Shown: positions 1 to 64,000 of the stretch, one piece after another
How positions within the stretch are numbered: the first letter of the stretch is position 1
How the letters are laid out: every line of letters begins with the position of its first letter
Origin: Proteromonas lacertae
Lineage: Eukaryota
Assembly: GCA_002245135.1 (NCBI GenBank)
Contig: NGBS01000882.1
Span: forward strand, 124,001-188,000
Direction: 5' to 3'
Length of the DNA stretch: 64,000 bases
Made by a program: the position numbers and the translations under genes
The notes under the pieces: model-generated
What the model was told of the DNA's origin: nothing
What the model saw: the letters and a program-made list of their open reading frames with translations, nothing else
Database searches by the model: none

Positions 1-429
1 GGTATAAATGTACTGAATAGTGAACCAACTACCTGTCTTCAAGATTTATTAAAGGAACAATATCCAAGAGGAGATGCTCCTATACTAACAAGGGAGATGG
101 TATTAGATAGATTTTTGAATGAGTTTGTTGCTATGTTTGTTCAGTATAAGCATGTTGGATTTAAGCCATTTATTGATGAATATTTGAGAAATTGGTTGCA
201 TACAAATCAACAGATTGTGATTAGTGATGGCGAAGGTGGTACTCATAAAGCTACGATTAAAGGTATTACAGAATCTGGATATTTATTGGCAAGAGTTAAT
301 GCTACTGGTGATTTAACAGAGTTATATCCAGATGGTAATAGATTTGATTTCTTCAAAGGATTGGTGATGAAGAGGAAGACAAAGAAAGTTAAGAGTTTAA
401 ATGATCATATTGTTCATAATCTTGGATAA
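1..429 (+). CDS. BPL1: Biotin--protein ligase (holocarboxylase synthetase), C-terminal part; 5' end outside window
   Basis: Frame open from base 1: GINVLNSEPTTCLQDL...WLHTNQQI...IKGITESGYLLA...ELYPDGNRFDFFKGLV, matching the eukaryotic BPL C-terminal motifs (GINV.N..PT.CL; PDGNSFD..KGL). Confidence 0.9.
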   Translation, partial: GINVLNSEPTTCLQDLLKEQYPRGDAPILTREMVLDRFLNEFVAMFVQYKHVGFKPFIDEYLRNWLHTNQQIVISDGEGGTHKATIKGITESGYLLARVNATGDLTELYPDGNRFDFFKGLVMKRKTKKVKSLNDHIVHNLG

Positions 430-672
430 AATGCGTGTAAAGTAAAGGAGATAAATATATATAACTATATAGATTATATAAATATAATAAATCCTTAAAA
501 TTGTCAGGATGTATTAACATGATGTATAAATATTTGTTATTCTTGTTTTATTTAAAGAGAAATAAGGAAAAATGATTGAAAAGCTTGAAAAAAGGTTTGT
601 TTTTCATTTTTCAAAAATCATTCTTTCATTACCATCGCAGTTTATTTTCTTTTCATATCGGAATTTGGATAA

Positions 673-2886
673 ATGAGCAATCTAAAATATGGTAATAATA
701 GTACAGGAATTGTATTTTTTATAAATTGATTTACTTTTTATAGAGTAATCTTTGCAATATCAATAACTTCTATATAATCAAAATTTTGTTGGTAATTGGA
801 GTATGTTTTAGTTTTGCTAGTTGTGAAAGTGTAAATGAAAGTAAAAAAGCTCTTGAAGTGAGTTGTCTTATACCAGATAAAATAACTGATGATAATGTAG
901 TAGGAATTGTTGTTACTATAAAAAAGAATAAAGAAGATAATAATGGAGTGATTGTGTTAAGTAAAGCTAACACATATGAAATGAGAATGGATGTAGAGAT
1001 ATCTGGAGGATTGATTATAGAAAAAACTAAATATGAATGGGTTCAAGTTGATAGTGTTCACAATGAAACATTCTTAGTAAAAGGAATTTACAAAGATAGT
1101 TTAAATACAATAAAGAATGACAATTTTGATAATAATCATGAATTTAAATCAATAAAAGGTGGTATATTGATAAAAGTCAGAAGTTTTGATGATGAAAATG
1201 AAAAAGGTGAAGTATATTGTGAAACAAACATCTATCCAAAAGGTTTTCCACTAATATTATCAATTGCAACTAATTACACTGGTAATGATATTCCACTTCA
1301 ATTTAATCTACCACAAAACATTATGGCTGATTCATTTCACATTAATACTAATATTTATACTTCATTATATACATTATTACAGAATTCATGTGATTCTTTG
1401 ATGAGACAACCAATTGTAAGTTTTGAACATATTGCTGATATAATTTATTCAAAAGTATTGCTTTTAAAATATATGAAATCGCATAAAATTAGTGATGAAA
1501 AAGTAATGAATGAAAATATTAACAGTTTAGAATATTATTATAATGAATTGTTGAAATATCAAAACAATGATGGAGGATTTGAATGGTTTGGAAAAAATCT
1601 AAGTAATGAAGGATTAACAGCCTATGGAATAATGGTATTAAATGAATTAAAAACAGTAATAAAAGTAGATAATAACATAATAGAAAAAGCAAGGAATTGG
1701 TTGTTAAGTAGACAGTTGAATAATGGTTATTTTAATATAACAAATAATAATAATAATGATATTTTAGGAGTTGTTGGTAATTCTTCAACTACAGCATTTA
1801 TATACTGGGCTTTAAGTGAAGAAAGAAAAATCAATATAACTAAAAAGTTCCTGATGTATTATAACTCACTAAGTGATGTAAGAAATAGTTATATTATTGG
1901 ATTACTTGGTTTGATTTATGATAATATTGAGAGTAAAGAAGAAGAAAATGCTGATAATATGGGATTATTATTAACAAAACTATTTAACGAAGATGGTTCA
2001 GTCATGGGAAGGCTTGAAACAATCGTTGGTTCAGCTGGTGAAAATAGTGTAATTGAAGCTACTTGTGTTTGTATTTTGTTATATATGAGATTGAATCAAT
2101 TTGATAATTTTATTCCATTTGTTGATAAAAGTATAAATTATTTATATATGAAAAATAATAATGGAATTATTGGATCTTCTCATTCAACAATTTTAGCATT
2201 GAAAGTATTGATAGAATATGAGAATTATAAAAGAATAAAACAAATATATGATGAAAATGATAATCCTAAAATTGAAACTTATTACAATAATGAGATGATT
2301 GGAGTAGAATTATTATCGAATTTGTCATCTCATTCTTTACTTACTTTAACAATACCTTATACTCAATATGTTAAAGAAAATGAAAATGAACTTGTTTATA
2401 AAAGTAGTTCAGGTTGTTAAAAATATATATAAATTTTCTTTGTCAATTCATTATAACTCAGTAGCTAGTTATAATGATGAAAATTGTAGAGTGAGAATGC
2501 TGTATGAATTAAGAAATAGTCAAATATATCAAGATGAAGTAGTTGATTTAGTCATAAGAGTTGAGAATAAATACGATCAAAAAATAGGAATGGTTGTAGC
2601 TATGGTTGGTATTCCTGGTGGTTTAGTGATTGATGATAGTGAATTGAATAATTTGATTGAATTGAATGTAATTTCTTCTTATAGTAATAAAGAAAATGAA
2701 TTGATATTTTATTGGAGAGGCATGACTGCTGGTGATGTTAAAACATTCTTAATACATACAAAAGGAATAATTCCAGGTAATTATAAAGGAAAAGTTAGTT
2801 ATATTTATGAATACTACAATAATAATTTGAAATGGTGGTTAGATGGCTTGAATATATTGATTATGCAAAATTTACATTTGAATTGA
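673..2886 (+). CDS. Alpha-2-macroglobulin-like protein (TED plus C-terminal receptor-binding-like domain), thioester motif degenerate; one frameshift near 2417
   Basis: ATG at 673; GT-AG intron 712-743 joins in frame to the 786 ORF. Motifs QNNDGGFEWFG, GLTAYG, ARNWLLSRQ and GMVVAMVGIPGGL...ELIFYWRGM...YEYY. Removing one T at ~2417 joins the two ORFs (SSGC-KNIYKFSL). Confidence 0.8.
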
Positions 2887-2962
2887 CTATTATTTGTTGT
2901 TGTTTCTCATTTTACTTCATAATCCAATAGTTTATACATAGTATTTCAAAAAGATTAACAGA

Positions 2963-3035
2963 GCGGGATTGGCTCAGTTGGAAGAGCGTAAGTCTCATAA
3001 TCTTAAGGTCGTGAGTTCGAACCTCACATTCCGCA
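2963..3035 (+). tRNA. tRNA-Met (CAT), elongator type
   Basis: Acceptor stem GCGGGAT/ATTCCGC, D arm GCTC-AGTTGGAA-GAGC, anticodon loop CTCATAA, T arm GTGAG-TTCGAAC-CTCAC, T-rich terminator downstream. G1-C72 and the TTCG loop indicate elongator. Confidence 0.97.
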
Positions 3036-3451
3036 ATTCTTTTTTCTTTTTCTTTTCTTTCTTCTAATTTATCTATACTTATAAATCATAATGCCAAATA
3101 ATGATTTTATCATTTATTAATGAAATGATAAGAATTAACAGTTATTAAAGCAATCAAAATCAATTCATTTATAAAGTTAATGATATATTTGTTTTAAATT
3201 AATTAATATATATTTAACACTCATAAATTCCATTTATTAAAATAATAATTCTTTATATGGAACTAAATAATATGGAGATCTTTTTCAATTTTTGACATAG
3301 TATTAGAGAATTAATAAAAATATTAATTACGTTCATCAATTAGAATTATAATTTAATTCTTTATTATTATTATAATATAATCATAAATAAATAATTCCAA
3401 TTCCAATCACAAAAACAATACAATAATAAATCAAAAACAATTATTGTTTAA

Positions 3452-4782
3452 TTATTCAGATACACTTACGTAATATTCATCTTCTTCTTCACTTTCATCT
3501 ATATTATCACTTCTATTTACGATAACTTCCTTGTCTAATTCTTTACCTCTCTATTATAATAAATAAATAAATAAATATATCATAAATATACATTAATCAA
3601 ATTTTCAATGTTTTCTTCACTCAACCAACAATCCATTGCAACAAGACACTTCAAATTATCGAATTCTAATACTTTCAACAAGTCATCCATCATCTATTAA
3701 AATAAAATAAACAATTATATATATATATATTAAATACACTATCTTTTACAATTCCAAATGATAAATCCAATTTTCTCAATTGTTTCATTAATTGACTATT
3801 CATTAAAGCAGGAAGAATAACTTCAATATTATCCATATTTCTAAGTCTCAAAATCTTCAAATTTGGACAACAAACACATTCAAATAAATTCTTATAATCT
3901 TCAGCATTTGTATTATTTCCTCTTACATCACATCCAATCCATAATTCTAATTCTATTAAATTAGGATATTTACATCCTAATACTCCATTTAACAATTCTT
4001 TACAAATTCCACAAGATTCTATTCCAAAATATAATAAGTTTGGATATTCATTACCACTATCTATTGTTGATTGTTCTTCGCCATTTTTTAAATATAAATA
4101 CTTTAATTTAGGAAACCATTCTAATAGTTTTGTGTAATTCTCTGTTTGTACCCATGATAATTCATTCTCTTCATAACCATAACATCCTGTATCTAGATAT
4201 TCAACATTTGTTAAACTATCATGAACAAATTCTAATGCTTTTTCAACTGTATTATCATTTCCACTATAATTTAATAATAATATAATATATATATATATAT
4301 ACAATGAACCTAAATACACAAATTTAAAATCTTCTAATTTTTTATTACTTAACATCATTTCTCTAACAACATAACCAACGTTATTACTTACATTACCAGG
4401 AACTTCAATATCTCCACTCATATCATACTCAGAATAAAAATAATGTCTCTTTTCAGTTTCATTATATGAATCAGGTGTTCTATCTCTTACAGCATTTCTT
4501 CTGACCATCATCAACATTTCTTTTAATGTTTTTATATCATCTTTTATTTCTTCTTTATAAATCTCTACAGAGGTCTTTATATTTATGGGTCTATCCTTAT
4601 CTTGTTGTGATAAATATGCTGCACACCATATATCTTCTTTATTATAAGTCTATAACTTCTTAAATTTTACACTATACTTCATAAAATCTCTTGGATAAAG
4701 CAATAACATTACATAAATCCTTAATTGATATGTATTGTACTAAACAATTGCTTATTAGAGAAGAGAAAAATACTTCTTCCAT
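3452..4782 (-). CDS. F-box-like N-terminus fused to a bacterial STM4015-type leucine-rich-repeat domain; several short introns
   Basis: ATG at 4782: MEEVFFSSLISNCLVQYISIKDLCNVIALSKRFYE(intron)TYNKEDIW. LRRs YPNLIELELWIG, CPNLKILRLRN, QLRKLDLSFG. C-terminus DEYYVSVSE-stop. Confidence 0.7.
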
Positions 4783-5139
4783 TCTATTTTGATGATGGTT
4801 ATTGAAAACTAATTCAAATTTTCAAAAAACGACAATTTGCGTTTTAATTACAAAACAGATTGTTTCAGATAGTATCCAGTCAATTATGATTAGTATAACA
4901 AATACAACATATTAACAAGGTAAATGCTAGAGAAACTATTCAGACAAGTGTGATTAATCAACAGAATTATAAATTTACTTCCAACTCTCTTAAAATTTAT
5001 TGAATATAATGCAAATACGTTGTTTAAATAGAAAATGGTAATCTGTGCAATTTCTATGTTAAAATAGAAAAAGAGTCGTTTCAAACATTCGTTTTATTTT
5101 TTTCAAAATCAATATCTAAACAAGTAAGGATTTCTTCAT

Positions 5140-7904
5140 ATGTCAGATGAAGAAAATAATGATTATGCCTTGTATAACACTATATTTTTACATAAAATTT
5201 AGGGAAGAGGATGATTCTGAAGATGATGTTTTGCTAGATGAACCAATCGAACAAAATTCAGAGGGCATAAGACATTATCTATTTATAGCCACAATAGGAC
5301 AAGGTACATTTGGTGAAGTGAAGATAGGTATAAATTAACAGAATTATGTAATTATACTAGCCGTGGATATTATTACAAAAGAACTAGTAGCAATTAAAAT
5401 ACTAAAACACTCAAAACTTGTGACAGAAGACAGTATTAACAGAGAATTGAACATATGTCGATGTCACCATCCAAATATAATCCAAATATATGAAATAATA
5501 CGTCTATCTGACTGTACATATATTGTAATGGAATATTGTAAAGATGGTGAATTTTTTTCTTACATTTCACAATTTGCACCATTATCCGAGCCAGAGGCTT
5601 GCTATTATTTACATCAAATTGTAGAAGCTATAAGTTATATCCACAATAATCAATCTATTATACACAGAGACGTTAAACCTGAGAATATTTTACTACAATC
5701 AGATCCAATAACTCATGGTTATATATTAAAACTAATTGATTTTGGATTATCCACTAATTATAAGAAAGGTGAGTTATTTACAATCCCTTGTGGTTCTCCA
5801 AATTATGCAAGTCCTGAATTAATCGAACATATTCCATATGAAGGACCTCCTGTGGATGTATGGAGTATTGGAATAATTTTATATTCAATGTTATGTGGAT
5901 ATTTACCATTTCAAAATTCAGATGAAAATATGATTTATAAAAATATAATAAAGTGCAATTATCAATTGCCTAATAATTGCAGTAATGCATTTAAAGATTT
6001 ATTAACTCATTTATTAGTGAAAGATCCGAAAAAAAGATTTACTTTGGAGGATATAAAGAAACATCAATGGTATGGTATATTCAATTATATACCAAAATTT
6101 TCTGTTACGAATAGAGATTTGAATGAATCAATTATTAATATAATGTTACAATTAGGATACAATCTCTCAGATATAAAATATTCTATAATAAATTGTACAT
6201 ACGATCCAATCTACTCAATCTATCAATTATTATGTAAGAAATATAATAATTTAAATGCAAATGGTAGTAATTATAGTAGCAGTATGAATAATAGTTTAAA
6301 TAATTCATTAAGGAATAGTATTAATGTATTATCACCATCTCCATTACGATCTACTATAATTGCTTCATCTATTAATACAACTCCATTAACTACTGATCGT
6401 TCTCAATTATTCTTATTAACCTCATCATCTCCAACATCTTCACATATGCATAGAACCAATAGTAGCAACAGCCGATCTAAGTATTTATATACAAAAACAC
6501 CAACACCAACTGCTTCTTCATTTTATAATACAGCTACAACAACAAGTGGAACAGATGGTAGTACATTTGATTTTAAGATTGCATCTCCACCTCCATTATC
6601 ACCATTACCACCATTATATAATTCAGGTAAACCAACAACTACTACAACTACAACAACAATAGTTACACCAGGAAGAGTATCAAATTCATCAATAACAATT
6701 ACAACAACAACAAATAATAATAATAATAATTTATCAAAGTCATATTTGAATAGAAGTAGATCTCCATTAAGAACAACCTATACTCAAACACCATTATCAC
6801 ATCTTACACCATCTTCATCTTCATCCTCATTATCAAGCCCATCTCGAACCTTAATAGTATATTTCATTACTTTTAATTTTATTTATTTTTTTCAAATAGA
6901 AGTTATTAAGACCACCACATACACCAAGTTATCCATTAGAAGTAGAAAGAATTCATAATTTAATTATAATCAATGTAACAAAGAAATATCAGAAATTAAA
7001 TTCACCTTCATCATTAGCAGAATCATTAAAATTTAGAAGAAATGAATCACTCACTGAGATTAGACCTCAACAATTACAACAAGAAAGAAGAGAAAATAGA
7101 AATTTCTTTAATAGAACAGATCATATGAGAAGAGACAATACTTTAATATCATCCAATAGATCATGTATATATATATTATTTTATTTATTATTATTTAATA
7201 ATAGTATTATCTCCTCGATCATCAAAATCAACTGATAGATTCAACAATACAACATCTCATAATATTCCTCAATCATATCTCACAACTCATTTACAAACTA
7301 AAATATTACCATCTCCAAGTATTATTAATTATTATTATAATATAGTTCGTGGTATTACTCCATCCAATATTCAATCAAAAACTGAATCATCATCCTCATC
7401 TTCTTCATCATCAAATGTTGTTATACCATCAGATATTCATTCATTCCCATTGAAAGTATTATACAGAGAAGCAATTGATTTAATGGTTAAAGAATGGAAT
7501 GAACAGATTGTTCCTAATAATTATCGTAATGTAATTATTAATACATATTTGAATAAACCAAATGCAGATAATTATCTTAAAGTGTTGCATTTAGTTACTT
7601 TGTTTAAAGAGAATAAGAAGATTATGAATAATATTAATATTATTATTGATGAAATTAAGTGGTTTTCTTTTGTATATATTTTATCATTTTATTCTATATA
7701 TATAGGATGAGGAGAATAAAAGAGAAAGTAAAGATAATCTTCCAAATCCATTACTTCAAGTATTATTCTATATATATATAACAATAATATTATTTATTAT
7801 AGTTTGAAATTGCAAAATTGAAAGATTTAATTGAAGAATGGCAGAATATCTTTCCTTGGAATACTCAATATATAGTAGATAATGTAGATTATTGTAAAAT
7901 ATAA
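5140..7904 (+). CDS. SNF1/AMPK/MARK-family Ser/Thr kinase with UBA-like region and long S/T/N-rich tail; multi-exon
   Basis: IGQGTFGEVK, VAIK, HRDVKPENILL, IDFG, CGSPNYASPE, VDVWSIGIILYSMLCGYLPF; short GT-AG introns; 3' boundary approximate. Confidence 0.9.
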
Positions 7905-8028
7905 ACTCAAATAATCTAATTTAATAGAATATTAAGATTTTTCTATGTATTTGTTTGTGTTGAATGAAATAATCAAGAAAAACAGAATATGAAACGGTAA
8001 TAATTTTGGTAATTTAATTTTTTTTTGA

Positions 8029-8608
8029 ATGACAAAGAAAGGTAAAAAAAGAAAACGAAAATCACGCCGATGGGTTAGATGGAATAAGCTGCCTCAAGAA
8101 GCAAGAGATGCTATTGATCATAAACACTATTTCAAATCAATAGCAGATGAAAGCTATTCCACCCTAAGAAAAAACAAAAAAGGAAGATATAGAGAAACTA
8201 ATGACTTTTTTTCTGCTCCAACTACCCCAAATGAAGAAGTATACGAAATCGATATTGTATTATAGGAATCTACACTTTCACCTTCTCCCAGTAATTCTTC
8301 AGTTGAAATAAGTGATTTTGACCCATTAGACTGTTATGTATTCTTTATTATTTATTGTATTATTCAAATAGTCACCAAACGATGACAATTCTACATCAAC
8401 AGCACCACCAACATCTACACACTCTGTAATTAGTTCCTCAACACTAACGAGTGATGAAATAAGTGTTTTAAGAAGAGAAAATTTTCAATTAAAAATAGAG
8501 AATGAGTTGATTAAGAAAGAAAATGATGAACTTAATGATTATGTGAAAAAATTAAAAGAGGAAAACATGAATTTAGCTTTAGAAATAAGAAGATTGAATA
8601 AACTATGA
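8029..8608 (+). CDS. Small hypothetical protein with basic N-terminus and C-terminal coiled coil; two short introns
   Basis: ORF at 8029 continues across GT-AG introns near 8257 and 8338 to a heptad region LRRENFQLKIENELIKKENDELNDYVKKLKEENMNL. Confidence 0.55.
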
Positions 8609-8779
8609 TGGAAAAGCAATTAGAATATAATAAATTGGTTGTATATAGTGTAATACATATTTAATTTAATTATATATTCATTAGTTGTTGAGATTTTTTG
8701 TTGAAATGAAATCAGCTTGAGGTTAATACAGGCTTGCGGTGTATTAGATACGTTTTAGCCATTCTAATCATTTTATCTA

Positions 8780-11700
8780 ATGTTAAAGCTTGCTATTACT
8801 TTCACAATTATAGTGAAACTAATATTGAGCATATGCCCTAACGATTGTAGTGGAAATGGGCAATGCACTAAAGAAGGTGTGTGTATCTGCCATAAACAGA
8901 GTTTAAGCTCAGCAGGTTCAACAATTTATGGTTATACAGGTGCTGATTGTTCTGAAAGTATATTTACTTCTTTATTTTAACCAATTCTTTTTTTCATTTT
9001 TATGTTATTACCATCGACTAATTTATTTTTAATAGGAGTATGTCCAGTAGGGAATAGTTTTGTAAAACCTGCAACCCCTAGAAGTATAATTCTAGAAACT
9101 ACTTCTACTACTACGCCTGGTGGAAGAAGAGAGCTTGCTCGAGAAGGTGAAATATTACCAGTGTTTAATGGCTATCAAACAAAGTCAAATGTTAGTGACA
9201 GTCAAGGAATTGAAAATGAAAAAGGGAATAGAAGTAATACAAGAAAATTAATTGACACTATTACTATCAATGGTAAAAGTGCTTATAAAATTGCTAATTC
9301 AGAATTTACAACTCCTGCAGTTCCTTTATCTACTTTTGAATGTAATGGTGTTAAATGTACAATTCAATGTACTATTAATGGTGCACCACAAACTGTTACA
9401 ATATGGGGATATAAATCAGATTATGTGTTATTAGAATTTGATCCATCTGTAAGTACTGTAGACATCTACTTTCATTCCAATCTATTACATCATGTACAGG
9501 ATCACCTACTCCTGAAATTACCGATTTTACTACTTATGATGTTATTAATGTTCATGGAATTGGTTCAACTACATTGACATTACCTAATTATGGTGCAGTA
9601 TATACTGCAATGAGTTATACTTCACCGTCTGGTTTAGAAATATGGTGTTATCATACTGATTTATCTAAAGTAGATGGTAAAATATATAAATATGGTGTTA
9701 CATTAGAAGTTAATAGTAATGGTAATGATATTGATATAACTGTTACTAGTCCAAATGGTTTATTACAGGGAGATAAATGTTATTTAATGGGAAAACTTAC
9801 ATCTGGAAGTATAATTTCTATTCCTACACTGTCTTCACAATCTGATTGTAGTGTGTGTAGTGAATTTAGATTTGATGGAAGTGATATATATAAAACTAGT
9901 ATGGAATGTGTTCAATAACATCATCATCATCTTCTTCTTCACCTACTACATATACAATGACTATGCGATCTGAATTATCTACAATAATTGTAGGAAAAAT
10001 AAAAGGCAAAAATACGTTTAAAGTTCCAAATTATTGTACAGGTGATGATAATAAAGATATAATGTTGAATAATCTTCATAAAGGTACAGAATTAACAGTT
10101 AATTATGGATCAACTGATGTATTAACACCAACATCTCCTGTATTGAACAAGATGCAGTAAAGACAGCAAGCAGGTGTATATACAGTAACTTATCGAGGAA
10201 ATATACAATTAATTACTGCTGATGATTCTACAAAATTATCATTAACATTAACACCTCTTGAAGAAATTATTCCATTAATAGATCAGGTAATGAAAATTAT
10301 ATAAAGTGAAAAGAGATTATGGAGTGGGAAATATTGGAGGAGTTGTTGAAACATGCAAAGCAGGTAATAGTGATGAGGTAACTATTGATAAAATAAATGT
10401 AAGGGGATATGATGGAACAACATATAGTTATATTAGTTTCGATAAAGATTTACAATCTACTTTATGTTTAAAACCATATACTGGTACAACCGGTGGTAAT
10501 GGAGGAGAATGTTCAACGAATGATATATATCCATCAGATATTGAATGTACAGTGTAACTGCCAACTGATTAATATACTGACTTTACTAATTATGAAGAGT
10601 ATAACACTTGGTGCAAATCCAACAGATCCAGTGACATGGAGTAATTATGGTAAAAGTATTTACTGATATGAAGTTTATTACAATCAGGTCTGATCTGTAT
10701 ACAGGTATTAGTATATGGTGTTATCACACTGATTTGTTGAAAGTAGATGGTAAATTGCATGAAAATACTGTAGAAATATCTACAAGTGAACAATAGTGAT
10801 AATGATCTTACATATAACAGCAGAAGTGGAATCTGATTTGGTTAAAGGTGATGTATGTTATTTAATGGCAAATGTACAATCAAATACAATTAGCATCTAT
10901 TAATGATCCAACTAAGGATACTAGTGATGGTGATCTGTACATGGTTGTGATGTAGTGTGATAAGTTTAAATTAGATAGTAGTAGTAGTAGTGTGTGGTAT
11001 AAAATTGGATATGACATGTGATGTAACAAATCAACAACATCTCCATTCAACATACACAATGACTATTCAACCTGAATTATCTGCAATGATTGTAGGAAAT
11101 ATAAGTGGTAAAAACACTTTTAATGTTTCAAAGCATTGTACAGGTGATAATGAAAAAATGCTAAATAATCTTCATAATGATACAGAATTATCAATTACAA
11201 TATAATAGAGTTAATGTTTCACCAACTGCATCTTCTAAATTAACAAAAGCATCTGAAGTTTCTGGAGTTTATACTGTAACATATGGAGAAAATATTCAAA
11301 CGATTACTCCTGTTGATAGTGGAGAATTAACATTAACATTAACACCACTTGAATCAATCGACTATGTAGTATCAGGTGATGAAATATTATATAAAGTGAA
11401 AAAAAATTATGAAATAGGTAGAATGGGAGGAATAATACCTTGTCAAGCAAGTGACAATGTAGTTGGTGGTATTGAGTCAAATAAATGTTAGAGGATATGA
11501 CGGAACAACATATAGTTATATTAGTTTTGATAAGAATACATCTTTAATATGTACAAAACCATTCACTGATGGTTCAAGTGATGATCAATGTAAACCAAAT
11601 ATTGTAAATCCATATAATGTGAAATGTAGTGGAACAAAAGATATTTATAATGATTTTAGTAACTATAAAGAAATAACAATACCTTCAACTCCATCAAGTT

Positions 11701-14700
11701 CAATAATACGTGGAGTAATTATGGTAAAGTATTTGCTGAAATGATATTTTTTAGACTAAAACACCTAACTGATCTTGAAATATGGTGTTATCATAATAAG
11801 ACAAATATTGATGGAATAATATATTCACATGATTTAGAAATAGATAACTAGTGGAAGTAGTAATACTGATCTTACATTGACAATAACAGAAAAAACAGGT
11901 CAAAGTAAATTATTAGATGGAGATAAATGTTATATAATGGCAAAATTAGATGCAAATACAATTAAGTAAATATACACCAACTACTGCTGATAAAAATGAT
12001 AATACTGGTTGTGAAATATGTAATGAATTTGTTATAGATGACTGATAGAAAGATATGGTTAAAGAAACCAAAAGATTTATCATGTGAAGTAGTAAAAATG
12101 CTACTAACTGATAATTCTGAGAAATATAATATGACATTTGGAGCAACATTAACAAGACTTATGATAAATCATTATATTGATACTAAAGAATTAAAAATAC
12201 CAAGTGGTTGTACAGGTGTCTGACAGTAGTACAGCTTATGAAAAAATTCGTAAAAGTGCAAATATGACGATTGAAATATTTGGATATGAATGTGACACAT
12301 TTAAAGATAAAGATGATCATATGATTTATATAAGAAAATATGTAGATAATAATAATAATATAACTGTGATGTTTAGAAATGAAATAGACTTTTCACCTTT
12401 AGAGTTTAGAAAACTATTTGATACAGAAGGAGATACAAAAACAATAATGTCAATTATTTTAAAACCAGCTCCTTTTATTGACGTAATAGAAAGTAATAAT
12501 GGATTGAAGATATATAAAGTTCCTTACAATTATGGATTTCAAAATGATGGTACTGTAATAGGAGGAAATTTCACTATAACAAGTCATTCAGAAGATAATA
12601 CACAAACCAGTACTTTCAAGTGTTAAAGGTACTTACTGGGGCTTTAATTATTCCAAAGTTTTTACATATTTAAGTTTTGAAGATCCTGGAAATAATAAAA
12701 AAATATGTAATGATCCATATGCAAGTGGTTGTACAGGTGGTTATTATCCATTAGATTTTAATTATACATATAATTCTTCATCAAATAAAACAGATTTATC
12801 TGATTATAAATGGAATATAGTTGAAAAGAATACTACAAATGGAAAAGATGGTAATCATACAATTGAATTAATTGGTTTTTATGAAATATTTAATTCAATA
12901 ACAGGATATACAGGAAGTGATAAAAGTGGAATACCAATAGCCTGTTATCATCCCAATAAAAATGTTGATAGTTTATTATATTTATATGACAGTACAATAA
13001 AAGAGATGATAAAAATAGAAATAGTATATTAATAGATATAACAATGAATGCTGATGGAAAACCTGATAATTTAACTGCAGGTGATTTATGTTTTATATTG
13101 TGGAAAAAGGATTTGTCAATTATTGATATTAATTCTTCTCCTATTAAAACATCTGGTGGAACAGATGATGCAGCTGTTGCTGCAAGTGGATGTGATAAAT
13201 GTGTTAATTTCTACTATAATGCAGATAGAGATCAATGGTATTATAGTAATCCAGATAATAGTATGAAATGTAGAATAAAGAAAATACTTAGATCCCATCA
13301 ATTGATAATTCAAAACACGATAGAGAATATGATATGGAGTTAGGTGCATCTTTAACAAGAATCTTAATTAACAATTATTTGTTTAAAAATGGTGTAGGTA
13401 CATATGGTAATAAGAGTGCTGAAGTTGGAAGATTAGAAATACCAAAGCATTGTACTGATGAAGATACTACCTCTACAACACTTTATAGTGATTTAAATGA
13501 GATGATTAGAAAGAGTGCTAATGTGAGTATTACATTGAAAGGATATGGAAAGGATTTATTTAAAGATGATAAATCTCATATTATTTGGTCTAAAATGGAT
13601 AATAAATATATATCATTCATTAAAGAGTTTGATTTGTTTAATGTATCTTATGATAAAATGAAAGGATTATCAGATTCAGAAAATAGTCTTACAATGACAA
13701 TACATGTAACTCCAGCTCCAATAATCAAATTAATTGATTATGGTGATTATAAAATATATGAGATTCCAAGAGTATATGATTTTAGTAATAATGGAAGTAT
13801 AAGAAGTAATTTGACTGCTGATTCTGTTAAGAGTGAAGATCCATCAGATTGTAGTTTTCAAGATAAAAATGCATATTTCTGGGGTTATAATAGTAGTAAA
13901 ATGATTAGTTATATAAGTTTTGAAAGTTACAAAGATGAAACTGATGCAATTAAAGAAGGTGAAATTTGTTTAGATCCTTATAATTGTGGTGGCAAATATT
14001 ATCCATTAGATTTTAATTACACTGTAAATAAAGGATCAGAAAGAGTAGATTTTACTGATTATAAATATATACATATACCTAAAGTTAAAAATGATCCTAC
14101 AGATGCTACTAAAACTGTAATTACCTTACCAGGATATGGAACAATATTCAAATCAATAGGATTCTTTGGAACATTTTCATCATCACCACAATCAAGAAAA
14201 AATATTCCCATAGCATTCTATCATCCTGAAAAGAATAGAGAAAGTTTATTATATATTTATAATTCTACTATTACAACAGTATTAAATTCTACTCAATCAC
14301 TATCTAATGCTGTACAAATAGAGGATTTGGTTATAACAATTACTCCTAATTCTTCTCCACATAATAATCATATAGCTGCAGGTGATATAGGTTTTATAAT
14401 GGCAAAGAAAGATGGTAGTGTTATTAATTTAAATAATAATAAACTATCAGGAGGTCAAGATAATCTATTAGTGAATAGCACAACAAAAGTTTGTGATCAA
14501 TGTGTTAATTTCTATTATAATACTTATAGAGATCAATGGTTTTATAGTAATCCAACTAATTTCACAGTAATAGATGCTGGAATGAAATGCACCGTTCAAG
14601 CAATAGAAAAAGGAATAACTGATGATACAAAATACGTTTATAATGTGACAATGGATTCAACATTTTCTAGATTAATAATAAATCATTACTTACAATATAA

Positions 14701-17700
14701 AGAATTAGAAATTCCATATTCAAATTGTACTGATTTAACAGAAAAAGGTACTTATTCAAATGGTTCAATTATAAATATGTTAGACACAGTTCGTAAAAGT
14801 GGAACAGTTAATATATCAATAAGTGGATACGAATCTGATAAATTTAAAGATACTTTAAGTCATATGATTTATGATGTAAAAAATGATACACATTATAACC
14901 AAAGTATATTAATAGTAAAATTAAGAGAAGAATTGTTATTTGAAAAAGTTAGATTCAGATTATTAGATGATAATATATATAGTGATGATAATAAACTAAA
15001 AATGTCAATATTAATAAGTCCAGCTCCAAAACTAGTTCCTATATATAGTAATAATGGATTAAAAGTGTATAGAGTTCCATTGAATTATACAATACTTAAG
15101 AATGATGCAAATAAATACATAATCAAAGCCAATTTAACCTGTACAAGTAATACAACAGATAGAATGAATAATATAAATACAACAAAGACAATAGATGGTG
15201 TCTATTGGGGATATAAAGCTGATGATGACATTCATAAAGTAATTAGTTATATAAGTTACAATGAGACATTATGTGATGATCCTTATGGTACAAAAAATGA
15301 TCAAATAGTGAATTGTCGAAATAAATATGCTTATGATTTTGATTGTAAAATGAAAGACGATATGACAAGAGTTGATTTAACTGATTATAAAGAAATCAAA
15401 CTATCAAGTCAGAATGTTACTAACAAGAAATTTACTTGGGTTGGATTTGGTGAAATATTATATAATAATGGATGGACAACAAATAATGATGCCACTACAG
15501 AATTTGAATTTCGATGTTATCATGGAGATAAGACTGATGAATATTATAGTAATTTAACATATTATAAAGCCAAAGTATCATTTAGTAATGCAGACTATAT
15601 AACTCCAAATATTATAAACTTCACTCCAAAAGATGTTAATATAACAATTGATGATACATTAAATCCAAAAACCTTACAAGAAGGAGATATTTGTTTCTTA
15701 TTATCTACAAGAGAAGGTAAGGCAATAGAATTAGTTACAAAGAATCCTGTAAAACCTTCATCACCTAGTGGAGTAGATGATTGTGATGCTTGTAATGTAT
15801 TTTATTATGATACAATCCGAGATGAATATTATATAAAAGAAATATATCTTCATCGAATTCAAAGTAATTATACCGAATTCCCACAAGGTGTTTATACGAA
15901 TAATACAATTATATTTAGTTATGGAATAATAGATGGAGTATTATCTAATTATTACGAATATTCATATTATAACTTATTAAAACCAACCAATAAATCTTCA
16001 ATTCCTGAATTACGAAAAGTAATAAAACCCACAAATATAATCGAATTATCATTAAGTCGACCAGATCCAACTGATTTGAAGAAACGAAAAGTGTATTATA
16101 AAGAAATCACTCAAATCTTATCAGTGGAAGAAAAAGACGAAATGTTTAATATTTCATCATATCCACCATTTTTACCATTACAAAAGATGTTTAATGAAGT
16201 TAAAAAATTGCCAAATGATACAGAAACAAATTTTGATTATAGTGTAGCAATTATAATAACACATGTTGTGTTACCAAACAGTGATTGTAATTATGAAACA
16301 AAAATATGTAAACATTATTTATTGAATCTTAATTTACCAATTGAAGGTGGAAATGTAGTAATTAGTAAAGATAATGAAGTAATTGGATCAGGAAATGTAT
16401 TGTCTTATAAGAGTATATATCCACAAGTATGTTATATTCAATACAAATTTAACGATGAAGAAAAATATGATGGTGAAAAGTTCTATAAGGCATTTAATTA
16501 TACAGAATATGATTATAAGATCAGTTCAACTCGAAATGATTTATCACTTTATACTGAATCAAAAGTAATAGATGTAACAGATGATTCAGGTAATCCTACT
16601 AAGACTACAATCCAGTGGAATAATTATGGTAAATCAATCGAATTAATGGGTTTAATTGATAATAAAGAAATCTCAATGTTATGTTATACACCTCCTCAAA
16701 CACAAATATCAGAAGATATTGAAGCAATCGAATATAAAGCAACAATTACCTTATATAAAGAAGATATTCGATTTGAATTTAATAGTAATAAACCTTCAGT
16801 GGGTGATGTCTGCTTTTTAACTGTTAATGGAAAAGGTGAAAAAATGACAGTAAAAGATATGGAAGCTTCTACATTCTTCGTTGAAAAAGATGGAAAAGTA
16901 TATTATAAATATGTTGGAGAAGATAATGTAACTGTTACTACAACCACAACTACCACTATAACTAATGAAGTGAATGTAACAGTAACGAATGAAGTAATAA
17001 CAGCTGGTGGAAATATCTTTAAACAAATGCAAGAGATATATAATGATGATGATGAAGAAATACAGCCAGATACACCAACTCAACCACCAGATAATAAATT
17101 TTCACTTAATTTTGCTGTTCCATTACCACAAGATGAAAAGAAAGAATTAGTAATATCCAAAATAGAAATAGATAAATGGATGAAAGTGCAAATCTATAAA
17201 GGAACAGTAAAACAGTTAGAAAGTACAGTAAAAATCACCACTATTGTAAGAACAATAGATCATTTTGTGATAGTAAAGATAGCTCCTGAAATTAACTTGA
17301 ATTTAGAAGATAATCGAATGAGAAGAAGATCAAGAAGAAGAAGAAGAAGAATTTTAGCTGATGATAATTATATTGTAATAATAACACTTGATATAGAATC
17401 TCCATCACTTAGTACTGATCAAATATTAATACCATATAATGGTGAATTAAATTTAAATAAAGAAGGTGGATTATTGTTTTGTACTAACTTAAATAATGGT
17501 GAGAAAGGATTGTTAGATGTAACTAGTTATTATAAATATAATGATCAACAGATGATGTATGTAAAATTTGATTTTAAAGTAGCAAGTGATCCAACTACAT
17601 TATCCTGTCAAGTTGCATTTAAACGAAATGATTTATCATTATACACCAGTTCAATTGTAGAAGAATTTAATAAAACTTATAGTGATGGTAGAAGTGATAC

Positions 17701-19027
17701 ACATCATTTCAAAGTTGTTTGGAAAGGATATGGTAAGGCATTTCAAGAGTTAATAAATCCACTTCTTTTACCTAGAACAGATTTGCAGGAATTGAAAATG
17801 CTATGTTTTCATCCAAATGGAGGTGATGATGATGCAAATGATTATAAATTACGTCAGTTTTATACTCAAATTGCTAGTATAAGTAGTGATTTGGAGATTC
17901 ATTTTTATGAAGGTGAAAATGGCGATCTAATGCAAGCAAAAGATGCAGATAATACTAATGATCATACTCGAAATAGTGATGGAAGTTTAAGAGTTGGAGA
18001 TATTTGTTATCCAATGAATAAAATAATTACTGATGATGAACAGAATGGATATACAAGTAGAATTCAGTATATTGAAGACGTAAGTCAACTTGATGCTGCT
18101 AAATATTTTGAATATAAAAAAGATGATGATGATAGTGATAATGGAGAATGGTATTATAAGACAGTAGATACTTCTAATGAAACAGAATCAACAATAACAT
18201 CTGAAGGACCACAAATTATGTATAATAAAGATAAGTCTGAAGAAGTATTAGATCAATACAACAAAACGAAAGAGATTTTAGTTATAATATCTGATGATGA
18301 AGCTGGTGGTGTATTTAAAATGAAAATATCAAATGGAATGATACTTGAAATATATATAAAAGGTACAAAGGGAGGAGTAGAAGGATATGAAAAACGATTT
18401 ATTGGTCAAATTGCAAGTATTAGAAGTGGAACTAAAGAAAATGAATTATTAATAACAACAATTGAAGATTTCTCAGATTTTCCAACAAACACAACAAATA
18501 GAAGAATATTAAAAGAAAATGAAGTAAGAGGAAGAATGATGGCAAATAATGTAATTAGTAATATTGCTGTAGCAATAACATTAAGAGAGAATTTAGTAAG
18601 CTCAAAATTAGCAGAATGTAGTGGTAATGGTTTTTGTGATAGAAAAACAGGAAAATGTGAATGTTATAATGGATTTACAGGAATAGCCTGCCAAAGATTA
18701 GATTGTCCAAATAATTGTAATAAACGTGGAAGATGTGTTCCTCTGAAAGAATTATTATCTGGAAATGGCTTAGAAGGATATGAAGGTTTTGAAACTAAAG
18801 ATGATAGTGTATTTGGTTGTTTATGTGATAAAGGATATCGTGGATATGATTGTAGTTTGATTGAATGTCCATCTGGTGAAGATTATATGGAAGGAAGTAA
18901 TATGGATGAAGAAGATGAACAAAGAGATTGTAGTGGAAGAGGTATTTGTGATTATACAACTGGTACTTGTGAATGTTTTAGTGGATTTAGTGGTGAAGGA
19001 TGTCAATATTATCAGATTTTAGGTTGA
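8780..19027 (+). CDS. Giant secreted EGF-like protein of stramenopile mastigoneme (Sig/Ocm) type with ~8 internal repeats; many frameshifts at 9.5-13.3 kb
   Basis: Signal peptide, then CPNDCSGNGQC...GYTGADCSE(intron)VCPVG. C-terminal ECSGNGFCDRKTGKCEC...CPNNCNKRGRC...CDKGYRGYDCSLIECPSGED...RDCSGRGICDYTTGTCECFSGFSGEGCQ. The same repeat motifs run across all ORF fragments. Confidence 0.75.
9400..18160 (+). repeat. About 8 diverged tandem coding repeats of ~1.1-1.3 kb
   Basis: C/F-Y-H motif recurs near 9646, 10720, 11783, 12942, 14215, 15513, 16681 and 17802, each followed by GD.C(Y/F). Near-identical DNA at ~10393 and ~11481 (ggatatga.ggaacaacatatagttatattagttt.gataa). Confidence 0.85.
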
Positions 19028-19119
19028 AAATAGAAGGAATGACAAATTGTAATATAATTATTGTTTTTATTATTATATTATATTATTGCTTATTTAATAT
19101 TTTGTTTGTTTATTACCAT

Positions 19120-21055
19120 TTAATAGTCATTTAGCAAACTGATCATATAATCTGTAAATTGCAATTTCCCTATTATCGAGTTGATTGTCTTTTTAGTCAT
19201 TACTGGAGCATCTTTAGGATTTAAACTTAATTCAACTTTTGTCTTTCCTTCAGCTGAACTTAATTTATCATCATTATTCATCATCTGGAGCATTTTCATA
19301 TTGTTTCTTCAATAAAATAATCTTATTCTTTATAACTTCTAATAATGGTTCAATATATAATCCTTTGTAATTGTGAGGATCATTATTATAATTAAACTAA
19401 ATTAAATAAAAACAACAATAATACATCTGAAAATTTCAATATTGCTCTGTAATATGCTAAACATGAATTTATTCTTTCATAATAAGTGTCAATTTCTTCA
19501 TAACTATACAAATTATATCATAATACTAAACATACTGTGAAAATATTCTATCAAATAAATCAAATTTATGTTCATTCAAAAATAAACTCTCAACTTTCTT
19601 TTCTTTAGAATGTTGAATAAAATAATGTTGAATTTTTGATATAAAATATGATGAAACAGTATCTGAAGTTGATAGAGATACAGCGATTTGATATAAGATA
19701 ACATAAAGATCATTACTATGAATTTTCTTTAAGATATTATCTAAAATTGTATTAAGTTCTCTTCTCTTATCATCACTACTAATTTGTTCCATTAAATGAA
19801 CATAAACTTTTAAGAAATTTGAGAAATCTATTTGTAATTACTATAATAATTTAGTCATACAATATCTATCATCACTATCTTGAAGGGATAATGGTTGTAA
19901 ACTGATTGAATCACTTTCAATCCTTACAAAGAAATTATCTATTAATAACAAACCATTTTCATATGTCTATTACATTTATATATTGATTACAATATGATAA
20001 CATACTTTTAACTCTTTAAAATAAACAGTTATATAATAAATAAACATATGAAACATTTCAGTGGTTGATAAAACTTGAGGTAATTGTAAACTGATCATTG
20101 ATTGGTTATCTTTATATTGTACAAAATATGTAAAAACAATATAAGCCAATCCTTTATCACAGATACTTTCATAATCATCAGATTTTATTTCATTTGCATC
20201 TTCACCATATAATAATCGATAAATCTATTAATAATAATAACAATTTAAATATATTATTATCATACATTTCTTCCTCTGTGACACATTTCATTTTGTATAA
20301 ACAAATAATAATTAATATTATATTTTGGTAATATTTCAATTACTTTATCAAATATATTGTAATCATTAATTTCAAAACATTTTTCACATCCTGTTAATAT
20401 CATTTCAATCATTTTAGTTTTCTAATATAAAAATATAATAATATTTATATACTAATTGTAAAGTCTTAGATTCTGATGGATGATTTATACCTTCCAATAA
20501 AATGATAATTATTTTGCTAAAATATCTCAAATCTTCACGAATTGATTCTACTGACGAATCTTGAAATAAGGATGTTCTTAAATAATCATCAATGTCATCA
20601 TACACTTGTGTTCTTGTTTTACCAACTCTAGTTGCAGCTATTGTCATTGCTCTTATTAATAAAAAACGATTTCTTCTATTTAATGAACTTAGTAATGCTT
20701 TTCCTTGAAATAAAAACACTATTGGATCTCCTACTGAACCCATTGAAAGTATTGTTTCTTTTACTGATTTGTATTTATTTTCATCATCTAAATACTTCAA
20801 TATATCAGGTAAAAGAACAACAGCATCTTCTAAGAACTTTTTCTGTAAAAATGAGATAGAACACTGAATATAATATACATCAGAACTTAAGCAGGTCAAA
20901 AAGAATTCAAAATCCTCATCAGATATATCAGGAGTAAGACAAGGCAGTAAATTGGTAATTGCATCAGGAATGAGTCCCTAGATAAGATATATTGTGCATT
21001 TTTGTACTCTTTGAGAAATATATATTTCTGTTAACTCTTGGATGTTGTTAGACAT
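19120..21055 (-). CDS. Hypothetical alpha-helical protein, multi-exon
   Basis: ATG at 21055 (MSNNIQELTEIY), ORF pieces 20414-20899 and 19526-19792 separated by short GT-AG introns, stop at 19120; no recognised motif. Confidence 0.55.
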
Positions 21056-21177
21056 TCTAAAAATGCAAAAATAAAAAGTGAATGAATCAAGCCTAAATAA
21101 TTGTTTGAATGACATTTACTGTGAAAGGAATGTTAATTTTTGAAAATGCAAATAAAAATTTATCATAAAACTATTAT

Positions 21178-22857
21178 TTAATTAGAAGGTAAAGTAAACG
21201 TCGATCTCTTACCAGATTTAAATCCAAAACAATCAAATACCAGCTCCTTCTTTGTATTAATAATAATTTTTGTACTAAGAATCTCATCTTTAATCAATTC
21301 ATTTATAGAAAATTCAAAAAGTGGTTTAAAATCACCTTCATTTTCTTCATATCCTTTAAATAAAACATTACATCCTTCACCCACTTTAATACTCTATAAT
21401 AATAAAATCAATATTCAATATACAATTTCTTTCATTATAGGAATTGGTGTTTTCTTATTGAATAATAAAATTTTCTTATCATTACCATCTAAATAAATAG
21501 ATTTTGATAAACATGGTATAGATGATAAGTGATTAACATTATAATTATATTTCTGTATTTTAACTTCTATTCCACAACCATATGATACTAATTCTTCAGG
21601 AGAGGCTTGATCTTTAACTTGATTCTCTGAAAATAATTTTGAAATTGATAATTTAATTGAATTGATTCTATAACCACCTCCACATGGAATTACACCTTTA
21701 ATACTGTCAATTTGTATGTTTTCTTCAGTTAGAAAGTCATATATAAAAGTAGATAATCTATTTAACAAGAAATAAATATTTATTATTATTTATATATTGA
21801 TACTTTGTTAATTGTGATTGTATTAATACATCAAACCTTGTGCTTGACAATTGAGTAGTGAAATCAACACCATCAGCAAGTGATTCGATAGAAATCTAAA
21901 ATAAAATATTTAAAATAATAATACATAATATATATTTGATGATGATAAACTATATCTCGCCTCTTTTGCATATTTCAACAATTTTTTCATTGCTTTTTTA
22001 TTGGTTGTTTTTATTTCAATTGCTCCTCGATATTTCCTCTGGAATTCATCAGCTAAATGATCAGCGATTATTAAATCAATATATTTACAACCGATGTTAT
22101 ATATGTTTTTATATTTTAATATTTTTATTATTCCATTTTCATAGTTTAATAAACTACAAGTACATCTTGTTCCACCAATATCTATTATTAAATAATTACC
22201 ATTATTTTCTTCATTGCTATTGCTATTATTATTATTTTTGTCAATATATGAGAGTAGAACAGCTGTTGGTTCTTTAATGAATGAGAGTAAATTAAAACCT
22301 GCAGATTTAATACATTCTTTTAGAAAATCACATTCTTTATCTGTGTATTCTACTGGAACTGAAAATACTAATTCTTTTAGATTTGCACCTGCATTTGCAT
22401 CAATTACAGATTTCAAGTATTTGAGATAGTTTGTGTAAGCTTGTTTGAGTGTGTAGTTTATTTTTTGGTCATTTTTTGTTACTGCAAATGTAATATTACC
22501 GTCATTGTCTGTTATCATTGATGATGGCAAGAATTGTTTTAGATTTGGATCTAACTCATTTTCTTTTTGATGTAATAATCTTTTAAAGGAAAATATTGCA
22601 TTTATTGAATCACGAATTAATGAATTTTCAGCCGTTACGCCAAAAGAACCTGATCCTTCACTGTAAGACATAACTGTCGGTAAATTATATAAAATTAAAG
22701 AAGCTTGATATAAGATAAAATAAAAAAGATATCATCTTTCACCATCAGCATCATGTAACATTGTTGGTTCGCTTGATTCCTCAGTATTAATAAATACTTT
22801 ACAATATTCATTACCAAAATCAATACCGCAACCAGGTGTATATGTTTTTGAGTCCAT
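21178..22857 (-). CDS. HSPA14: Atypical Hsp70, Ssz1/HSPA14-like (ribosome-associated complex)
   Basis: GIDFGNEY, FSFKRLL, LVFSVP, AGFNLLSFIKEPTAVLLSY, IIDIGG, VIPCGGGYRI, PEELVSYGCGIE; short C-terminus with no lid or EEVD. Confidence 0.75.
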
Positions 22858-22937
22858 TACTTCTCTATTTAGTCAGAAAAAAGAAATGTGTATTTATTCA
22901 AGCTTCGAGCTTTGCTTCATTGTTTTTTGAATAAATA

Positions 22938-24478
22938 ATGGATTCTATCCCTTCAGATAATGATGAAATAAGCCCAGAAGTTTCATTATTAGGAAAGAAA
23001 GGCAGAAGACTAAGAAGCACACCTCATAAACCAATTGCTCAAAAGAAGAAATCTTATAAGAAATACCTTATTTTATTATGCATTGCCAATTTCTTCAATT
23101 ACACAGGATATTCAGCTTTGTCACCAAATCTAACAGCAATAGCAAAAGATTTCAATATGTCAACAGAAGAAAGGGATAGAAAGTTAGGAAGAGATTTAAA
23201 CACTGTCTATTTGTTAATAAGTGCACCAGTAACATTTTTGATCACATATGCAGCCGATAAGATGAATCGTAAATATCTCTTTGCTTGGAACACATTTATA
23301 TGTCAATTATCAGGTATTTTAACAGGTTGTGTGACAAGCTACACACAGTTATTCCTCTGTCGTGGATTGGGAGGTATAACAATGGGAGCTGCAATGCCGA
23401 ATTATGTTTTCACTTTTAGGTGATTTATTCTCTAATAATTCACGATCGAAAGCTTCAGCCTTAGCCTCTGTAGTAATGGGAATGGGAATGTTATTTGGCC
23501 AAGTAATCAGTGGTTTAATAGGTCAATATTGGGGATGGAAAAGTCCATTTTTATTATGTTCAATACCTGGTGCTTTAGTCAGTTTACTTGCTTTTAGTAT
23601 ATATATTATTATTATTATTATTATTATTATAGAGATGGAACCACCTCCACGTGGTGCTCAAGAAGATGCAGTCCAACAGAACAATAATGATCGATGAAGA
23701 GGTTGATTATGGTGGAACTATGAATTTACAGACATTTTCTAGTATTTTTAAAATTCCTAGTAACAACATATGTATATATATATATATATTATTAATAATT
23801 ATCATCTTCATTAATAGTATTCCTTCAAGGCATTCCTGGTTGTATTCCATGGGGAGTAATCTATGTATATTTACCTGATTATTTAGTACAAGAAACTTCA
23901 CTCAATATGAACCAAGCCACGATCATTGTGATATTATTTGGAGTTGGAGCTACACTTGGTAGTGTATTAGGTGGATGTTGTGGTCAAAGTGTTTATAATA
24001 GAAATAAAGTCTATTTACCTATATTTATGGGGGTTATGACCATTTTAGGAGCACCTACGATGTTGATATTGATGAAAGTGAATGTGTCATTTAAGAATTT
24101 GTATAATTGTGAAATTTTTATTGTTTAATAGTGGAAGTGTATTATTCGTCGCATTTTTGGTTATATGGACAGCTTTTGCTGTAAATATAGCCGGTACTAA
24201 TCTTAGAGCAATTCTTCTCAACGTTAATTTACCTGAAACAAGAAGTACTGTTATTTCTATTTCACAGTTTGTTAATAATATTGGAAGAGTATTAGGTCCA
24301 ATCGTCGCTAATTGGTTTTTATCATTGGGAAGAAAAACTGCATTTTCAATTCACATATTATTTTTGGTTTATAAGTGGTATTTTATTAATTATTTCTGCA
24401 TATTTTCTGAAATCGGATGAAGAAGCTCAAAAGAGAAGAGTTGCTGATAATTTAAACCATCAAAGAGAAAATGTCTGA
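22938..24478 (+). CDS. Major facilitator superfamily transporter (spinster-like); introns plus indels
   Basis: YAADKMNRKYLF motif A, LFLCRGLGGI, SLLGDLFSNNSRSKA, GWKSPFL, LLNVNLPETRST; many TM segments. Confidence 0.85.
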
Positions 24479-24571
24479 GAAATAGATTTTTTATTTATTA
24501 TTATATTGTTAGAATTTGTGTTTATTATTTGGTTAATACCAATCTTATAAAATAGTTGAGTTATAAATGTT

Positions 24572-25372
24572 TTAAAATTTGCAAGTTATATTAGCATTGA
24601 TACTGTCAAAATACACATTATCTTTATCTGGATTATGCCAAATTGCTTTATAACTTGTTGGCAGTCTTATTCCATTGATATCTTTATAATCAGATATAAC
24701 AGCAGACCAAGGGATGTATTCAGTTGCTCCATTTGGTTGAGTCTCTCCTCTATCTTTAGTATAAAACGATTCCATTTCTCCAATATCATTGAATGTGAAT
24801 GTTCCTTCAGCTGATGTGCCATACATTGAAATTTTTGCTTTTGCATGAAGATTATCAACACTTTCCCACTTTATATACGGTTGTATTGCCATTGAAGGTA
24901 TTGCTAAACACTCAGCTAAGGCAGTTACTAAACATGATTTGTCCATACTTGGACCTGTTTGATTGAAGAGGGTGAATGTGTGACATAATACACCTTTCAT
25001 ACTCCCTTTACCGTTCACATAAGAATCAAGACCATCAAATGCAAAACAGAACATGTTTGCATTAATCACCGCTAATCTGGCAGGCTCTTTTACAAAATTG
25101 TGTTGCACATAATGAATTTTCATGGGTTCTTTATTTTTATCCATCTTAAACTTTGTATCCGTGTGATCAATAATGATTGAAGACATTTTTGGAGTTCCAA
25201 TGAGTTTACAGCATTTGAAATACCTTTTCACAGGATCAGGAAGTGATGCGATATCATTTTCACTAAAGTTACCCTCTTTTAACCTCAATTCCCTTGTTAG
25301 TATGTCAGTGATGTTCTTAAACTCCTTATTTACCGATTTATAGCAGCAACAGCATGAGCAGCAACAACCCAT
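24572..25372 (-). CDS. Intron-less bacterial-type protein (DUF6544/DUF6920-like) with N-terminal MGCCCSCCCC lipidation motif
   Basis: LPDPVKRYF, QHNFVKEPARLA, DSYVNGKGSMKG, YIKWESVDNLHAKA, GTFTFNDIGEMESF, PWSA...DYK.INGIRLPT..KAIWH; family label from recall. Confidence 0.7.
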   Translation of the reverse strand: MGCCCSCCCCYKSVNKEFKNITDILTRELRLKEGNFSENDIASLPDPVKRYFKCCKLIGTPKMSSIIIDHTDTKFKMDKNKEPMKIHYVQHNFVKEPARLAVINANMFCFAFDGLDSYVNGKGSMKGVLCHTFTLFNQTGPSMDKSCLVTALAECLAIPSMAIQPYIKWESVDNLHAKAKISMYGTSAEGTFTFNDIGEMESFYTKDRGETQPNGATEYIPWSAVISDYKDINGIRLPTSYKAIWHNPDKDNVYFDSINANITCKF

Positions 25373-25497
25373 TTTTTTGACAATTGTAAACAATGATTAC
25401 AGATTCAAGTCAGTTATTTTTGTTTCAACAGTGTTTCAAAAAAATGTTTATAAATGAAGTGAAAAAAATAAAGTTATAAACTATCTAATGATTATTC

Positions 25498-26965
25498 TTA
25501 TTCGTTTGAATAATAATCATCAATGTTCTCATTATCATGTCCTTTACTTTTTGTGGATTGGTAAGCATTTCTATTCTTTAGTAAATGGCTTGGAATCCAT
25601 GAATCTCGGAAAATACAATAAATACAAACAGCTGCCATAATACCAGTTACAATATCAACTATTTGTATATATATGATAATAATTATATTATACCAGTGTA
25701 ATGCTTTCTTGCTCCAATGCAGAAATATATAAATAAACTTAAAATACCAAAATAAGCCAACTTCAACATTGTTTTACCATGTTTTGATTTTATTCTCCAA
25801 ATATCTTTGGAACACAGAAGTACCAGGCATAGTATAGAAGTATGACCGCTGAATATTAAATCACCGCAATGTGTTCCTTTACCAACTAATTGTCCCTATA
25901 AAGAATGAAAAAAAATATGAGTAATACTTGTGATAAAAGTATTTCAACAATCGTAGATGGTCTAGCTTTATCAACTAATCGGCAATGAGGTGCTGGACCA
26001 GGTAGACTTGTCCAAAAACCGACTAAACCTTTCCAAAGGATTGAAATAGTTGCCATTCTACTGAAATCAGTTAAGAATTTGTTTCTGACACTTGGACTTC
26101 TAGTGAGTATTGAAATTGCAATAATAATAGCAATTGATGATAGTAAAATGATATCACTTGTATGTTCATAGGATGAACTAAGTTCAGGTATTATATCAAA
26201 TAATCTATCAGGTAAAATATTACCAGGAACATGATAGTAATGAGTTAAATTGACTAAAGAGGTTCCAATTATTCCTGATGCAAATAATAACATGAAATTA
26301 CTACCTAACCTATAATGATCATTATGATTTTTTAAATGATACTTAAATAAATCTGGAGAAAATAAAGCTTTAAATAAAACTGGGGTTATCCAAACAATGA
26401 AAATTGAAATAATATAAAAGATGTAATTCTTAATAAACCAAATTATTGAATCTATATGACAATAATGTAGTTAAATATACCTTTAGGATCAAACAGAAGT
26501 GAAATACATTCTACCCATGAAAATAATAGAATATAATTCCACAAAACTATTACTGGACACCACCAAATATTATGCATTAATTCTGAAAAATCCATTCCTT
26601 TATTATATTCATTTTCATGTGGAGATGAGAATGGAGATATATTCACTATTTTAAAATTATGATAATAATAGTTATACAAATTGTTACTCCTTTATTATAT
26701 GGATAAGGTAATTGACTATAAGATAGAAATATAATGATTATAATTATACATTAGAAAATAAATAGGTGCAACAATAATAATGGATGTAGTGAAAGATTGA
26801 AAAATTACTTTTAAATTATTATCAATAACTGAATGAAGTGATATTTGGTATGCATATCTTATAAGCATAGTTAACCAGATCACTAATACAAATCGTCCAT
26901 AAAATGAATGAAACTGTTAATTATAACTAATTAGTAAGATATACTTTGTAGTGTGATTTAATCAT
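25498..26965 (-). CDS. Inositol-phosphorylceramide / sphingomyelin synthase family protein; multi-exon
   Basis: LPDRLFDIIP, TSLPGPAPHC, HCGDLIFSGHTS (minus strand ~25840-25872) and ARKHYT/VDIV catalytic motifs. Confidence 0.8.
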
Positions 26966-27211
26966 TACAGAACTGTATTTATTTATAATATAAGGTGGTT
27001 AATAATAGTAATTAATCTATTGGATATGTAATAGTTGAAGAAATCAGAAAAAACTTCGCAAGAACTTTCTTACAAAAAGTGATATATATTATCTCGTGTT
27101 TCTATTTTTATTGTTTTTTTTCTTATACAATCATATATAAAATAGTCAAATTTTCAAAAAAGTAAACCAATAAAACCTTTGAGAATAATATAGATTGAAA
27201 TGATTAACCTC

Positions 27212-28041
27212 TTACTCAGTCTTTTGTTTTTCTCCTTCTTTACTACCCTTCTTTGACTTCTTACTCTTTTTCATACATTTACATTTGCAGAGATACAATA
27301 ACCAATCAAATCTAGCAAAATGGTCTAAACATGTAACTGGGAAGAAAACAACATCATAGACAAAGTCTACTATTTGTTTCATTATTAATCCAAAGACGAA
27401 TGTATCAACTATGACGAAAGCTAAATATCCCAATCCATTGCTGTATAAATTGAGTGAACAGAATATATATTGCATAAGGTTGCTGAAACTACGACAAACT
27501 ATACGAAATATATAAATAATTATTATTATACAAGTGTTATTGAAGTTAATTTTGTTATACACATTCCTCATCCATAAATCATACAAATTGTTGTAAAACT
27601 TGAGCCAACTTCTTGTCAAATTTCTCCATGTTGGTCTGATGAAGTCGATTCTTAACTAATGATGACAATAACTAGAAAAAAAATACAATCATGCTATTCA
27701 CTGTCTTTAAAACTGGAACAACTCCCTTTGTATAGCTAATAAAAATGTATAAATTGATTGTGAAATATACAAGTCAGGTACAACAGTCTTTAAGTTGGGA
27801 AACCAGGATGATGGCATCTAAGGCAATAAAATCATCGCAAATATATACGCCATATCTATCTTTCTGCTTACATTGCACTTTGGCATTCTTGATGCTTTTA
27901 GCATCGAACTATAGAAATTACTAATTAATATATACAGGGTTGAGTGCATAAATGCATGGAAGAGCAAAGAGGACCAAGAAAATCAAAAATTTATCTATAA
28001 AATAATAAAGGAAAATGCATAACAAGAAGAATACAGTTCAT
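27212..28041 (-). CDS. Hypothetical membrane protein, multi-exon
   Basis: ATG at 28041, hydrophobic N-terminus, short GT-AG introns, TM segment GLGYLAFVIVDTFVFGLI, Lys-rich tail. Confidence 0.5.
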
Positions 28042-28201
28042 TCTCGAAAATTAGAAAAGTTTGATACAAGTTCGACTAATTCATAATTATTTTGCATTTT
28101 CTCATTTGCATGAAGAAACAGTATATTAACATCACTAAAAACATACTATAAATAATAATAACAATAAATATTAATCAAATTTCCTTCCTTTCTGAAACTG
28201 C

Positions 28202-29015
28202 TCAATCAATTTTAATCTTTCATTATGTCTATGATTCTTTAAATTTGCAAAATCATCTCCTTTCTTTTCACTAATAATAAATATAAATAATTCATTTAGT
28301 AAATATATACGAGCAATCACAACATCTGAATAAATAAAAAGCCAGTAGTATTACAACAATAAAAAATATTCCAGTTACTTTTAACGCAATTGCAGAATTC
28401 TCTGTCATTATTGGCTTACTAGGTTTCTTCTTTTTTGATGAATTTATATTTCCTAATTTACAAGCATATGGTTCACAGTACTTATCAATAAAGTAATCAT
28501 AAAGAGGTGAATCAGGAGAAAAACATTTGGACATTGTTGACTATTATAGAATATAGAAAAGACAAAAATACAACACATTCAATTCTTTTTATATCTGCTT
28601 CTTGGTTTTTGCATATTTCATATACTCTATTCTCACCATCACAATGTAATGTATCGCAGTAATCACTCAAACATACACCATTCTTATCTAATGAATCTTG
28701 ATGCTTTGTCATTTGATGTAATTTAAGAAATTCCATATTCTTAAATAGTTTATTACATAAGCCACACAGTACATTTCCATGACTTTTGTGTTGAACTGAA
28801 TTATCAAACACAGAAAACATATCTGCTTCTGTTCTTAAAGGACATTTATCTGGTATTTGATACTTTTGCTTCTGAAGTATAGGGTTTAGATCCTAAACAA
28901 ATATATTGACTGTATTTATACTTTCTCTATAATATTCTTAACTATAACTGATTTCTCTCTTAAACATTCAGCACTTATACAAATAAAATAGCAAAATAAA
29001 AATAGCTATTAACAT
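28202..29015 (-). CDS. Signal peptide + C2H2 zinc finger + Cys-rich domain + C-terminal TM protein
   Basis: ECLREKS...KCPL...CGLCNKLFKNMEFLKLHQMTKH...CLSDYCDTLHCD...KCF...YCEPYAC, then TM helix; one indel near the start. Confidence 0.7.
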
Positions 29016-29093
29016 TATCAAAAAGTATGATACAACAAGAGAAAACAGCATTTTAAAACATAGCAAGATCTGAACGAGTCTCAGAAATCGTAA

Positions 29094-30210
29094 ATGTTTA
29101 GTTCTTCATTAACAGAGCCTCTATTCAATAAGAAAAGTGAAAAGAAGCATACTACAACTAATGCTGATTACAGATCTCCGATAACGATCAGGAATGGACT
29201 CATTAATCTCATTATTTCTTGTATAATAATAGTAGTATTTTTTTGCATTGATGCAAAATGGTTCTATACACCTTCATTTAATATCATTTTATATTTGAAT
29301 TAGATGTCTTTCTTTAATTTTAATACCTCCTTTTAGTTTAAATGATCCAACAATATCATTATCATACGAAGGAAAGCCATCAATTACTGTATCTGTATTG
29401 AGATGCATTGCTTTCACAATAATTTTACCACTTATTTCATTTGAGGTAATATGCTATAAGATTAGTTCTGATTGGTCAGAAATTAATCATAGTGTACAAT
29501 ATAATAAAATATTAATTCAATACAATAGATGTTTTCAGTATCTACTCAATACTTAAGTGGATTCGCTTGCAGTTGTTTTATTTCATCATTTATTAATTCA
29601 TTAGGTGGATCGTATAATAATAATGAAATAATTTTATACATGTGAATAGATTTTCTCCTGATTTCATTGATAGATGTGATCCAGTGGAAAATATCACCAT
29701 GAGAGTAACAGATATATCAGAATGTAACAGAGATCCAACAGATGGAATGACTTATATTGTTATAAATGAAGTTGTAGTTTCAACCTATTCACTTTTATTT
29801 TTATGTGTATTTCCAAATATATTTTATATATCTTTTTATAGAAATATTTATCCGTATATTTTGAAAAACAAAACTATAACAGTTCTATTGTGCAATTTAT
29901 CTACATGATTATACTCTCTTATTGCTATGGAATTGGAATGATCAGAGTTAATCAACATCACTTTAGGATTCAGAATAACTGTGGTAGTTTGTTAATAGGA
30001 TTTATTATTTATACAATAATGATTAAAAGTGTGATATATAATAAATCTCAATTTAGTGAAATAAAAGAATCATTGAGAAAGTATTCAACTAATCAAAGAA
30101 GTAGAAGTAGTGATGGTCAAAGTTTAACTATTATTGCTCCACTATTATCTGATGAAAAGAATGAGGAAGAAGAAGAGGAAGAAGAAGAAGAGGAAGAAAC
30201 TGCTTTGTAG
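29094..30210 (+). CDS. PAP2/lipid phosphate phosphatase-like membrane protein with degenerate catalytic motifs; includes an AT-AC intron
   Basis: FSLNDPTISLSY after splicing, GGS-FSPDFIDRCDP (cf. GRPRPDF..RC.P), IRVNQHH (cf. SR....HH), multiple TM segments. Confidence 0.6.
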
Positions 30211-30338
30211 TATATAAATATATATATATAGTAAGAAATGTTTTTAACTTGAATTTATGTTATTTTTAATATTATTCAAATTCCCCACAATAAAAAAATT
30301 CCATCATTTTTCATTCTTTTATTGTTTTAATGATTTAA

Positions 30339-33300
30339 TTACTTTGGTAATAAAGCTTCTTGATTTGCTTCATTCTTTTCTGTATTATTTCTCTTTCTCT
30401 TACATATCTTAATAGCAGCAAAAGCAATAATCAATACAACAGCAAGTGTAATAGTTAAAATCAATACTAATATTACAGGTGATTGAGTTGTTGCTGGTTC
30501 TACTGTTGGTTCATCAGATCCATCATCTTCAGTGGTTGTTGGTCCTTGTGTTGTTGGTGGAATAGGTTGTTCAGTAGTTGGTGGTACAGTTGTTGGAATT
30601 GATGTTGTTGGTGCGACTGTAGTTGGTGTTACAGTAGTCGGTTGTTGAGTAGTTGGTTGTTGGTTTTTCAGTTGTTGGTGTTACAGTAGTTGGTTGTTGC
30701 AGTAGTTGGTTTTTCAGTTGTTGGTTGTTGAGTTGTTGGTTTTGGTGGAATTGTTGGAATTGATGTTGTTGGTGAATATTTTTGTTTTTTAATGTATAAT
30801 TTGACATTATTTTCATCTTTAAGAGTATCCACATTTGTCTTTAAGTATCCATTGGAGTTAAAACCTTTACAATTCACATCTAAACTACACAATATCTTCA
30901 ATTGTTCCACATCTTTAGTAACAGTTCCTTTACTGAGTAAATCGTTCTTATCTGCATCTTTATTCTCTAAAACTTCATATTCATATTCATCACTATGATA
31001 ATTAACATATTTATTTATAATATTGTCTATTTCTGCAAGTGTATCACCACTTGGTTGATTTGGGAAGGATTTATCACTTTCCCAAAATGCTTTTTCTACA
31101 TTTTCCCATACATTATTACCCCATTCTCCTTCATCAAAATCTTTGCCTTGTTCTACAGCTTGTACTAAACCATCAAATAATGATTTCCATCTTAACAATA
31201 CATAATCAGATATTAATCCATTCCAATGTTTTGAAGCATAATCCATTATTTCACCTCTTGGTCCCCAACTACTCACTTGATTCTTTGCATTTATAACCAA
31301 TTGTCTTATTCTATCTTCATCTCCTTTACCCCATTTCTTAGCATCTTCTGTCCACACTCCTAATAGATAGTTCTCATTTGTTCCTAACATTTTATCTAAA
31401 TCATTCAACATTTGGATAATGAAATCTCTTTGAGGTTTTAAATTGTCATTATCTTTTCGATTATATGATGCAAATGGTAATTTTATTAAATCATATAAAT
31501 AATTACCTATTACTTGTCTAGCTACATCAATATAATCATATAAAAAGTGAGGTGATAATGGTTTTTCCATTGAATTAGCAACTTCATTCATTTCTCTTAA
31601 TACATAAACAGTATCAGTTACATTAGTCCAAGTATAATCAAATTCTCTATTCATACTAGGTCTTTCACTTATTATATTGAATGTATTATCATATACTGGA
31701 TAGGAGGAGTTATAACTACTGTGATATAAGTGTAACCAAGCATCTATTAGCTTTCTTTGCATTTTTATCTTTCTTGTTGATACCAGCTCTTCTTAAAGCA
31801 TAGTTACTGATCCATTCTGTTATATTTACTGGAGTATCTCTCCAAGGAAATTCACTTGAGAATTCATAACTATAAAATATAAATCATAAAAAGAAATATA
31901 AAGAAAAGAGAAAAAAGATTAAAATTAGAATGATATATATATATACATGATATAATTATTCTCAATAGCTTCCATAGTTAATCCAAATCCAATTGTACTA
32001 TATTTCTTATTATTAATAGTTTCATAATAAGTGTTTTGCATTCTATCAATATTACCATATAATGCTCTTCTTCCTCCAAAGTTGTGTAATATATTATAAA
32101 CCATATCTTTACCGAAATAACCATCTAATCTTGGATATTGAGGACGATCATCACTTGATAAATCTAATATTAACATATGATCATTTGGCACTGCATCTAA
32201 ATAAGCTTTTACTCTTTCGGTTGTCCAGAAATATTCTGAATTTAAGAACAACCACCCTTGCATTAACCAAATAGCTTCTGGATCTACATCTACCATTGAT
32301 TGATAGATAGCATGGCTGACATTACTTAGATAATCTAAATCAGAGACGGGAGGATTCATTTCATTAAATTCATCACAATTGAACAAGTGATCATTTCCAT
32401 ATTCTTTAATTTCTTCTTGTAAAAATACTCTACCAATATCATTGAATAATGTTTCATTTGGATTAATCATTAGTACGGAGGTATGCTTATCTTCAAACCC
32501 CATCCAAGCTGTACTTTTCAACGTACTTACTTGTGGATAATGTTGTTTTAATCCATCTGGTACAAATCCTGAAAATGCTGGTAATACATTTCTCATACCG
32601 TAGTTTCTCACTTTTTCTACTATTTTCACTTCTAAATCATGTTGATCATTAATCCATTCATCATCTAAAGGTCCGCCCCATAATTTTAAATTACCCATTC
32701 TTCCCCATGCTAAGAAGGCTGGCCCGGCATAGAATTGCATTGTATCTTCACGAGTCAAGTTGAATTGTTTGAATGTTTTTTCCCAAATGTATTCTTGACC
32801 TGTGAATGATAAGATGATGTTATATCCTAACATTGCTGCCCAATCAATTTCACGACTCCATCGCTCAAAGTCCCAAAATGCCATGGAATAACTGACTGTA
32901 CAGACATTTAAGTAATATCTGTATTTCATATGACTTTCGTGCCTTTCAGTTTGATCAATAATTGGTAGTGGGTTTGGTAAGACGATATGTTTCCAACTAT
33001 CACCAACTCCCCAACTTATTTCTGCATCACAATAGTACTTTAAGTACCAATACAATCCACTAGCTAATGATGCACCAGTATTACCTACTATTTTAATTAC
33101 AACTCTATCACTTCCAGATGAGCTTAAATCAAAGTAATCGTTACTATTGCTGTTTTCTTTTATTTCATATTCAAACAAATCTGATGCTTCTTTACCTACC
33201 AAAGAAATTGTTAGATTTTTTACCTAATTCAGAAAATAGAATAAACAAGAGATACTGTATCAATTTGAACAGCAATATCAGCAGCCAAGCTTGATCCAAA

Positions 33301-33351
33301 ACAGAGTAAGCACAAAGTAGTGCAAACTAAGAACATGCCAATTCTTTTCAT
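30339..33351 (-). CDS. NAGLU: Alpha-N-acetylglucosaminidase (GH89) with small Cys domain, Pro/Thr stalk and C-terminal TM anchor
   Basis: YRYYLNVCTVSYSMAFWDFERWSREIDWAAM, GPAFLAWGRMGN, DEFNEMNPP, WLMQGWLF, LHNFGG, MEAIENN, DYASKHWNGLI; PTT repeats; TM VILVLILTITLAVVLIIAFAAI. Confidence 0.95.
30490..30775 (-). repeat. Pro/Thr-rich mucin-like coding repeat (PTT, PTTEK units) with indels
   Basis: Iterated gttggtg/gtagttggtt on the + strand; translates PTTQQPTTEKPTT. Confidence 0.85.
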
Positions 33352-33502
33352 TTCAATTGAGTCTCAAGCCTATTCAAGTCTGTTGTGTGAAATATGGAAC
33401 ACAAATGTTATTATTACTATATTCTTTGATAAAGTGATAATTATAAATATAATAAACCTCAAAATAAACATCCAAATAAAGGTAAATTGTCAAAAGAGTA
33501 AA

Positions 33503-34053
33503 TTATAGTTCTGTATGAACTGGATTTGTGCTTTCTTTATTAGCATTAGCTTTTAAACATTGATGTGGAGGATCTTCAAAACAAGTTTCTCTTCCATCAA
33601 GCAAAATTCTGAAATGAGTAAAATGTAATTTTATTCTTGTATCTTCATATTTCTTCAATAGTACATGCTATATACATAATAATAATATTAGTAACATACA
33701 TCTACAGCACCTAATGCTTCTGGACAAGATTGTAAAATAGGAATAAACTGCTCGGCAGATTGCTTATATCCTCTAAATTCACCGACAATTGTTTGATTTA
33801 CACTAATTTGAGTCTATAATGAAGTAAAGATGAAATGGTAATATACCCATCCAAATAAAGCTAAAGATGATGCTTTGGTTTGCAAATATTCCATATAACT
33901 CATGTAATCATTCACCTAAGCTGTATATTTCGAGAAATATACTTTTCCAAATATTTCATATCTATATCCACCAAATCTATCAGTCATGGCCCATTGTGCA
34001 TTACTTATAGCAAATAAAGCTAAAAATATGAGCAGAAAGTGAGAACTCAGCAT
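33503..34053 (-). CDS. Signal-peptide acylphosphatase-like protein ending in HTEL
   Basis: Not in ORF track (three short introns). MLSSHFLLIFLALFAISNA, YRYEIFGKV, ASSLALFGW-TQ...IVGEFRG, LHFTHFRIL...TCFEDPPHQC...VHTEL-stop. Confidence 0.6.
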
Positions 34054-34149
34054 GATTTTGAAAAAAAGTTCGAGGTAAGCTTGGTCTTTGTCATTTTCAT
34101 TTTAAATTTCTAACTGTTTTTATGCTCAATTATTTATAAATTAAAATTA

Positions 34150-35770
34150 ATGTCACAAAATATTATTGCATGTGTATACTTTTCTGATGAAAATGAGGCC
34201 TGGATAAAGCAAGGTGTCGGATCTGTTTCTTGTGAGAATGATGTATATCGAAATAATTATTTTACTTTAGCCAAATGGTAACAGAATAATTGTAGTCAAA
34301 GATGTAAATGATCCGAGCAGGGAATTAGTCTCATCCATAATTAACCCAGACAATGCATATGTTCTAGAAACAGGTATATTTATTTACTATTTTAAAAGAT
34401 AATCCAATCATTTCCTGGAGTGATTCAGTATCTGAACAAACAATTGCATTAAGCTTCCGAGAGGAAGCAGGTAGAGATCAAATAAAGTATGATAACAATA
34501 TATTTAATTATATTCATAGTAATGAAATACGTAAAATAACTCATCCTGATAGTCTATCCGATGATGAAGATATAATACCACAAATAATCATACCTGAACC
34601 ATCATTAGGCAGTATAAAAGATATAAGACAAGTATTTCAAAGTACAAATGCAACAAAACTACAGTTATTATTACCAATTATAGCAAATGTATGAATTATA
34701 CTAACTATATAATATAGAATGGTCAATTTATTCAACAATTATGTAAACTATTTAAACCACTAGAAGATGCAGAAGATCAGAATAATTTATCAGCTTTAGC
34801 TTCTATCTTTCGTAATATAGTGTTTTTGAATGATGTTCAAATTTTTCAAATTTTATTTCGTAAAGATATTTTTGAGACTTTTGCTGCAATATTAGAATGT
34901 ATATATTCATATATATAATTTATTAGACGATCCTGAATATGGTAATTTACATCCAAATCATCGTGAATTTATACAGAAAAAGGCTAATTTTAAACAAATA
35001 GTTCCTATTACAGATGAAAGTATATTGGATTGTATTCATCAGAATTTTAGAATTCAATACTTCAGAGTATATATATATATAAATATGTATAGGATGCAAT
35101 TATTCCCACTGTATCAGACGATATGACACTAAGTCAAGTATTATTATTGCAATTACGAAATATCTCCACAATAATTCAATGGATTTCAACTAATACAGAA
35201 TATTTAAAGAAATTAGAGCCATTTTTACAAGTATTACCTATTAATAACAATACAATTGAATGTTTGAAATATATAAATGAAATGTTAAAAATGGCATCAA
35301 TGAAAGAAGTAGATCTACCACTCAAAATTGATTTAGTTCAGTATATATATATATATATATATATTATTATTATTATCTTAATAGTGGTATAATAATCTCC
35401 ATTCCAGACATAATCGAACATTTACACAAAATCTTCAACAATACAAATGACAATAAACTCAAAGTGTTAGTGTTATCAATAACCTATGACTTATTCATTT
35501 CACAAGATGAAGTATTAAGAGAGGAGATAGCATTACCAAAACCTCCAGGTATAGAATTAGACTTTAGAAGTTTATTTATATTTATACAAAACAACAACAA
35601 CAACAACAACAATAAAGATGTTATACTACAACCACCTTATAATTCATTTTTCTATGATATAATTCGTGAATTTTGGTTGAACAAAGATCAAGGAATAAAA
35701 GAACAATGTAATATGATGATACTAGGAATAGGGGGTGAAATTATGTTTGCTGTATATATATATATATATA

Positions 35771-35815
<45 letters not shown>

Positions 35816-36630
35816 AATAGAATGAACAAATGAAACATCAATTTTTACAACAGTTTTACTTATCCTATATTCCTTTCTTAATGGCAGCTTTAAAGAATGA
35901 TGTTTTACTACAGAAAATAACACAATTATCTTCTTATTCATCTATACATATAACATTAGTATATGTTATTGAAATAATCATATCATTTATACATCTTCAC
36001 ACTTATCATATGAAATATTATATGCCTACAATCAACTTGGGAAAGAAAGTGATAGATTTGTTAAAATATAATATTCCTGAAATCTCATTAGCTATTATTA
36101 GATTTTTAAAAGAATTAATAAATAGTTGTGAAAAGTTATATATTAATCAAATCATATCCAATAATCTTTTACAACCAATATTTGTATTATTTAAAGAAAA
36201 TGGAGATAAATATAACCTATTAAATAGTACTATCTTGGATATGGTTCAGTGTGTGTTAGATAATGATAATGTGGATTTAATCAACCACATAGTCGATAAT
36301 TATAAACAATATTTTGAAGATGTCAATTATGTCAATTTATTTAATAAATTGGTTGAAAGATATAAGAGTTTTAAACATCAATTAACTGATGATGATTATG
36401 GTAGTATAAATAAACGCAAATTTGGTGCTATTTATTTAGATAATGAAAGAGAAGATTCTTATTTAGAAGAGGATGATGATTCTGATGATTTAAATAACAG
36501 TAATAACAATCATAATAGCAATAGTGGTAATAACCTTTCAATCTCATCATCATCAGATAGAAATTCGTTGAATAACGGTGATAATGATGATGATTGTGGT
36601 GAAAGTCCTACTAAGCGTCAAAAATCTTAA
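34150..36630 (+). CDS. PPP4R3: Protein phosphatase 4 regulatory subunit 3 (SMEK/PSY2)
   Basis: EVH1-like VYTF...WIKQGVG, IISW...IALSFREEAG, LEYDPE...HREFI, IHQNFRIQYFRD, NGDKYNLLNSTIL; many short introns. Confidence 0.9.
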
Positions 36631-36775
36631 TATAATAATAATAATAATACATTTTGATAATTAATAAAAAAGAATTACTTTTTTGTTCTTTTTTTTTACA
36701 CTCTAAAAAGAATTTATGTATATGTATATAAAATATAATGTCTATTACAATAATAAATTGAATTAAACCATTGTG

Positions 36776-37483
36776 TTACTTTCTATTTTTATTTCCCCAT
36801 TTTTGTTTGTTACTACAATAACTGCAGTAATTCGCTCTTTTAAATCTATAAGATGATTTGAATCTTTTACATCTATAACAAAGTTTTGGTGATAATTCAA
36901 CATCTTTTTCCCAATCTGACAGTCTATAAATATCTTTTATTACTCTTATACTACAATCAAGGCAGATATATTTGTCTTTACCATTTTTGTATTTTTCATC
37001 TTTATCTAAAATGAACGCATTTGTTCTTTGAACTGCATTTTTACATTCACAGCATATCTTTTTCATATATTTTATCCTAATTATATTAAGCGGTATTATC
37101 TCATCATCTTCATCATTATCATCATTACAATCTGTCGTAATACTACTACTTCCATTGCCTTCTGTTGACATTTTTTGATGATCATAATAATTTGGGTAAT
37201 CTACTAGTCCAACACCATACTGATAAGTAGGTTGATTAAATGACATCAGATCTTGACTAAAACATCCAGTTAAGAAAGTGTTTTCATTACCACAACCAGA
37301 CGGAGATAAACAACCCTTATTCTCTTCCTGATATTTATTTTGATTATTTTCATAACTTATATTCTCACAATAATCACCTAAAAAACAATCATCACCATAA
37401 TTTGTGTTTTCATCTGAATAAAAAACAGGAGACGTTGGGTATGAGTTTATTAAGCCTAAAGGCTCATTTTCAGATTCATCCAT
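36776..37483 (-). CDS. Hypothetical protein, acidic N-terminus and four C-terminal CxxC pairs
   Basis: Single 235-aa ORF with CCECK, CLDC, CYRC, CSYC. Confidence 0.6.
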   Translation of the reverse strand: MDESENEPLGLINSYPTSPVFYSDENTNYGDDCFLGDYCENISYENNQNKYQEENKGCLSPSGCGNENTFLTGCFSQDLMSFNQPTYQYGVGLVDYPNYYDHQKMSTEGNGSSSITTDCNDDNDEDDEIIPLNIIRIKYMKKICCECKNAVQRTNAFILDKDEKYKNGKDKYICLDCSIRVIKDIYRLSDWEKDVELSPKLCYRCKRFKSSYRFKRANYCSYCSNKQKWGNKNRK

Positions 37484-37679
37484 ATACTATTTATCAATGT
37501 TAGTTATAAAGAAAAATTTATTCGTTTTTTCTTACTCTTACATTTACACTACTCTACCAAAACACAAAATCAACTAAATGAGCAAATAATCAATTATACT
37601 TGTTTATTTTTTTTGTCATTTTCATCAAATTATTTCATTTCACCTTCTCAAAACATAAAATACAAATTTACACAATCGC

Positions 37680-40600
37680 TCAAGATTTGTCAGTTTCATT
37701 GTTCGTATACGATTCTTTATTACTATAAGAACTTGTAGATTCAGCATTAACATCTTTTTCTTCCTTATTAGAATTTCTAGAAATCTCAGTTTTTGAATAA
37801 CCATCTGAACCTTTTACTGATGTATCTCTTCCAGAAGATAAAGCGTTACTATATGAAAACACTCCAGATCTCGGAGGAGAAGATGGTTTATGAGATGCAT
37901 AATTTGTAACTGGTGATTTAGAATGCGAATTACTACTATCACCGCTAGCTTGACCATTCAATACCATATTCTCAGAATCACTACCAGATGTTGATAATCC
38001 TCTTTGACTTGAGTATCTACCTTCACTTTTAAAACCAGCTAAACTATTCAATATAGTATTATCATTATCAGATTCTGTATGTATTTTTTCATTATTACCA
38101 TTTTTACCATTTTGTTGTTGTTGTTGTTGTTGTTTTTCTTTCAATTGTGTTTGATGTTGTTGTTTAATCCCTTCATTTCTATCTTTCTTACCATCTAAAG
38201 CAATTTTGGGTATTGTAGTAGTAACAGATTCAAATTCAGATGGTTTATCATTACTTTTACCAGCTAAATTAGGAGAAGATGGAAGACGTTGTGATTTATT
38301 CTGAACAGTATTATTAATAGTACTTGTAGCTAAACTAACTCTAACATTACTACTAACAGCTGTTGATTGTCTAACTGACGATCGATCTCTTCTGGATCTA
38401 AATATTGATGAATTGGATCTATTATTTAAATCTTCATTATAATGTTTTACATGTTCTCTGAATACATTTACATCTTTTGTATTTTCAACGATTATTGCTA
38501 CTCTTAAATATTCGTGTAATTCGTTCAATTTTCTGATTGACCTTTTCCTTAGACTGTTTAAGAATAAATGAAGATTATCAAAACCAAAATAATACTCAGA
38601 GATTAGAAAGATTTCCCAATAATGTTTATTTGCACAATCTTCAGCTATTTTATCAACAAATTTTATCAATTGTTTCTTCATAGAGAGAGGTTTATCAACT
38701 TTTTCTTTAAATAAATCAATAAAATCTTGTGGAATGAAATGATGTATATTTTCATCAAAATATTTAATTATCATCTCTTTAGCTAATTCCTGTGAATCTT
38801 TTGCATCTTTTGTTTTTAATAGTCTATGAATATCACCAACTAGATCTAATAATATTGCATCATCACTTTTGTCCCTTTCCATTGAACATTTTAAGAAATT
38901 TCTTACAGAGGAGTGTTTAAATGCATTCTTTATACATCTTAAACTGTCTGAATGAGAGAAATACAACTCATCTGTCTTTTTAGCACTGAGAAAGTAGTTG
39001 AGAAAAAAGAATGGTAGTATAATTAGTAATGCTGTAAATGAACTTATGGCAACTTTGACATATGATTCATTCTTCCCTTCATCCATTAAATAACATATAA
39101 ATGGCTTATAAATAACAGGTATTGATGATATAAATCTATTGTGATAATAGTAATCATATATACGAAAAATAATAATTCATTGATCTAAAATGAGTAGACA
39201 TTGTCAATCTGTAATAAAAAATACATATTACATGTACAATAAATGAATAACACTATATATATGTATATATTCAGATATATTATATATACGTTAAAGAGAT
39301 ACACCATTGTATTAAACTTTTCATCTAGACATCTGTAATATACTAAAGGACTAATATCATCAACTAATGTTTCTATTGCTTCTGAACTAACTCCATAACC
39401 ACTCATAGTAATTATTAAAAACAAGATAAGATAATAACCTTGTATAATACTTACGATAATATACGTCCTTTTCGTTTCTTTACTTCTTCCATTTAATCTA
39501 CCCTCTTCTTCCATTATTGTGAATGTTAATGCTAAATATACAAACCATGAAGCACAACAATTGAAAAATGCTGATGATTTACACATATAACTATTTCTTT
39601 CTCCTAATTCATATATTGAGTAAAAGATATAAAAGAAGGCTGATATTAGATAGATTGGTGGAGTTTTAGGAATACTTGAGAAATCCCAATTACTATGTAA
39701 ATAATAATTATAATAAATATTTATACTTCATTTGTCTTGCTACTAACAGTGAAACATATAGGAAACAAATAATCAGACATATATCAAGTAGTAGAAAGAC
39801 AATACCAAAAGCAGAAGAAAACTTGATAAAATTATCATCACTGGAAGGACTCCATTCCCATTCAGCTGGATAGACTACATCACAACTACAATCTTTATAA
39901 TTATTAGTGGAAGTACAATTCTTTATTAAATTACAGTTTGGAACAGAAGATGGTGAAACAGGAACAGATATTGTTGTTCTTTTGTGGTTTTTATTATCAT
40001 CTGTTCTATTATATTGTATTTGAAATGTAAATCCTTGATGAGCTGTGTTTATTCCATTTGTATTAAACTGTATTTCACCATAAAAACTATTCCACGAGCC
40101 TAAGGTTTGAGTGGTATGTCTTATTACAGAAAATGCTAAATATGTATTGACTTTCTGTGGATAAATTATTCTATTTGTCACTTCTTCAGTTGATGATAAT
40201 TCCATTATTCTTTGAAGAGTAATACCAAATGTAATTCCATGTAAAATGTGTATTATATCATTGTTAATTTCATTATCATACTTATAATTGATAGAATCTA
40301 AATGTATTTTGTCTACATTATCATTGATATAATTAATAATGTCTTTGGTTTTACCCATGTATTTGCCTGTAGTTCCTGTATTTAAAATTTCATCAAATTC
40401 AACGAAATAATGCCAATTACTGTTGATTAAATTCACTTTATTTGCATCTATTCAATAACAATAATAATTCATTTTAAAATATATAAAAATACGATTATAT
40501 ATGTATTCTTTTTGAATTGTAACAGCTACTTTTGGTAAAAAATCAACTTGTTTCATAGTAATAACAATATCCAATATATTTCTATCAGAACCACTAATAA

Positions 40601-41688
40601 ATACATCAGGATTAGAATTTTTAATGACATTCATCCATTTAGTGAGATAATTTACTCTTTCTAAATAATTCTCATATAATGAAAGATCAATTTGTGGAAA
40701 TGTACAAGTATCAGTTTTATTGTTACAATTTGCATTTACACAATTAATACCATCTGGATCAGATATCTATATTTCAATATATTATAAAAAATATATACTT
40801 GACTTTTACATCTTTTTATTAAATACTTCACATCTTCGTCGTTTTCTCTTTCAGATATATATCCATCAATAATCAACTGTGTTTTCTCACTTGCTTCTTT
40901 ATCAAGTAGTATTACATAACTTCTAGCTTCTATTTATTAATATATATATATAATTATAAAATACTATATCTATTCTTGAACAAATCAATAGATGATAATG
41001 CCATTTGTTTGTACTGCAGTAATGGCAATAATATGAATTGATATTTATAATCATTTATATTGTAATTATTAGTGTTTCCAATCATAAATATATCAAACCC
41101 CTGAACTGTTTGTATTTCGTCATAGAATGCAGTTGATTTTGCTAAATACTCTGTCAATTCTTTTGAACCTGGTGATACAATGAAGTGTGGAACATTATCT
41201 TCTGAATGGCCCACATCCTTAACATATTCATCTATACTATTTTCATAATTTGAATATCAATTATCTAAGATCAATTAAATTACAATATTTATAGTTAATA
41301 TATACATCATCTAACATTTCTATAAACTTAAAATTAACTTGAAGTCTATAATGAATAAAAAACAAAGAAATATACTTCTCACCAGAACAACTACCCTCAC
41401 TTTCACCATGTCCATTGACACATATACCTCCACTGTCTATATTAATATGCTTCTGCCAAAGAAGCAATCCGGTCAAAGTAGGTTTATCTAGGTTATAAAT
41501 ATATCTATTAATACCAATAGAGTCAGTAATTCCTTTTAATGACCCTAAAATATGAATGCATATGTCTGATTCAGTACATTTAGATGTACCGACATCTAGC
41601 TCAGAATAACACAGCACACCATTTATAAATATATGATAACTACAATAAAATGAATTTACAATACTAAAAATGCTATTGCTACTTTCAT
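37680..41688 (-). CDS. Receptor-like protein: periplasmic-binding/Venus-flytrap ectodomain + multi-TM + RGS-like domain + disordered tail
   Basis: Signal peptide from ATG 41688; GLLLWQKHIN...GGICVNG, PDVFISG, SFYGEIQFNTNGIN..QIQ, VVYPAEW; several TM helices 39000-39820; VRNFLKCS...ELAKEMIIKYFD...WEIFLISEYY (RGS-like). Confidence 0.6.
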
Positions 41689-42040
41689 ACCAAAAAATAA
41701 CGAATATTTTGAATTATAAAATTAACTATTTCGTGAAATCTAAATACAATAGTCAAATGTAGTGTTGATTTTATTAATATTTTGCTAACATATGAGAGTG
41801 TTGTTGACAAAGTTCATGGAACACATGTTCATTTTTGAATTATGAAATTATAAACAAGTAAAATACATTAGTTTAGTGATTTATATTCGGAAAATTATAT
41901 ATTTAATTGATATAATCATAGAATATTTTTACTATGAAATGACTAAAAAAGAGAAAACTCAAACATAGTTTGTTTAAATAACAGTTTCTTTTAATTTTAT
42001 TTATTATAAATCAAACTATAACATTAATTACAATAATAAC

Positions 42041-45000
42041 ATGAATAGAACTTCAATATCTATTGAGGCAAAAACTCCACAGTTTGATGGAGAGCAAAGT
42101 GTCAGAGATAGAAAAATAGATCCAGAAGAAGAGGCAAATAACGAAAGAATGAAAATGAATATAAAAAGATATGGCAAGCAAGGTATTTTTTCAGAGATGG
42201 GATCGCTTCATGTTGAAATTGCTACTAAAGCAAGAAGTCTGCGTTCTTCAATAGTGCAATTACTTCGTCTGAAAGATGTACAAAAGTTACAACAAGAAAG
42301 TCCAGATGACGAAATAAAAACAGATCAAATCTCAGATGAAGACCTTCGAACCATGATTGTTGATAATTTAGGTCAAGATATAGTCAACAGCATTGATGGA
42401 TCATACGCATACAATAAAAAGATAGAATCAATGAAACAAAAATTAAAAGAAAAGAAAGCTGTATGATTTATTTTTTTTATCAATTTATTTTATAGAAAAT
42501 AACAGATTTATGTGAACAAATCCGAAGTTTCACTGAAAGAATTACAGATTATGATTTAAAAGTCGATTTATTAAATCAAGAACTAGCCACTAGAACAAAA
42601 CAAATGGAAGAACATCGAGACAAATTTTACAAAGAATACATCTCATTACATACACTAGTTTTTGAGAAAAAATCAGATCCTGAACAATTGGTACCTCATG
42701 ATGCTTGGTTAAGAATTAATCATTTCTTAGATTTAGAAGATCATTCAGATAAATCGAGTAATGAAAAGACTTTATTTGATAAGAAATTTGAAGATGCACA
42801 AAAAGCTTATTCTGAGTTTATGGGTCAATCTTTGAGAGATAAAGAAGATATAAGAATCGAATATCAGAAACAAATTGATGCATTAAGAATTAAATTACAC
42901 CAGGAACAAAGAAAGAAACATAAAACACACGAAGAAGCTCATGAATATGCAAAACAGCAGGATGAAAATGAACAAAAACTGAATAAAGAGATTGTTGATT
43001 TAAAACATTCAATTCAAGCTGAAAGAGATATGTTTGCATTAAAACAGATAGAATGGAGTAAAGAAAAAGAGTTAATATTAGCAAGTGCACAAAATATGAA
43101 TAGTTTAGATAAAGAAGAAGCTCAGAAATTGAGAGATTCTTTTATGATTGCTATTGGTTCATATGATGATAAGATGTCTGATTTACAGAAGTTTTTGAAT
43201 AGGAAATTGACTGAATTTAATAATAAATTAATATCTTATGAAGATTCTGTTCATGATTTAGTGGAGAAAGAAATGAATCATCAGAAGTATAAGACCGATA
43301 CTGATAAAGCTGTATATATATATATAATTATATTATTGTTTATGTATTTGATTAGATGGCTGAAATGAAAGAAGAAGTAACAACAGTGAATAAATTACTA
43401 TTAGAAAAAACAGAAAATGAAAATCAATTGAAAAAAACAATCGATCAAATGCAAGCGAAGTTAATCAAAGCAAATAAAGCAGCCAATGCAGCTGCAAAGA
43501 AGAAAGAAAAAGAGAAAACTGCAACAGCAACCAAGGAAACTAATGATGAGAATAAAGCAGAATTAGAAAAGAAATATGAACAAGATTCAAAAGAGTTACA
43601 AATTGCTAAACAGAAGTTAGAGAATATGGATATGGAGATTAAACATATAAATGTATATATAATCATTTGTTTTCTTGATTATTATTATAATAGGCTCAAT
43701 GGAGAAATAGATTAGAAGATGAATTGAAAAAGAAAGAAAAAGAATCTCAAGAGGAGATTCAAGAATTAAAGAATGAATTAGCATGTATATATATATATTC
43801 ATATTTATTGATAGTTAAACAAGCAAAGAATGTAAGAGGTGGTGATGAATTAATTAGAATAAAGAATGACTATCAAATCTTAGAAACTGAAGTGTTTGAA
43901 TTAAGACAAATGAAATGTGATTATAAAGTCATTTTAGGTAGAGAAATTAGATATAAAAATGAAATTAATAATTATGGCTATTTGGAATTAGCTCATATTG
44001 AAGATGAGAAGATTAAAAGAATCAATAGCCAAATGGAAGCGTTGATTAATGTATATTGTACTCACATGGAAGATATAGAAAATACATATTCATTCTTAGA
44101 CGATATAAAGAAGAAGATAACAGATTTACAAAATGGAGATAATAGTGATAGTGAAGAAAATCAAGTGACATTACATCATTTAAAAATACTTAACAATTAT
44201 TGTGTAGCTAATGAGAATGATGTAAAAGTATCATTATATTCAACAACATTTGACAAACTCTCAAGCCTAATTCAGTTCAGAGATAAAGTAGTAAAAGAAT
44301 GTAAAGAAAATGAATTAATGTTTATTGAGGAATTACAATCAAAGATCTATCGTTGTAATCGATTAAAGAGAGATGATATATGTAAAACAGTTAAAAGAGA
44401 TTTACCTCCATATCCTATCATCTATGGAAGTCAAGAAAGTGTTAATGATATTGATATATATAGATATATTGAAGCTTTACATGATGCTCACATTGATTCG
44501 CATTTACAAGCCAATCAACGATTAAATGAAAGAATATTGATGTTACAAGAGGATATTTATAGTGTTAGAAAACCATATGATGTGAGTGACGATATTAAGA
44601 CAAAAATTGATGAAATTGTACCAAATAATCCAACAGAAATTGAATCAACTAAAAAGATTCAGCCAAAGAATAAGAAATTACATAAATCCTTTTATAAATA
44701 TGCTCCAGGACCATTCAAAGCTAAAACTGATAAGAAATATAGAAGAAAGAGATTATCGAAGATCAAAACTGATGATGATTCGTTATATAGAAGTAGTGTT
44801 GATAGTACAAGTGATGGTAATAATAATAAAGATAAAATAGTTGATATTCCTTCACAATTTGTAAATGGTACTTATAGTAATAGAAGCAGTATGTTAGGTA
44901 GTTCATATGCTGATAATTCATATGGTAATAATAATTCTAGTGGTTTTAATAGTCCAAATATGAGTGGAATACCTGAGAATTTTGATGAAAAAGCTGCTGA

Positions 45001-48000
45001 AGAATTATACTTTAGTTCAAGAAGTTCATCTCCAAAAGTAAAGTCACAACAATCACCAATTGCTTCGCCAAAAGAAGTTTTAACTAAATATTTACAAAAC
45101 AACAAAGAAATTGATAATTATAAAGATGAATTGAATGAATTAATCGAGGAAACGAACAATTTAGATAACACTTTGAGTGGTGAAGAATTAATAGTGGTTC
45201 AAAAGAGAATGAAAGAGTTACAAAGTAAAATTAGTTCTTTATCAGCTGATAATGTTGGTTTAGCACAAATTATGTGTAGTAGTCCATTACAATCAAATTT
45301 CTTAATAGCTACAGATCCAAAGATGAAGAAATATAAAGAGAATAAAGAGAAAGTTACGAAATTAGAAAAAGAATATGAAGAATTGAAGAAAGAAGAAGAA
45401 GAAATGAGTAAAAATATTGACAAAAATAACAACCCTGAAGAATTCAAGAAATTGGTAGAAAAGAGAAAAATAATTGAAGAGAAGAGAAAAGAAATTAATA
45501 AATTAGAAAGTGAAAATATGACAATTTTAACATCAACAGGAGGAATAGATCCAAAATATTTAGCCAAATCTCAAACAAACAATAAGAAAATAAATGAAAT
45601 AACAGAAAAAATACAGAAATTACGAAATGAATGTATGAATAGCAATGATCCAGAAGAATTGAAAAGAAAAGAAAAAGAAATTGAATCTTATACAAAAGCA
45701 GTTGAAAATTTACATAAAGAGAATAAAGAGTTACATAACAAAGTTGATTTAATAGCCAATAAACTATCCAACCAATTAGTAAATGAAATATCCAATGAAA
45801 AAGAAGCTGAAGAGTTTACAAAGAATAAGAAAATCATTGAAGAATATGAGAAAGAATTGAAAGAAGTTGAATCACAAATTGATCTTAATCCTGGTGATTC
45901 AAAAAATGAAGAAAGATTAAAGAAGTTAGAAAATATCAGAAGTTCAATGAAAAAGATTCAATCAATAAATCAAAACATATTAATAAATGCACATCAATCT
46001 CACAAACAGTTAGAAGATATGAAGAATTATAAGCAGAATAATCGTATTACCAAAGGTTATAGAAGACAATCAATGTTATCTTCTGAAAGTGGTAATAATT
46101 CATCAAGATCTCCCAGTCAAAGTCCTTCAATGTCCCCAAAAATGAATGGAATGAATTATGAAGAAGAAGAAGAAATAGAATATAAAGCAGATGAAAATGG
46201 TGGATATTTTACAATTGATGTTGAAGATGGAACAAGTTCAGTGGATGGTAATAGAAGAATAAGAAGAGCTCAAAGAGTGTCAACACTTAACAAAATGGGA
46301 TCTTTAGAGATTGGACCAAAATTAATGATGAAAGGACCTCCTATGAGACAAAGAATAAGTAGTAATGATAATGACAACAATGATAGTAACAATACAAATG
46401 ATAATAATATGAATACTATTAGACATAATATCAATAAAATGAGAGTGAAAAAGATAGGTAAAAAGAGTGTAAATGCAGTTATTAATACTAAAATGAATAT
46501 TGGAAACAGTCTATTAGATTCAATGAGTGAAATATTGAATAGTGAACATGATGGTAGTTATAAAGTATATGATAATTTTGAAAGTCATGTAAGTGATGAT
46601 TTGATGGATAATGATTGTTATTATATGGAATTCCAACCATTGAATTGTTATTATTTAGATGAATTAGAAGATGATGAAGAAATTCGTGAATTATTAGGTG
46701 GAATGAAAAATAGTGAATCTAAAGCGTATAAAGACTTATTAGATTTTAATGATGGTGTTGTAATAGAAAATAATAAAACTACAAAAGAATTACAAGTTGA
46801 AAATCGAAAATTAAAAGATAAATTGTCTTTATTAAAACACACATTAGCAGTTGCTTTATCTGAAAAATCAGCTCCAATAATCGATTCTCCAGCACATCGA
46901 AGATTAAAAGCTAAAAATGGAAATCGTCGAAATTCAACAAGTGTAGGAATGAGAAATAATAATAGTAATACAAATATGTATGGAAGTGATATAAATCTAT
47001 TAAACAGACGAGGTGGTAGAAGATATAAATATTTAGAAGATGTTGATGGAAATGGAATAAGATCATTTGAGAGTGAAAATGGAGTATCAAAATATGAAAA
47101 CCGAGTGGATGAATTAATCCAACAAAGTAGATCTGTTGATAATAATGGTGTTGAAGGTAGTAGATTAAAGAATGGAATATCTTATATTAACTTAGCAGAG
47201 AATAAAAATCATTTATATTTACCTGAACTTCCTGCTTGTGCTTCCACTGCTTCTATAAAACATCAAGATATTTCAACTCCAATTTATTCAACCAAAACAA
47301 TAAATGAACCATGTGTTGCTATTTCAACTGAAATATTGAATGTAAAAGCTGGTAAATTGGTAGGAAATAATCCAATTTCTCGAAGTGTATTAACTCCAAT
47401 CGAAGGTCGAAGTAGTCGTTATAATTATCCTCATCCTCCTGCTTCTTCAATTTGTCAATCACCAATAATAACATTACAACAAGAAATATTATCTCATCAA
47501 CAAATCCAACCTCCTCGTGAAAATCAACAATTACCATTACCTTCAACAAATACAACAACAGAAAATCCAAATTTAAATTCAAATATAATGAATAATACAA
47601 ATAATCAATTTTACAATCCATCCATTCCAATTCAATCTTCTATTCCAATTCAACAACAACAAATACAACAACAAAGATCATCTACTATGAAATCACCCAA
47701 GAATAAAGAAGAAATTAATAAAGAAGTAGAAAGTGAAACTCCTGTTTTATATAATGAAAGTTATAATAATTGTGAAAATACTTCAATTTATAGTTATCCT
47801 ACTCCTCAGCTGTATATCAACTCTTCTGATGTTAAATTACCTCCAAAATTACAATCTACATCTCCAATTCAACTACATAATGTGAATAGAAAGAAATATA
47901 ATCGTAAAGAAAGTAAACTAACCCCAATAACAAATGGGTTAAGAAGATTTGGATTTAGCAGTGATGTAGAAAGTGATTGTGAATTAGATTTTAGTATATC

Positions 48001-48028
48001 TAAAGATGATAAAGGTAAACCAATCTAA
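42041..48028 (+). CDS. Large coiled-coil / low-complexity protein, multi-exon
   Basis: ORFs at 42041, 42604, 43356 and 43724 are joined by short GT-AG introns; long E/K heptad tracts; no recognised domain. Confidence 0.7.
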
Positions 48029-48300
48029 TAAAGAGATAAGATTATTAAATAGTTAAAATTACTAGAACAGTTTATGTAATTTATATGTTTAATGTTAATA
48101 TTGTTGAATAATTTCTATATAATGTTTTGAACAGGGCTGTATAAAAATTATCAAGCTAAATGTATTAACATCTATTTTATTCCTGATGTTATCAACTCTC
48201 CATCCAGACATCTAGACACAATTAAATAATTAGTTATAATTGTACAAATTGTTTACAATTTGATAAATATCTATCCCGATAAGGAAGTGTCTAGAGATGG

Positions 48301-48917
48301 TGTTGTACTCCGTTGAGCTAATTGTGCCGTTGAGTGTTAAGAAGACTTTTTTCAATTCTAATATCATAAACGTAACCTCTGGCCCTTCAATATTACTAAT
48401 CAACGCTTTGTTTTCCAAAATAGTTACGTTGGCCTAATATCGTATATTCGTGTTTAGGTTCCTGTTCTGGAAACACTTTTTATTTTTATATTATTTTAAA
48501 AGCTTATAATAATAGTAGACATCGAGATAAAGGTTTTAAATAGAAAAGGAATACCTACTAATTGCATTTACCTGTTTAAAATTTATTTTTAAAAAACCGG
48601 CTTGAATGAGGCTTGAATAGATTTTTTATTCTTTCGTTTTTAAGTGTCTTAACATCTAAATATGTGTGATTTAATTGCTTAAACTAATGTATTTTTAACT
48701 CTAGTAGTGATTGAAGCAAAAAAATAAAAACTAAAATTATAATTGTTTTCAATATGTTGGGATAAAGTTCAAAATAATATATATCGCAGATGCAGCTTAT
48801 ATGACAAAGTAAGATTATATTTGCATATAACTCGCCATCAAACCACACACTATCATTTTAGAATTGAAAAAAGTCTTCTTAACGCTCAACGGCGCATTTA
48901 GCTCAACGGCGCATAAC
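48301..48917. mobile_element. Non-autonomous TIR element A (~620 bp, ~60-bp TIRs); right tip interrupted by element B
   Basis: Left tgttgtactccgttgagc...aagaagacttttttcaattcta is the imperfect reverse complement of tagaattgaaaaaagtcttcttaacgctcaacggc...cataac at 48859-48917; no TSD found. Confidence 0.75.
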
Positions 48918-49539
48918 TGTTGTTCCCCGTATGGCGGAAATCCCCGTATGGCGGAACTCTATATTGCAGAATGATTCAATCAAAACTAATATGATATTCA
49001 TGATGTTCGGAGTTAGTTATTAACAAATATATAGTTAGTTTGTCATATGACCTACATCTGTGATATACTTATTTATGAACTTCATTATTATCAATATTAA
49101 ACTAATTTTTGTATATTTTCTATTATAATGTATCAGTCACTACTACAGTCTAAAATACATTATCTGATATAAATAGAATTCACTATTTTTAATGTTAAGG
49201 AGGTTAAAAAAGAAAAAAGAAAAAATAAGTTCAAGCCTCGCTCAAGCCTGCTCTTTAATTTCCTTTTTTACTACCTTAACATTAAAATTATTGTATTCTA
49301 TTCATATCAGATAATGTATTTTAGACTGTAGTAGTGACTGATACATTAAAATAGAAAATATACAAAAATTAGTTTAATATTGATAATAATGAAGTTCATA
49401 AATAAGTATATCACAGATGTAGGTCATATGACAAACTAACTATATATTTGTTAATAACTAACTCCGAACATGATGAATATCATAATAGTTTTGATTGAAT
49501 CATTCTGCAAAATAGATTTCCGCCATACGGGGAACAACA
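48918..49539. mobile_element. Foldback MITE B (622 bp, ~275-bp TIRs, TGT...ACA ends, 6-bp TSD CATAAC)
   Basis: Starts tgttgttccccgtatggcggaa and ends ttccgccatacggggaacaaca; arms nearly identical; CATAAC at 48912-48917 and 49540-49545. Confidence 0.93.
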
Positions 49540-49704
49540 CATAACAACATATAATAAACAAACACCATTTCAATATATGATATTAATTTCATTAATTATT
49601 ATATTATAATTATCAATCTTCTTCATCCACATCTACTACGTCAAGCTTGTTATGTTTTAAAAGCATAATTAGCTGCTTTTTTTCGTATTCTTTTTTTTCT
49701 CTTT

Positions 49705-50117
49705 TGTTGTTCCCAGTATGGCGGAACTCTATATTGCAGAATTATTTAATCAAAACTAATATGATATTCATGATGTTCGGAGTTAGTTATTAACAAACAT
49801 ATAGTTAGTTTGTCATATGACCTACATCTATTATATACTTATTTATGAACTTCAATATCATCAATATTAAACTAATTTTCTTATATTTTCTATTTTAATG
49901 TATCAGTCACTACTACAGTCTAAAATACATTATCTAATATGAATAGAATACATTATTTTTAGTACCAGCTTTTTTATTTCTTTTTTACAGAAACTGTTAC
50001 TAAATTTATTGTAATATATTCATATTAGATAATAATGTATTTTAGACTGTAGTAGTGACTGATATATTAAAATAGAAAATATAAGAAAATTAGTTTAATA
50101 TAGATAATAATGAAGTT
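49705..50117. mobile_element. Second copy of the MITE B family, right arm truncated
   Basis: Starts tgttgttcccagtatggcggaactctatattgc (direct copy of the B left arm); inverted arm ~50010-50117 stops abruptly where a new tgttgt begins at 50118. Confidence 0.85.
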
Positions 50118-50460
50118 TGTTGTGCGTTTGTCTACCAGACACTTTCAAAACAAACTATATACATATTCTTACTTGTCTTGATGAAAAATTGTTACTTTTA
50201 TACTTACTTTGTCATATAACATACATCTATGAGTAACTATTAATTGTCATAATATTGAATAAAAACTATCAAAATATATTCTAGAAATTATGTATATTCC
50301 AAATTTTATGTTTTTATTGACATATAATGTCTAAATGAGAAGTGTCAGTTACACAGGAATTAAGAATTGTACCCCTTCTGACGTCATTTTTAATTTAAAA
50401 TTTCATTTTCTTCAACTTTTTTGTTTGTATGTTTTTTTGATTCAGTCAAAGAGAAAAAAT

Positions 50461-52739
50461 GAATTGCAGCAGAAACTTTGAAGAATGTTATAAAATTCTA
50501 TCAAGATAAGAAGATATTTCAAAAAAGAAAAATCAAGCTTGTCAAACTTGACAGTTTTTTTTTAATTTCAGAAAATCAAAATGTAAGCACTATATATATA
50601 TATATATATTATTATTATTATTATTATTATCAAAATATTTACTTTATATTATTTATAAACTGTATAATACTATCATGTACAGCGAAAGGTATAGAAGCAT
50701 CACTATTCTATGAAGATAAAGTAGATGTAATTGATTTTGGTGATAAATTTATTAACAGATAAGCTGAAAGCGCATTTTAATAGAAAATCGAGGTTTAAGA
50801 AGTCAAAGATTAACTAGGCCCAATTATAGAGTAGAAAAAATAATATATCAAATATACAGCAGAATAGTGTTGATTTAGACTTTAGGAGAAAAAATGTATT
50901 AATTAGAAGAAAAAAAGCTCAAGCTCAAGATTTAGATATTGGTTGAAGTATCACTTACCAATGAAGGATCAATTAAACCAAATGTAATAATTACTCCACC
51001 AAGGTGAATTAGATATAGAAGAAAGTGTAACAATCAAAGTATCTTATACAAGTTCAACTCTTGGTGAATTTAGTGATCATTTTGAATTTGCATTAAAAGG
51101 AGCAACTAATAATGTGGTATTAACAATAAAAGGACATGTAGTTGGTCCAACATTCTTCTTTAATAAGAATAAACTAGATTTTGGTATTGTAAGTTATGCA
51201 TTTTTAAACTCATCTGATTTGATATTAAGAAATACTTCCTCTGTTACATTTATATTCAATTTGCTAGTTTCTCAAGATGGTAATTACTTAAACAAAGAAT
51301 TCGAAATAATTCAAGCAGTAGCAACAGTATTACCAGAAGGAGAAGAGAAAATCAAAATCAATTTCATATCTCAAACAATAAAAGTATATGATTATTGTTT
51401 AGCAATTGATATTGAAAGTGTAGGTGAAGCTTTATTAACAATTCCAATAAGTGCTGAATGTCGAGTAGCTGAAGTAGAATTATTAGAAGAATCATTGAAA
51501 TATGGAGATTGTTATTTAAGATATACTTATTATCGAACTTTAACATTAAAGAATAAATCCAATTTAAGTGCTCAATTTGAAAACAGAACAAGATGAAAGA
51601 AGTAAATCGATTGGTAGTTATTTCCCTGATCCAGCTAAAGGTGTAATTGGACCAATGGCAACTCAAATGATTAAAGTTTAATTAAATCCTGAGAAATTAG
51701 GTGATATGAGAATTCCATTATATATTCAAATAATTGGCAGTCAATATCCTCCATTGGTATTAGTATTAGAAGCAAATGGACTTGGACCAGTGATAAAATC
51801 TACTTTAAATCATATAAAATTTGGTGATATAACTTGTTTAGATACTCATACAAAAGAATTTACAATAACTAATCCAACTTCAATTCCAGCTTTTTATAAA
51901 TTAGATTTTGAACGAGGATTTTATTTTAATACTGATATAGTTGATGGTATATTACAAAGTAAAGAATCTCAAAAGATAGTAGTTAGTTGTATGTTGGAAG
52001 ATGTATCAGCTTATAAAGATACAATATACATAGCAGCAACTGAAGGAGATAGTGCAATTCTTCCAGTTACAGCTAAATGTATAATAACAACAATATTTTG
52101 AGAAGATCCAGTAGATGTAATTGATTTTGGTGATCAATTCACAAACAGAACAATCGAAAGAGTATTTTTATTAGAAAATCGAGGTTTAAGAAGTCAAAGA
52201 TTAACTAGGATAAATCAAACTGCAGCAGAAAAAGAAAAATCTTTTAAAGCCAATAAATTAAAGATGGAAAGTGAAATGAATTCAAACCTTATGAAGTTAC
52301 ATTTACAATAACTCCCAATGTAATCGAATTAAAACCCAATACTGCTTGAAGTTTTGTAACATCTGGAAGTTGTGAAAAACCCTGTGAAATGATGAAAATG
52401 TTTTCTTGTTTGAGGAAATTTGATGGAGAAATAAGAAATAATGAAGCAAAAGAAACCGAAGTAAAAGTGATCTTTATGAATCCATTAATTCAATGTTCTG
52501 AAGAGAAAATCGAAGTTCAAAGTAAGACAGTTGTATTTAAGAATATATCAACATTGAGTTTAGATGTGATAATAAGTATAGCAGCTCCATTATTATTGAG
52601 TATGAATGAATTCCATTTAGAACCAAATGAATCAATGAATGTGACAGTGGAATTTGATCCAAATTATAAAGATGATAAAATCTCATGTAAAATAAATGGA
52701 ATATTGAATTTAAGATATGAAGATCATAATAATGAATAT
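50461..52739 (+). pseudogene. HYDIN: Decayed internal fragment of HYDIN (axonemal central-pair protein)
   Basis: LTIKGHVVGPTFFFNKNKLDFGIVSYAF...RNTSSV...QDG...KEFEI and further ASH/Ig-like repeats (IKFGDI.CL, IDFGD, VEFDP.YKDD); in-frame TAA/TGA stops (~51679, ~52100, ~52347) plus frameshifts; no start or end of the gene. Confidence 0.75.
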
Positions 52740-52841
52740 TAGGGTGAAATAGAACACTGTTCCATTTCACCCTATGTGTTTTTGATCCAAAAAAATAGCC
52801 GTTTCAATGTGTTCTATTTCACCCTATGGTTTTTTCACCCT
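52740..52841. repeat. Junction palindrome with iterated TTTCACCCT motif
   Basis: tagggtgaaat-a-gaaca-c-tgttc-c-atttcacccta (52740-52774), another gtgttctatttcacccta at ~52809-52826 and tttcaccct at ~52833-52841. Confidence 0.85.
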
Positions 52842-53202
52842 TAGAAACATAATTAGACAATAATAAATACATCAATCGATTTCTTTATTTATGCTGGGCT
52901 CATATATGCCCTTAGTTTGACTTTCTGATCATAATCGAAATCTAATTTTCTTAAAAAATTCAAAAACAATAATAGATAGGATGGCCACCATACTGTGTGA
53001 TATGACAACATGTGGTGACCATCCTATGTAATAAAAAACAAAACAAAAAAATGGAGTTCAAGTCAAATCTCGAAACGCATCTATTTTTCAATTATTGAAA
53101 TTTCTTATAAGACTTGCTATAATGCTAATTAATTATGTAAATTATGAAAACAACACTCCCACAGAAACACAATCTATCATTTGAACTAATTAGGACCAGA
53201 GA

Positions 53203-54004
53203 TTAATAATCATTTTGGTACTCTGGCTCCTCCTCCTCATCATCTACTATATATTGGGAGAAGTTATCATCATCATCATCTTCCTCTGTAGTACTATCTT
53301 CTTGTTTTTGGTTTTTGGTTGAAATGTTTTTTTGATTTATTTTCTTTCTTTTGAATCTTGGAGTTTTAGATGTACTGCACTTTCTTTTTGTGGATACCAC
53401 CTTTAACAACTTGTTGTTGTCATCATCATCATCATTATAATCATCATCATCCAGATTATCAAACAACGATGCTATAGAGACTTTACTACTTACCATACTT
53501 TCAGCAGTACTTCTGTAAACTATATCTCCTTTCGAATTCTTATTTTCTTCTTTTTCGCATTTTGCTAAATCGTTGTCACCGAAATGTATGATATACATAC
53601 AAGTCAGTTCCACCATGTCCTCCATTGCATGGTCAAGCATACGATCATACTATTGATTCAAAATTGAAATATATATTAAATGGATATACGATGCTTTTGT
53701 CCAGATCCTCTTTATACATGATATTACATAGCAGGACAGACATCAACACTCTAGACATCTTTAACCTTTCATGTCGATCATCAATCTTTTCAATTTCTGT
53801 GAATCTTTTGTACCATGTAGTGAAACGCCTTATACTGAAGTTACCATTCCAGCTATAGACATATAATAATATATTATACCTATAACGTTGCAAATCTTTC
53901 TCATGTTCTACAATCGTCTTAAAATTCTCACATAAAATTTTATATATGCTCGGATTTGGATCATTAATGAAGCTGTTTTTGTATAGTATCTTCCAGTTGC
54001 TCAT
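53203..54004 (-). CDS. Viral hypothetical protein with acidic tail; probably one gene split by an indel near 53645
   Basis: Adjacent same-strand ORFs 53645-54004 and 53203-53640, no introns. Confidence 0.55.
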
Positions 54005-54166
54005 AATAAGTGAATGAAAGGAAAATAACGTTGAACAATGAACAAATGTTATATGTATATATATATTTTTAAATGTTGTTATAAAGACATATAACTCTAT
54101 TAATTTAGATAATAATCATAATGAAATGAATTTCATTATTACTTTTGTTTTTTGTTTTTGGACCAT

Positions 54167-55453
54167 ATGTTTAGCACTAATAGTTACGATCCACATTTAT
54201 ACAGCTCATATAGCAACCAAAACCCATATCCTGTCAAACCGTTACCTACAAATGGTAACTTATCACTTGCAACATATATTAACCATGGAGCACCGAATAT
54301 TACACATCCAACAAGAGAGGCTTCGTATGAAGACCAAATGTCAAACCAAATTGCCCAATATCGATCACGCTTAGATGAGCTATATAAAAAATATTATTAC
54401 CTCAATGAAAATGAATTTGTCAAAATGACACAACATTTGTCTAGTATGAATGACATAGCTCCACCACCAGATGTAGTACGTGAATACTTAAGGAGACAAC
54501 CTGGAAAACAAATTGTTGATTTCAAATATAAAAAAAATAATCCATTTGCAACTATCAAAAAGCCAGGGTACTTCCAAATGGATATAGTGTTTTTCTTACC
54601 TGATATGGAACATTTGTATTTTATCGAAATGAATTCAAGAAAAGTATGGGCAATATTTATGCCTAATAAATATGGTGATATTACATTGGATGCATTTCAG
54701 AAGTGGTATTATGAAACAGATGCTTATGGAAACAAAACACATAAAAATGTGGTAAGTATCCTATCAGATGCTGATGCTAGTTTTTCAAATATCAAGAAGT
54801 TATGTGATGCTGAAGGAATATCATATTTTCAAAAAGATAGTTCAGAGCATAAAATAGAGTCATTATTGGATAGATCAGTGAGTGTGTTAAAAAGATTGTT
54901 GTACAAACACTTGGTGGATCTGGGATATGATGCACCTACATATATGGCAGATATTGATCACAATGATAAGCATATTATACCAGATATGAATTATAAATTA
55001 AAACTCGATAGTATAATACAGGAAGTGATAGATGACTATAACAACAAGCCATTACCAGGAATTAAAGGATATACCCCAAATGAGGTATTCCATAGTCCAG
55101 AATTACAAAAACAAATATTACAAAAATCAATTAACTACAACTTAAAGAATTATGAAAAATTGGATCATACTGGTCAAAATTTCGAAGTAGGTGATTTGGT
55201 GAGATTCAAAGAGAGAAGACGTAAAATGGATAAGAACATATACTGGTCAGACAATGTATATAAGATAATCAAGAAAAATCGATATTCATACAATTTAGGT
55301 GATATCAATGGGAATGACATTCAAGGTTTTTCATTAATTCGATTCAAACACTATGAGTTGCAGTTAGTGAGAAAAGATGATGCACCAACCACATGGTTTA
55401 GAAAAATACTGGAGAGACCCAAGAGAAAGAAGGGAGACAAATCAATATTGTAA
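54167..55453 (+). CDS. Polinton/Maverick-type retroviral-like (rve) integrase
   Basis: GYFQMDIVF (D), ILSDADASF (D), LLDRSVSVLKRLL (third acid), YNNKP...GYTPNEV, and the C-terminal FEVGDLVR...WSDNVYKI...YNL.DING..I...FKHYELQLV module. Confidence 0.9.
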   Translation: MFSTNSYDPHLYSSYSNQNPYPVKPLPTNGNLSLATYINHGAPNITHPTREASYEDQMSNQIAQYRSRLDELYKKYYYLNENEFVKMTQHLSSMNDIAPPPDVVREYLRRQPGKQIVDFKYKKNNPFATIKKPGYFQMDIVFFLPDMEHLYFIEMNSRKVWAIFMPNKYGDITLDAFQKWYYETDAYGNKTHKNVVSILSDADASFSNIKKLCDAEGISYFQKDSSEHKIESLLDRSVSVLKRLLYKHLVDLGYDAPTYMADIDHNDKHIIPDMNYKLKLDSIIQEVIDDYNNKPLPGIKGYTPNEVFHSPELQKQILQKSINYNLKNYEKLDHTGQNFEVGDLVRFKERRRKMDKNIYWSDNVYKIIKKNRYSYNLGDINGNDIQGFSLIRFKHYELQLVRKDDAPTTWFRKILERPKRKKGDKSIL

Positions 55454-55504
55454 CGAATAAATTTTTATTATGCTATATATTGTATATGTTGTTTTATTAT
55501 TATT

Positions 55505-55694
55505 GGGCATTGGATAGACTAGCTACGATGAGGGCTGCGTTTCTAATTTATAATTATTTATTTATTTATTAAATTAATTTCACAAGGAATTTATGGAAGT
55601 TTAATAATTTCTACTTGGATGTGTTGTTTAATATTGCGCCATTGAAATTCGGCTTGAATCATCCTGGCACGGTATATCTAAATGCCCTTTTTTT
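55505..55694 (+). ncRNA. Putative Pol III small RNA 1 (~185 nt, VA-RNA-like), viral
   Basis: GGGCATT/AATGCCC terminal stem extended by GCTA/TGGC, GATGA/TCATC and GGCTG/CGGCT pairings; ends in T7; no internal TTTT. Confidence 0.6.
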
Positions 55695-55701
55695 ATTTAA
55701 T

Positions 55702-55795
55702 TGGGATCTGATAGACTGTGCAAGGAAAAAAGAGTCATGCAGCTGGCATTAGTGGTTCGATTCCTAGCACAGACTATTAGTAATCCCATTTTTTT
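55702..55795 (+). ncRNA. Putative Pol III small RNA 2 (~90 nt, VA/vault-like hairpin), viral
   Basis: Stems TGGGAT/ATCCCA, CTGATAG/CTATTAG, CTGTGC/GCACAG, AGGAA/TTCCT; consensus B box GGTTCGATTCC at 55754-55764; ends in T7. Confidence 0.75.
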
Positions 55796-55854
55796 AATTT
55801 CTTTTTTTAAATATTTTATTATACATATACATATAGTATATTCTATTTTTATAT

Positions 55855-56265
55855 ATGCTTACACTACCACCACAGATTGAATATAAATTACCAGAACTTG
55901 AATCCAAGGTAACAAAGAAATATCATTTAAGTGGTCCAGACATATACTTGGATTTGTATAGCCTACAATTCCTTATATTTTTTTATCATCGAAAACCTAT
56001 ATATCAATGGTATTTTGAGTTAACACACAAAATGATTAACATGATCATGAGTCAACGTTTGATATTAGTGTTTGTAGGTCCTTGTGACTTAGGAAATAGA
56101 GATTATCCGAAAGTTACATATACACCAACAATGAAAAAAGTAATCATTAGAATGCCACAAAGATGTTTTAATGGTAAGATGCCAATATTCTTCAAATGTA
56201 CTCATATGGATACAGAGATGATAAATATATTGAAACTCATACAATATTTCACCACACATAAATAA
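55855..56265 (+). CDS. Viral hypothetical protein (136 aa)
   Basis: Intact ATG-TAA ORF flanked by AT-rich spacers. Confidence 0.6.
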   Translation: MLTLPPQIEYKLPELESKVTKKYHLSGPDIYLDLYSLQFLIFFYHRKPIYQWYFELTHKMINMIMSQRLILVFVGPCDLGNRDYPKVTYTPTMKKVIIRMPQRCFNGKMPIFFKCTHMDTEMINILKLIQYFTTHK

Positions 56266-56296
56266 AAAAAATAATTAAGTAATAATTATATATATA

Positions 56297-56800
56297 TTAT
56301 ATTAATCCAAATTGTTTTTTCATTAACCTAATTTTTGCTTCACCCACTATTGTATTATAGTCAGTAGCCTTTTTGAAACTACACTGATCTCTTAAAATAT
56401 TTTTCAAAAAATTAATAGCAAAAAAACCACAGTTGGCAGTATTTGAATTTTGGATTCTGTACTCCATTGATTTTAAGTTCATACTTTTCATTATGATACT
56501 TCTTTAATTTTTTCAAATTTTTTTTAAATTCTTCCAAGTGTTGAGGATCTTCACCAAATGAATCATAGTACAGGAATTGCTTTCTTGATATTGTCAACTA
56601 CTAAAGCAACCCAATGACCTATAGAATCAGGGCTAGCTTGTGTGGTGAGTGTATTGATTATGATTCCCCATTGATTCTTCTTTTTGGGTATAGGAAGTAC
56701 AAGCTCGTCCCAGCAGAACACTCCCATGAACTTTCCATGGAAATTATTGAACTCATTTTTCACAATTAACTCTATATCAAAATTCGATAAGGCATCTGAA
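56297..56800 (-). CDS. Adenain-like (clan CE) cysteine maturation protease domain; two indels
   Basis: LSNFDIE...FMGVFCWDEL...IIINT...GHWVAL (His), YYDSFG (Asp), IQNSNTANCGFFAINFL (Gln, Cys) across three frames. Confidence 0.88.
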
Positions 56801-59383
56801 GTGATACTGTTATACAAAACTTTCCTACGTGAAATTAATTTCTTTACTTTTTTATTATTTCCATTACCTATTCCAAAGTAACTCATAGCTTCACTGAGTT
56901 GTTTTGCTTGATCTAAATTACTCACTGCTCTACCAAAATTAGTGAGTGAACTTGGAATTGTTTGCTGTGAACGTTTCACGTAGTTATCCATTTTGATTGC
57001 ATTCTTGTGTTGATATGGTGTTGGTTTTAACCAGTTTAATAAACCACCTGCATCTAGCAAACCAAAACAAGCAGTCAATGCACTGAATACTGTTCCTATA
57101 CCTGCAACAGTTTGTAATGTACCTGTTGGATCAGCTGCAACAGCAGTTTTTGCCATTGATGGCATAGCTTTTGATAATTCACTGATACCTTTAACTGCTG
57201 CTGCAGCAGTTGTTGCATCACCTCCATTTGCAGCTGCAGCTACAGTTGCTGCTGTTTTTAATGTATCACCTACATTTTTTGCATCTATATTTCCAATATT
57301 AGAAAATTTGTAGAAGAATGGAACTAATTGAAATAAGTATCGAACATATGGATGAGTATTGAACATAAATGAAACACCAAAGTTATACAACAAGTCTACA
57401 GGTAACCATGATTTTTGAATTGCTTCAGGTAACATTGACTTAACTTTTTCTGAATTACCATAATACAAATCAGTGATAGCAGGTAATCTACCACCTGACA
57501 GCATACGAATTATTTCATAGTAGTCGAAAATGAAGTACCACATTACATACAAGAACCCTGATGTTGGTAGTTTAGATTTTTTCCATAACCAATAAGCCTA
57601 AACATGTCATTACTATTGCACGAACATATTTCATTGCATGATCTACTTCAAACATTTGAGGAGTAACTCCACCTACCAAATATGACTTCATTGTATAGTA
57701 TATTTGTGGAAATATCCTAAATACATTCTCTACACACAGGAACAAATTACCAGCAAAACCCATAAAATCAGATTCACGTAATGAATCAAGTGCTTTTTGA
57801 AATTGTGAATTTTCAAATTGTGCCCATGAACTACAAGCAGTTTTCACTAAACCAATAGCTATTTCATATTTTTGTTTATTATCTGCATTCACCCACTCTT
57901 GAGGAAGTGAGTGACCTAACTTCTCTCTGTTATAATCAAAGTTAATGAAATCTCTACTATTCTGTGATGCTATTTCATTCAGTTCTCTATATTTATCTTC
58001 ATTAATTAATGTACACTGTCCTTCACCCATATCTATAGCACTATTCATCAGTTCTTGATTTTTTGGATCTAATGCCCATCTATAAAATTTTGATCTTTCT
58101 AATATCTCTGGATCATCCATATATCTTTGTGCCTTTTGATTATTCAATGCAATATATTCTTTTACTTTTTCAGCTCGATTCGGATCAAAATTATATGGAT
58201 CTGAATATTGATTGATCTTACTTACTCCATCAACTAATTCATTTTGCAAATACTCCTGCTGTAGTAATAGTTTGTTATAATATTCTATTGCATCTTTATC
58301 ATTACCTGTTAATTTATCCCAAGTTGAGGTCAACCAATCTTGTCTATAATTTTTATAGGCTGCTAATTGAGGATTCTTTTCTATAATCTCTTGTAATGAT
58401 TTATAATTTTGTAATTTAGGAAATTTTTGTAACAAAGGATCTGTAACTCTATTCATTCCATTATCATATGCCTGAACATCTGCTTCTGTAACATATTCAG
58501 GCCAATTCAAAAGATAGCTTCTTGGATTAGATGTATCTAATGTTGCTAATGGGAATGTTCCTCTTAAATGTCCTTTTTTATGTTCACGATCTAGCATATC
58601 ATAAAAATTAATATGATAATTGTTAGGCAACAAAGAAGCATAATTATTAGTTAAAGCATATTGAACTTCTTTTCGAGCTTGTCTATTCAAACCTGGACTA
58701 AATAATTTATCATAATTCCAATTATAATCATATCCTACAGTTTCTTTTGGTATATATGGTTGAATATATTCTGGTATTTGACTTGGCTGTAATTGTGATG
58801 TTCCATTATAAGCAGCACTAGCAGCATCATACATTTGTTGTCTTGGATTAGTAATAATGACATGCTCATTAGGACCAACACTTTGACCCACTCTTAATGG
58901 TATAATACCACTATTACCACCTAATTTCTTAGTAGCCAAGAGATGCCTCCGTGGGATACTCTCTAATTTTAGTTTATTTCTTCTGTGATGTTTCTTATGT
59001 TTGAAATGAACATGTTTTCTTCTACCTGAACCTGTCTTTGGATATCCATCTAAAGACATACCAAATAAACCATAATTTACTTTTGGCCATAAATGATATT
59101 CACTACCCATACCATTAATTAAATTACACACATCTGATCGTGCTTCTGGAACACTACGACCACATTGATATTTGAAATAATGTAAGTAATCTGCCAATTG
59201 ATCTATTGTTCCACCATAGCTGGAATACTTTGATATAATATCTAATGGCAATCCTACATTTTTACATACATTTTCTAAATCTTGTTTTGTATTATTCATA
59301 ACCATTTGCTTAACTGATTCATAATCATATTGATTAATCAAAAATGGTTGTAATTTTTCCATAATAGCATCTACATTATATCT

Positions 59384-59425
<42 letters not shown>

Positions 59426-60802
59426 GTTGTTGTATTGGTTGTGTGTTATTTTGCAATGTTGGCTGGGCTGCTGCCGCCGTGGCGGCAGCAGCACCTGCCA
59501 TCATTCCGGCGTAACTTGCAGCATTTGAACTTTGATTATTATAACCTGCCCCAGTTGCAGGTATTGAAGTTGTATTATTAGAACTGGCCCAGTTGTAGTA
59601 CTATTAGTTGTATTATTATAACTGGGAGCAGTTGTAACATTCGATGCTTGAATATTTGAAGTAGCCGGCGCACTCGTCGAATTTGTTGTTGTAGGAGTAG
59701 CACCAAATATACCTCTGAACCAATTGTATATATTACTTAGTGATGTAGTAAAGAAACCCATTATACTATCTAACTTAGAATGAATCCATTGTGACATATC
59801 CATTGGAGGAACTTGTTTCCAACGATTATATACCAAACTGACAAAATTAGGAGTTAACATTGACACAAAAGATGCTGCATTAACCCATGCTGGGGATAAA
59901 CCAAATATCCATTGCATAACACCACTATATCCTATTCCTGCATTTACTAAATACTTTAATATTGCACCAACTGTACTATCAGGAAATAGTATATCAAACA
60001 CTTGTGAAATAGAACCTAATGTCATAGTACATAAGCAGAACTTCACACCAAATTTCAACCAATCGTATGTTGTATTACCTGAGAAATATTTATCAATTTT
60101 TGAAATTAATGACTCTTTTTCTCTTTCTTCCATTGTTGCTATCTTTCTCTGATATTCTTCATTCCTTGCTTTCACTATTTCATTTTCTTGTTGTAATTCA
60201 TACTCGTGATCTTTTTGTGTTGTACCAGCATTATTATTCCATCTTGGATTGGATTGATATGAATTTACATTGTACTGTGATCCCCATTGTTGTAATGGCT
60301 GTCCTTCAATTTGAGATAAAAATGGATTTTGCCATTGATATGTTAAATTCTCTGGTTGAGCATAATAATCTGAGTATGGCTTGTTATACTTACCTATGTT
60401 CCTATAATATCGTCCAAACTGATCTGTGATGCCTGACATATATAATTTGTATTTCATCTCATCAGTCATGAAATTGTTTTTTGTTGCGTTTATATTTGGA
60501 TTAACAGGCTTTGATAATTCCTCTATATCATCCTCATCTCCTATAGTATCATAAAATTTATTGAAACTAGATTTAGGATCATAGATGTCTAATCCATATG
60601 TACCATTGCCTTTGTCAACAATGGCTGTTGGGTTAGCCATGTGACTGAGATCTAGTTTTATTTTTTTGTTATCTTTCACCTTGTTGTAGATGATCTTTTT
60701 CAATTTTCTCTTAAGTGCATTATGATACACAGAGGGATTCTCAAAATCAATTGCTTCTTCTTTTGGTGATGATTGTTGCTTATGCTTTCGTTTAACACCC
60801 AT
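56297..60802 (-). CDS. Probable ~1,500-aa viral polyprotein ending in the protease
   Basis: ORFs of 433, 640 and 329 aa and the protease pieces join with single-base corrections (~59588, ~59424, ~57575, ~56580, ~56459); no AT-rich intergenic spacers between them. Confidence 0.55.
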
Positions 60803-60880
60803 AAAATATATAAAAACAATATAAAAAATAGAGAAACAATACTATTAGAAATATAGCCGTTATTGATATTATAGATGATA

Positions 60881-61892
60881 TTAACTTTTCTTTCGTTCTA
60901 CAGATTGCCATCCATCATCATCAAAATCAGAATCAAATTCACCATTTTCTTCTTGTTCTTGTTCTTGTTCTTCTTCAAAATCAGATTTAAATTCATCATC
61001 ATCTTCTTCTTCTTTTGGTTTATTAAATTCAATATCTTCATTTTCATCATCATCATCATCTGGCTTTCCATTTGCAATCCATTCTTCATATTGTTTAATA
61101 TTTTGAGCTTCTTCCCACAACTCTTTTATTTTAGTTTTCTGAGCTTCTGTAAAGTCATATTCATCAAATATTTGGTCTATTTGCTTCTTTAGTAAAATTT
61201 TTAACATCGTCAATAGTAATTTCATCATCATTATCATTATCATCATCACCTTTATCATCTTTAACATCAGTTGACGGCTGTACTTTAATATCTGTTTCTG
61301 CTTTAGGAGTAATCAATTTATTCAACTTCTACTATTATATATAAATTAACATGAATTTTATACCATATTGTTGCATTTGTGACATCTTGATTTGGTTAAT
61401 TGGATTACTCATATACTCACCCATCTGCATCCTAGTCTTTGCACTTGCTTGAGCCATTTCATTGTAATTAGGTCTATTCATATTCACATACATGTTAGGA
61501 CCAAACAAATGCTGATCATCAATCTCTCTTAAACTATTAGCAAGTGGTATAGCCATTGCATTACCTTCATGTAATGATGTAGATAACATAGAATCGATTG
61601 CATTCTGTCTCTCTAAAAATTTTTGCTCATCATTCAATTTACGAATATCACCTTCATTAGGAGGAGTGTCTTTAGAATTTATCTTAGTAATCTCATCTTT
61701 TATTTCATTTAAACGACTGTTTCTCATATCCACTAAATCTTTCGCATTTTCTCTATAAAAATTATTATATAAACTCTGATAATATTTGTCATGTCCTTTA
61801 TATCCTTCACCTCTCCGTATCTTCTTCCTTTTGCCTTTGCCTCTCATCCGAGCAAACACAGCAAGCAGTATTTTCTTATTTAGTTTTTTCAT
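60881..61892 (-). CDS. Viral protein with basic N-terminus and very acidic C-terminus; probably one gene split by indels
   Basis: RMRGKGKRKKIRRGEG at the start of ORF 61335-61892; D/E-rich ORF 60881-61267 follows closely on the same strand. Confidence 0.5.
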
Positions 61893-61961
61893 AATAACTT
61901 AATAGAAAATAAATAAACAATTTAATTATAATAATAATGTGTAATATAAGTATTATTAATA

Positions 61962-62579
61962 TTATTGAACATAAACAGGCTCGATAGGCTCGCCTTGTAT
62001 TTCTCTACCTGCAATATCATTACCTAATGGTTTATCTTCTTCTTCTGGTTCTGGTTCTTTTACTTTCTCTATTTTCTCTTTCTTTGGATTTGAACTCTTT
62101 TCTAATTTCTTCATATATTTGCCTAATTGATCTCTGGTTTCTTTCAAAGCTATTTGTAATTCAGCTTTTGTCATACGACTAGGAGGAGGTAATGATGAGT
62201 CCCTATCCTTTTTACTATTTTTTCTACCACCACCACGTTTGGACTTAGGCTCGTCTAAAGCATTTGATTTTTGTTTCTTACTAGATCTTCTTTTGGATCT
62301 CTCATGTGATCTTGATCTTGATCTGGATTTATGGGAGTGTTTTTTACCTTTTATTGATTTTTTATGAGATGATGATCCATCATTCTGTAATATATTGTAT
62401 ATATCCTTTGGAGAGAATTGTGATAGTAATTCATTGATCATAGCATCACTTGGTTCAGCTTCTGTGATTTTTGGTTTGGACATCTTGGAATCATTTTCAT
62501 TTATTGACTCTACTTCACTATCAGACTCATCAGTAGAACTATCATCACTCACATATTCAGTTGATTCAGTATCACTCAT
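61962..62579 (-). CDS. Viral hypothetical protein, acidic N-terminus with RS/K-rich centre
   Basis: Intact 205-aa ORF, SRSRSRSHERSKRRSSKK. Confidence 0.65.
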   Translation of the reverse strand: MSDTESTEYVSDDSSTDESDSEVESINENDSKMSKPKITEAEPSDAMINELLSQFSPKDIYNILQNDGSSSHKKSIKGKKHSHKSRSRSRSHERSKRRSSKKQKSNALDEPKSKRGGGRKNSKKDRDSSLPPPSRMTKAELQIALKETRDQLGKYMKKLEKSSNPKKEKIEKVKEPEPEEEDKPLGNDIAGREIQGEPIEPVYVQ

Positions 62580-62669
62580 TATTTATTTCTATGTTATGAA
62601 AAATAAAATTAACAAAAGAAACAATGAAAATAATAATATAAGTATTATTAGCATTATTAAAAGTCAAGC

Positions 62670-62962
62670 TTACATTCGAGCCACCTTTGATTTTAAATAT
62701 GCATTCAATAATGCTTGTTGATTACTACCACCTCCATTGAATGGTAATCTACCTCTTCCTGACCTACGTCTTCTACGACCAAATCCCATTGTTGATAATC
62801 CATCTGCGATATCATTCTTTCCAAATTCCCTAGCTATTTTGGATGTTATTTTATGATCCTTTCCCAGTTAAATGCTTTGGAACCCCAATTTTTTAACTTA
62901 CCCCAGAAAGAACCACCCCTTCTTCCATAAACGCATCTACGTCTTCTACCACCTTTTGGCAT
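62670..62962 (-). CDS. Small Arg-rich core-like viral protein; indels, missed by ORF track
   Basis: MPKGGRRRR...GGSFWGKLK...DHKITSKIAREFGKNDIADGLSTMGFGRRRRRSGRGRLPF...KVARM-stop. Confidence 0.65.
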
Positions 62963-63021
62963 TATGTTATTTCGAATGAAAATAAAGAAATACGATTAAA
63001 ATAGAAAAAAATAAAATTAGA

Positions 63022-63525
63022 CTAGAAAACTCTAATCTTATTGTCAATATATCGATTATCGAGACTATTACTACTTTTACGTCTTTTACCAGAACCAGTC
63101 TTTTTCTTTGCTAACAAAAATTTCGGTATAGTACTTGGACCACCTTTCGTCCAATTCTTTACAGCAAATGGATTAGCCATTCCACCATTTTTTAAATAGG
63201 GCATGCTGCCTGGACCACCAGTAATTACATTTTTTAATTCCTTTGGTACTCTATTGACACCTAATTTTTTAATTTTATTCCAAAAAGAACCACCACTTAT
63301 ACCACCATCATAATTCCATTCTGCTTGCCCACCTCTTCTTCTACGTTTTCTACCATATCCTACATTGGATACAACATTACCTAAGGCTGGACCTACACCT
63401 GGGATTAAACTAGCTGCTGTTGATAAAATTTTTGTTTTCTTAAAGAAATTCTTTACTCCATCCCAGAACTTGCCTTTACCTATGATATACTTACGATATT
63501 TCGCTTTTGAACTTCTTTTAACCAT
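63022..63525 (-). CDS. Basic core / membrane-lytic-like viral protein with Gly-x-Gly motifs
   Basis: GKGKFWDGVKNFFKKTKILSTAASLIPGVG...VGYGRKRRRRGG...GGSFWNKIKKLG...GSGKRRK. Confidence 0.7.
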   Translation of the reverse strand: MVKRSSKAKYRKYIIGKGKFWDGVKNFFKKTKILSTAASLIPGVGPALGNVVSNVGYGRKRRRRGGQAEWNYDGGISGGSFWNKIKKLGVNRVPKELKNVITGGPGSMPYLKNGGMANPFAVKNWTKGGPSTIPKFLLAKKKTGSGKRRKSSNSLDNRYIDNKIRVF

Positions 63526-63599
63526 AATTTGAGATAATTATATTTTTGAGTGATAATATAGTCAATAATATCAATATTGTCATTATAGCCGTTTTTAAT

Positions 63600-63959
63600 A
63601 TGTCAGCTGGTCCAATACCTCAAATAACTTTTAATAGTGGTGTTGCATATCAACAAGATGGTCAACACCCTCAATATCTACCACAGCCACAACCGAATCA
63701 ACAATCGCAACAATCGGTACAAAATGATCAACAAGCTCAAGTACTGAAAACACTCGAAACATTACCTCCAGAGGCACAACAGATGTTAAAGAGTATTAAT
63801 CCATGGACATTCAAGGAAGCACAAGCTATATTAAATAAATTGACAGATGAAGTGTTAATGGAGAGAAATCAAACACCAATACAACAACAACAGTCATACC
63901 CAGTACAGAATTTAACTCCTGTGCAATATGCTAGACAAAATATGACATTAATAGGTTAA
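63600..63959 (+). CDS. Gln/Pro-rich viral hypothetical protein
   Basis: ATG at 63600 (MSAGPIPQ), divergent from the 63525 gene. Confidence 0.55.
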   Translation: MSAGPIPQITFNSGVAYQQDGQHPQYLPQPQPNQQSQQSVQNDQQAQVLKTLETLPPEAQQMLKSINPWTFKEAQAILNKLTDEVLMERNQTPIQQQQSYPVQNLTPVQYARQNMTLIG

Positions 63960-64000
63960 TAATTAACATAATATCAATATTTGAAATATATTCGTTTCAT

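Follow-up and report, generated by a model that had tools for sequence, protein, structure and literature searches.

The right-hand end of the window (the whole 64-kb stretch of DNA that was analysed) is occupied by a compact gene block that runs from position 52741 to the end of the window at 64000, continues past it, and within the window holds at least nine genes. The first-pass annotation had claimed a distinct gene block here, and its composition bears this out: GC content is 31.3% in the element vs 27.0% in bases 1-52740, and runs of (TA)5 or longer number 2 vs 15. The left boundary, placed near 52740, also held, as a 17-nt arm occurs three times in 52741-52825 vs 0.08 times expected. 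The features are as follows.

50660..52739, plus strand: host flank, decayed HYDIN/CFAP65-like gene fragment (Pfam; last frame open up to the junction)
52740..52826, no strand: left end of the element, a 35-nt near-perfect palindrome (arms 52740-52756 and 52758-52774; DNA fold z -4.58) with a third arm copy at 52809-52826
52970..53033, no strand: second, subterminal palindrome (z -6.20 / -4.65; strand-symmetric energy)
53203..54004, minus strand: protein with acidic tail, two ORFs likely joined by an intron candidate (ORF/frame analysis, intron rule)
53689-53650, minus strand: 40-nt host-type intron candidate joining these two ORFs (intron rule)
54167..55453, plus strand: retroviral-type (rve) integrase, 428 aa, intact (fold match, Pfam of relatives)
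55505..55694, plus strand: hairpin unit U1, 183 nt + T7, candidate Pol III RNA gene (z -3.75)
55703..55795, plus strand: hairpin unit U2, 85 nt followed by A + T7, candidate Pol III RNA gene (z -4.70 / -6.17)
55855..56265, plus strand: 136-aa protein (ORF list)
56297..57190, minus strand: protease domain (about 56297-56830) with N-terminal extension (tblastn of the relative P0175; Pfam on P0175)
56297..60802, minus strand: putative single gene of about 1,500 codons ending in the Ulp1/adenain protease (spacer GC, frame scores)
60853..60861, also at 63585 and 52795, minus strand: promoter-like 9-mer, 59-68 nt before two minus-strand starts
60881..61892, minus strand: protein with basic N-terminus and acidic C-terminus (frame scores, intron rule)
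61363-61332 (or 61329), minus strand: host-type intron candidate within the preceding gene (intron rule)
61962..62579, minus strand: 205-aa acidic/basic (RS-rich) protein (ORF list, composition)
62670..62962, minus strand: small arginine-rich protein, in two frames here, with a GG-S-F-W segment (frame analysis, composition)
63022..63525, minus strand: 167-aa basic G-x-G protein (two segments of G-rich site plus F-W helix)
63600..63959, plus strand: 119-aa glutamine-rich protein (ORF list)

At the left end the palindrome folds about equally on either strand (-28.3/-30.5). Polintons have terminal inverted repeats, a target-site duplication and a 5'-AG start, and the first bases of the element are AG, at 52741. 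The palindrome at 52970..53033 likely lies inside the terminal repeat. The host flank matched Pfam HYDIN_VesB_CFA65-like_Ig in two Pfam searches (E 2.4e-15 and 3.7e-7) and contains in-frame stops and one duplicated piece; it is this decayed fragment that the element interrupts.

The integrase sequence itself gave no match in Pfam, PHROG or PDB sequence searches. Its model matched retroviral integrases in a structure search of the PDB (best E 5.6e-8), and among the 50 matches listed in a BFVD structure search a MELD-virus integrase stood at rank 31 and the mavirus integrase at rank 38. Relatives of the integrase comprised 431 proteins at E<=0.001, and Pfam rve was found at E<=0.01 in 16 of the 23 that were scanned. 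Together with the ORF, uninterrupted over 428 aa (54167-55453), the fold and these relatives confirm the integrase that had been annotated as present and intact. Asp was found at the three sites of its triad (D139/D201/D235) in 130, 138 and 86 of 139 aligned sequences, respectively; the third site was otherwise E in 42, N in 10 and V in 1, and the D-D-D triad was rejected as a novel trait. Close relatives were limited to six integrases and one protease cluster, and no related loci were found in the viral contigs or metagenome contigs searched. The earlier proposal that an intact integrase means a recent insertion is unsupported, since dating requires both terminal repeats or further copies. 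The HYDIN-like flank is itself already decayed, an observation set against the reading of a recent insertion.

The annotated adenain-type protease was likewise found, via its relative P0175, a whole protease that matched Pfam Peptidase_C48 (E 1.3e-11) and Peptidase_C5 (E 2.1e-7). In this assembly the protease is spread over three frames, which tblastn of P0175 aligned at 45%, 49% and 73% identity, one value per frame; the His, Asp, Gln and Cys motifs are all present, as is a conserved hydrophobic N-terminal extension. PPR matches of P0175 were disregarded, since they stem from repeated weak matches, and a search for phage matches to the protease found none. The protease is probably the C-terminal end of one gene of about 1,500 codons, present in this assembly as pieces of 433, 596, 326 and 64 aa, of which we infer the join upstream of 57543. 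The gaps between the long pieces have a GC content of 0.39-0.43 vs 0.03-0.19 in eight true spacers. As a counterpoint, the relatives P0175-P0178 were called at 227-302 aa and not as long precursors, albeit on contigs of 1.6-2.6 kb. The 596-aa piece had no Atlas match and no relative among proteins of 1,044-2,980 aa, a weak search because relatives lie on contigs of 1.5-15 kb.

Most genes besides the integrase are interrupted in this assembly. It is unlikely, in our assessment, that the element is a dead, decaying provirus, in which real mutations would account for the breaks, spacers or AT-rich decay for the apparent introns, and separate or ruined genes for the pieces of the long gene. About 3,229 codons contain eight single-base shifts, which would fit such decay, as would an insertion site in a pseudogene region adjoining foldback repeats and the single TGA at 59501 that breaks the one frame shared by the 433-aa and 596-aa pieces, for which real decay is possible. 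The breaks fall, however, at short homopolymer runs (by eye) and are also present in host genes, for instance in an MFS gene with three single-base shifts in about 1.5 kb (by eye), and stops created by substitution, of which the neighbouring HYDIN fragment has many, are otherwise missing from the viral frames. Two of the breaks are spanned by an intact relative (tblastn of P0175), and such frame-break artefacts have been reported in protist endogenous viruses (PMC10120064). Most breaks other than the intron candidates thus look like assembly errors, which the host genes share. Two host ORFs (1,912 and 1,445 codons) are free of any break, so that these errors are not uniform. A reassigned TGA codon was rejected, as the long host ORFs use TGG and terminate at TGA.

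The block had been described as intron-less, which is probably not fully right, as two candidate introns of host type coincide exactly with frame breaks (in the genes at 53203..54004 and 60881..61892; the downstream piece of the latter is without its own ATG). The intron rule, which was derived from 16 host introns, recovers 14 of them and was fixed after the candidates had been seen, gave in 9,793 viral coding bases only these two sense-strand sites and one antisense site.

Among the remaining genes, the 53203..54004 protein had no family match in Pfam and PHROG searches, and the model of the 136-aa protein (pLDDT 43.9) no structure match at Z>=5 or E<=0.001. The basic Gly-x-Gly proteins of the first-pass annotation are indeed there, with G-G/G-x-G motifs and a pI of 11.1-11.9. 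The 167-aa protein, for which Atlas matches were all under 0.9, is from its sequence a candidate protease-matured core protein; its gene shares a 45-nt segment (80%) with the gene ending at 62962. The hydrophobic moments of the F-W helices rank 26, 191 and 433 among 2,861 windows. A likeness of these helices, or of the basic proteins, to adenovirus protein VI was not supported by PDB or Pfam. Besides the 9-mer, a second shared motif, a 14-mer (61942, 62634), lies 63-68 nt ahead of two other starts. Exact copies of the shared upstream motifs are confined to the element within the 64-kb window, and the 9-mer with one mismatch allowed occurs at chance level.

Another important finding was the pair of hairpin units that follow the integrase in tandem, each started by G and paired at its ends. 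Both fold better on one strand (for U1, -48.3 kcal/mol on the plus strand, with 14 G-U pairs, vs -32.1 on the minus strand), and in end pairing they rank 2 (U1) and 3 (U2) among 144 T-runs. A terminal stem followed by an oligo-T terminator, as expected of type-2 Pol III genes, is present, and the internal B-box is exact in U2 (55754-55764, the sole exact 11-nt match in 64 kb, with 0.01 expected) and degenerate, without an exact match, in U1; a looser B-box pattern occurs at chance level (21 found vs 20 expected). An 8-nt motif at +8/+9 in both units fits the A-box consensus only partly, and a clear A-box in the proper place is missing from both units. The 5' ends and the 3' ends of the two units are alike (0/2000 shuffles each; 15/2000 for the whole length), in shuffles that do not preserve the hairpin and with ends picked by eye, and the stem common to both differs by pair-keeping changes. 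No Rfam family was found at threshold, and two Rfam scans at E<=10 gave 13 and 3 matches, without the VA RNA covariance model among them. A tRNA gene, including a D-armless tRNA for U2, was rejected, as ARAGORN and the Rfam tRNA model gave only the host tRNA-Met at 2963-3035. An exact U2 21-mer was found in 0 viral contigs; a loose pattern of the U2 layout gave 120 loci, of which 68 overlap ARAGORN tRNAs and none matches the proteins of the element or U1/U2. Judged from these sequence features, U1 and U2 are likely Pol III RNA genes.

Hairpin-directed termination is known from giant-virus systems, and U1 and U2 lie directly 3' of the integrase stop on the same strand; they could accordingly be hairpin-plus-oligo-T terminators of the integrase mRNA in an endogenous mavirus-like virophage dependent on a giant virus. 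The mavirus integrase is among the listed fold matches, virophages always carry an adenain-like protease (PMC9952930) and endogenous virophages with terminal palindromes have been reported (10.64898/2026.07.28.741278). Nevertheless, such a unit is found at none of the element's other gene ends, termination needs neither two tandem paralogous units nor an exact B-box, and nuclear-type intron candidates better fit host-nuclear transcription, which makes this explanation improbable. Quite unlikely, too, is a host origin of the units, as a SINE or as a captured small-RNA gene that had inserted into the provirus without any role for the virus. A B-box and oligo-T are also features of SINEs, but neither a second copy of U1/U2 within the 64-kb window nor a clear duplication flanking the units nor an Rfam family at threshold was found, and the differences between U1 and U2 keep the pairing. 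Endogenous viruses do attract insertions (10.64898/2026.07.28.741278).

The integrase, the Ulp1/adenain protease and the basic proteins behind a palindromic end support, at the level of sequence, an integrated Polinton-like (Polisuviricotina-type) virus. We consider it likely that 52741-64000 is the left 11 kb of such a DNA virus, integrated in a low-GC, short-intron protist and provided with two predicted Pol III hairpin units. A capsid-less integrase transposon (Ginger2/Tdd- or transpoviron-like) with cargo genes is very improbable: no capsid was seen in the window, and the sequence past the palindrome centre starts with TGT, as Ginger ends do, but the integrase is the only gene between the ends of Ginger2/Tdd transposons, and the genes of the element number nine or more, among them those for a maturation-type protease and for basic core-like proteins, with shared upstream motifs. 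The annotation as a Polinton/Maverick-like virus stands as far as integrase, protease, basic proteins and palindromic end are concerned; a strictly defined Polinton requires pPolB and a capsid of Polinton type, neither of which was seen, and no capsid, packaging ATPase or replicase gene was recognised in 52741-64000 by Pfam and PHROG searches. A virophage or a Gossevirus-like PLV fits equally well as a strict Polinton/Maverick. The capsids, ATPase and polymerase, which the first-pass annotation predicted beyond 64000, would lie outside the window, as would the right end and the target duplication.

Protist genomes commonly contain integrated Polinton-like viruses, so that the insertion by itself is ordinary. 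On the likely reading as such a virus, the integrase would have joined the palindromic end to host DNA inside a HYDIN-like fragment that was decaying by then. Transcription would take place in the nucleus, with host Pol II starting from the short motifs shared 60-70 nt ahead of the genes, and the two short introns would be excised by the host spliceosome. U1 and U2 would be Pol III products of internal promoters, long stems rich in G-U that finish in oligo-U and would most likely serve as decoys or small-RNA precursors directed against host RNA silencing. The protease, likely made as the C-terminal end of a precursor of about 1,500 residues, would cleave it, and would also cut the small basic proteins at their G-G/G-x-G sites. 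The virion core would thereby mature, and F-W helices with a possible action on membranes would become exposed. More tentatively, and with the balance tilted against it, the element may represent a protist Polinton-like lineage that blunts host RNA silencing with a VA-RNA-like Pol III pair, has its protease as the tail of a self-processed precursor of about 1,500 residues and has acquired host-type spliceosomal introns. If true, this would carry the adenovirus-style VA RNA strategy back to viruses of unicellular eukaryotes and reveal an expression programme that is nuclear and independent of a helper; for Polinton-like viruses, the fusion of a protease to a long precursor would be a new layout of morphogenesis. 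VA-RNA-like non-coding RNAs in Polintons were not covered in the literature searched; here the tandem pair has defined ends, at lengths of 85 and 183 nt. Genes with short introns of host type or with frame errors would also escape the intron-free gene calling in use in large surveys (PMC10120064).

Integrase and protease are both Polinton genes (PMC11161782), and both are present here, the protease split over three frames. Like Polintons/Mavericks (Polintoviricetes) and the Gossevirus group/VC35 PLVs, the element combines an rve integrase and a vUlp1/adenain protease in a compact integrated block (PMC11161782, 10.64898/2026.06.19.733378), and it shares with Polintons and protease-bearing PLVs basic proteins carrying G-x-G sites. 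One of the features that define Gossevirus-group/VC35 PLVs was found, in the Pfam scan of relatives. Unlike in Polintons and PLVs, a conserved N-terminal extension precedes the protease, which probably forms the end of a gene of about 1,500 codons, and there are two intron candidates; the D-D-D triad, also listed as a difference, is common among the relatives (86/139). Compared with Polintons, pPolB, ATPase and capsids are unseen in this 11-kb portion. Virophages are recognised by a virophage-type hexon, ATPase and protease with dedicated HMMs (PMC9952930).

Terminal palindromes occur in rve-bearing endogenous virophages/PLVs, and those of Halocafeteria seosinensis have, as here, an rve integrase near one end and a palindrome at the very terminus, proposed there to be a replication-priming hairpin; it is figured at 52 nt vs 35 nt here, and the accessible text on these elements makes no mention of hairpin RNA genes or introns (10.64898/2026.07.28.741278). 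The small core proteins of Adintovirus and MELD-virus, predicted to be cleaved by adenain and to act on membranes (PMC8502044, 10.1101/2024.03.25.586562), resemble in these predictions the two basic proteins described here, for which no sequence match to them was obtained. U2 is similar in size and B-box to the vault RNA and nc886 genes, type-2 Pol III genes of 88-150 nt with internal A and B boxes (PMC10491885, PMC9027504). The units differ from these in having no Rfam match, in lying within a viral element and in the greater length of U1.

A parallel in layout is offered by the VA RNAI and VA RNAII of adenovirus, which RNA polymerase III transcribes. There as here, two tandem units started by G and paired at their ends contain an internal B-box, finish in oligo-T and lie between protein genes of an adenain-encoding virus. 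The candidate units U1 and U2 differ from the VA RNAs in the lack of an Rfam match, in their rod-like folds of 183 and 85 nt, in their unclear A-box and in their protist host.

The element whose left end lies in the window is a real, divergent endogenous Polinton-like virus that is only partly contained in it. It very probably works like a Polinton-type integrating virus, a judgement distinct from membership of the Polintoviricetes; because the capsid and replicase are not in view, no family was assigned. The insertion itself is an already-known kind of event. At least 285 capsid genes of endogenous viruses have been catalogued in Proteromonas (PMC10120064, supplement file 2). The Polinton gene set includes an integrase and a protease (PMC11161782); virophages (PMC9952930) and Gossevirus-group PLVs (10.64898/2026.06.19.733378) likewise have the protease among their core genes.

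Features of the element and its left flank
~50660 to 52739: HYDIN/CFAP65-like fragment (domain match), left flank of the element
52740-52774: near-perfect palindrome of 35 nt, terminus of the element
52809-52826: third palindrome arm (arm search: 3 matches versus 0.08 expected)
52970-53033: second palindrome
53689-53650: first intron candidate, joining two ORFs in frame with no further change needed
54167-55453: integrase, open frame of 428 aa
55505-55687: hairpin unit U1, first of the two units that lie after the integrase stop and ahead of the following gene, in the same orientation as U2
55703-55787: hairpin unit U2, head-to-tail after U1
near 56455, 56583, 57590, 59428, 59595, 61183, 61363 and 62865: single-base shifts
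61363-61332/61329: second intron candidate, spanning three in-frame stops ahead of an acidic coding piece without ATG

Searches with the window integrase itself gave no direct family match. A profile of six relatives (42-56% identity) found 431 proteins at E<=0.001 (the best 150 of the 431 are listed), and 16 of the 23 profile-found proteins that were scanned matched Pfam rve at E<=0.01. A model of the integrase (mean pLDDT 52.8) matched retroviral intasomes and the MELD-virus and mavirus integrases. When the window protein was aligned with 138 relatives of at least 250 aa (shorter ones were excluded), the D139 column held D in 130 of the 139 sequences, the D201 column D in 138, and the D235 column 86 D, 42 E and 10 N. 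As read from this alignment, the triad D139/D201/D235 is intact and ordinary for its clade. The integrase called by the first-pass annotation is confirmed by its open frame, the family match of its relatives, the intasome-like model and the triad.

The adenain-type protease called there was also recovered, though in three frames. Residues 240-322 of the 326-aa minus-strand piece had one match among 180 candidates, the whole protease relative P0175, which matches Peptidase_C48 and Peptidase_C5. P0175 aligns to three successive window frames (45%, 49% and 73% identity), so that two of the breaks fall within a gene that the relative has intact; both also share a hydrophobic extension preceding the protease domain. 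The stretches separating the 433-, 596- and 326-aa pieces have a GC of 0.43 and 0.39, true spacers one of 0.03-0.19 (8 of 8), and at ~59430-59594 a coding-type score is reached by the alternative frame (0.144) but not by the frame with the stop (-0.043, -0.282). From spacer GC and frame scores we infer one gene of ~1,500 codons, running from 60802 to 56297. Against one long gene, this stretch also reads as a single frame with one TGA at 59501, and P0175-P0178 were called as proteins of 227-302 aa; a long relative was looked for and not found. A single long protease precursor is the reading towards which we lean. We also observed strong folding within the long gene at 59455-59505 and 59551-59650 (z of about -4 and -5.8, 15 shuffles), where the codons are low-complexity and Ala/Gln/Thr-rich.

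The viral frames carry eight single-base shifts in ~3,229 codons, at short homopolymer runs by eye, which could reflect decay of the virus or errors of assembly. Besides its introns, the host MFS gene (22935-24480) has three such shifts in ~1.5 kb, which we take to point to assembly error, while two other host ORFs (1,912 and 1,445 codons) are free of them. In protist endogenous viruses frameshifts are often assembly artefacts (PMC10120064, section 7), and assembly error is the likelier explanation of the viral frame breaks.

The basic Gly-x-Gly proteins of the first-pass annotation correspond to a 167-aa protein and a small protein at 62962, with a pI of 11.1-11.9, many G-G/G-x-G sites and a common GG-S-F-W segment. 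For adintoviruses, membrane-active core proteins cut by adenain have been proposed (PMC8502044, 10.1101/2024.03.25.586562); searches with the basic proteins of the element gave no match to this type. Two promoter-like motifs, a 9-mer and a 14-mer, occur 59-68 nt ahead of two starts each, out of the nine examined, and their exact copies are confined to the element.

The gene block had also been described as intron-less. Host introns are GT-AG, AT-rich and 29-77 nt long (median 39, n=16, read by eye), and a rule derived from them (GTAT start, TAG end, 28-75 nt, GC<=0.20), set only after the viral candidate sites had been seen, recovers 14 of the 16. Applied to 9,793 viral coding bases, it gave two sense sites and one antisense site. 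Both sense matches are intron candidates, the second coinciding with one of the eight single-base shifts. Probably at least one candidate is real. Endogenous viruses of this kind are said to lack introns (PMC10120064), and introner insertions have been reported in dinoflagellate Polinton-like elements (PMC12166617); short host-type introns in such viruses were not reported among the literature matches listed.

On the left flank, the HYDIN/CFAP65-like fragment is a decayed copy, since it has stops made by substitutions and one duplicated piece; its last frame stays open as far as 52739, where it ends at the junction. The palindromes at 52740-52774 and 52970-53033 have about equal fold energy on both strands, as DNA palindromes do. 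In rve-bearing endogenous virophages and PLVs, terminal palindromes adjoining the target duplication have been described (10.64898/2026.07.28.741278, section 7). Immediately left of the fragment lies a foldback/MITE-like repeat cluster (48300-50120) with arms of 275-280 nt at 90-95% (48941-49215/49259-49533 and 49283-49562/49682-49961) and shorter ones.

The host part (bases 1-52740, GC 27.0%) is eukaryotic with the standard code, and its genes are ordinary (kinase, HSP70, MFS, NAGLU, PP4R3). The flagellar gene remnant and the short introns would suit an opalinate gut flagellate, which is a guess; on that guess, endogenous viruses with capsid genes are already known from the host's lineage. 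An AT-rich stretch that interrupts the HSP70-like gene (22730-22680, minus strand; start ATATCTTT, end TTTAC) resembles a minor-class AT-AC intron; the frame across it is not closed cleanly. Other observations were a NAGLU-domain gene (30668-33400, minus strand), a gene with an alpha-macroglobulin TED domain and an EGF-containing gene of 1,912 codons (744-2420 and 9000-19027) with internal repeats ~1.1-1.3 kb apart, and a DUF6544/DUF6920-domain gene (24572-25396, minus strand), whose family may be of bacterial origin. A host tRNA-Met(CAT) at 2963-3035, followed by a T run, served as Pol III layout control.

U1 and U2 each have a GGG start, a common 8-nt motif at +8/+9 and paired 5' and 3' ends, followed by T7. 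Both fold stably (z of -3.75 and -4.70; 0 of 200 shuffles as stable for each), and among the 144 window runs of at least 6 T they rank 2 and 3 in end pairing, behind the terminal palindrome, with the host tRNA at rank 9. U1 folds at -48.3 kcal/mol on the plus strand (14 G-U pairs) versus -32.1 on the minus strand and U2 at -33.3 versus -28.9, which points to RNA and not DNA structure. Likeness of the unit ends, which were picked by eye, was reached in 0 of 2000 shuffles per end and 15 of 2000 overall. Outer-stem differences, taken from predicted pair lists, preserve pairing (a C-G pair missing on both sides, T-A to C-G, G-U to U-A, G-C to G-U). U2 holds the sole exact match in 64 kb to the 11-nt B-box consensus (0.01 expected); a looser 9-nt pattern occurs at chance level. 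Rfam family and tRNA searches gave no match to the units, and the 64-kb window has no second copy of them. The palindrome region 52741-52835 shares the GGG start, ATAGA near +8 and then T6, and ranks 1 of 144 in end pairing, yet folds equally on both strands.

The element differs from the known kind in its two hairpin units in tandem, in the fusion of its protease and in its candidate introns; fusions of the protease or terminal structures may be listed in bioRxiv supplements. Pol III-type hairpin genes in Polintons were unreported among the literature matches listed, which mostly leave subscription journals uncovered. U1 and U2 are predicted, with slight preference, to be Pol III transcripts; that they counter RNA silencing is a tentative and rather doubtful prediction. 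Adenovirus VA RNAs are likewise tandem, with a layout like that of U1 and U2. The same layout is described for type-2 Pol III genes (PMC10491885, PMC9027504).

Follow-up and report, generated by a model that had tools for sequence, protein, structure and literature searches.

The window – the whole 64-kb stretch of DNA analysed here – is AT-rich (21–34% GC per kb) and eukaryotic: a Pfam scan recognised kinase, Hsp70, NAGLU, PP4R3 and HYDIN/CFAP65-like frames, and there are short, AT-rich stretches resembling introns. The host is probably a unicellular eukaryote. The sole tRNA found in it by ARAGORN and Rfam is a host tRNA-Met (2963–3035). From approximately 52740 to the end of the window extends a gene-dense element that opens with palindromic repeats. 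These probably constitute the left terminus of a Polinton-like element whose right end would lie beyond the window; no second terminal repeat was recognised within the window, off which the element runs. The palindromes start exactly at the end of the HYDIN/CFAP65-like host frame, so a flagellar gene may have been interrupted by the insertion. They are built on a repeated 10-base motif. Other features of the host stretch include a gene at 30668–32929 with an alpha-N-acetylglucosaminidase domain, a DUF6544/DUF6920 gene at 24572–25372 that may have been transferred from bacteria, and, at 48300–50120, a cluster of long inverted repeats whose arms measure 275–280 nt and are 90–95% complementary; these are probably foldback elements or non-autonomous DNA transposons.

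Two genes and one terminus form the basis for regarding the element as Polinton-like, an assignment that appears well supported. One gene encodes a 428-aa rve-type integrase. PF00665 (rve) is carried by 48% and 28% of the members of its nearest Atlas clusters, the first of which is mostly Preplasmiviricota; the window's own protein gave no Pfam match. A structure model of low confidence (mean pLDDT 52.8) matches retroviral integrases (E 5.6e-8) and also the integrases of MELD viruses and mavirus (E 1e-5 to 3e-5). Relatives number six at 42–56%, and 431 at E≤0.001. The second gene is an adenovirus-type cysteine protease: its relative P0027, which carries PF00770 and PF02902, maps onto three frames in this copy, the last of which retains a weak PF00770 match (E 0.072). 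The integrase fold and the protease relative thus agree on the Polinton-like context claimed in the original prediction. The splitting of the protease gene points to small indels, either in this copy or in the assembly, and the copy may be decaying. Several neighbouring frames also look interrupted. Capsid proteins, packaging ATPase and polymerase were not recognised by Pfam among the 14 frames of at least 100 aa in the part of the element that the window covers. Two short Arg/Lys- and Gly-rich frames on the minus strand (62670–63525) contain "FW..VK" amphipathic motifs and resemble adenovirus core and protein VI-like proteins, a likeness for which neither Pfam nor Atlas (the latter queried with the basic protein at 63022–63525) provided support.

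Table 1. Positions in the window of the element's features and of the two candidate RNA units
Feature	Position	Strand	Basis or remark
Probable left terminus of Polinton-like element	52740..52845	.	Palindromic repeats, fold, host Ig-like domains upstream
rve-type (retroviral-like) integrase, 428 aa, open frame	54167..55453	+	Atlas clusters, structure model
Likely 3'-end signals of integrase mRNA (AATAAA 55456, TTGTTT 55489)	55456..55494	+	Upstream of U1
TATA-like site at -31/-29 of U1	55474..55479	+	Weak alone, 18% of equally AT-rich positions
Unit 1 (U1), candidate Pol III RNA of ~185–190 nt	55505..55694	+	Fold, T7
U1 arms	55505–55543 and 55644–55687	+	Enclose 100-nt AT-rich insert
Best A-box-like site of U1, +16, 1 mismatch	55520..55530	+	Consensus scan
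Degenerate B-box-like site of U1, 2 mismatches	55652..55660	+	About homologous to position of U2's B box
TATA-like site at -30 of U2, inside U1's 3' arm	55673..55679	+	Same offset as host tRNA-Met
Unit 2 (U2), candidate ~90-nt Pol III RNA predicted to fold as a single long imperfect hairpin	55703..55795	+	Fold, T7
A-box-like site of U2, +7, 1 mismatch in 12-base form	55709..55720	+	Consensus scan
Consensus B box of U2, GGTTCGATTCC	55754..55764	+	Only exact GGTTCRANTCC 11-mer in 64 kb
Second T7 run, possible back-up terminator	55802..55808	+	Sequence
Next element frame, 136 aa, no family	55855..56265	+	Pfam scan
Adenovirus-type cysteine protease gene, split over three frames	56297..57543	-	Relative P0027

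Behind the integrase gene lies a spacer of 401 bp, the longest internal spacer of the element (others measure 4–162 bp). In this spacer the original prediction had placed two back-to-back units with paired ends, terminal T7 runs and a shared motif, GATAGACT, all of which are present. In U1, GGGCATT (55505–55511) pairs with AATGCCC (55681–55687) and is followed by T7 at 55688–55694; in U2, TGGGAT (55702–55707) pairs with ATCCCA (55783–55788) and T7 occupies 55789–55795. The motif GATAGACT starts at 55513 (+9 of U1) and at 55710 (+8 of U2, counted from G55703). Two details of the description need amendment. The stems are far longer than the 6–7 bp that had been named, with approximately 33 pairs predicted in U1 and 29 in U2, in helices of at most 7–8 bp. 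And although both units do end in T7, that exact length is not dependable, because the neighbouring protease gene is split over three frames by small indels. The interior of U1 is 100 nt of 20% GC and that of U2 a short loop; the predicted RNAs as a whole are 33–44% GC. Inspection by eye gave no support for a tRNA cloverleaf or an RNase P-like core, nor for a spliceosomal intron in the AT-rich insert of U1.

The predicted folds of U1 and U2 exceed chance. Minimum free energies of -49.5 kcal/mol for U1 (z -4.05) and -35.5 kcal/mol for U2 (z -5.85, folded from 55702) were each matched by none of 200 shuffles. Most pairs of the U1 stem have a pair probability above 0.9, those of the AT-rich multiloop being mostly lower, and the two units fold independently within a read-through molecule. 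When the sequences ending in each of the 144 runs of at least six T (both strands) were compared, the 90 nt that end with U2 ranked first by energy and second by z, while the 183 nt of U1 ranked fourth by energy, surpassed by one coding stretch rich in GC and by two sequences overlapping U2.

A second question is whether the units are related. Shuffled sequences equalled their global alignment in 2 of 2000 and 4 of 2000 trials. The 3' arms (55662–55687 in U1, 55762–55787 in U2) align ungapped with 16 of 26 positions identical; with the terminal CCC set aside the figure is 13 of 23, which 197 of 100000 shuffles reached. Moreover, these arms pair in the same register. Across the 26 stem positions, 12 form the same pair, 2 show one-sided and 3 two-sided changes and 9 are paired in one unit only, a comparison of two sequences and so too few to establish covariation; RNAalifold, run on an automatic alignment of U1 and U2, gave 11 shared pairs, 2 with a two-sided change. 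Taken together, the alignments and predicted pairing show U1 and U2 to be paralogs, a duplicated pair. The shared register indicates that the terminal stem is the part that survived duplication: it comprises 26 bp with mismatches every 3–8 bp, and the interiors are wholly different. Since only this stem has been kept, it is likely to be the working surface. A candidate third unit on the minus strand (approximately 53187–53045) was rejected, having a z of about 0, an internal T4 and no match to a model (R1) built from both units. This segment (53045–53187) ends in T7, has 11 of 12 bases in common with the 5' motif of U2 (reached by 8 of 100 shuffles) and contains a B-like site with 2 mismatches; we would suggest, weakly, that it is a decayed third unit or plain 3' UTR.

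These observations bear on the simplest alternative, namely that the arrangement arose by chance in an AT-rich spacer. The window does offer 144 T-runs of the requisite kind, and A-box-like sites are common in it, but the failure of every shuffle to match either fold, the adjacency of the units and their shared pairing register bring this possibility close to exclusion.

A critical issue is whether the paired sequences act as RNA or as DNA. Both units have inverted termini, ATT stands on either side of U2, and isolated B boxes can act as boundaries; the units might thus be miniature inverted-repeat insertions, or a TFIIIC-binding boundary protecting the element from heterochromatin, with no functional RNA. 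A decaying DNA palindrome, however, would be expected to show G.T and A.C mismatches equally. An alignment blind to wobble pairing instead gave approximately 4–5 G.T in U1 and 3 in U2 against 0–0.2 A.C, or about 8 to 0 when pooled, an excess that argues for plus-strand RNA over a DNA palindrome. The plus strand also folds better than the minus strand, by 16 kcal/mol for U1 (-48.3 against -32.1) and 6 kcal/mol for U2. No such plus-strand preference is shown by two true DNA palindromes of the window, the element end and the inverted repeat at 48941–49533, both of which fold slightly better on the minus strand. In addition, the flanks of U1 do not repeat. We regard action as DNA as very improbable, and U1 and U2 as probably functional plus-strand RNAs, that is, RNA genes.

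If they are RNA genes, which polymerase would transcribe them? Candidate type 2 Pol III signals were sought with the consensus of PMC2566860, that is, a B box of the form GWTCRANNC and an A box of the form TRGYNNANNNG 8–20 nt from the start. The consensus B box claimed for U2 proved exact and, as an 11-mer, unique in the window; its 9-base core (0 mismatches) occurs 21 times in the window. It lies near the 3' end, 24 nt ahead of the T-run. Less can be made of the A boxes. The motif GATAGACT, previously read as one, is a poor match, its register having 1 mismatch in U2 and 2 in U1 (+7/+8), and it is conserved at least partly because it belongs to the stem. Sites with at most one mismatch to the A box occur in 2021 of 5564 background stretches (36%). 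Each unit has a TATA-like site at about -30, and the host tRNA-Met has its TATA at -30 of the mature start; the chance of filling the slot is 4.5–18% each, depending on AT content, in a test designed after the sequence had been seen. Both units end in a T7 terminator and lack an internal T4. U1 contains ten TTT and no T4. T4 is likewise missing from 30 of 5000 dinucleotide shuffles, but also from 417 (9%) of the 4432 real stretches whose T content was matched, so the test is weak. From these sequence signals we judge transcription of U1 and U2 by Pol III to be moderately probable.

The position of the units, between two plus-strand genes and with their best fold on that strand, suggests another reading: they could be cis elements of Pol II transcripts, serving as the 3' UTR or terminator of the integrase or as the leader of the next gene, with a B box present by chance. 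Giant viruses and virophages end their mRNAs at hairpins, and 21 occurrences of the B core make a fortuitous match conceivable. Against this stand the AATAAA and TTGTTT upstream of U1, which suggest that the 3' end of the integrase mRNA precedes the units. Of 11 element frames (53203–62867), 6 have TTGTTT 36–50 nt past the stop, as against 6–9% of background windows, although the motif was chosen post hoc. Furthermore, when the nine other internal spacers of 20 bp or more were folded, a z below -2.5 was obtained for just one, at what is probably a misread coding junction, and two G-starting, T7-ending units with TATA at -30 would be left unexplained. Cis elements of Pol II transcripts are in our estimation quite unlikely. 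Within 100 nt of the stop, TTGTTT was seen in 2 of 10 host frames checked.

The original prediction likened the units to adenovirus VA RNAs and proposed comparison with the Rfam models of VA, vault, Y and tRNA; no match to any was obtained. The VA model (RF00102, adenovirus VA RNA I/II) gave no match at E≤10 in searches of 2.5 kb and 321 bp, and none at its gathering score on the element. Vault RNA, Y RNA, EBER and SRP RNA likewise gave none at E≤10 with Rfam, a search that could miss divergent protist forms, and neither ARAGORN nor Rfam recognised U1 or U2 as a tRNA. PKR, the main target of VA RNA, is a vertebrate protein, and the present host probably lacks it.

In outline the units share several features with VA RNA: they too form a tandem pair in a virus of broadly related kin and have a G start, an oligo-U end and an imperfect duplex, with an A-like box in the terminal stem and a B box in a stem (PMC7589676). 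The differences lie in the details. GGGU/ACCC, the most conserved VA element (PMC6599070), is missing as a tetrastem, neither GGGU nor ACCC occurring in U1 or U2. The division into terminal, central and apical domains is not found: U2 is a single hairpin with no central domain, and U1, in a fold computed without pseudoknots, combines a long stem with an AT-rich multiloop. VA RNA genes have both boxes and a run of at least four T; here T7 ends both units, an exact B box occurs in U2 only and the A boxes carry 1–2 mismatches. The RNAs predicted here have the low GC content given above, and the B box sits near their 3' end. Judged on sequence and predicted fold, U1 and U2 are not VA RNAs. Of the original interpretation, the Polinton-like setting is supported, and the units look like structured RNAs of the plus strand, duplicated and equipped with signals of Pol III type; kinship with VA RNA is not supported.

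Could the units instead derive from the host? A Pol III RNA gene or SINE of the host might have been captured and duplicated as a passenger; it could be vault-like, derived from a tRNA or some other protist RNA. Vault RNAs have paired ends around a variable interior, a layout that, together with a B box near the 3' end, is seen in the units. Their type 2 Pol III promoter, built from boxes A and B, is a further similarity (PMC7904556), and Polinton-like viruses capture host tRNA and rRNA genes (PMC12220804). Indeed, tRNA genes, flagged also in MELD viruses (PMC8502044), are Pol III genes in the same class of element (PMC12220804, PMC8502044). But U1 and U2 are not tRNAs; vault RNAs are cellular genes of animals, whereas these belong to an element; neither Rfam nor ARAGORN gave a match; and no poly(A) tail was seen. 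Nor was there a third copy in the 64 kb, where the next-best hit of model R1 had an E of 0.68 and BLAST of the units returned AT-rich matches only. Capture of a host gene is, like the Pol II reading, decidedly unlikely.

Copies were also sought beyond the window. Protein-guided scans found no relative locus in prokaryote genomes, and no relative among the matches listed for viral (at least 600) and metagenome (at least 593) contigs. Loci retrieved by back-translated motifs (6 viral, 2 metagenome) were all due to chance. A search for GATAGACT, a gap and a B box returned 84 viral loci in 44 distinct contexts, 13 of the 44 holding an ARAGORN tRNA; none contained a relative of the six element proteins queried. 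R1 had 0 matches across 92 viral and metagenome loci, and phage records gave no match to the units or the protease. Many phage contigs in the pattern search (L001–L003, L007, L008, approximately 3001–3055) share a conserved, unrelated element with a T-arm-like hairpin end that is not an ARAGORN tRNA; others resemble the 3' ends of tmRNA.

Further parallels are offered by the Pol III pre-miRNA genes of BLV, which are compact, clustered hairpins with an A-like box in the 5' arm, a T-run at the hairpin end and a B box that can sit past the terminator, as it possibly does here for U1 (PMC4267658, PMC5622367). This architecture raises the possibility that U1 and U2 are BLV-type genes for pre-miRNAs or shRNAs, whose terminal stems would be diced into guides of ~22 nt against host or helper-virus mRNAs; the effector would then be this product rather than the full-length RNA. 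The conserved part of the units is, as this would have it, the 26-bp terminal stem beside the U tail; U2 is a single 86-nt hairpin, of pre-miRNA size with its terminator at the hairpin end; and its sub-threshold matches in Rfam on the plus strand are to miRNA precursor models only (E 0.019 and 5.2). Their scores of 22.9 and 18.6 bits are, however, far under the 70-bit cut-offs, and antisense targets of the four arms were no better than 16/23 anywhere in the 64-kb window. U1 does not have the size of a pre-miRNA, being approximately three times as long as a hairpin of BLV; it lies far from the downstream B box, and its 100-nt interior is unlike a pre-miRNA loop. Other differences are that the B box of U2 is internal and that the element is DNA virus-like where BLV is a retrovirus. 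We consider pre-miRNA genes an unlikely explanation.

The best explanation overall, with a chance that we put at about even, is that the element encodes Pol III hairpin RNAs that would mimic dsRNA against silencing. Host Pol III would read each unit from its first G to its T-run and leave an RNA with a short U tail. The B box of U2 would be bound by TFIIIC, and the TATA sites at -30 by TBP. That would make U2 a conventional type 2 Pol III gene, while U1, with a degenerate B box of its own, would be transcribed weakly or else rely on the B box of U2, 60 nt past the terminator of U1. If the B box is shared, the distance from A to B would exceed 200 nt for U1, much above the ~30–60 bp of BLV (PMC4267658). 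The products would be imperfect duplexes of ~185 and ~90 nt with a 5'-triphosphate, and a dsRNA-binding protein, whether of Dicer type or another, could bind or cleave their terminal stem. VA RNAs are both decoys and substrates of Dicer, which cuts them in the terminal stem (PMC7589676). By analogy, the RNAs of U1 and U2 might compete for the dsRNA-processing proteins of the host or yield small RNAs; the role of anti-silencing decoy itself we offer tentatively, as a possibility on the doubtful side.

Polinton-like viruses are common in protist genomes, where they are presumably silenced by their hosts. That they carry RNA genes is known already: a survey of 8300 of their genomes reports matches to tRNA, rRNA, miRNA, snRNA, snoRNA and introns (PMC12220804). 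The terms VA, vault, Y and EBER do not appear in the available text passages of that paper or in its supplements, and its survey relied on Rfam cut-offs and ARAGORN, both of which miss U1 and U2. The original prediction knew of no such RNAs in Polintons, and the titles and abstract openings of the literature searched contain none. What is new relative to the tRNA and Rfam-type genes (PMC12220804) is a paralogous hairpin pair behind the integrase – a compact candidate whose start, B box and terminator are defined, of a kind that surveys based on Rfam and ARAGORN pass over. It is conceivable, though we hold it improbable as a general statement, that protist Polinton-like viruses encode Pol III hairpin RNAs against silencing, here as a duplicated pair with one B box, and that VA-like RNAs arose repeatedly among Polintons and adenoviruses, predate PKR and were first directed at Dicer-type pathways. 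If true, this would bear on the origin of adenovirus VA RNA, the protist case being one in which the strategy works in the absence of PKR.

Follow-up and report, generated by a model that had tools for sequence, protein, structure and literature searches.

A candidate tandem pair of structured Pol III RNA genes beside a retroviral-type integrase gene in a likely Polinton/MELD-like element

The DNA analysed here, a 64,000-nt stretch of a Proteromonas lacertae contig (the window), contains two rod-like folds in tandem, unit 1 and unit 2, downstream of a retroviral-type integrase gene (Table 1). The fold-back of unit 1 is a real, non-random structure of RNA type. Our main reading, held with about even confidence, is that the two units are tandem paralogous genes for Pol III RNAs in a virus-like element and that their rod RNAs would act against the RNA defences of the host, as double-stranded decoys or Dicer substrates. 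It draws on the perfect B box of unit 2, the shared arms, the T7 ends and the adjoining integrase gene. Judged from the sequence, a designed pair of Pol III genes is probable, and for continued transcription of unit 1 in the present copy the balance is roughly level.

Table 1. Coordinates of unit 1, unit 2 and neighbouring features, counted from the first nucleotide of the window
Feature	Position	Strand	Remarks
Likely left end of the element	52740..53030	.	short inverted and direct repeats, hairpin with 30-bp arms, directly after HYDIN-like exons
Retroviral-type (rve) integrase ORF, 433 aa	54152..55453	+	Pfam rve matches of relatives, fold match
Likely mRNA 3'-end signals	55456..55495	+	AATAAA two bases past the integrase stop, TGTTG-T4 tract 33 bases past; putative function
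TATATAT	55474..55480	+	-31 from the first G of unit 1; weak, the window having 3.2 TATATA per kb
Unit 1, predicted 190-nt RNA	55505..55694	+	end-to-end rod enclosing an AU-rich core and closing with T7
5' arm of the unit 1 rod	55505..55543	+	begins GGG; contains GATAGACT at 55513
A-box candidate TAGACTAGCTACG	55515..55527	+	+11 of unit 1; 7/8 on the long consensus form
AU-rich core of unit 1	55544..55643	+	AUUUA pentamers at 55546, 55556, 55560, 55564 and 55589
3' arm of the unit 1 rod	55644..55687	+	55662-55678 identical to unit 2 55762-55778 at 12 of 17 positions
Degenerate B-box-like motif GGCTTGAATC	55651..55660	+	GAA bulged between two helices; placed as in unit 2
T7 of unit 1, candidate Pol III terminator	55688..55694	+	directly abuts the closing stem
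Unit 2, predicted 93-nt rod hairpin	55703..55795	+	z -5.94; T7 at 55789-55795
Consensus B box GGTTCGATTCC	55754..55764	+	+52 of unit 2; 60 bp past the unit 1 terminator
Broken cysteine-protease-like gene	56300..56850	-	three reading frames; motifs HW, YYDS and Q..NC

Structure of unit 1 and its resemblance to unit 2

The initial annotation had named four nested pairings, all of which are present: GGGCATT at 55505 with AATGCCC at 55681, GCTA at 55522 with TGGC at 55665, GATGA at 55527 with TCATC at 55659, and GGCTG at 55533 with CGGCT at 55650. They are part of a longer rod in which the 5' arm pairs with the 3' arm through 35 outer pairs (14 G-C and 7 G·U), most of them with a pair probability of at least 0.9. 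When compared with shuffled sequence, as the annotation had proposed, the plus strand folded as RNA came out clearly better: its MFE was -49.5 kcal/mol with a z-score of -4.05, equalled by none of 200 shuffles. None of 1284 GC-matched 190-nt grid windows reached this energy, a control that favours unit 1, as its ends were optimised and those of the grid windows were not; in the grid, the window at 55495 clips the closing stem and scores only -39.2. A composition-corrected scan of 4254 windows placed no plus-strand window of unit 1 among its top 25. The rod still forms in longer folds. Among 160 T4-free stretches closing in T5 or longer, a 6-bp closing stem was found only in unit 1 and at one weak minus-strand site, with a filter that overlooked unit 2 and is therefore not a sensitive test.

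The rod encloses the T-rich stretch described earlier, at about 100 nt and not the roughly 110 nt first given. In isolation this core folds like shuffled sequence (z -0.19, 82/200), which counts against the main reading, and the one local hairpin predicted in it with confidence is at 55594-55613. Splicing of a GT..AG intron out of the core was considered and rejected, as it yields only a 9-codon ORF. As the annotation had stated, the core lacks TTTT: there are ten TTT runs and no TTTT from 55505 up to the T7. A TTTT-free body is expected by chance in 0.5% of dinucleotide and 4.5% of mononucleotide shuffles, and a per-run model gives 0.7-3.6%. In the window itself, 417 of 4432 T-matched windows (9.4%) are free of TTTT, as are 19 (1.0%) of the 1904 windows that contain ten T-runs or more, three of these 19 being unit 1 itself. 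The avoidance of TTTT is real but modest (0.5-9%, depending on the control) and, for boundaries that were chosen after the fact, is suggestive and not decisive. The absence of TTTT on which selection for Pol III read-through had been proposed is accordingly present, and the selection itself would rest on a 1-9% statistic from one sequence. A T4-free body followed by an oligo-T end, as in type 2 Pol III genes, is found in unit 1.

Unit 2 begins 8 nt 3' of the unit 1 T7. Both units start with GGG and carry GATAGACT at +8/+9, an octamer that occurs four times in the whole window. The alignment score of their 3' arms was reached by none of 5000 shuffles, and the ungapped identity shown in Table 1 is matched at 13 of 127,966 window positions, both units counted; in a listing of the first 40 of 54 matches, more than ten unrelated places in the window score as high as the 3' arms. 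The 5' arms are only weakly alike, their score being reached by 141 of 5000 shuffles and at 1937 background positions, which is a further point against the main reading. A pattern of the shared 3' arm matched twice in the window and never in shuffles, but it was derived from those two copies and the matches are not independent evidence. Apart from the arms themselves, nothing in the window matched either of them perfectly over more than 11 nt, a result that is neutral for a host-target model.

The two structures agree in more than sequence. In the helix formed by GATAGACT, seven of the eight positions are paired in each unit and in the same register. The 3' strand of this helix differs at four positions, of which two exchange a wobble for a Watson-Crick pair or the reverse, one makes a pair and one breaks a pair; no pair changed on both strands was seen in this comparison, and the main reading is weakened by that. 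Both units hold 24-25 pairs from their ends up to a bulge inside the B-box motif, and in both the terminal duplex is interrupted by wobbles and mismatches. Units 1 and 2 are thus likely to be paralogous, on the strength of two sequences, and unit 1 most likely represents the architecture of unit 2 with a 100-nt AU-rich domain replacing the apical hairpin.

Promoter signals and possible decay of unit 1

In a type 2 (tRNA-like) Pol III gene the A box lies 8-20 nt after the start. The A-box candidate of unit 1, at +11, is the better one of the two units; it scores 6/8 on both shorter, usual 11-12-nt forms of the consensus, and the A box of unit 2 is also weak (6/8). For comparison, the A box of the host tRNA scores 7/8 on the long form and 8/8 on two shorter forms. 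The B-box candidate at 55651 is degenerate, as first described: GGCTTGAATC departs from the consensus at two positions of its core, one of them the C of GTTC, and unit 1 does not contain the intact internal B box of a type 2 gene. The motif sits in the 3' arm, and the T-run follows it after 27 nt. Given the shared arms, the pairing register and the position of the bulge, GGCTTGAATC is most likely unit 1's own diverged B box. The B box of unit 2 is perfect, and its position equals the spacing in the window's own tRNA gene, a single tRNA-Met gene followed by T6.

The B box GGTTCGATTCC lies 239 bp downstream of the unit 1 A-box candidate, and the annotation had suggested that the two units might share it. 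Such layouts have precedents. Yeast SNR6 has a TATA box at -30, and 202 bp separate its A box from a B box outside the gene (PMC9136082, excerpt), and BLV pre-miRNA genes have a transcript-internal A box and a B box past the terminator (PMC12498455, excerpt). In comparison with both, the distance would be 239 bp here, the B box is internal to a second RNA gene, and its shared use is a proposal. The A-B spacing in BLV is 34-95 nt, far below that of unit 1, which speaks against the main reading; spacings up to about 365 bp are cited as tolerated (PMC12498455, excerpt). The reading of unit 1 as a Pol III transcript gains from its likeness to the B-box-bearing unit 2, from the A box at +11 and from the mRNA-end signals upstream, and is held back by a promoter that is partly degenerate, with no invariant C in the B box of unit 1 and, in either unit, a 6/8 A box on the usual consensus. 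From the sequence, two promoter readings fit: TFIIIC bridging to the B box of unit 2, or a decayed B box in unit 1.

If the latter holds in full, unit 1 would be a decayed, silent duplicate of unit 2 with a functionless AU-rich apical loop, and only unit 2 would be, or have last been, transcribed. The change of C to T in the B box is a CpG to TpG change, the usual product of deamination, and the observed/expected CpG ratio is as low as 0.35 in the host and 0.41 in the element. The neighbouring protease-like gene is broken, and the core, as shown above, folds like shuffles. The rod of 35 pairs, however, is intact and has high pair probabilities, and ten TTT runs free of TTTT would be improbable in neutral AT-rich DNA by the per-run model. 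The adjoining integrase ORF is open over 433 codons, and the CpG ratio of units 1 and 2 together (0.75) is above that of their surroundings. We consider a decayed duplicate unlikely.

The integrated element and other origins of the fold

With 21-34% GC per kb the window is AT-rich, and it looks eukaryotic, with ORFs of host type. HYDIN-like host exons reach 52742 and a dense ORF cluster starts at about 52740. This cluster likely represents an integrated, partly decayed Polinton/MELD-like element, the right end and target-site duplication of which lie outside the window. No Pfam match at the cut-off was obtained in the 11 element ORFs scanned. The protease-like gene matches Pfam Peptidase_C5 (adenovirus protease) at an E-value of 0.072, below the cut-off; no homologs of it were found, and the PDB matches of the protease piece are at chance level. 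The spread of this gene over three frames shows decay of the element, again a point against the main reading. An upstream ORF of low complexity also runs into this gene in the same frame, through either decay or an assembly error. Because no capsid, PolB or packaging ATPase gene was seen in the window, the class of the element is one that we infer. MELD viruses have been described from Blastocystis, rumen, algal and fungal data, and Polintons, adintoviruses and MELD viruses of protists resemble the element in combining an rve integrase with a midsize gene cluster (PMC8502044, excerpt).

The integrase has six close relatives of 42-56% identity, and 433 library proteins were matched at E-values up to 0.001. 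The six close relatives and ten further ones that were looked up are Logan proteins. Pfam rve was detected at E<0.01 in 14 of the 20 relatives scanned; the window's own ORF gave no Pfam match, and its profile found no PDB sequence match. A structure model of low confidence (pLDDT 52) matches retroviral integrases with an E-value of 1.6e-7, and it also matches the integrases of a MELD virus and of mavirus. The retroviral-type integrase expected of a Polinton or MELD virus is therefore present, as judged by the domains of relatives and the fold match.

At the left border, 50690-52742 (+) contains HYDIN-like Ig-domain exons (Pfam PF22544) with in-frame stops and frame changes. This looks like a decayed flagellar gene into which, or beside which, the element was inserted. 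AT-rich, flagellum-less lineages have been described (PMC12129017, excerpt). After the last HYDIN-like exon, 52740-52840 holds a palindrome with 17-bp arms and direct repeats of TTCACCCTATG, which allow two alternative folds. A third strong hairpin lies near the left end at 52973-53088 (+), with z-scores of -6.77 (+) and -4.61 (-); a B-box-like GAGTTCAAGTC at 53054 and T5 at about 53084 follow it, and it may represent either a further Pol III unit or a piece of the terminal repeat.

Unit 1 starts 52 nt past the integrase stop on the same strand, and it could accordingly belong to the 3' UTR of the integrase mRNA as a structured element, made by Pol II and controlling stability or translation through stem-held AU-rich elements. 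The five AUUUA pentamers and a second TGTTG tract in the core would suit this role, and the rod forms in the context of a longer transcript as well. We nevertheless rate it as quite unlikely. With AATAAA after the stop and a TGTTG tract at +33, the integrase mRNA likely ends upstream of unit 1; these signals would terminate it before 55505. TGTT(G/T) occurs at +33 to +47 after the stop in five of ten element ORFs (the integrase included) and in one of nine host ORFs, suggesting short 3' UTRs in the element, for a search interval that was set after seeing the data and for ORF ends some of which are not gene ends. A 3' UTR would also leave unexplained why unit 1 starts with GGG, why the T7 directly abuts the stem and why a B-box-bearing twin lies 8 nt downstream.

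Unit 1 is very unlikely to be a fold that arose by chance or an inverted repeat acting at the DNA level, be it a cruciform, an element for packaging or an origin, or a foldback insertion of old date. There are other strong palindromes in the window, at 49131-49347, 49862-50115 and 52973-53030, and the minus strand of unit 1 folded as RNA also beats shuffles (z -2.64, with 3 of 200 equally good). With DNA parameters, however, the z-score is only -1.12 and 30 of 200 shuffles do equally well. In a wobble-blind alignment of the arms of unit 1 the mismatches are six G-T and no A-C; in the same alignment, four other palindromes nearby gave three G-T and four A-C when pooled, and unit 2 gave one of each. 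The earlier claim that the G-U pairs point to structure at the RNA level is thus supported for the plus strand, both by these mismatches and by the difference between the RNA and DNA z-scores. Furthermore, the arms of unit 1 are far less perfect than those of the DNA palindromes, and the T7 and the B box are strand-specific. As to the palindromes themselves, 48900-50115 contains two that are long and near-perfect, 49131-49347 and 49862-50115, the first inside a larger inverted repeat, and they are apparently two related foldback or MITE-like copies.

That the units are a captured host non-coding RNA or a tRNA-derived SINE fragment unrelated to the life cycle of the element is highly improbable: unit 2 has a tRNA-like promoter spacing and tRNA genes are known in Polinton-like viruses (PMC12220804, excerpt), but no Rfam family matched unit 1 at the gathering score, ARAGORN called no tRNA at either unit, and no further copy of the pair exists within the window. 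Across 55300-56600, Rfam gave six weak matches far below threshold, none of them inside 55505-55694. The classes tRNA, vault RNA, Y RNA, snRNA, snoRNA and SRP RNA were set aside for want of an Rfam or ARAGORN match; hammerhead ribozyme, SRP RNA, U3 or C/D snoRNA and Sm-site RNA were dropped for want of their motifs.

Searches for related loci through the integrase or its alignments found none in viral contigs, metagenome contigs or prokaryote genomes. The ORF at 59501-60802 likewise led to no related locus, and no homologs were found for the ORFs at 56563-57552 and 57572-59494. A pattern joining GATAGACT to a B box matched at least 120 loci in viral contigs. Among those listed, 47 B boxes lie in ARAGORN tRNAs and 73 do not; among the matches listed, the folds of these 73 resemble T-arm hairpins and not end-to-end rods, and no relative of five element proteins was found at the pattern loci. 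The shared 3'-arm pattern matched eight loci, none with an upstream GATAGAC, a B box or a related protein, and blastn found no match among phages. The same survey brought up a recurrent phage element in IMG/VR (loci L002, L004, L010, L018-L020 and many others), which consists of a T-arm-like hairpin with a further hairpin upstream, is not called as a tRNA by ARAGORN and is unrelated to units 1 and 2.

Likeness to viral Pol III RNAs and possible role

Virus-made Pol III RNAs are described from a few animal viruses, as VA RNAs, EBERs, TMERs and BLV pre-miRNAs (PMC4378190, excerpt). The VA RNAs are Pol III transcripts of about 160 nt, encoded as a tandem duplicate, with wobble-rich stems; they are substrates of Dicer, which they load, they are able to overwhelm the miRNA pathway, and they also inhibit PKR (PMC4378190, PMC6599070, excerpts). 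Adenovirus VA RNAI and VA RNAII resemble units 1 and 2 in being a tandem duplicated pair of structured RNAs with wobble-containing paired ends. Unit 1 has the terminal stem with wobbles (7 G·U among its 35 pairs) and the U-rich 3' end (T7) of a VA RNA, and the tandem duplicate gene is found in unit 2, which shares both arms. The VA RNAs come from a midsize DNA virus, and the element has an integrase and the weakly adenain-like protease remnant. VA RNA has an Rfam model, but unit 1 did not match it at the gathering score or at E-values up to 10. Furthermore, neither tetramer of the GGGU/ACCC tetrastem of VA RNAs (PMC6599070, excerpt) is present in unit 1, and the B box of a VA RNA lies in the apical loop whereas the B-box-like motif of unit 1 lies in the 3' arm.

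The EBV RNAs EBER1 and EBER2 are likewise a tandem Pol III pair with paired ends and a U-rich 3' end, and EBER1 binds the AU-rich-element protein AUF1 (PMC4378190, excerpt). The EBERs, which belong to a human herpesvirus, have several stable stem-loops where the unit 1 core has one, and unit 1 gave no Rfam match to them. Compared with BLV, unit 1 is far longer than a pre-miRNA. An Rfam scan of 8300 Polinton-like virus and virophage genomes reported tRNAs, rRNAs, miRNAs, introns, histone stem-loops, snRNAs and snoRNAs, and the classes given in its main text include none that is VA-like (PMC12220804, excerpt). On this comparison the best reading would be that the pair is VA- or EBER-like in layout and not a member of either family; if expressed, it would function as viral Pol III RNA pairs do.

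In the proposed mechanism for the tandem Pol III genes, TFIIIC would be recruited through the A box of unit 1 together with either its own weak B box or that of unit 2, the latter used past the terminator as in yeast SNR6 and the BLV pre-miRNAs, and the TATA-like element at -31 may assist. Pol III would then initiate at G55505, pass through the TTTT-free core and stop at the T7. The terminal duplex of about 24 pairs, the length of a Dicer product, is the likely working part of both RNAs, and Dicer-like enzymes may bind or cut it, making the RNA a decoy or a source of small RNAs. Given transcription, we see such a role as about evenly balanced. The AU-rich core with its AUUUA pentamers could bind AU-rich-element proteins, like EBER1 with AUF1. 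To our knowledge PKR is an unlikely target in a protist, so RNA silencing would be the likely one; a literature search found no paper linking Blastocystis with Dicer and Argonaute.

A bolder and rather doubtful version is that a Polinton-like virus encodes duplicated Pol III RNAs which split one promoter between them and blunt the dsRNA defence, with unit 1 adding an AU-rich sponge. If this were true, counter-defence of the VA type would extend past vertebrate adenoviruses and PKR to protist relatives of that lineage. No report of VA- or EBER-like Pol III RNAs in Polintons or Polinton-like viruses was found in a search of journals free of subscription. If expressed, the pair would open to testing the way in which DNA viruses that integrate into protist genomes meet host RNA defence, would bear on whether VA-like RNAs predate PKR, and would be a natural example of one B box serving two adjoining genes across a terminator.

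Two other parts of the window contain ORFs of some interest. At 62760-63525 (-), small ORFs rich in Arg, Lys and Gly carry repeated GGSFW and GRRRR-type motifs and have, we assume, some resemblance to viral core proteins that contain protease sites. At 13334-19027 (+) lies an intron-free ORF of 1897 aa with C-terminal EGF repeats; it presumably resembles a mastigoneme-type protein of stramenopiles, which is odd beside a dead HYDIN gene.

Follow-up and report, generated by a model that had tools for sequence, protein, structure and literature searches.

The VA RNAs of adenoviruses are organized around an apical stem and a central domain with paired tetranucleotides, and a short, rod-like VA RNA exists in an avian adenovirus, a case for which a literature search gave no confirmation. 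VA RNA I and VA RNA II are RNA polymerase III (Pol III) hairpins whose terminal stems bind Dicer and squelch it (PMC2777419, available excerpt). The Pol III-transcribed pre-miRNAs of bovine leukemia virus (BLV) are processed by Dicer without Drosha, and the BLV B boxes sit downstream of the terminator and can act from there (PMC12498455, available excerpt). Some animal viruses are known to encode decoy RNAs made by Pol III, and Polinton-like viruses are widespread in protist genomes.

MELD and Polinton-like viruses have been described from protists, in a study whose available excerpt makes no mention of a Pol III hairpin RNA (PMC8502044), and Polinton-like viruses do carry tRNA and other noncoding RNA genes (PMC12220804, available excerpt). 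A literature search, with most subscription journals and supplements outside its scope, found no description of Pol III hairpin RNAs in Polintons or Polinton-like viruses. An RNA-silencing pathway is reported from oomycetes and brown algae (PMC4791657, PMC6284064, PMC4513859), and a treatment of the RNAi status of Blastocystis was not found in the literature search.

Here we describe two hairpin units in a 64-kb stretch of DNA (the window, meaning the whole 64,000 nt analyzed), for the second of which an original prediction had proposed a hairpin of vault RNA or pre-miRNA size with an internal B box. At about even probability, we read them as tandemly duplicated, virus-encoded small-RNA genes that would be transcribed by host Pol III and whose hairpins would serve as decoys or substrates for a Dicer-type machinery.

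The viral element and its surroundings

The first 52 kb of the window hold dense, AT-rich eukaryotic genes (a kinase, an alpha-2-macroglobulin domain, NAGLU, EGF repeats and HYDIN/CFAP65-like Ig pieces) and a tRNA-Met, and because of this gene content the host is likely a protist. A gene-end motif of the Blastocystis type occurs 11 times in the window, and these occurrences are not at gene ends; a search with host proteins gave no match. Several repeats lie toward the end of this region. A MITE-like cluster at 48300-50240 consists of inverted and direct repeats, nested in one another, that are 250-280 nt long and 90-95% identical; the HYDIN/CFAP65-like Ig-domain gene at 50660-52742 is in pieces with a partial internal duplication, either as a pseudogene or through assembly errors; directly after these pieces, a likely MITE (52741-52827; z -5.5) is bounded by perfect 18-bp terminal inverted repeats and flanked by TA; and at 52970-53033, close to where the virus is presumed to end on the left, a long palindrome (z -5.8) could represent a terminus or an origin.

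From about 53 kb onward, the genes are tightly spaced and viral in kind. An rve-type integrase, recognized through the Atlas and its homologues, is encoded on the plus strand at 54167..55453 as an intact 428-aa ORF that closes with a TAA stop 52 nt before unit 1. The Atlas places it at 0.95 to rve clusters dominated by Preplasmiviricota; it has six close homologues at 42-56%, and further homologues match PF00665, while the window integrase itself has no Pfam match. Directly downstream of unit 2, a 136-aa ORF on the plus strand (55855..56265) has no Pfam match and an uninformative structural model (pLDDT 44). It is followed on the minus strand, at 56297..56856, by an adenain-like clan CE cysteine protease identified by Pfam and similarity, which is spread over three frames in this copy, shares 61% identity with a protein that has PF02902 (P0202) and gives a PF00770 match of its own at E 0.069. 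Within 56297-57543, the first part of the protease is in frame with an upstream 230-aa region, by decay or sequencing error. The frameshifts may mean that this viral copy has decayed or that the assembly is error-prone. The element ORFs scanned in the window gave no Pfam matches to a capsid, packaging ATPase or polymerase, and the element appears to extend past 64000. At 61335-63525 there are small ORFs, basic and rich in glycine, in which stretches of arginine/lysine and repeated segments occur; they have no database match and would resemble protease-processed viral core proteins.

Because they lie between the rve integrase and the protease, units 1 and 2 are located inside an integrated (endogenous) Polinton-like virus.

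The hairpin and its upstream paralog

Unit 2, a predicted Pol III hairpin RNA of ~85 nt plus oligo-U, is delimited by its fold to 55703..55795 on the plus strand, with the likely start at G55703 taken from the terminal stem. As RNA, 55702-55795 folds at -35.5 kcal/mol (z -5.85; 0 of 200 shuffles equally good). From the outside inward, the helices are UGGGAU/AUCCCA (6 bp), CUGAUAG/CUAUUAG (7 bp) after a 2-nt UA bulge, CUGUGC/GCACAG (6 bp) after an A·A mismatch and AGGAA/UUCCU (5 bp) after another, with pair probabilities of 0.75-1.0 across the helices of the unit; the RNA fold thus confirms the four stacked helices of 6+7+6+5 bp, the two A-A mismatches and the 2-nt bulge that had been proposed at the outset. 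The innermost part came out differently: the minimum-energy RNA fold has a fifth 6-bp helix, GAGUCA/UGGUUC, and a 3-bp UGC/GCA helix in place of the suggested ATGC/GCAT stem, which is found in the DNA and antisense folds. The first half of the B box (its first five bases) is paired within the inner 6-bp helix. The whole is a single rod of 33 pairs, and its terminal stem of 24 bp, interrupted by two 1x1 mismatches and the 2-nt bulge, is long and regular enough for a Pol III pre-miRNA of the BLV type, in which the stem spans 22 bp or more with few mismatches.

In fold energy, unit 2 ranks 7th among the 6392 94-nt tiles of the window, and ranks 1-6 all come from a single GC-rich stretch near 59400-59560. 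The surrounding segment (59380-59620), with a CAA tract, a GC-rich alanine-codon palindrome and 38-nt repeats, has the strongest folds of the window; the long minus-strand ORFs on its two sides may be a single gene interrupted by a frameshift. The z-score of unit 2 is not distinctive alone: its antisense strand has z -5.88, unrelated palindromes at 52740 and 52970 have comparable values (-5.5 and -5.8), and the DNA folds of its two strands have equal z.

The feature is stronger than first described because of a second, paralogous hairpin. Unit 1 (55505..55694, plus strand, defined by fold and alignment) is located 15 nt upstream of unit 2, has an outer stem like that of unit 2, an AU-rich interior of ~100 nt and a T7 at 55688-55694, and folds with z -4.15. 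Both units follow a common plan in which a GGG start is matched by a CCC close with T7 within 1 nt after it. They also share GATAGACT at +8/+9 (plus strand, 55710..55717 in unit 2 and 55513-55520 in unit 1), which occupies the expected A-box position with a poor A-box score, and TCCT(A/G)GCAC at an equal distance from the 3' end. Among 20,000 dinucleotide shuffles, 28 and 17 equal the anchored alignments of the arms of the two units, and among 20,000 sequences in which the structure of unit 2 is kept and its pairs are permuted, 1 does; plain local-alignment tests of the arms are weaker (p 0.05 and 0.03).

What is conserved between the units is the outer stem with its mismatches, and the interior differs by ~100 nt. 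In a register of 29 pair columns, set by hand with both predicted folds in view and from two sequences only, which makes the statistics optimistic, 14 columns are the same, 7 have a one-sided and 4 a two-sided change, and 4 are broken; 27 of the 29 columns are paired in each unit, although 20 of 58 positions differ, a level of pairing that random substitution preserves, according to the transition bias assumed, 0 to 144 times in 100,000. Unit 2 lacks both bases of one C-G pair that unit 1 has. In the helix that contains the B-box strand, 6 of 6 pairs survive 7 changes, a result that does not reach significance by itself when the null allows transitions only (13,655 of 100,000). Judged from sequence and predicted fold, unit 1 is a paralog of unit 2. 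Finally, the outer stems contain 10 G·U pairs (3+7) and no certain A·C pair, with one possible; because a DNA palindrome would have no strand preference, this bias favors selection on a plus-strand RNA, with the same polarity as the B box and T7.

Three other readings were considered and rejected. A SECIS element in unit 1 would have a loop far too long, the integrase ends in TAA, and unit 2 lacks the feature; a box C/D reading of unit 1 fails in that the box C-like stretch is engaged in Watson-Crick pairs and that unit 2 has no counterpart; and a resemblance to Y RNA/sbRNA is without Rfam support.

The position of unit 1, which begins on the same strand 52 nt past the integrase stop, also admits a structured 3' end of the integrase mRNA, on the model of Mimiviridae, whose transcripts are polyadenylated at hairpins (PMC4402537, available excerpt), or a leader for the 136-aa ORF. 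A local fold with z at or below -2.2 is present at 5 of 12 gene ends of the element; however, 7 of 12 have no such fold, these values are the best of several windows, and a B box, a TATA at -30 and a duplicated unit are not needed for an mRNA end. We regard this explanation as highly improbable.

Promoter elements and possible tRNA ancestry

Both the B box and the T7 that had been noted for unit 2 are present. The exact B box GGTTCGATTCC, found by motif and matrix scan, lies at 55754..55764 on the plus strand and is partly paired in the inner helix, and the T7, a Pol III-type terminator by sequence, occupies 55789..55795 on the same strand, with a second T7 at 55802. GGTTCGATTCC is the sole exact B box on either strand of the 64-kb window and also its top site under a published B-box matrix, scoring 16.7 of a possible 17.3, whereas the host tRNA-Met scores 10.5 (matrix taken from PMC12498455, available excerpt). 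An exact B box is expected by chance 0.053 times per shuffled 64 kb and appears in 17 of 200,000 shuffles of unit 2; if a single mismatch is tolerated, 6 sites are present in the window versus 2.67 expected. In unit 1, the corresponding stretch, GGCTTGAATCA (55651..55661, plus strand), stands in the same helix register but is degenerate, scores -0.9 and is without the key C.

These chance values bear on a further explanation, namely that the units are a miniature inverted-repeat transposon or a DNA palindrome in intergenic space that contains a B box by accident. The GGG...CCC ends are suggestive, as are the MITE-like repeats in the neighborhood, the equal z of the DNA folds of both strands and the ATT that, in AT-rich DNA, flanks both unit 2 and units 1 and 2 together like a 3-bp target duplication. 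However, an exact B box is rare at the rates given above, T7 follows both units, a second copy is absent from the 64 kb (a single 12-mer of low complexity is shared), and the imperfections of the repeats are G·U pairs confined to one strand, whereas control palindromes show 1:1 and 1:2. We consider a transposon or chance palindrome very unlikely.

In the matrix scan, no A box was found near the 5' end of either unit: unit 2 reaches -0.8 and -1.3 at best and unit 1 reaches -0.35, compared with 11.5 in the host tRNA-Met. An A-box-like site with one mismatch at +16 of unit 1 scores -3.2. The A-box-like 12-mer TGGCATTAGTGG of unit 2 fits a 12-nt A-box variant exactly and scores below -3 on the 11-column matrix; it was noted as overlapping the B box and as too close to be a working A box, and, lying against the B box, it is likewise excluded here. 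The best local A-box matrix scores, 8.3 (55765-55775) and 6.3 (55665-55675), fall just 3' of the B-box position, in the conserved 3' arms of both units. Because unit 2 has no 5' A box, its promoter is not of the standard tRNA type.

A TATA-like sequence, TATATCTA (55673..55680, plus strand), lies within the 3' arm of unit 1 and starts at -30 of unit 2, and another, TATATATT (55474..55481, plus strand), starts at -31 of unit 1. A TATA also starts at -30 of the host tRNA-Met, a loose comparison in that a mature tRNA end differs from a start site; the background is 4-10% per site. The combination of CCC with at least six T occurs at 3 places in the window, two of which are units 1 and 2. The promoter of the units is likely, by prediction, a TATA plus a B box. 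By analogy, the strong B box of unit 2, which lies beyond the terminator of unit 1, may drive unit 1 as well. Such a promoter, with a TATA and a B box possibly common to two genes, would be unusual.

A stronger form of this idea is that the B box is mainly a DNA element, either driving unit 1 from beyond its terminator or acting as a TFIIIC insulator against silencing, with unit 2 transcribed weakly or not at all. A downstream B box is found in yeast U6. Unit 1 has a TATA at -31 and the A-box-like +16 site and no good B box, unit 2 shows the reverse, and downstream B boxes are documented for BLV (PMC12498455, available excerpt). However, the +16 site has the low matrix score given above, and a pure DNA element leaves the 33-pair fold, the G·U pairs and the T7 of unit 2 unexplained. 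It is moreover compatible with transcribed small-RNA genes and does not exclude them; as the main explanation, we find it quite unlikely.

A relic of tRNA origin had been suggested for unit 2. The stretch GCATTAGTGGTT (55745..55756, plus strand), a possible tRNA relic that runs into the B box, agrees at every position with the 5'-terminal 12 nt of a tRNA-Gly(GCC) gene (locus L088), a comparison that is post hoc, being formed after seeing the sequence and starting from a known tRNA, and that involves a tRNA-Gly other than the host's own. A pattern search with the GCATTAGTGGTT segment gave 3 loci, each of which is one and the same tRNA-Gly, beginning at the first matched base; with the first 7 nt free, it gave 8 loci from 6 distinct genes, in which the acceptor strand agrees at 7/7 in one (the same tRNA-Gly) and at 6/7 in one. 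A deletion between two GGTT repeats of such a tRNA-Gly would create the junction of unit 2. A bulged T-arm remnant is a reading equally possible as a tRNA-Gly 5' end. ARAGORN and Rfam detect no cloverleaf, anticodon or T-arm in unit 2, where only 2 pairs close the T-loop-like sequence. A tRNA origin of unit 2 is plausible and unproven.

Searches for relatives through the integrase confirmed no related locus in viral contigs or metagenomes. A first motif scan returned 82 loci that are tRNAs, tmRNA-like or unrelated phage sequence. Among these, 27 (L001 and related gut-phage loci) have in common one identical sequence that is not a tRNA, ends in a motif like a T-loop and is not called by ARAGORN; close variants of it occur in addition. 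None of the 5 loci of a second scan folds like unit 2. A third scan gave at least 117 loci; among the matches listed, 83 of 117 are tRNAs by ARAGORN, and the 1 of 117 with the 5' motif nearby is a tRNA-Gln. Five viral ORFs had no tblastn match in any locus retrieved by the motif scans.

Possible function and comparison with known systems

The exact B box, the T7, the TATA at -30, the G·U bias and the pair-preserving divergence from unit 1 together support the Pol III-type hairpin RNA gene of the original prediction, and units 1 and 2 probably are, or were, transcribed Pol III RNA genes. In the proposed mechanism, TFIIIC would bind the B box of unit 2, the TATA at -30 would substitute for a good A box, and TFIIIB and Pol III would be positioned at G55703. 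Transcription would stop in the T7, yielding a product of ~88-90 nt with a 24-bp interrupted terminal stem and a short 3' oligo-U tail. The least certain step is the last, in which bulk unit 2 RNA would saturate Dicer or export factors during viral activity or, alternatively, would be cut ~22 bp from its base into small RNAs. An anti-silencing role of the units, suggested by analogy, falls somewhat short of an even chance.

The same evidence for transcription and structure would also serve for Pol III RNAs with a job outside RNAi, as tRNA-like or otherwise structured ligands for a host or viral protein such as a translation-stress kinase, La or an export factor. The pattern of conservation, which spares the outer stem and its mismatches and not the interior, is in line with such a ligand, and the hairpin arms have no targets in the 64-kb window above shuffled arms. 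However, the RNA has no cloverleaf or T-arm as a tRNA-like ligand would, and its rod shape and size suit Dicer substrates. We consider a ligand outside RNAi unlikely and retain the decoy or substrate for a Dicer-type machinery as the preferred reading.

The element itself resembles MELD and Polinton-like protist viruses in its rve integrase and adenain-like protease and in its divergent virion genes (PMC8502044, available excerpt). The survey of noncoding RNAs in Polinton-like viruses, which according to its available excerpt relied on Rfam and ARAGORN only (PMC12220804), would miss the present units, which are not tRNAs.

Vault RNAs share with unit 2 a length of ~90 nt, paired ends, a B box in the 3' half and a composite promoter with upstream elements (PMC7058938, available excerpt). 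The units differ from them in having no Rfam match and no box A and in their viral location, and the vault identity entertained for unit 2 is not supported. The BLV pre-miRNAs are similar as clustered hairpins with a Pol III internal promoter and a downstream-acting B box, but the BLV hairpins have several A boxes and a B box outside the transcript, whereas unit 2 includes its B box and has no A box (PMC12498455, available excerpt); BLV also belongs to another class of virus. The miRNA matches of the units in Rfam reach 23 and 19 bits against a cut-off of 70, among three sub-threshold Rfam matches in all.

The adenovirus VA RNAs I and II are similar in being two tandem Pol III-type units of a virus of the Polinton/adenovirus lineage, with an internal B box, a terminal stem and oligo-T (PMC2777419, available excerpt). 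There are also differences: a 5' A box is missing from the units, a VA RNA is about twice as long as unit 2, and unit 2 is a rod without the layout of apical stem and central domain. The VA RNA family model (Rfam RF00102) gave no match at the gathering score or at E up to 10. To our knowledge, the PKR target would not exist in a protist host. The fullest version of the likeness, a protist Polinton-like virus with a true analogue pair of VA RNA I/II that arose from tRNA-Gly remnants and uses one shared B box together with TATA elements, is rather doubtful; if true, Pol III decoy RNAs would possibly be ancestral in the Polinton-adenovirus lineage and would have been aimed at RNA silencing before PKR. 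The duplicated, structure-conserving pair makes a small testable construct for asking whether these viruses counter silencing with RNA and where the VA RNAs originated. Overall, the best reading by analogy is that the two units would work like VA RNA I and II without belonging to the VA family.
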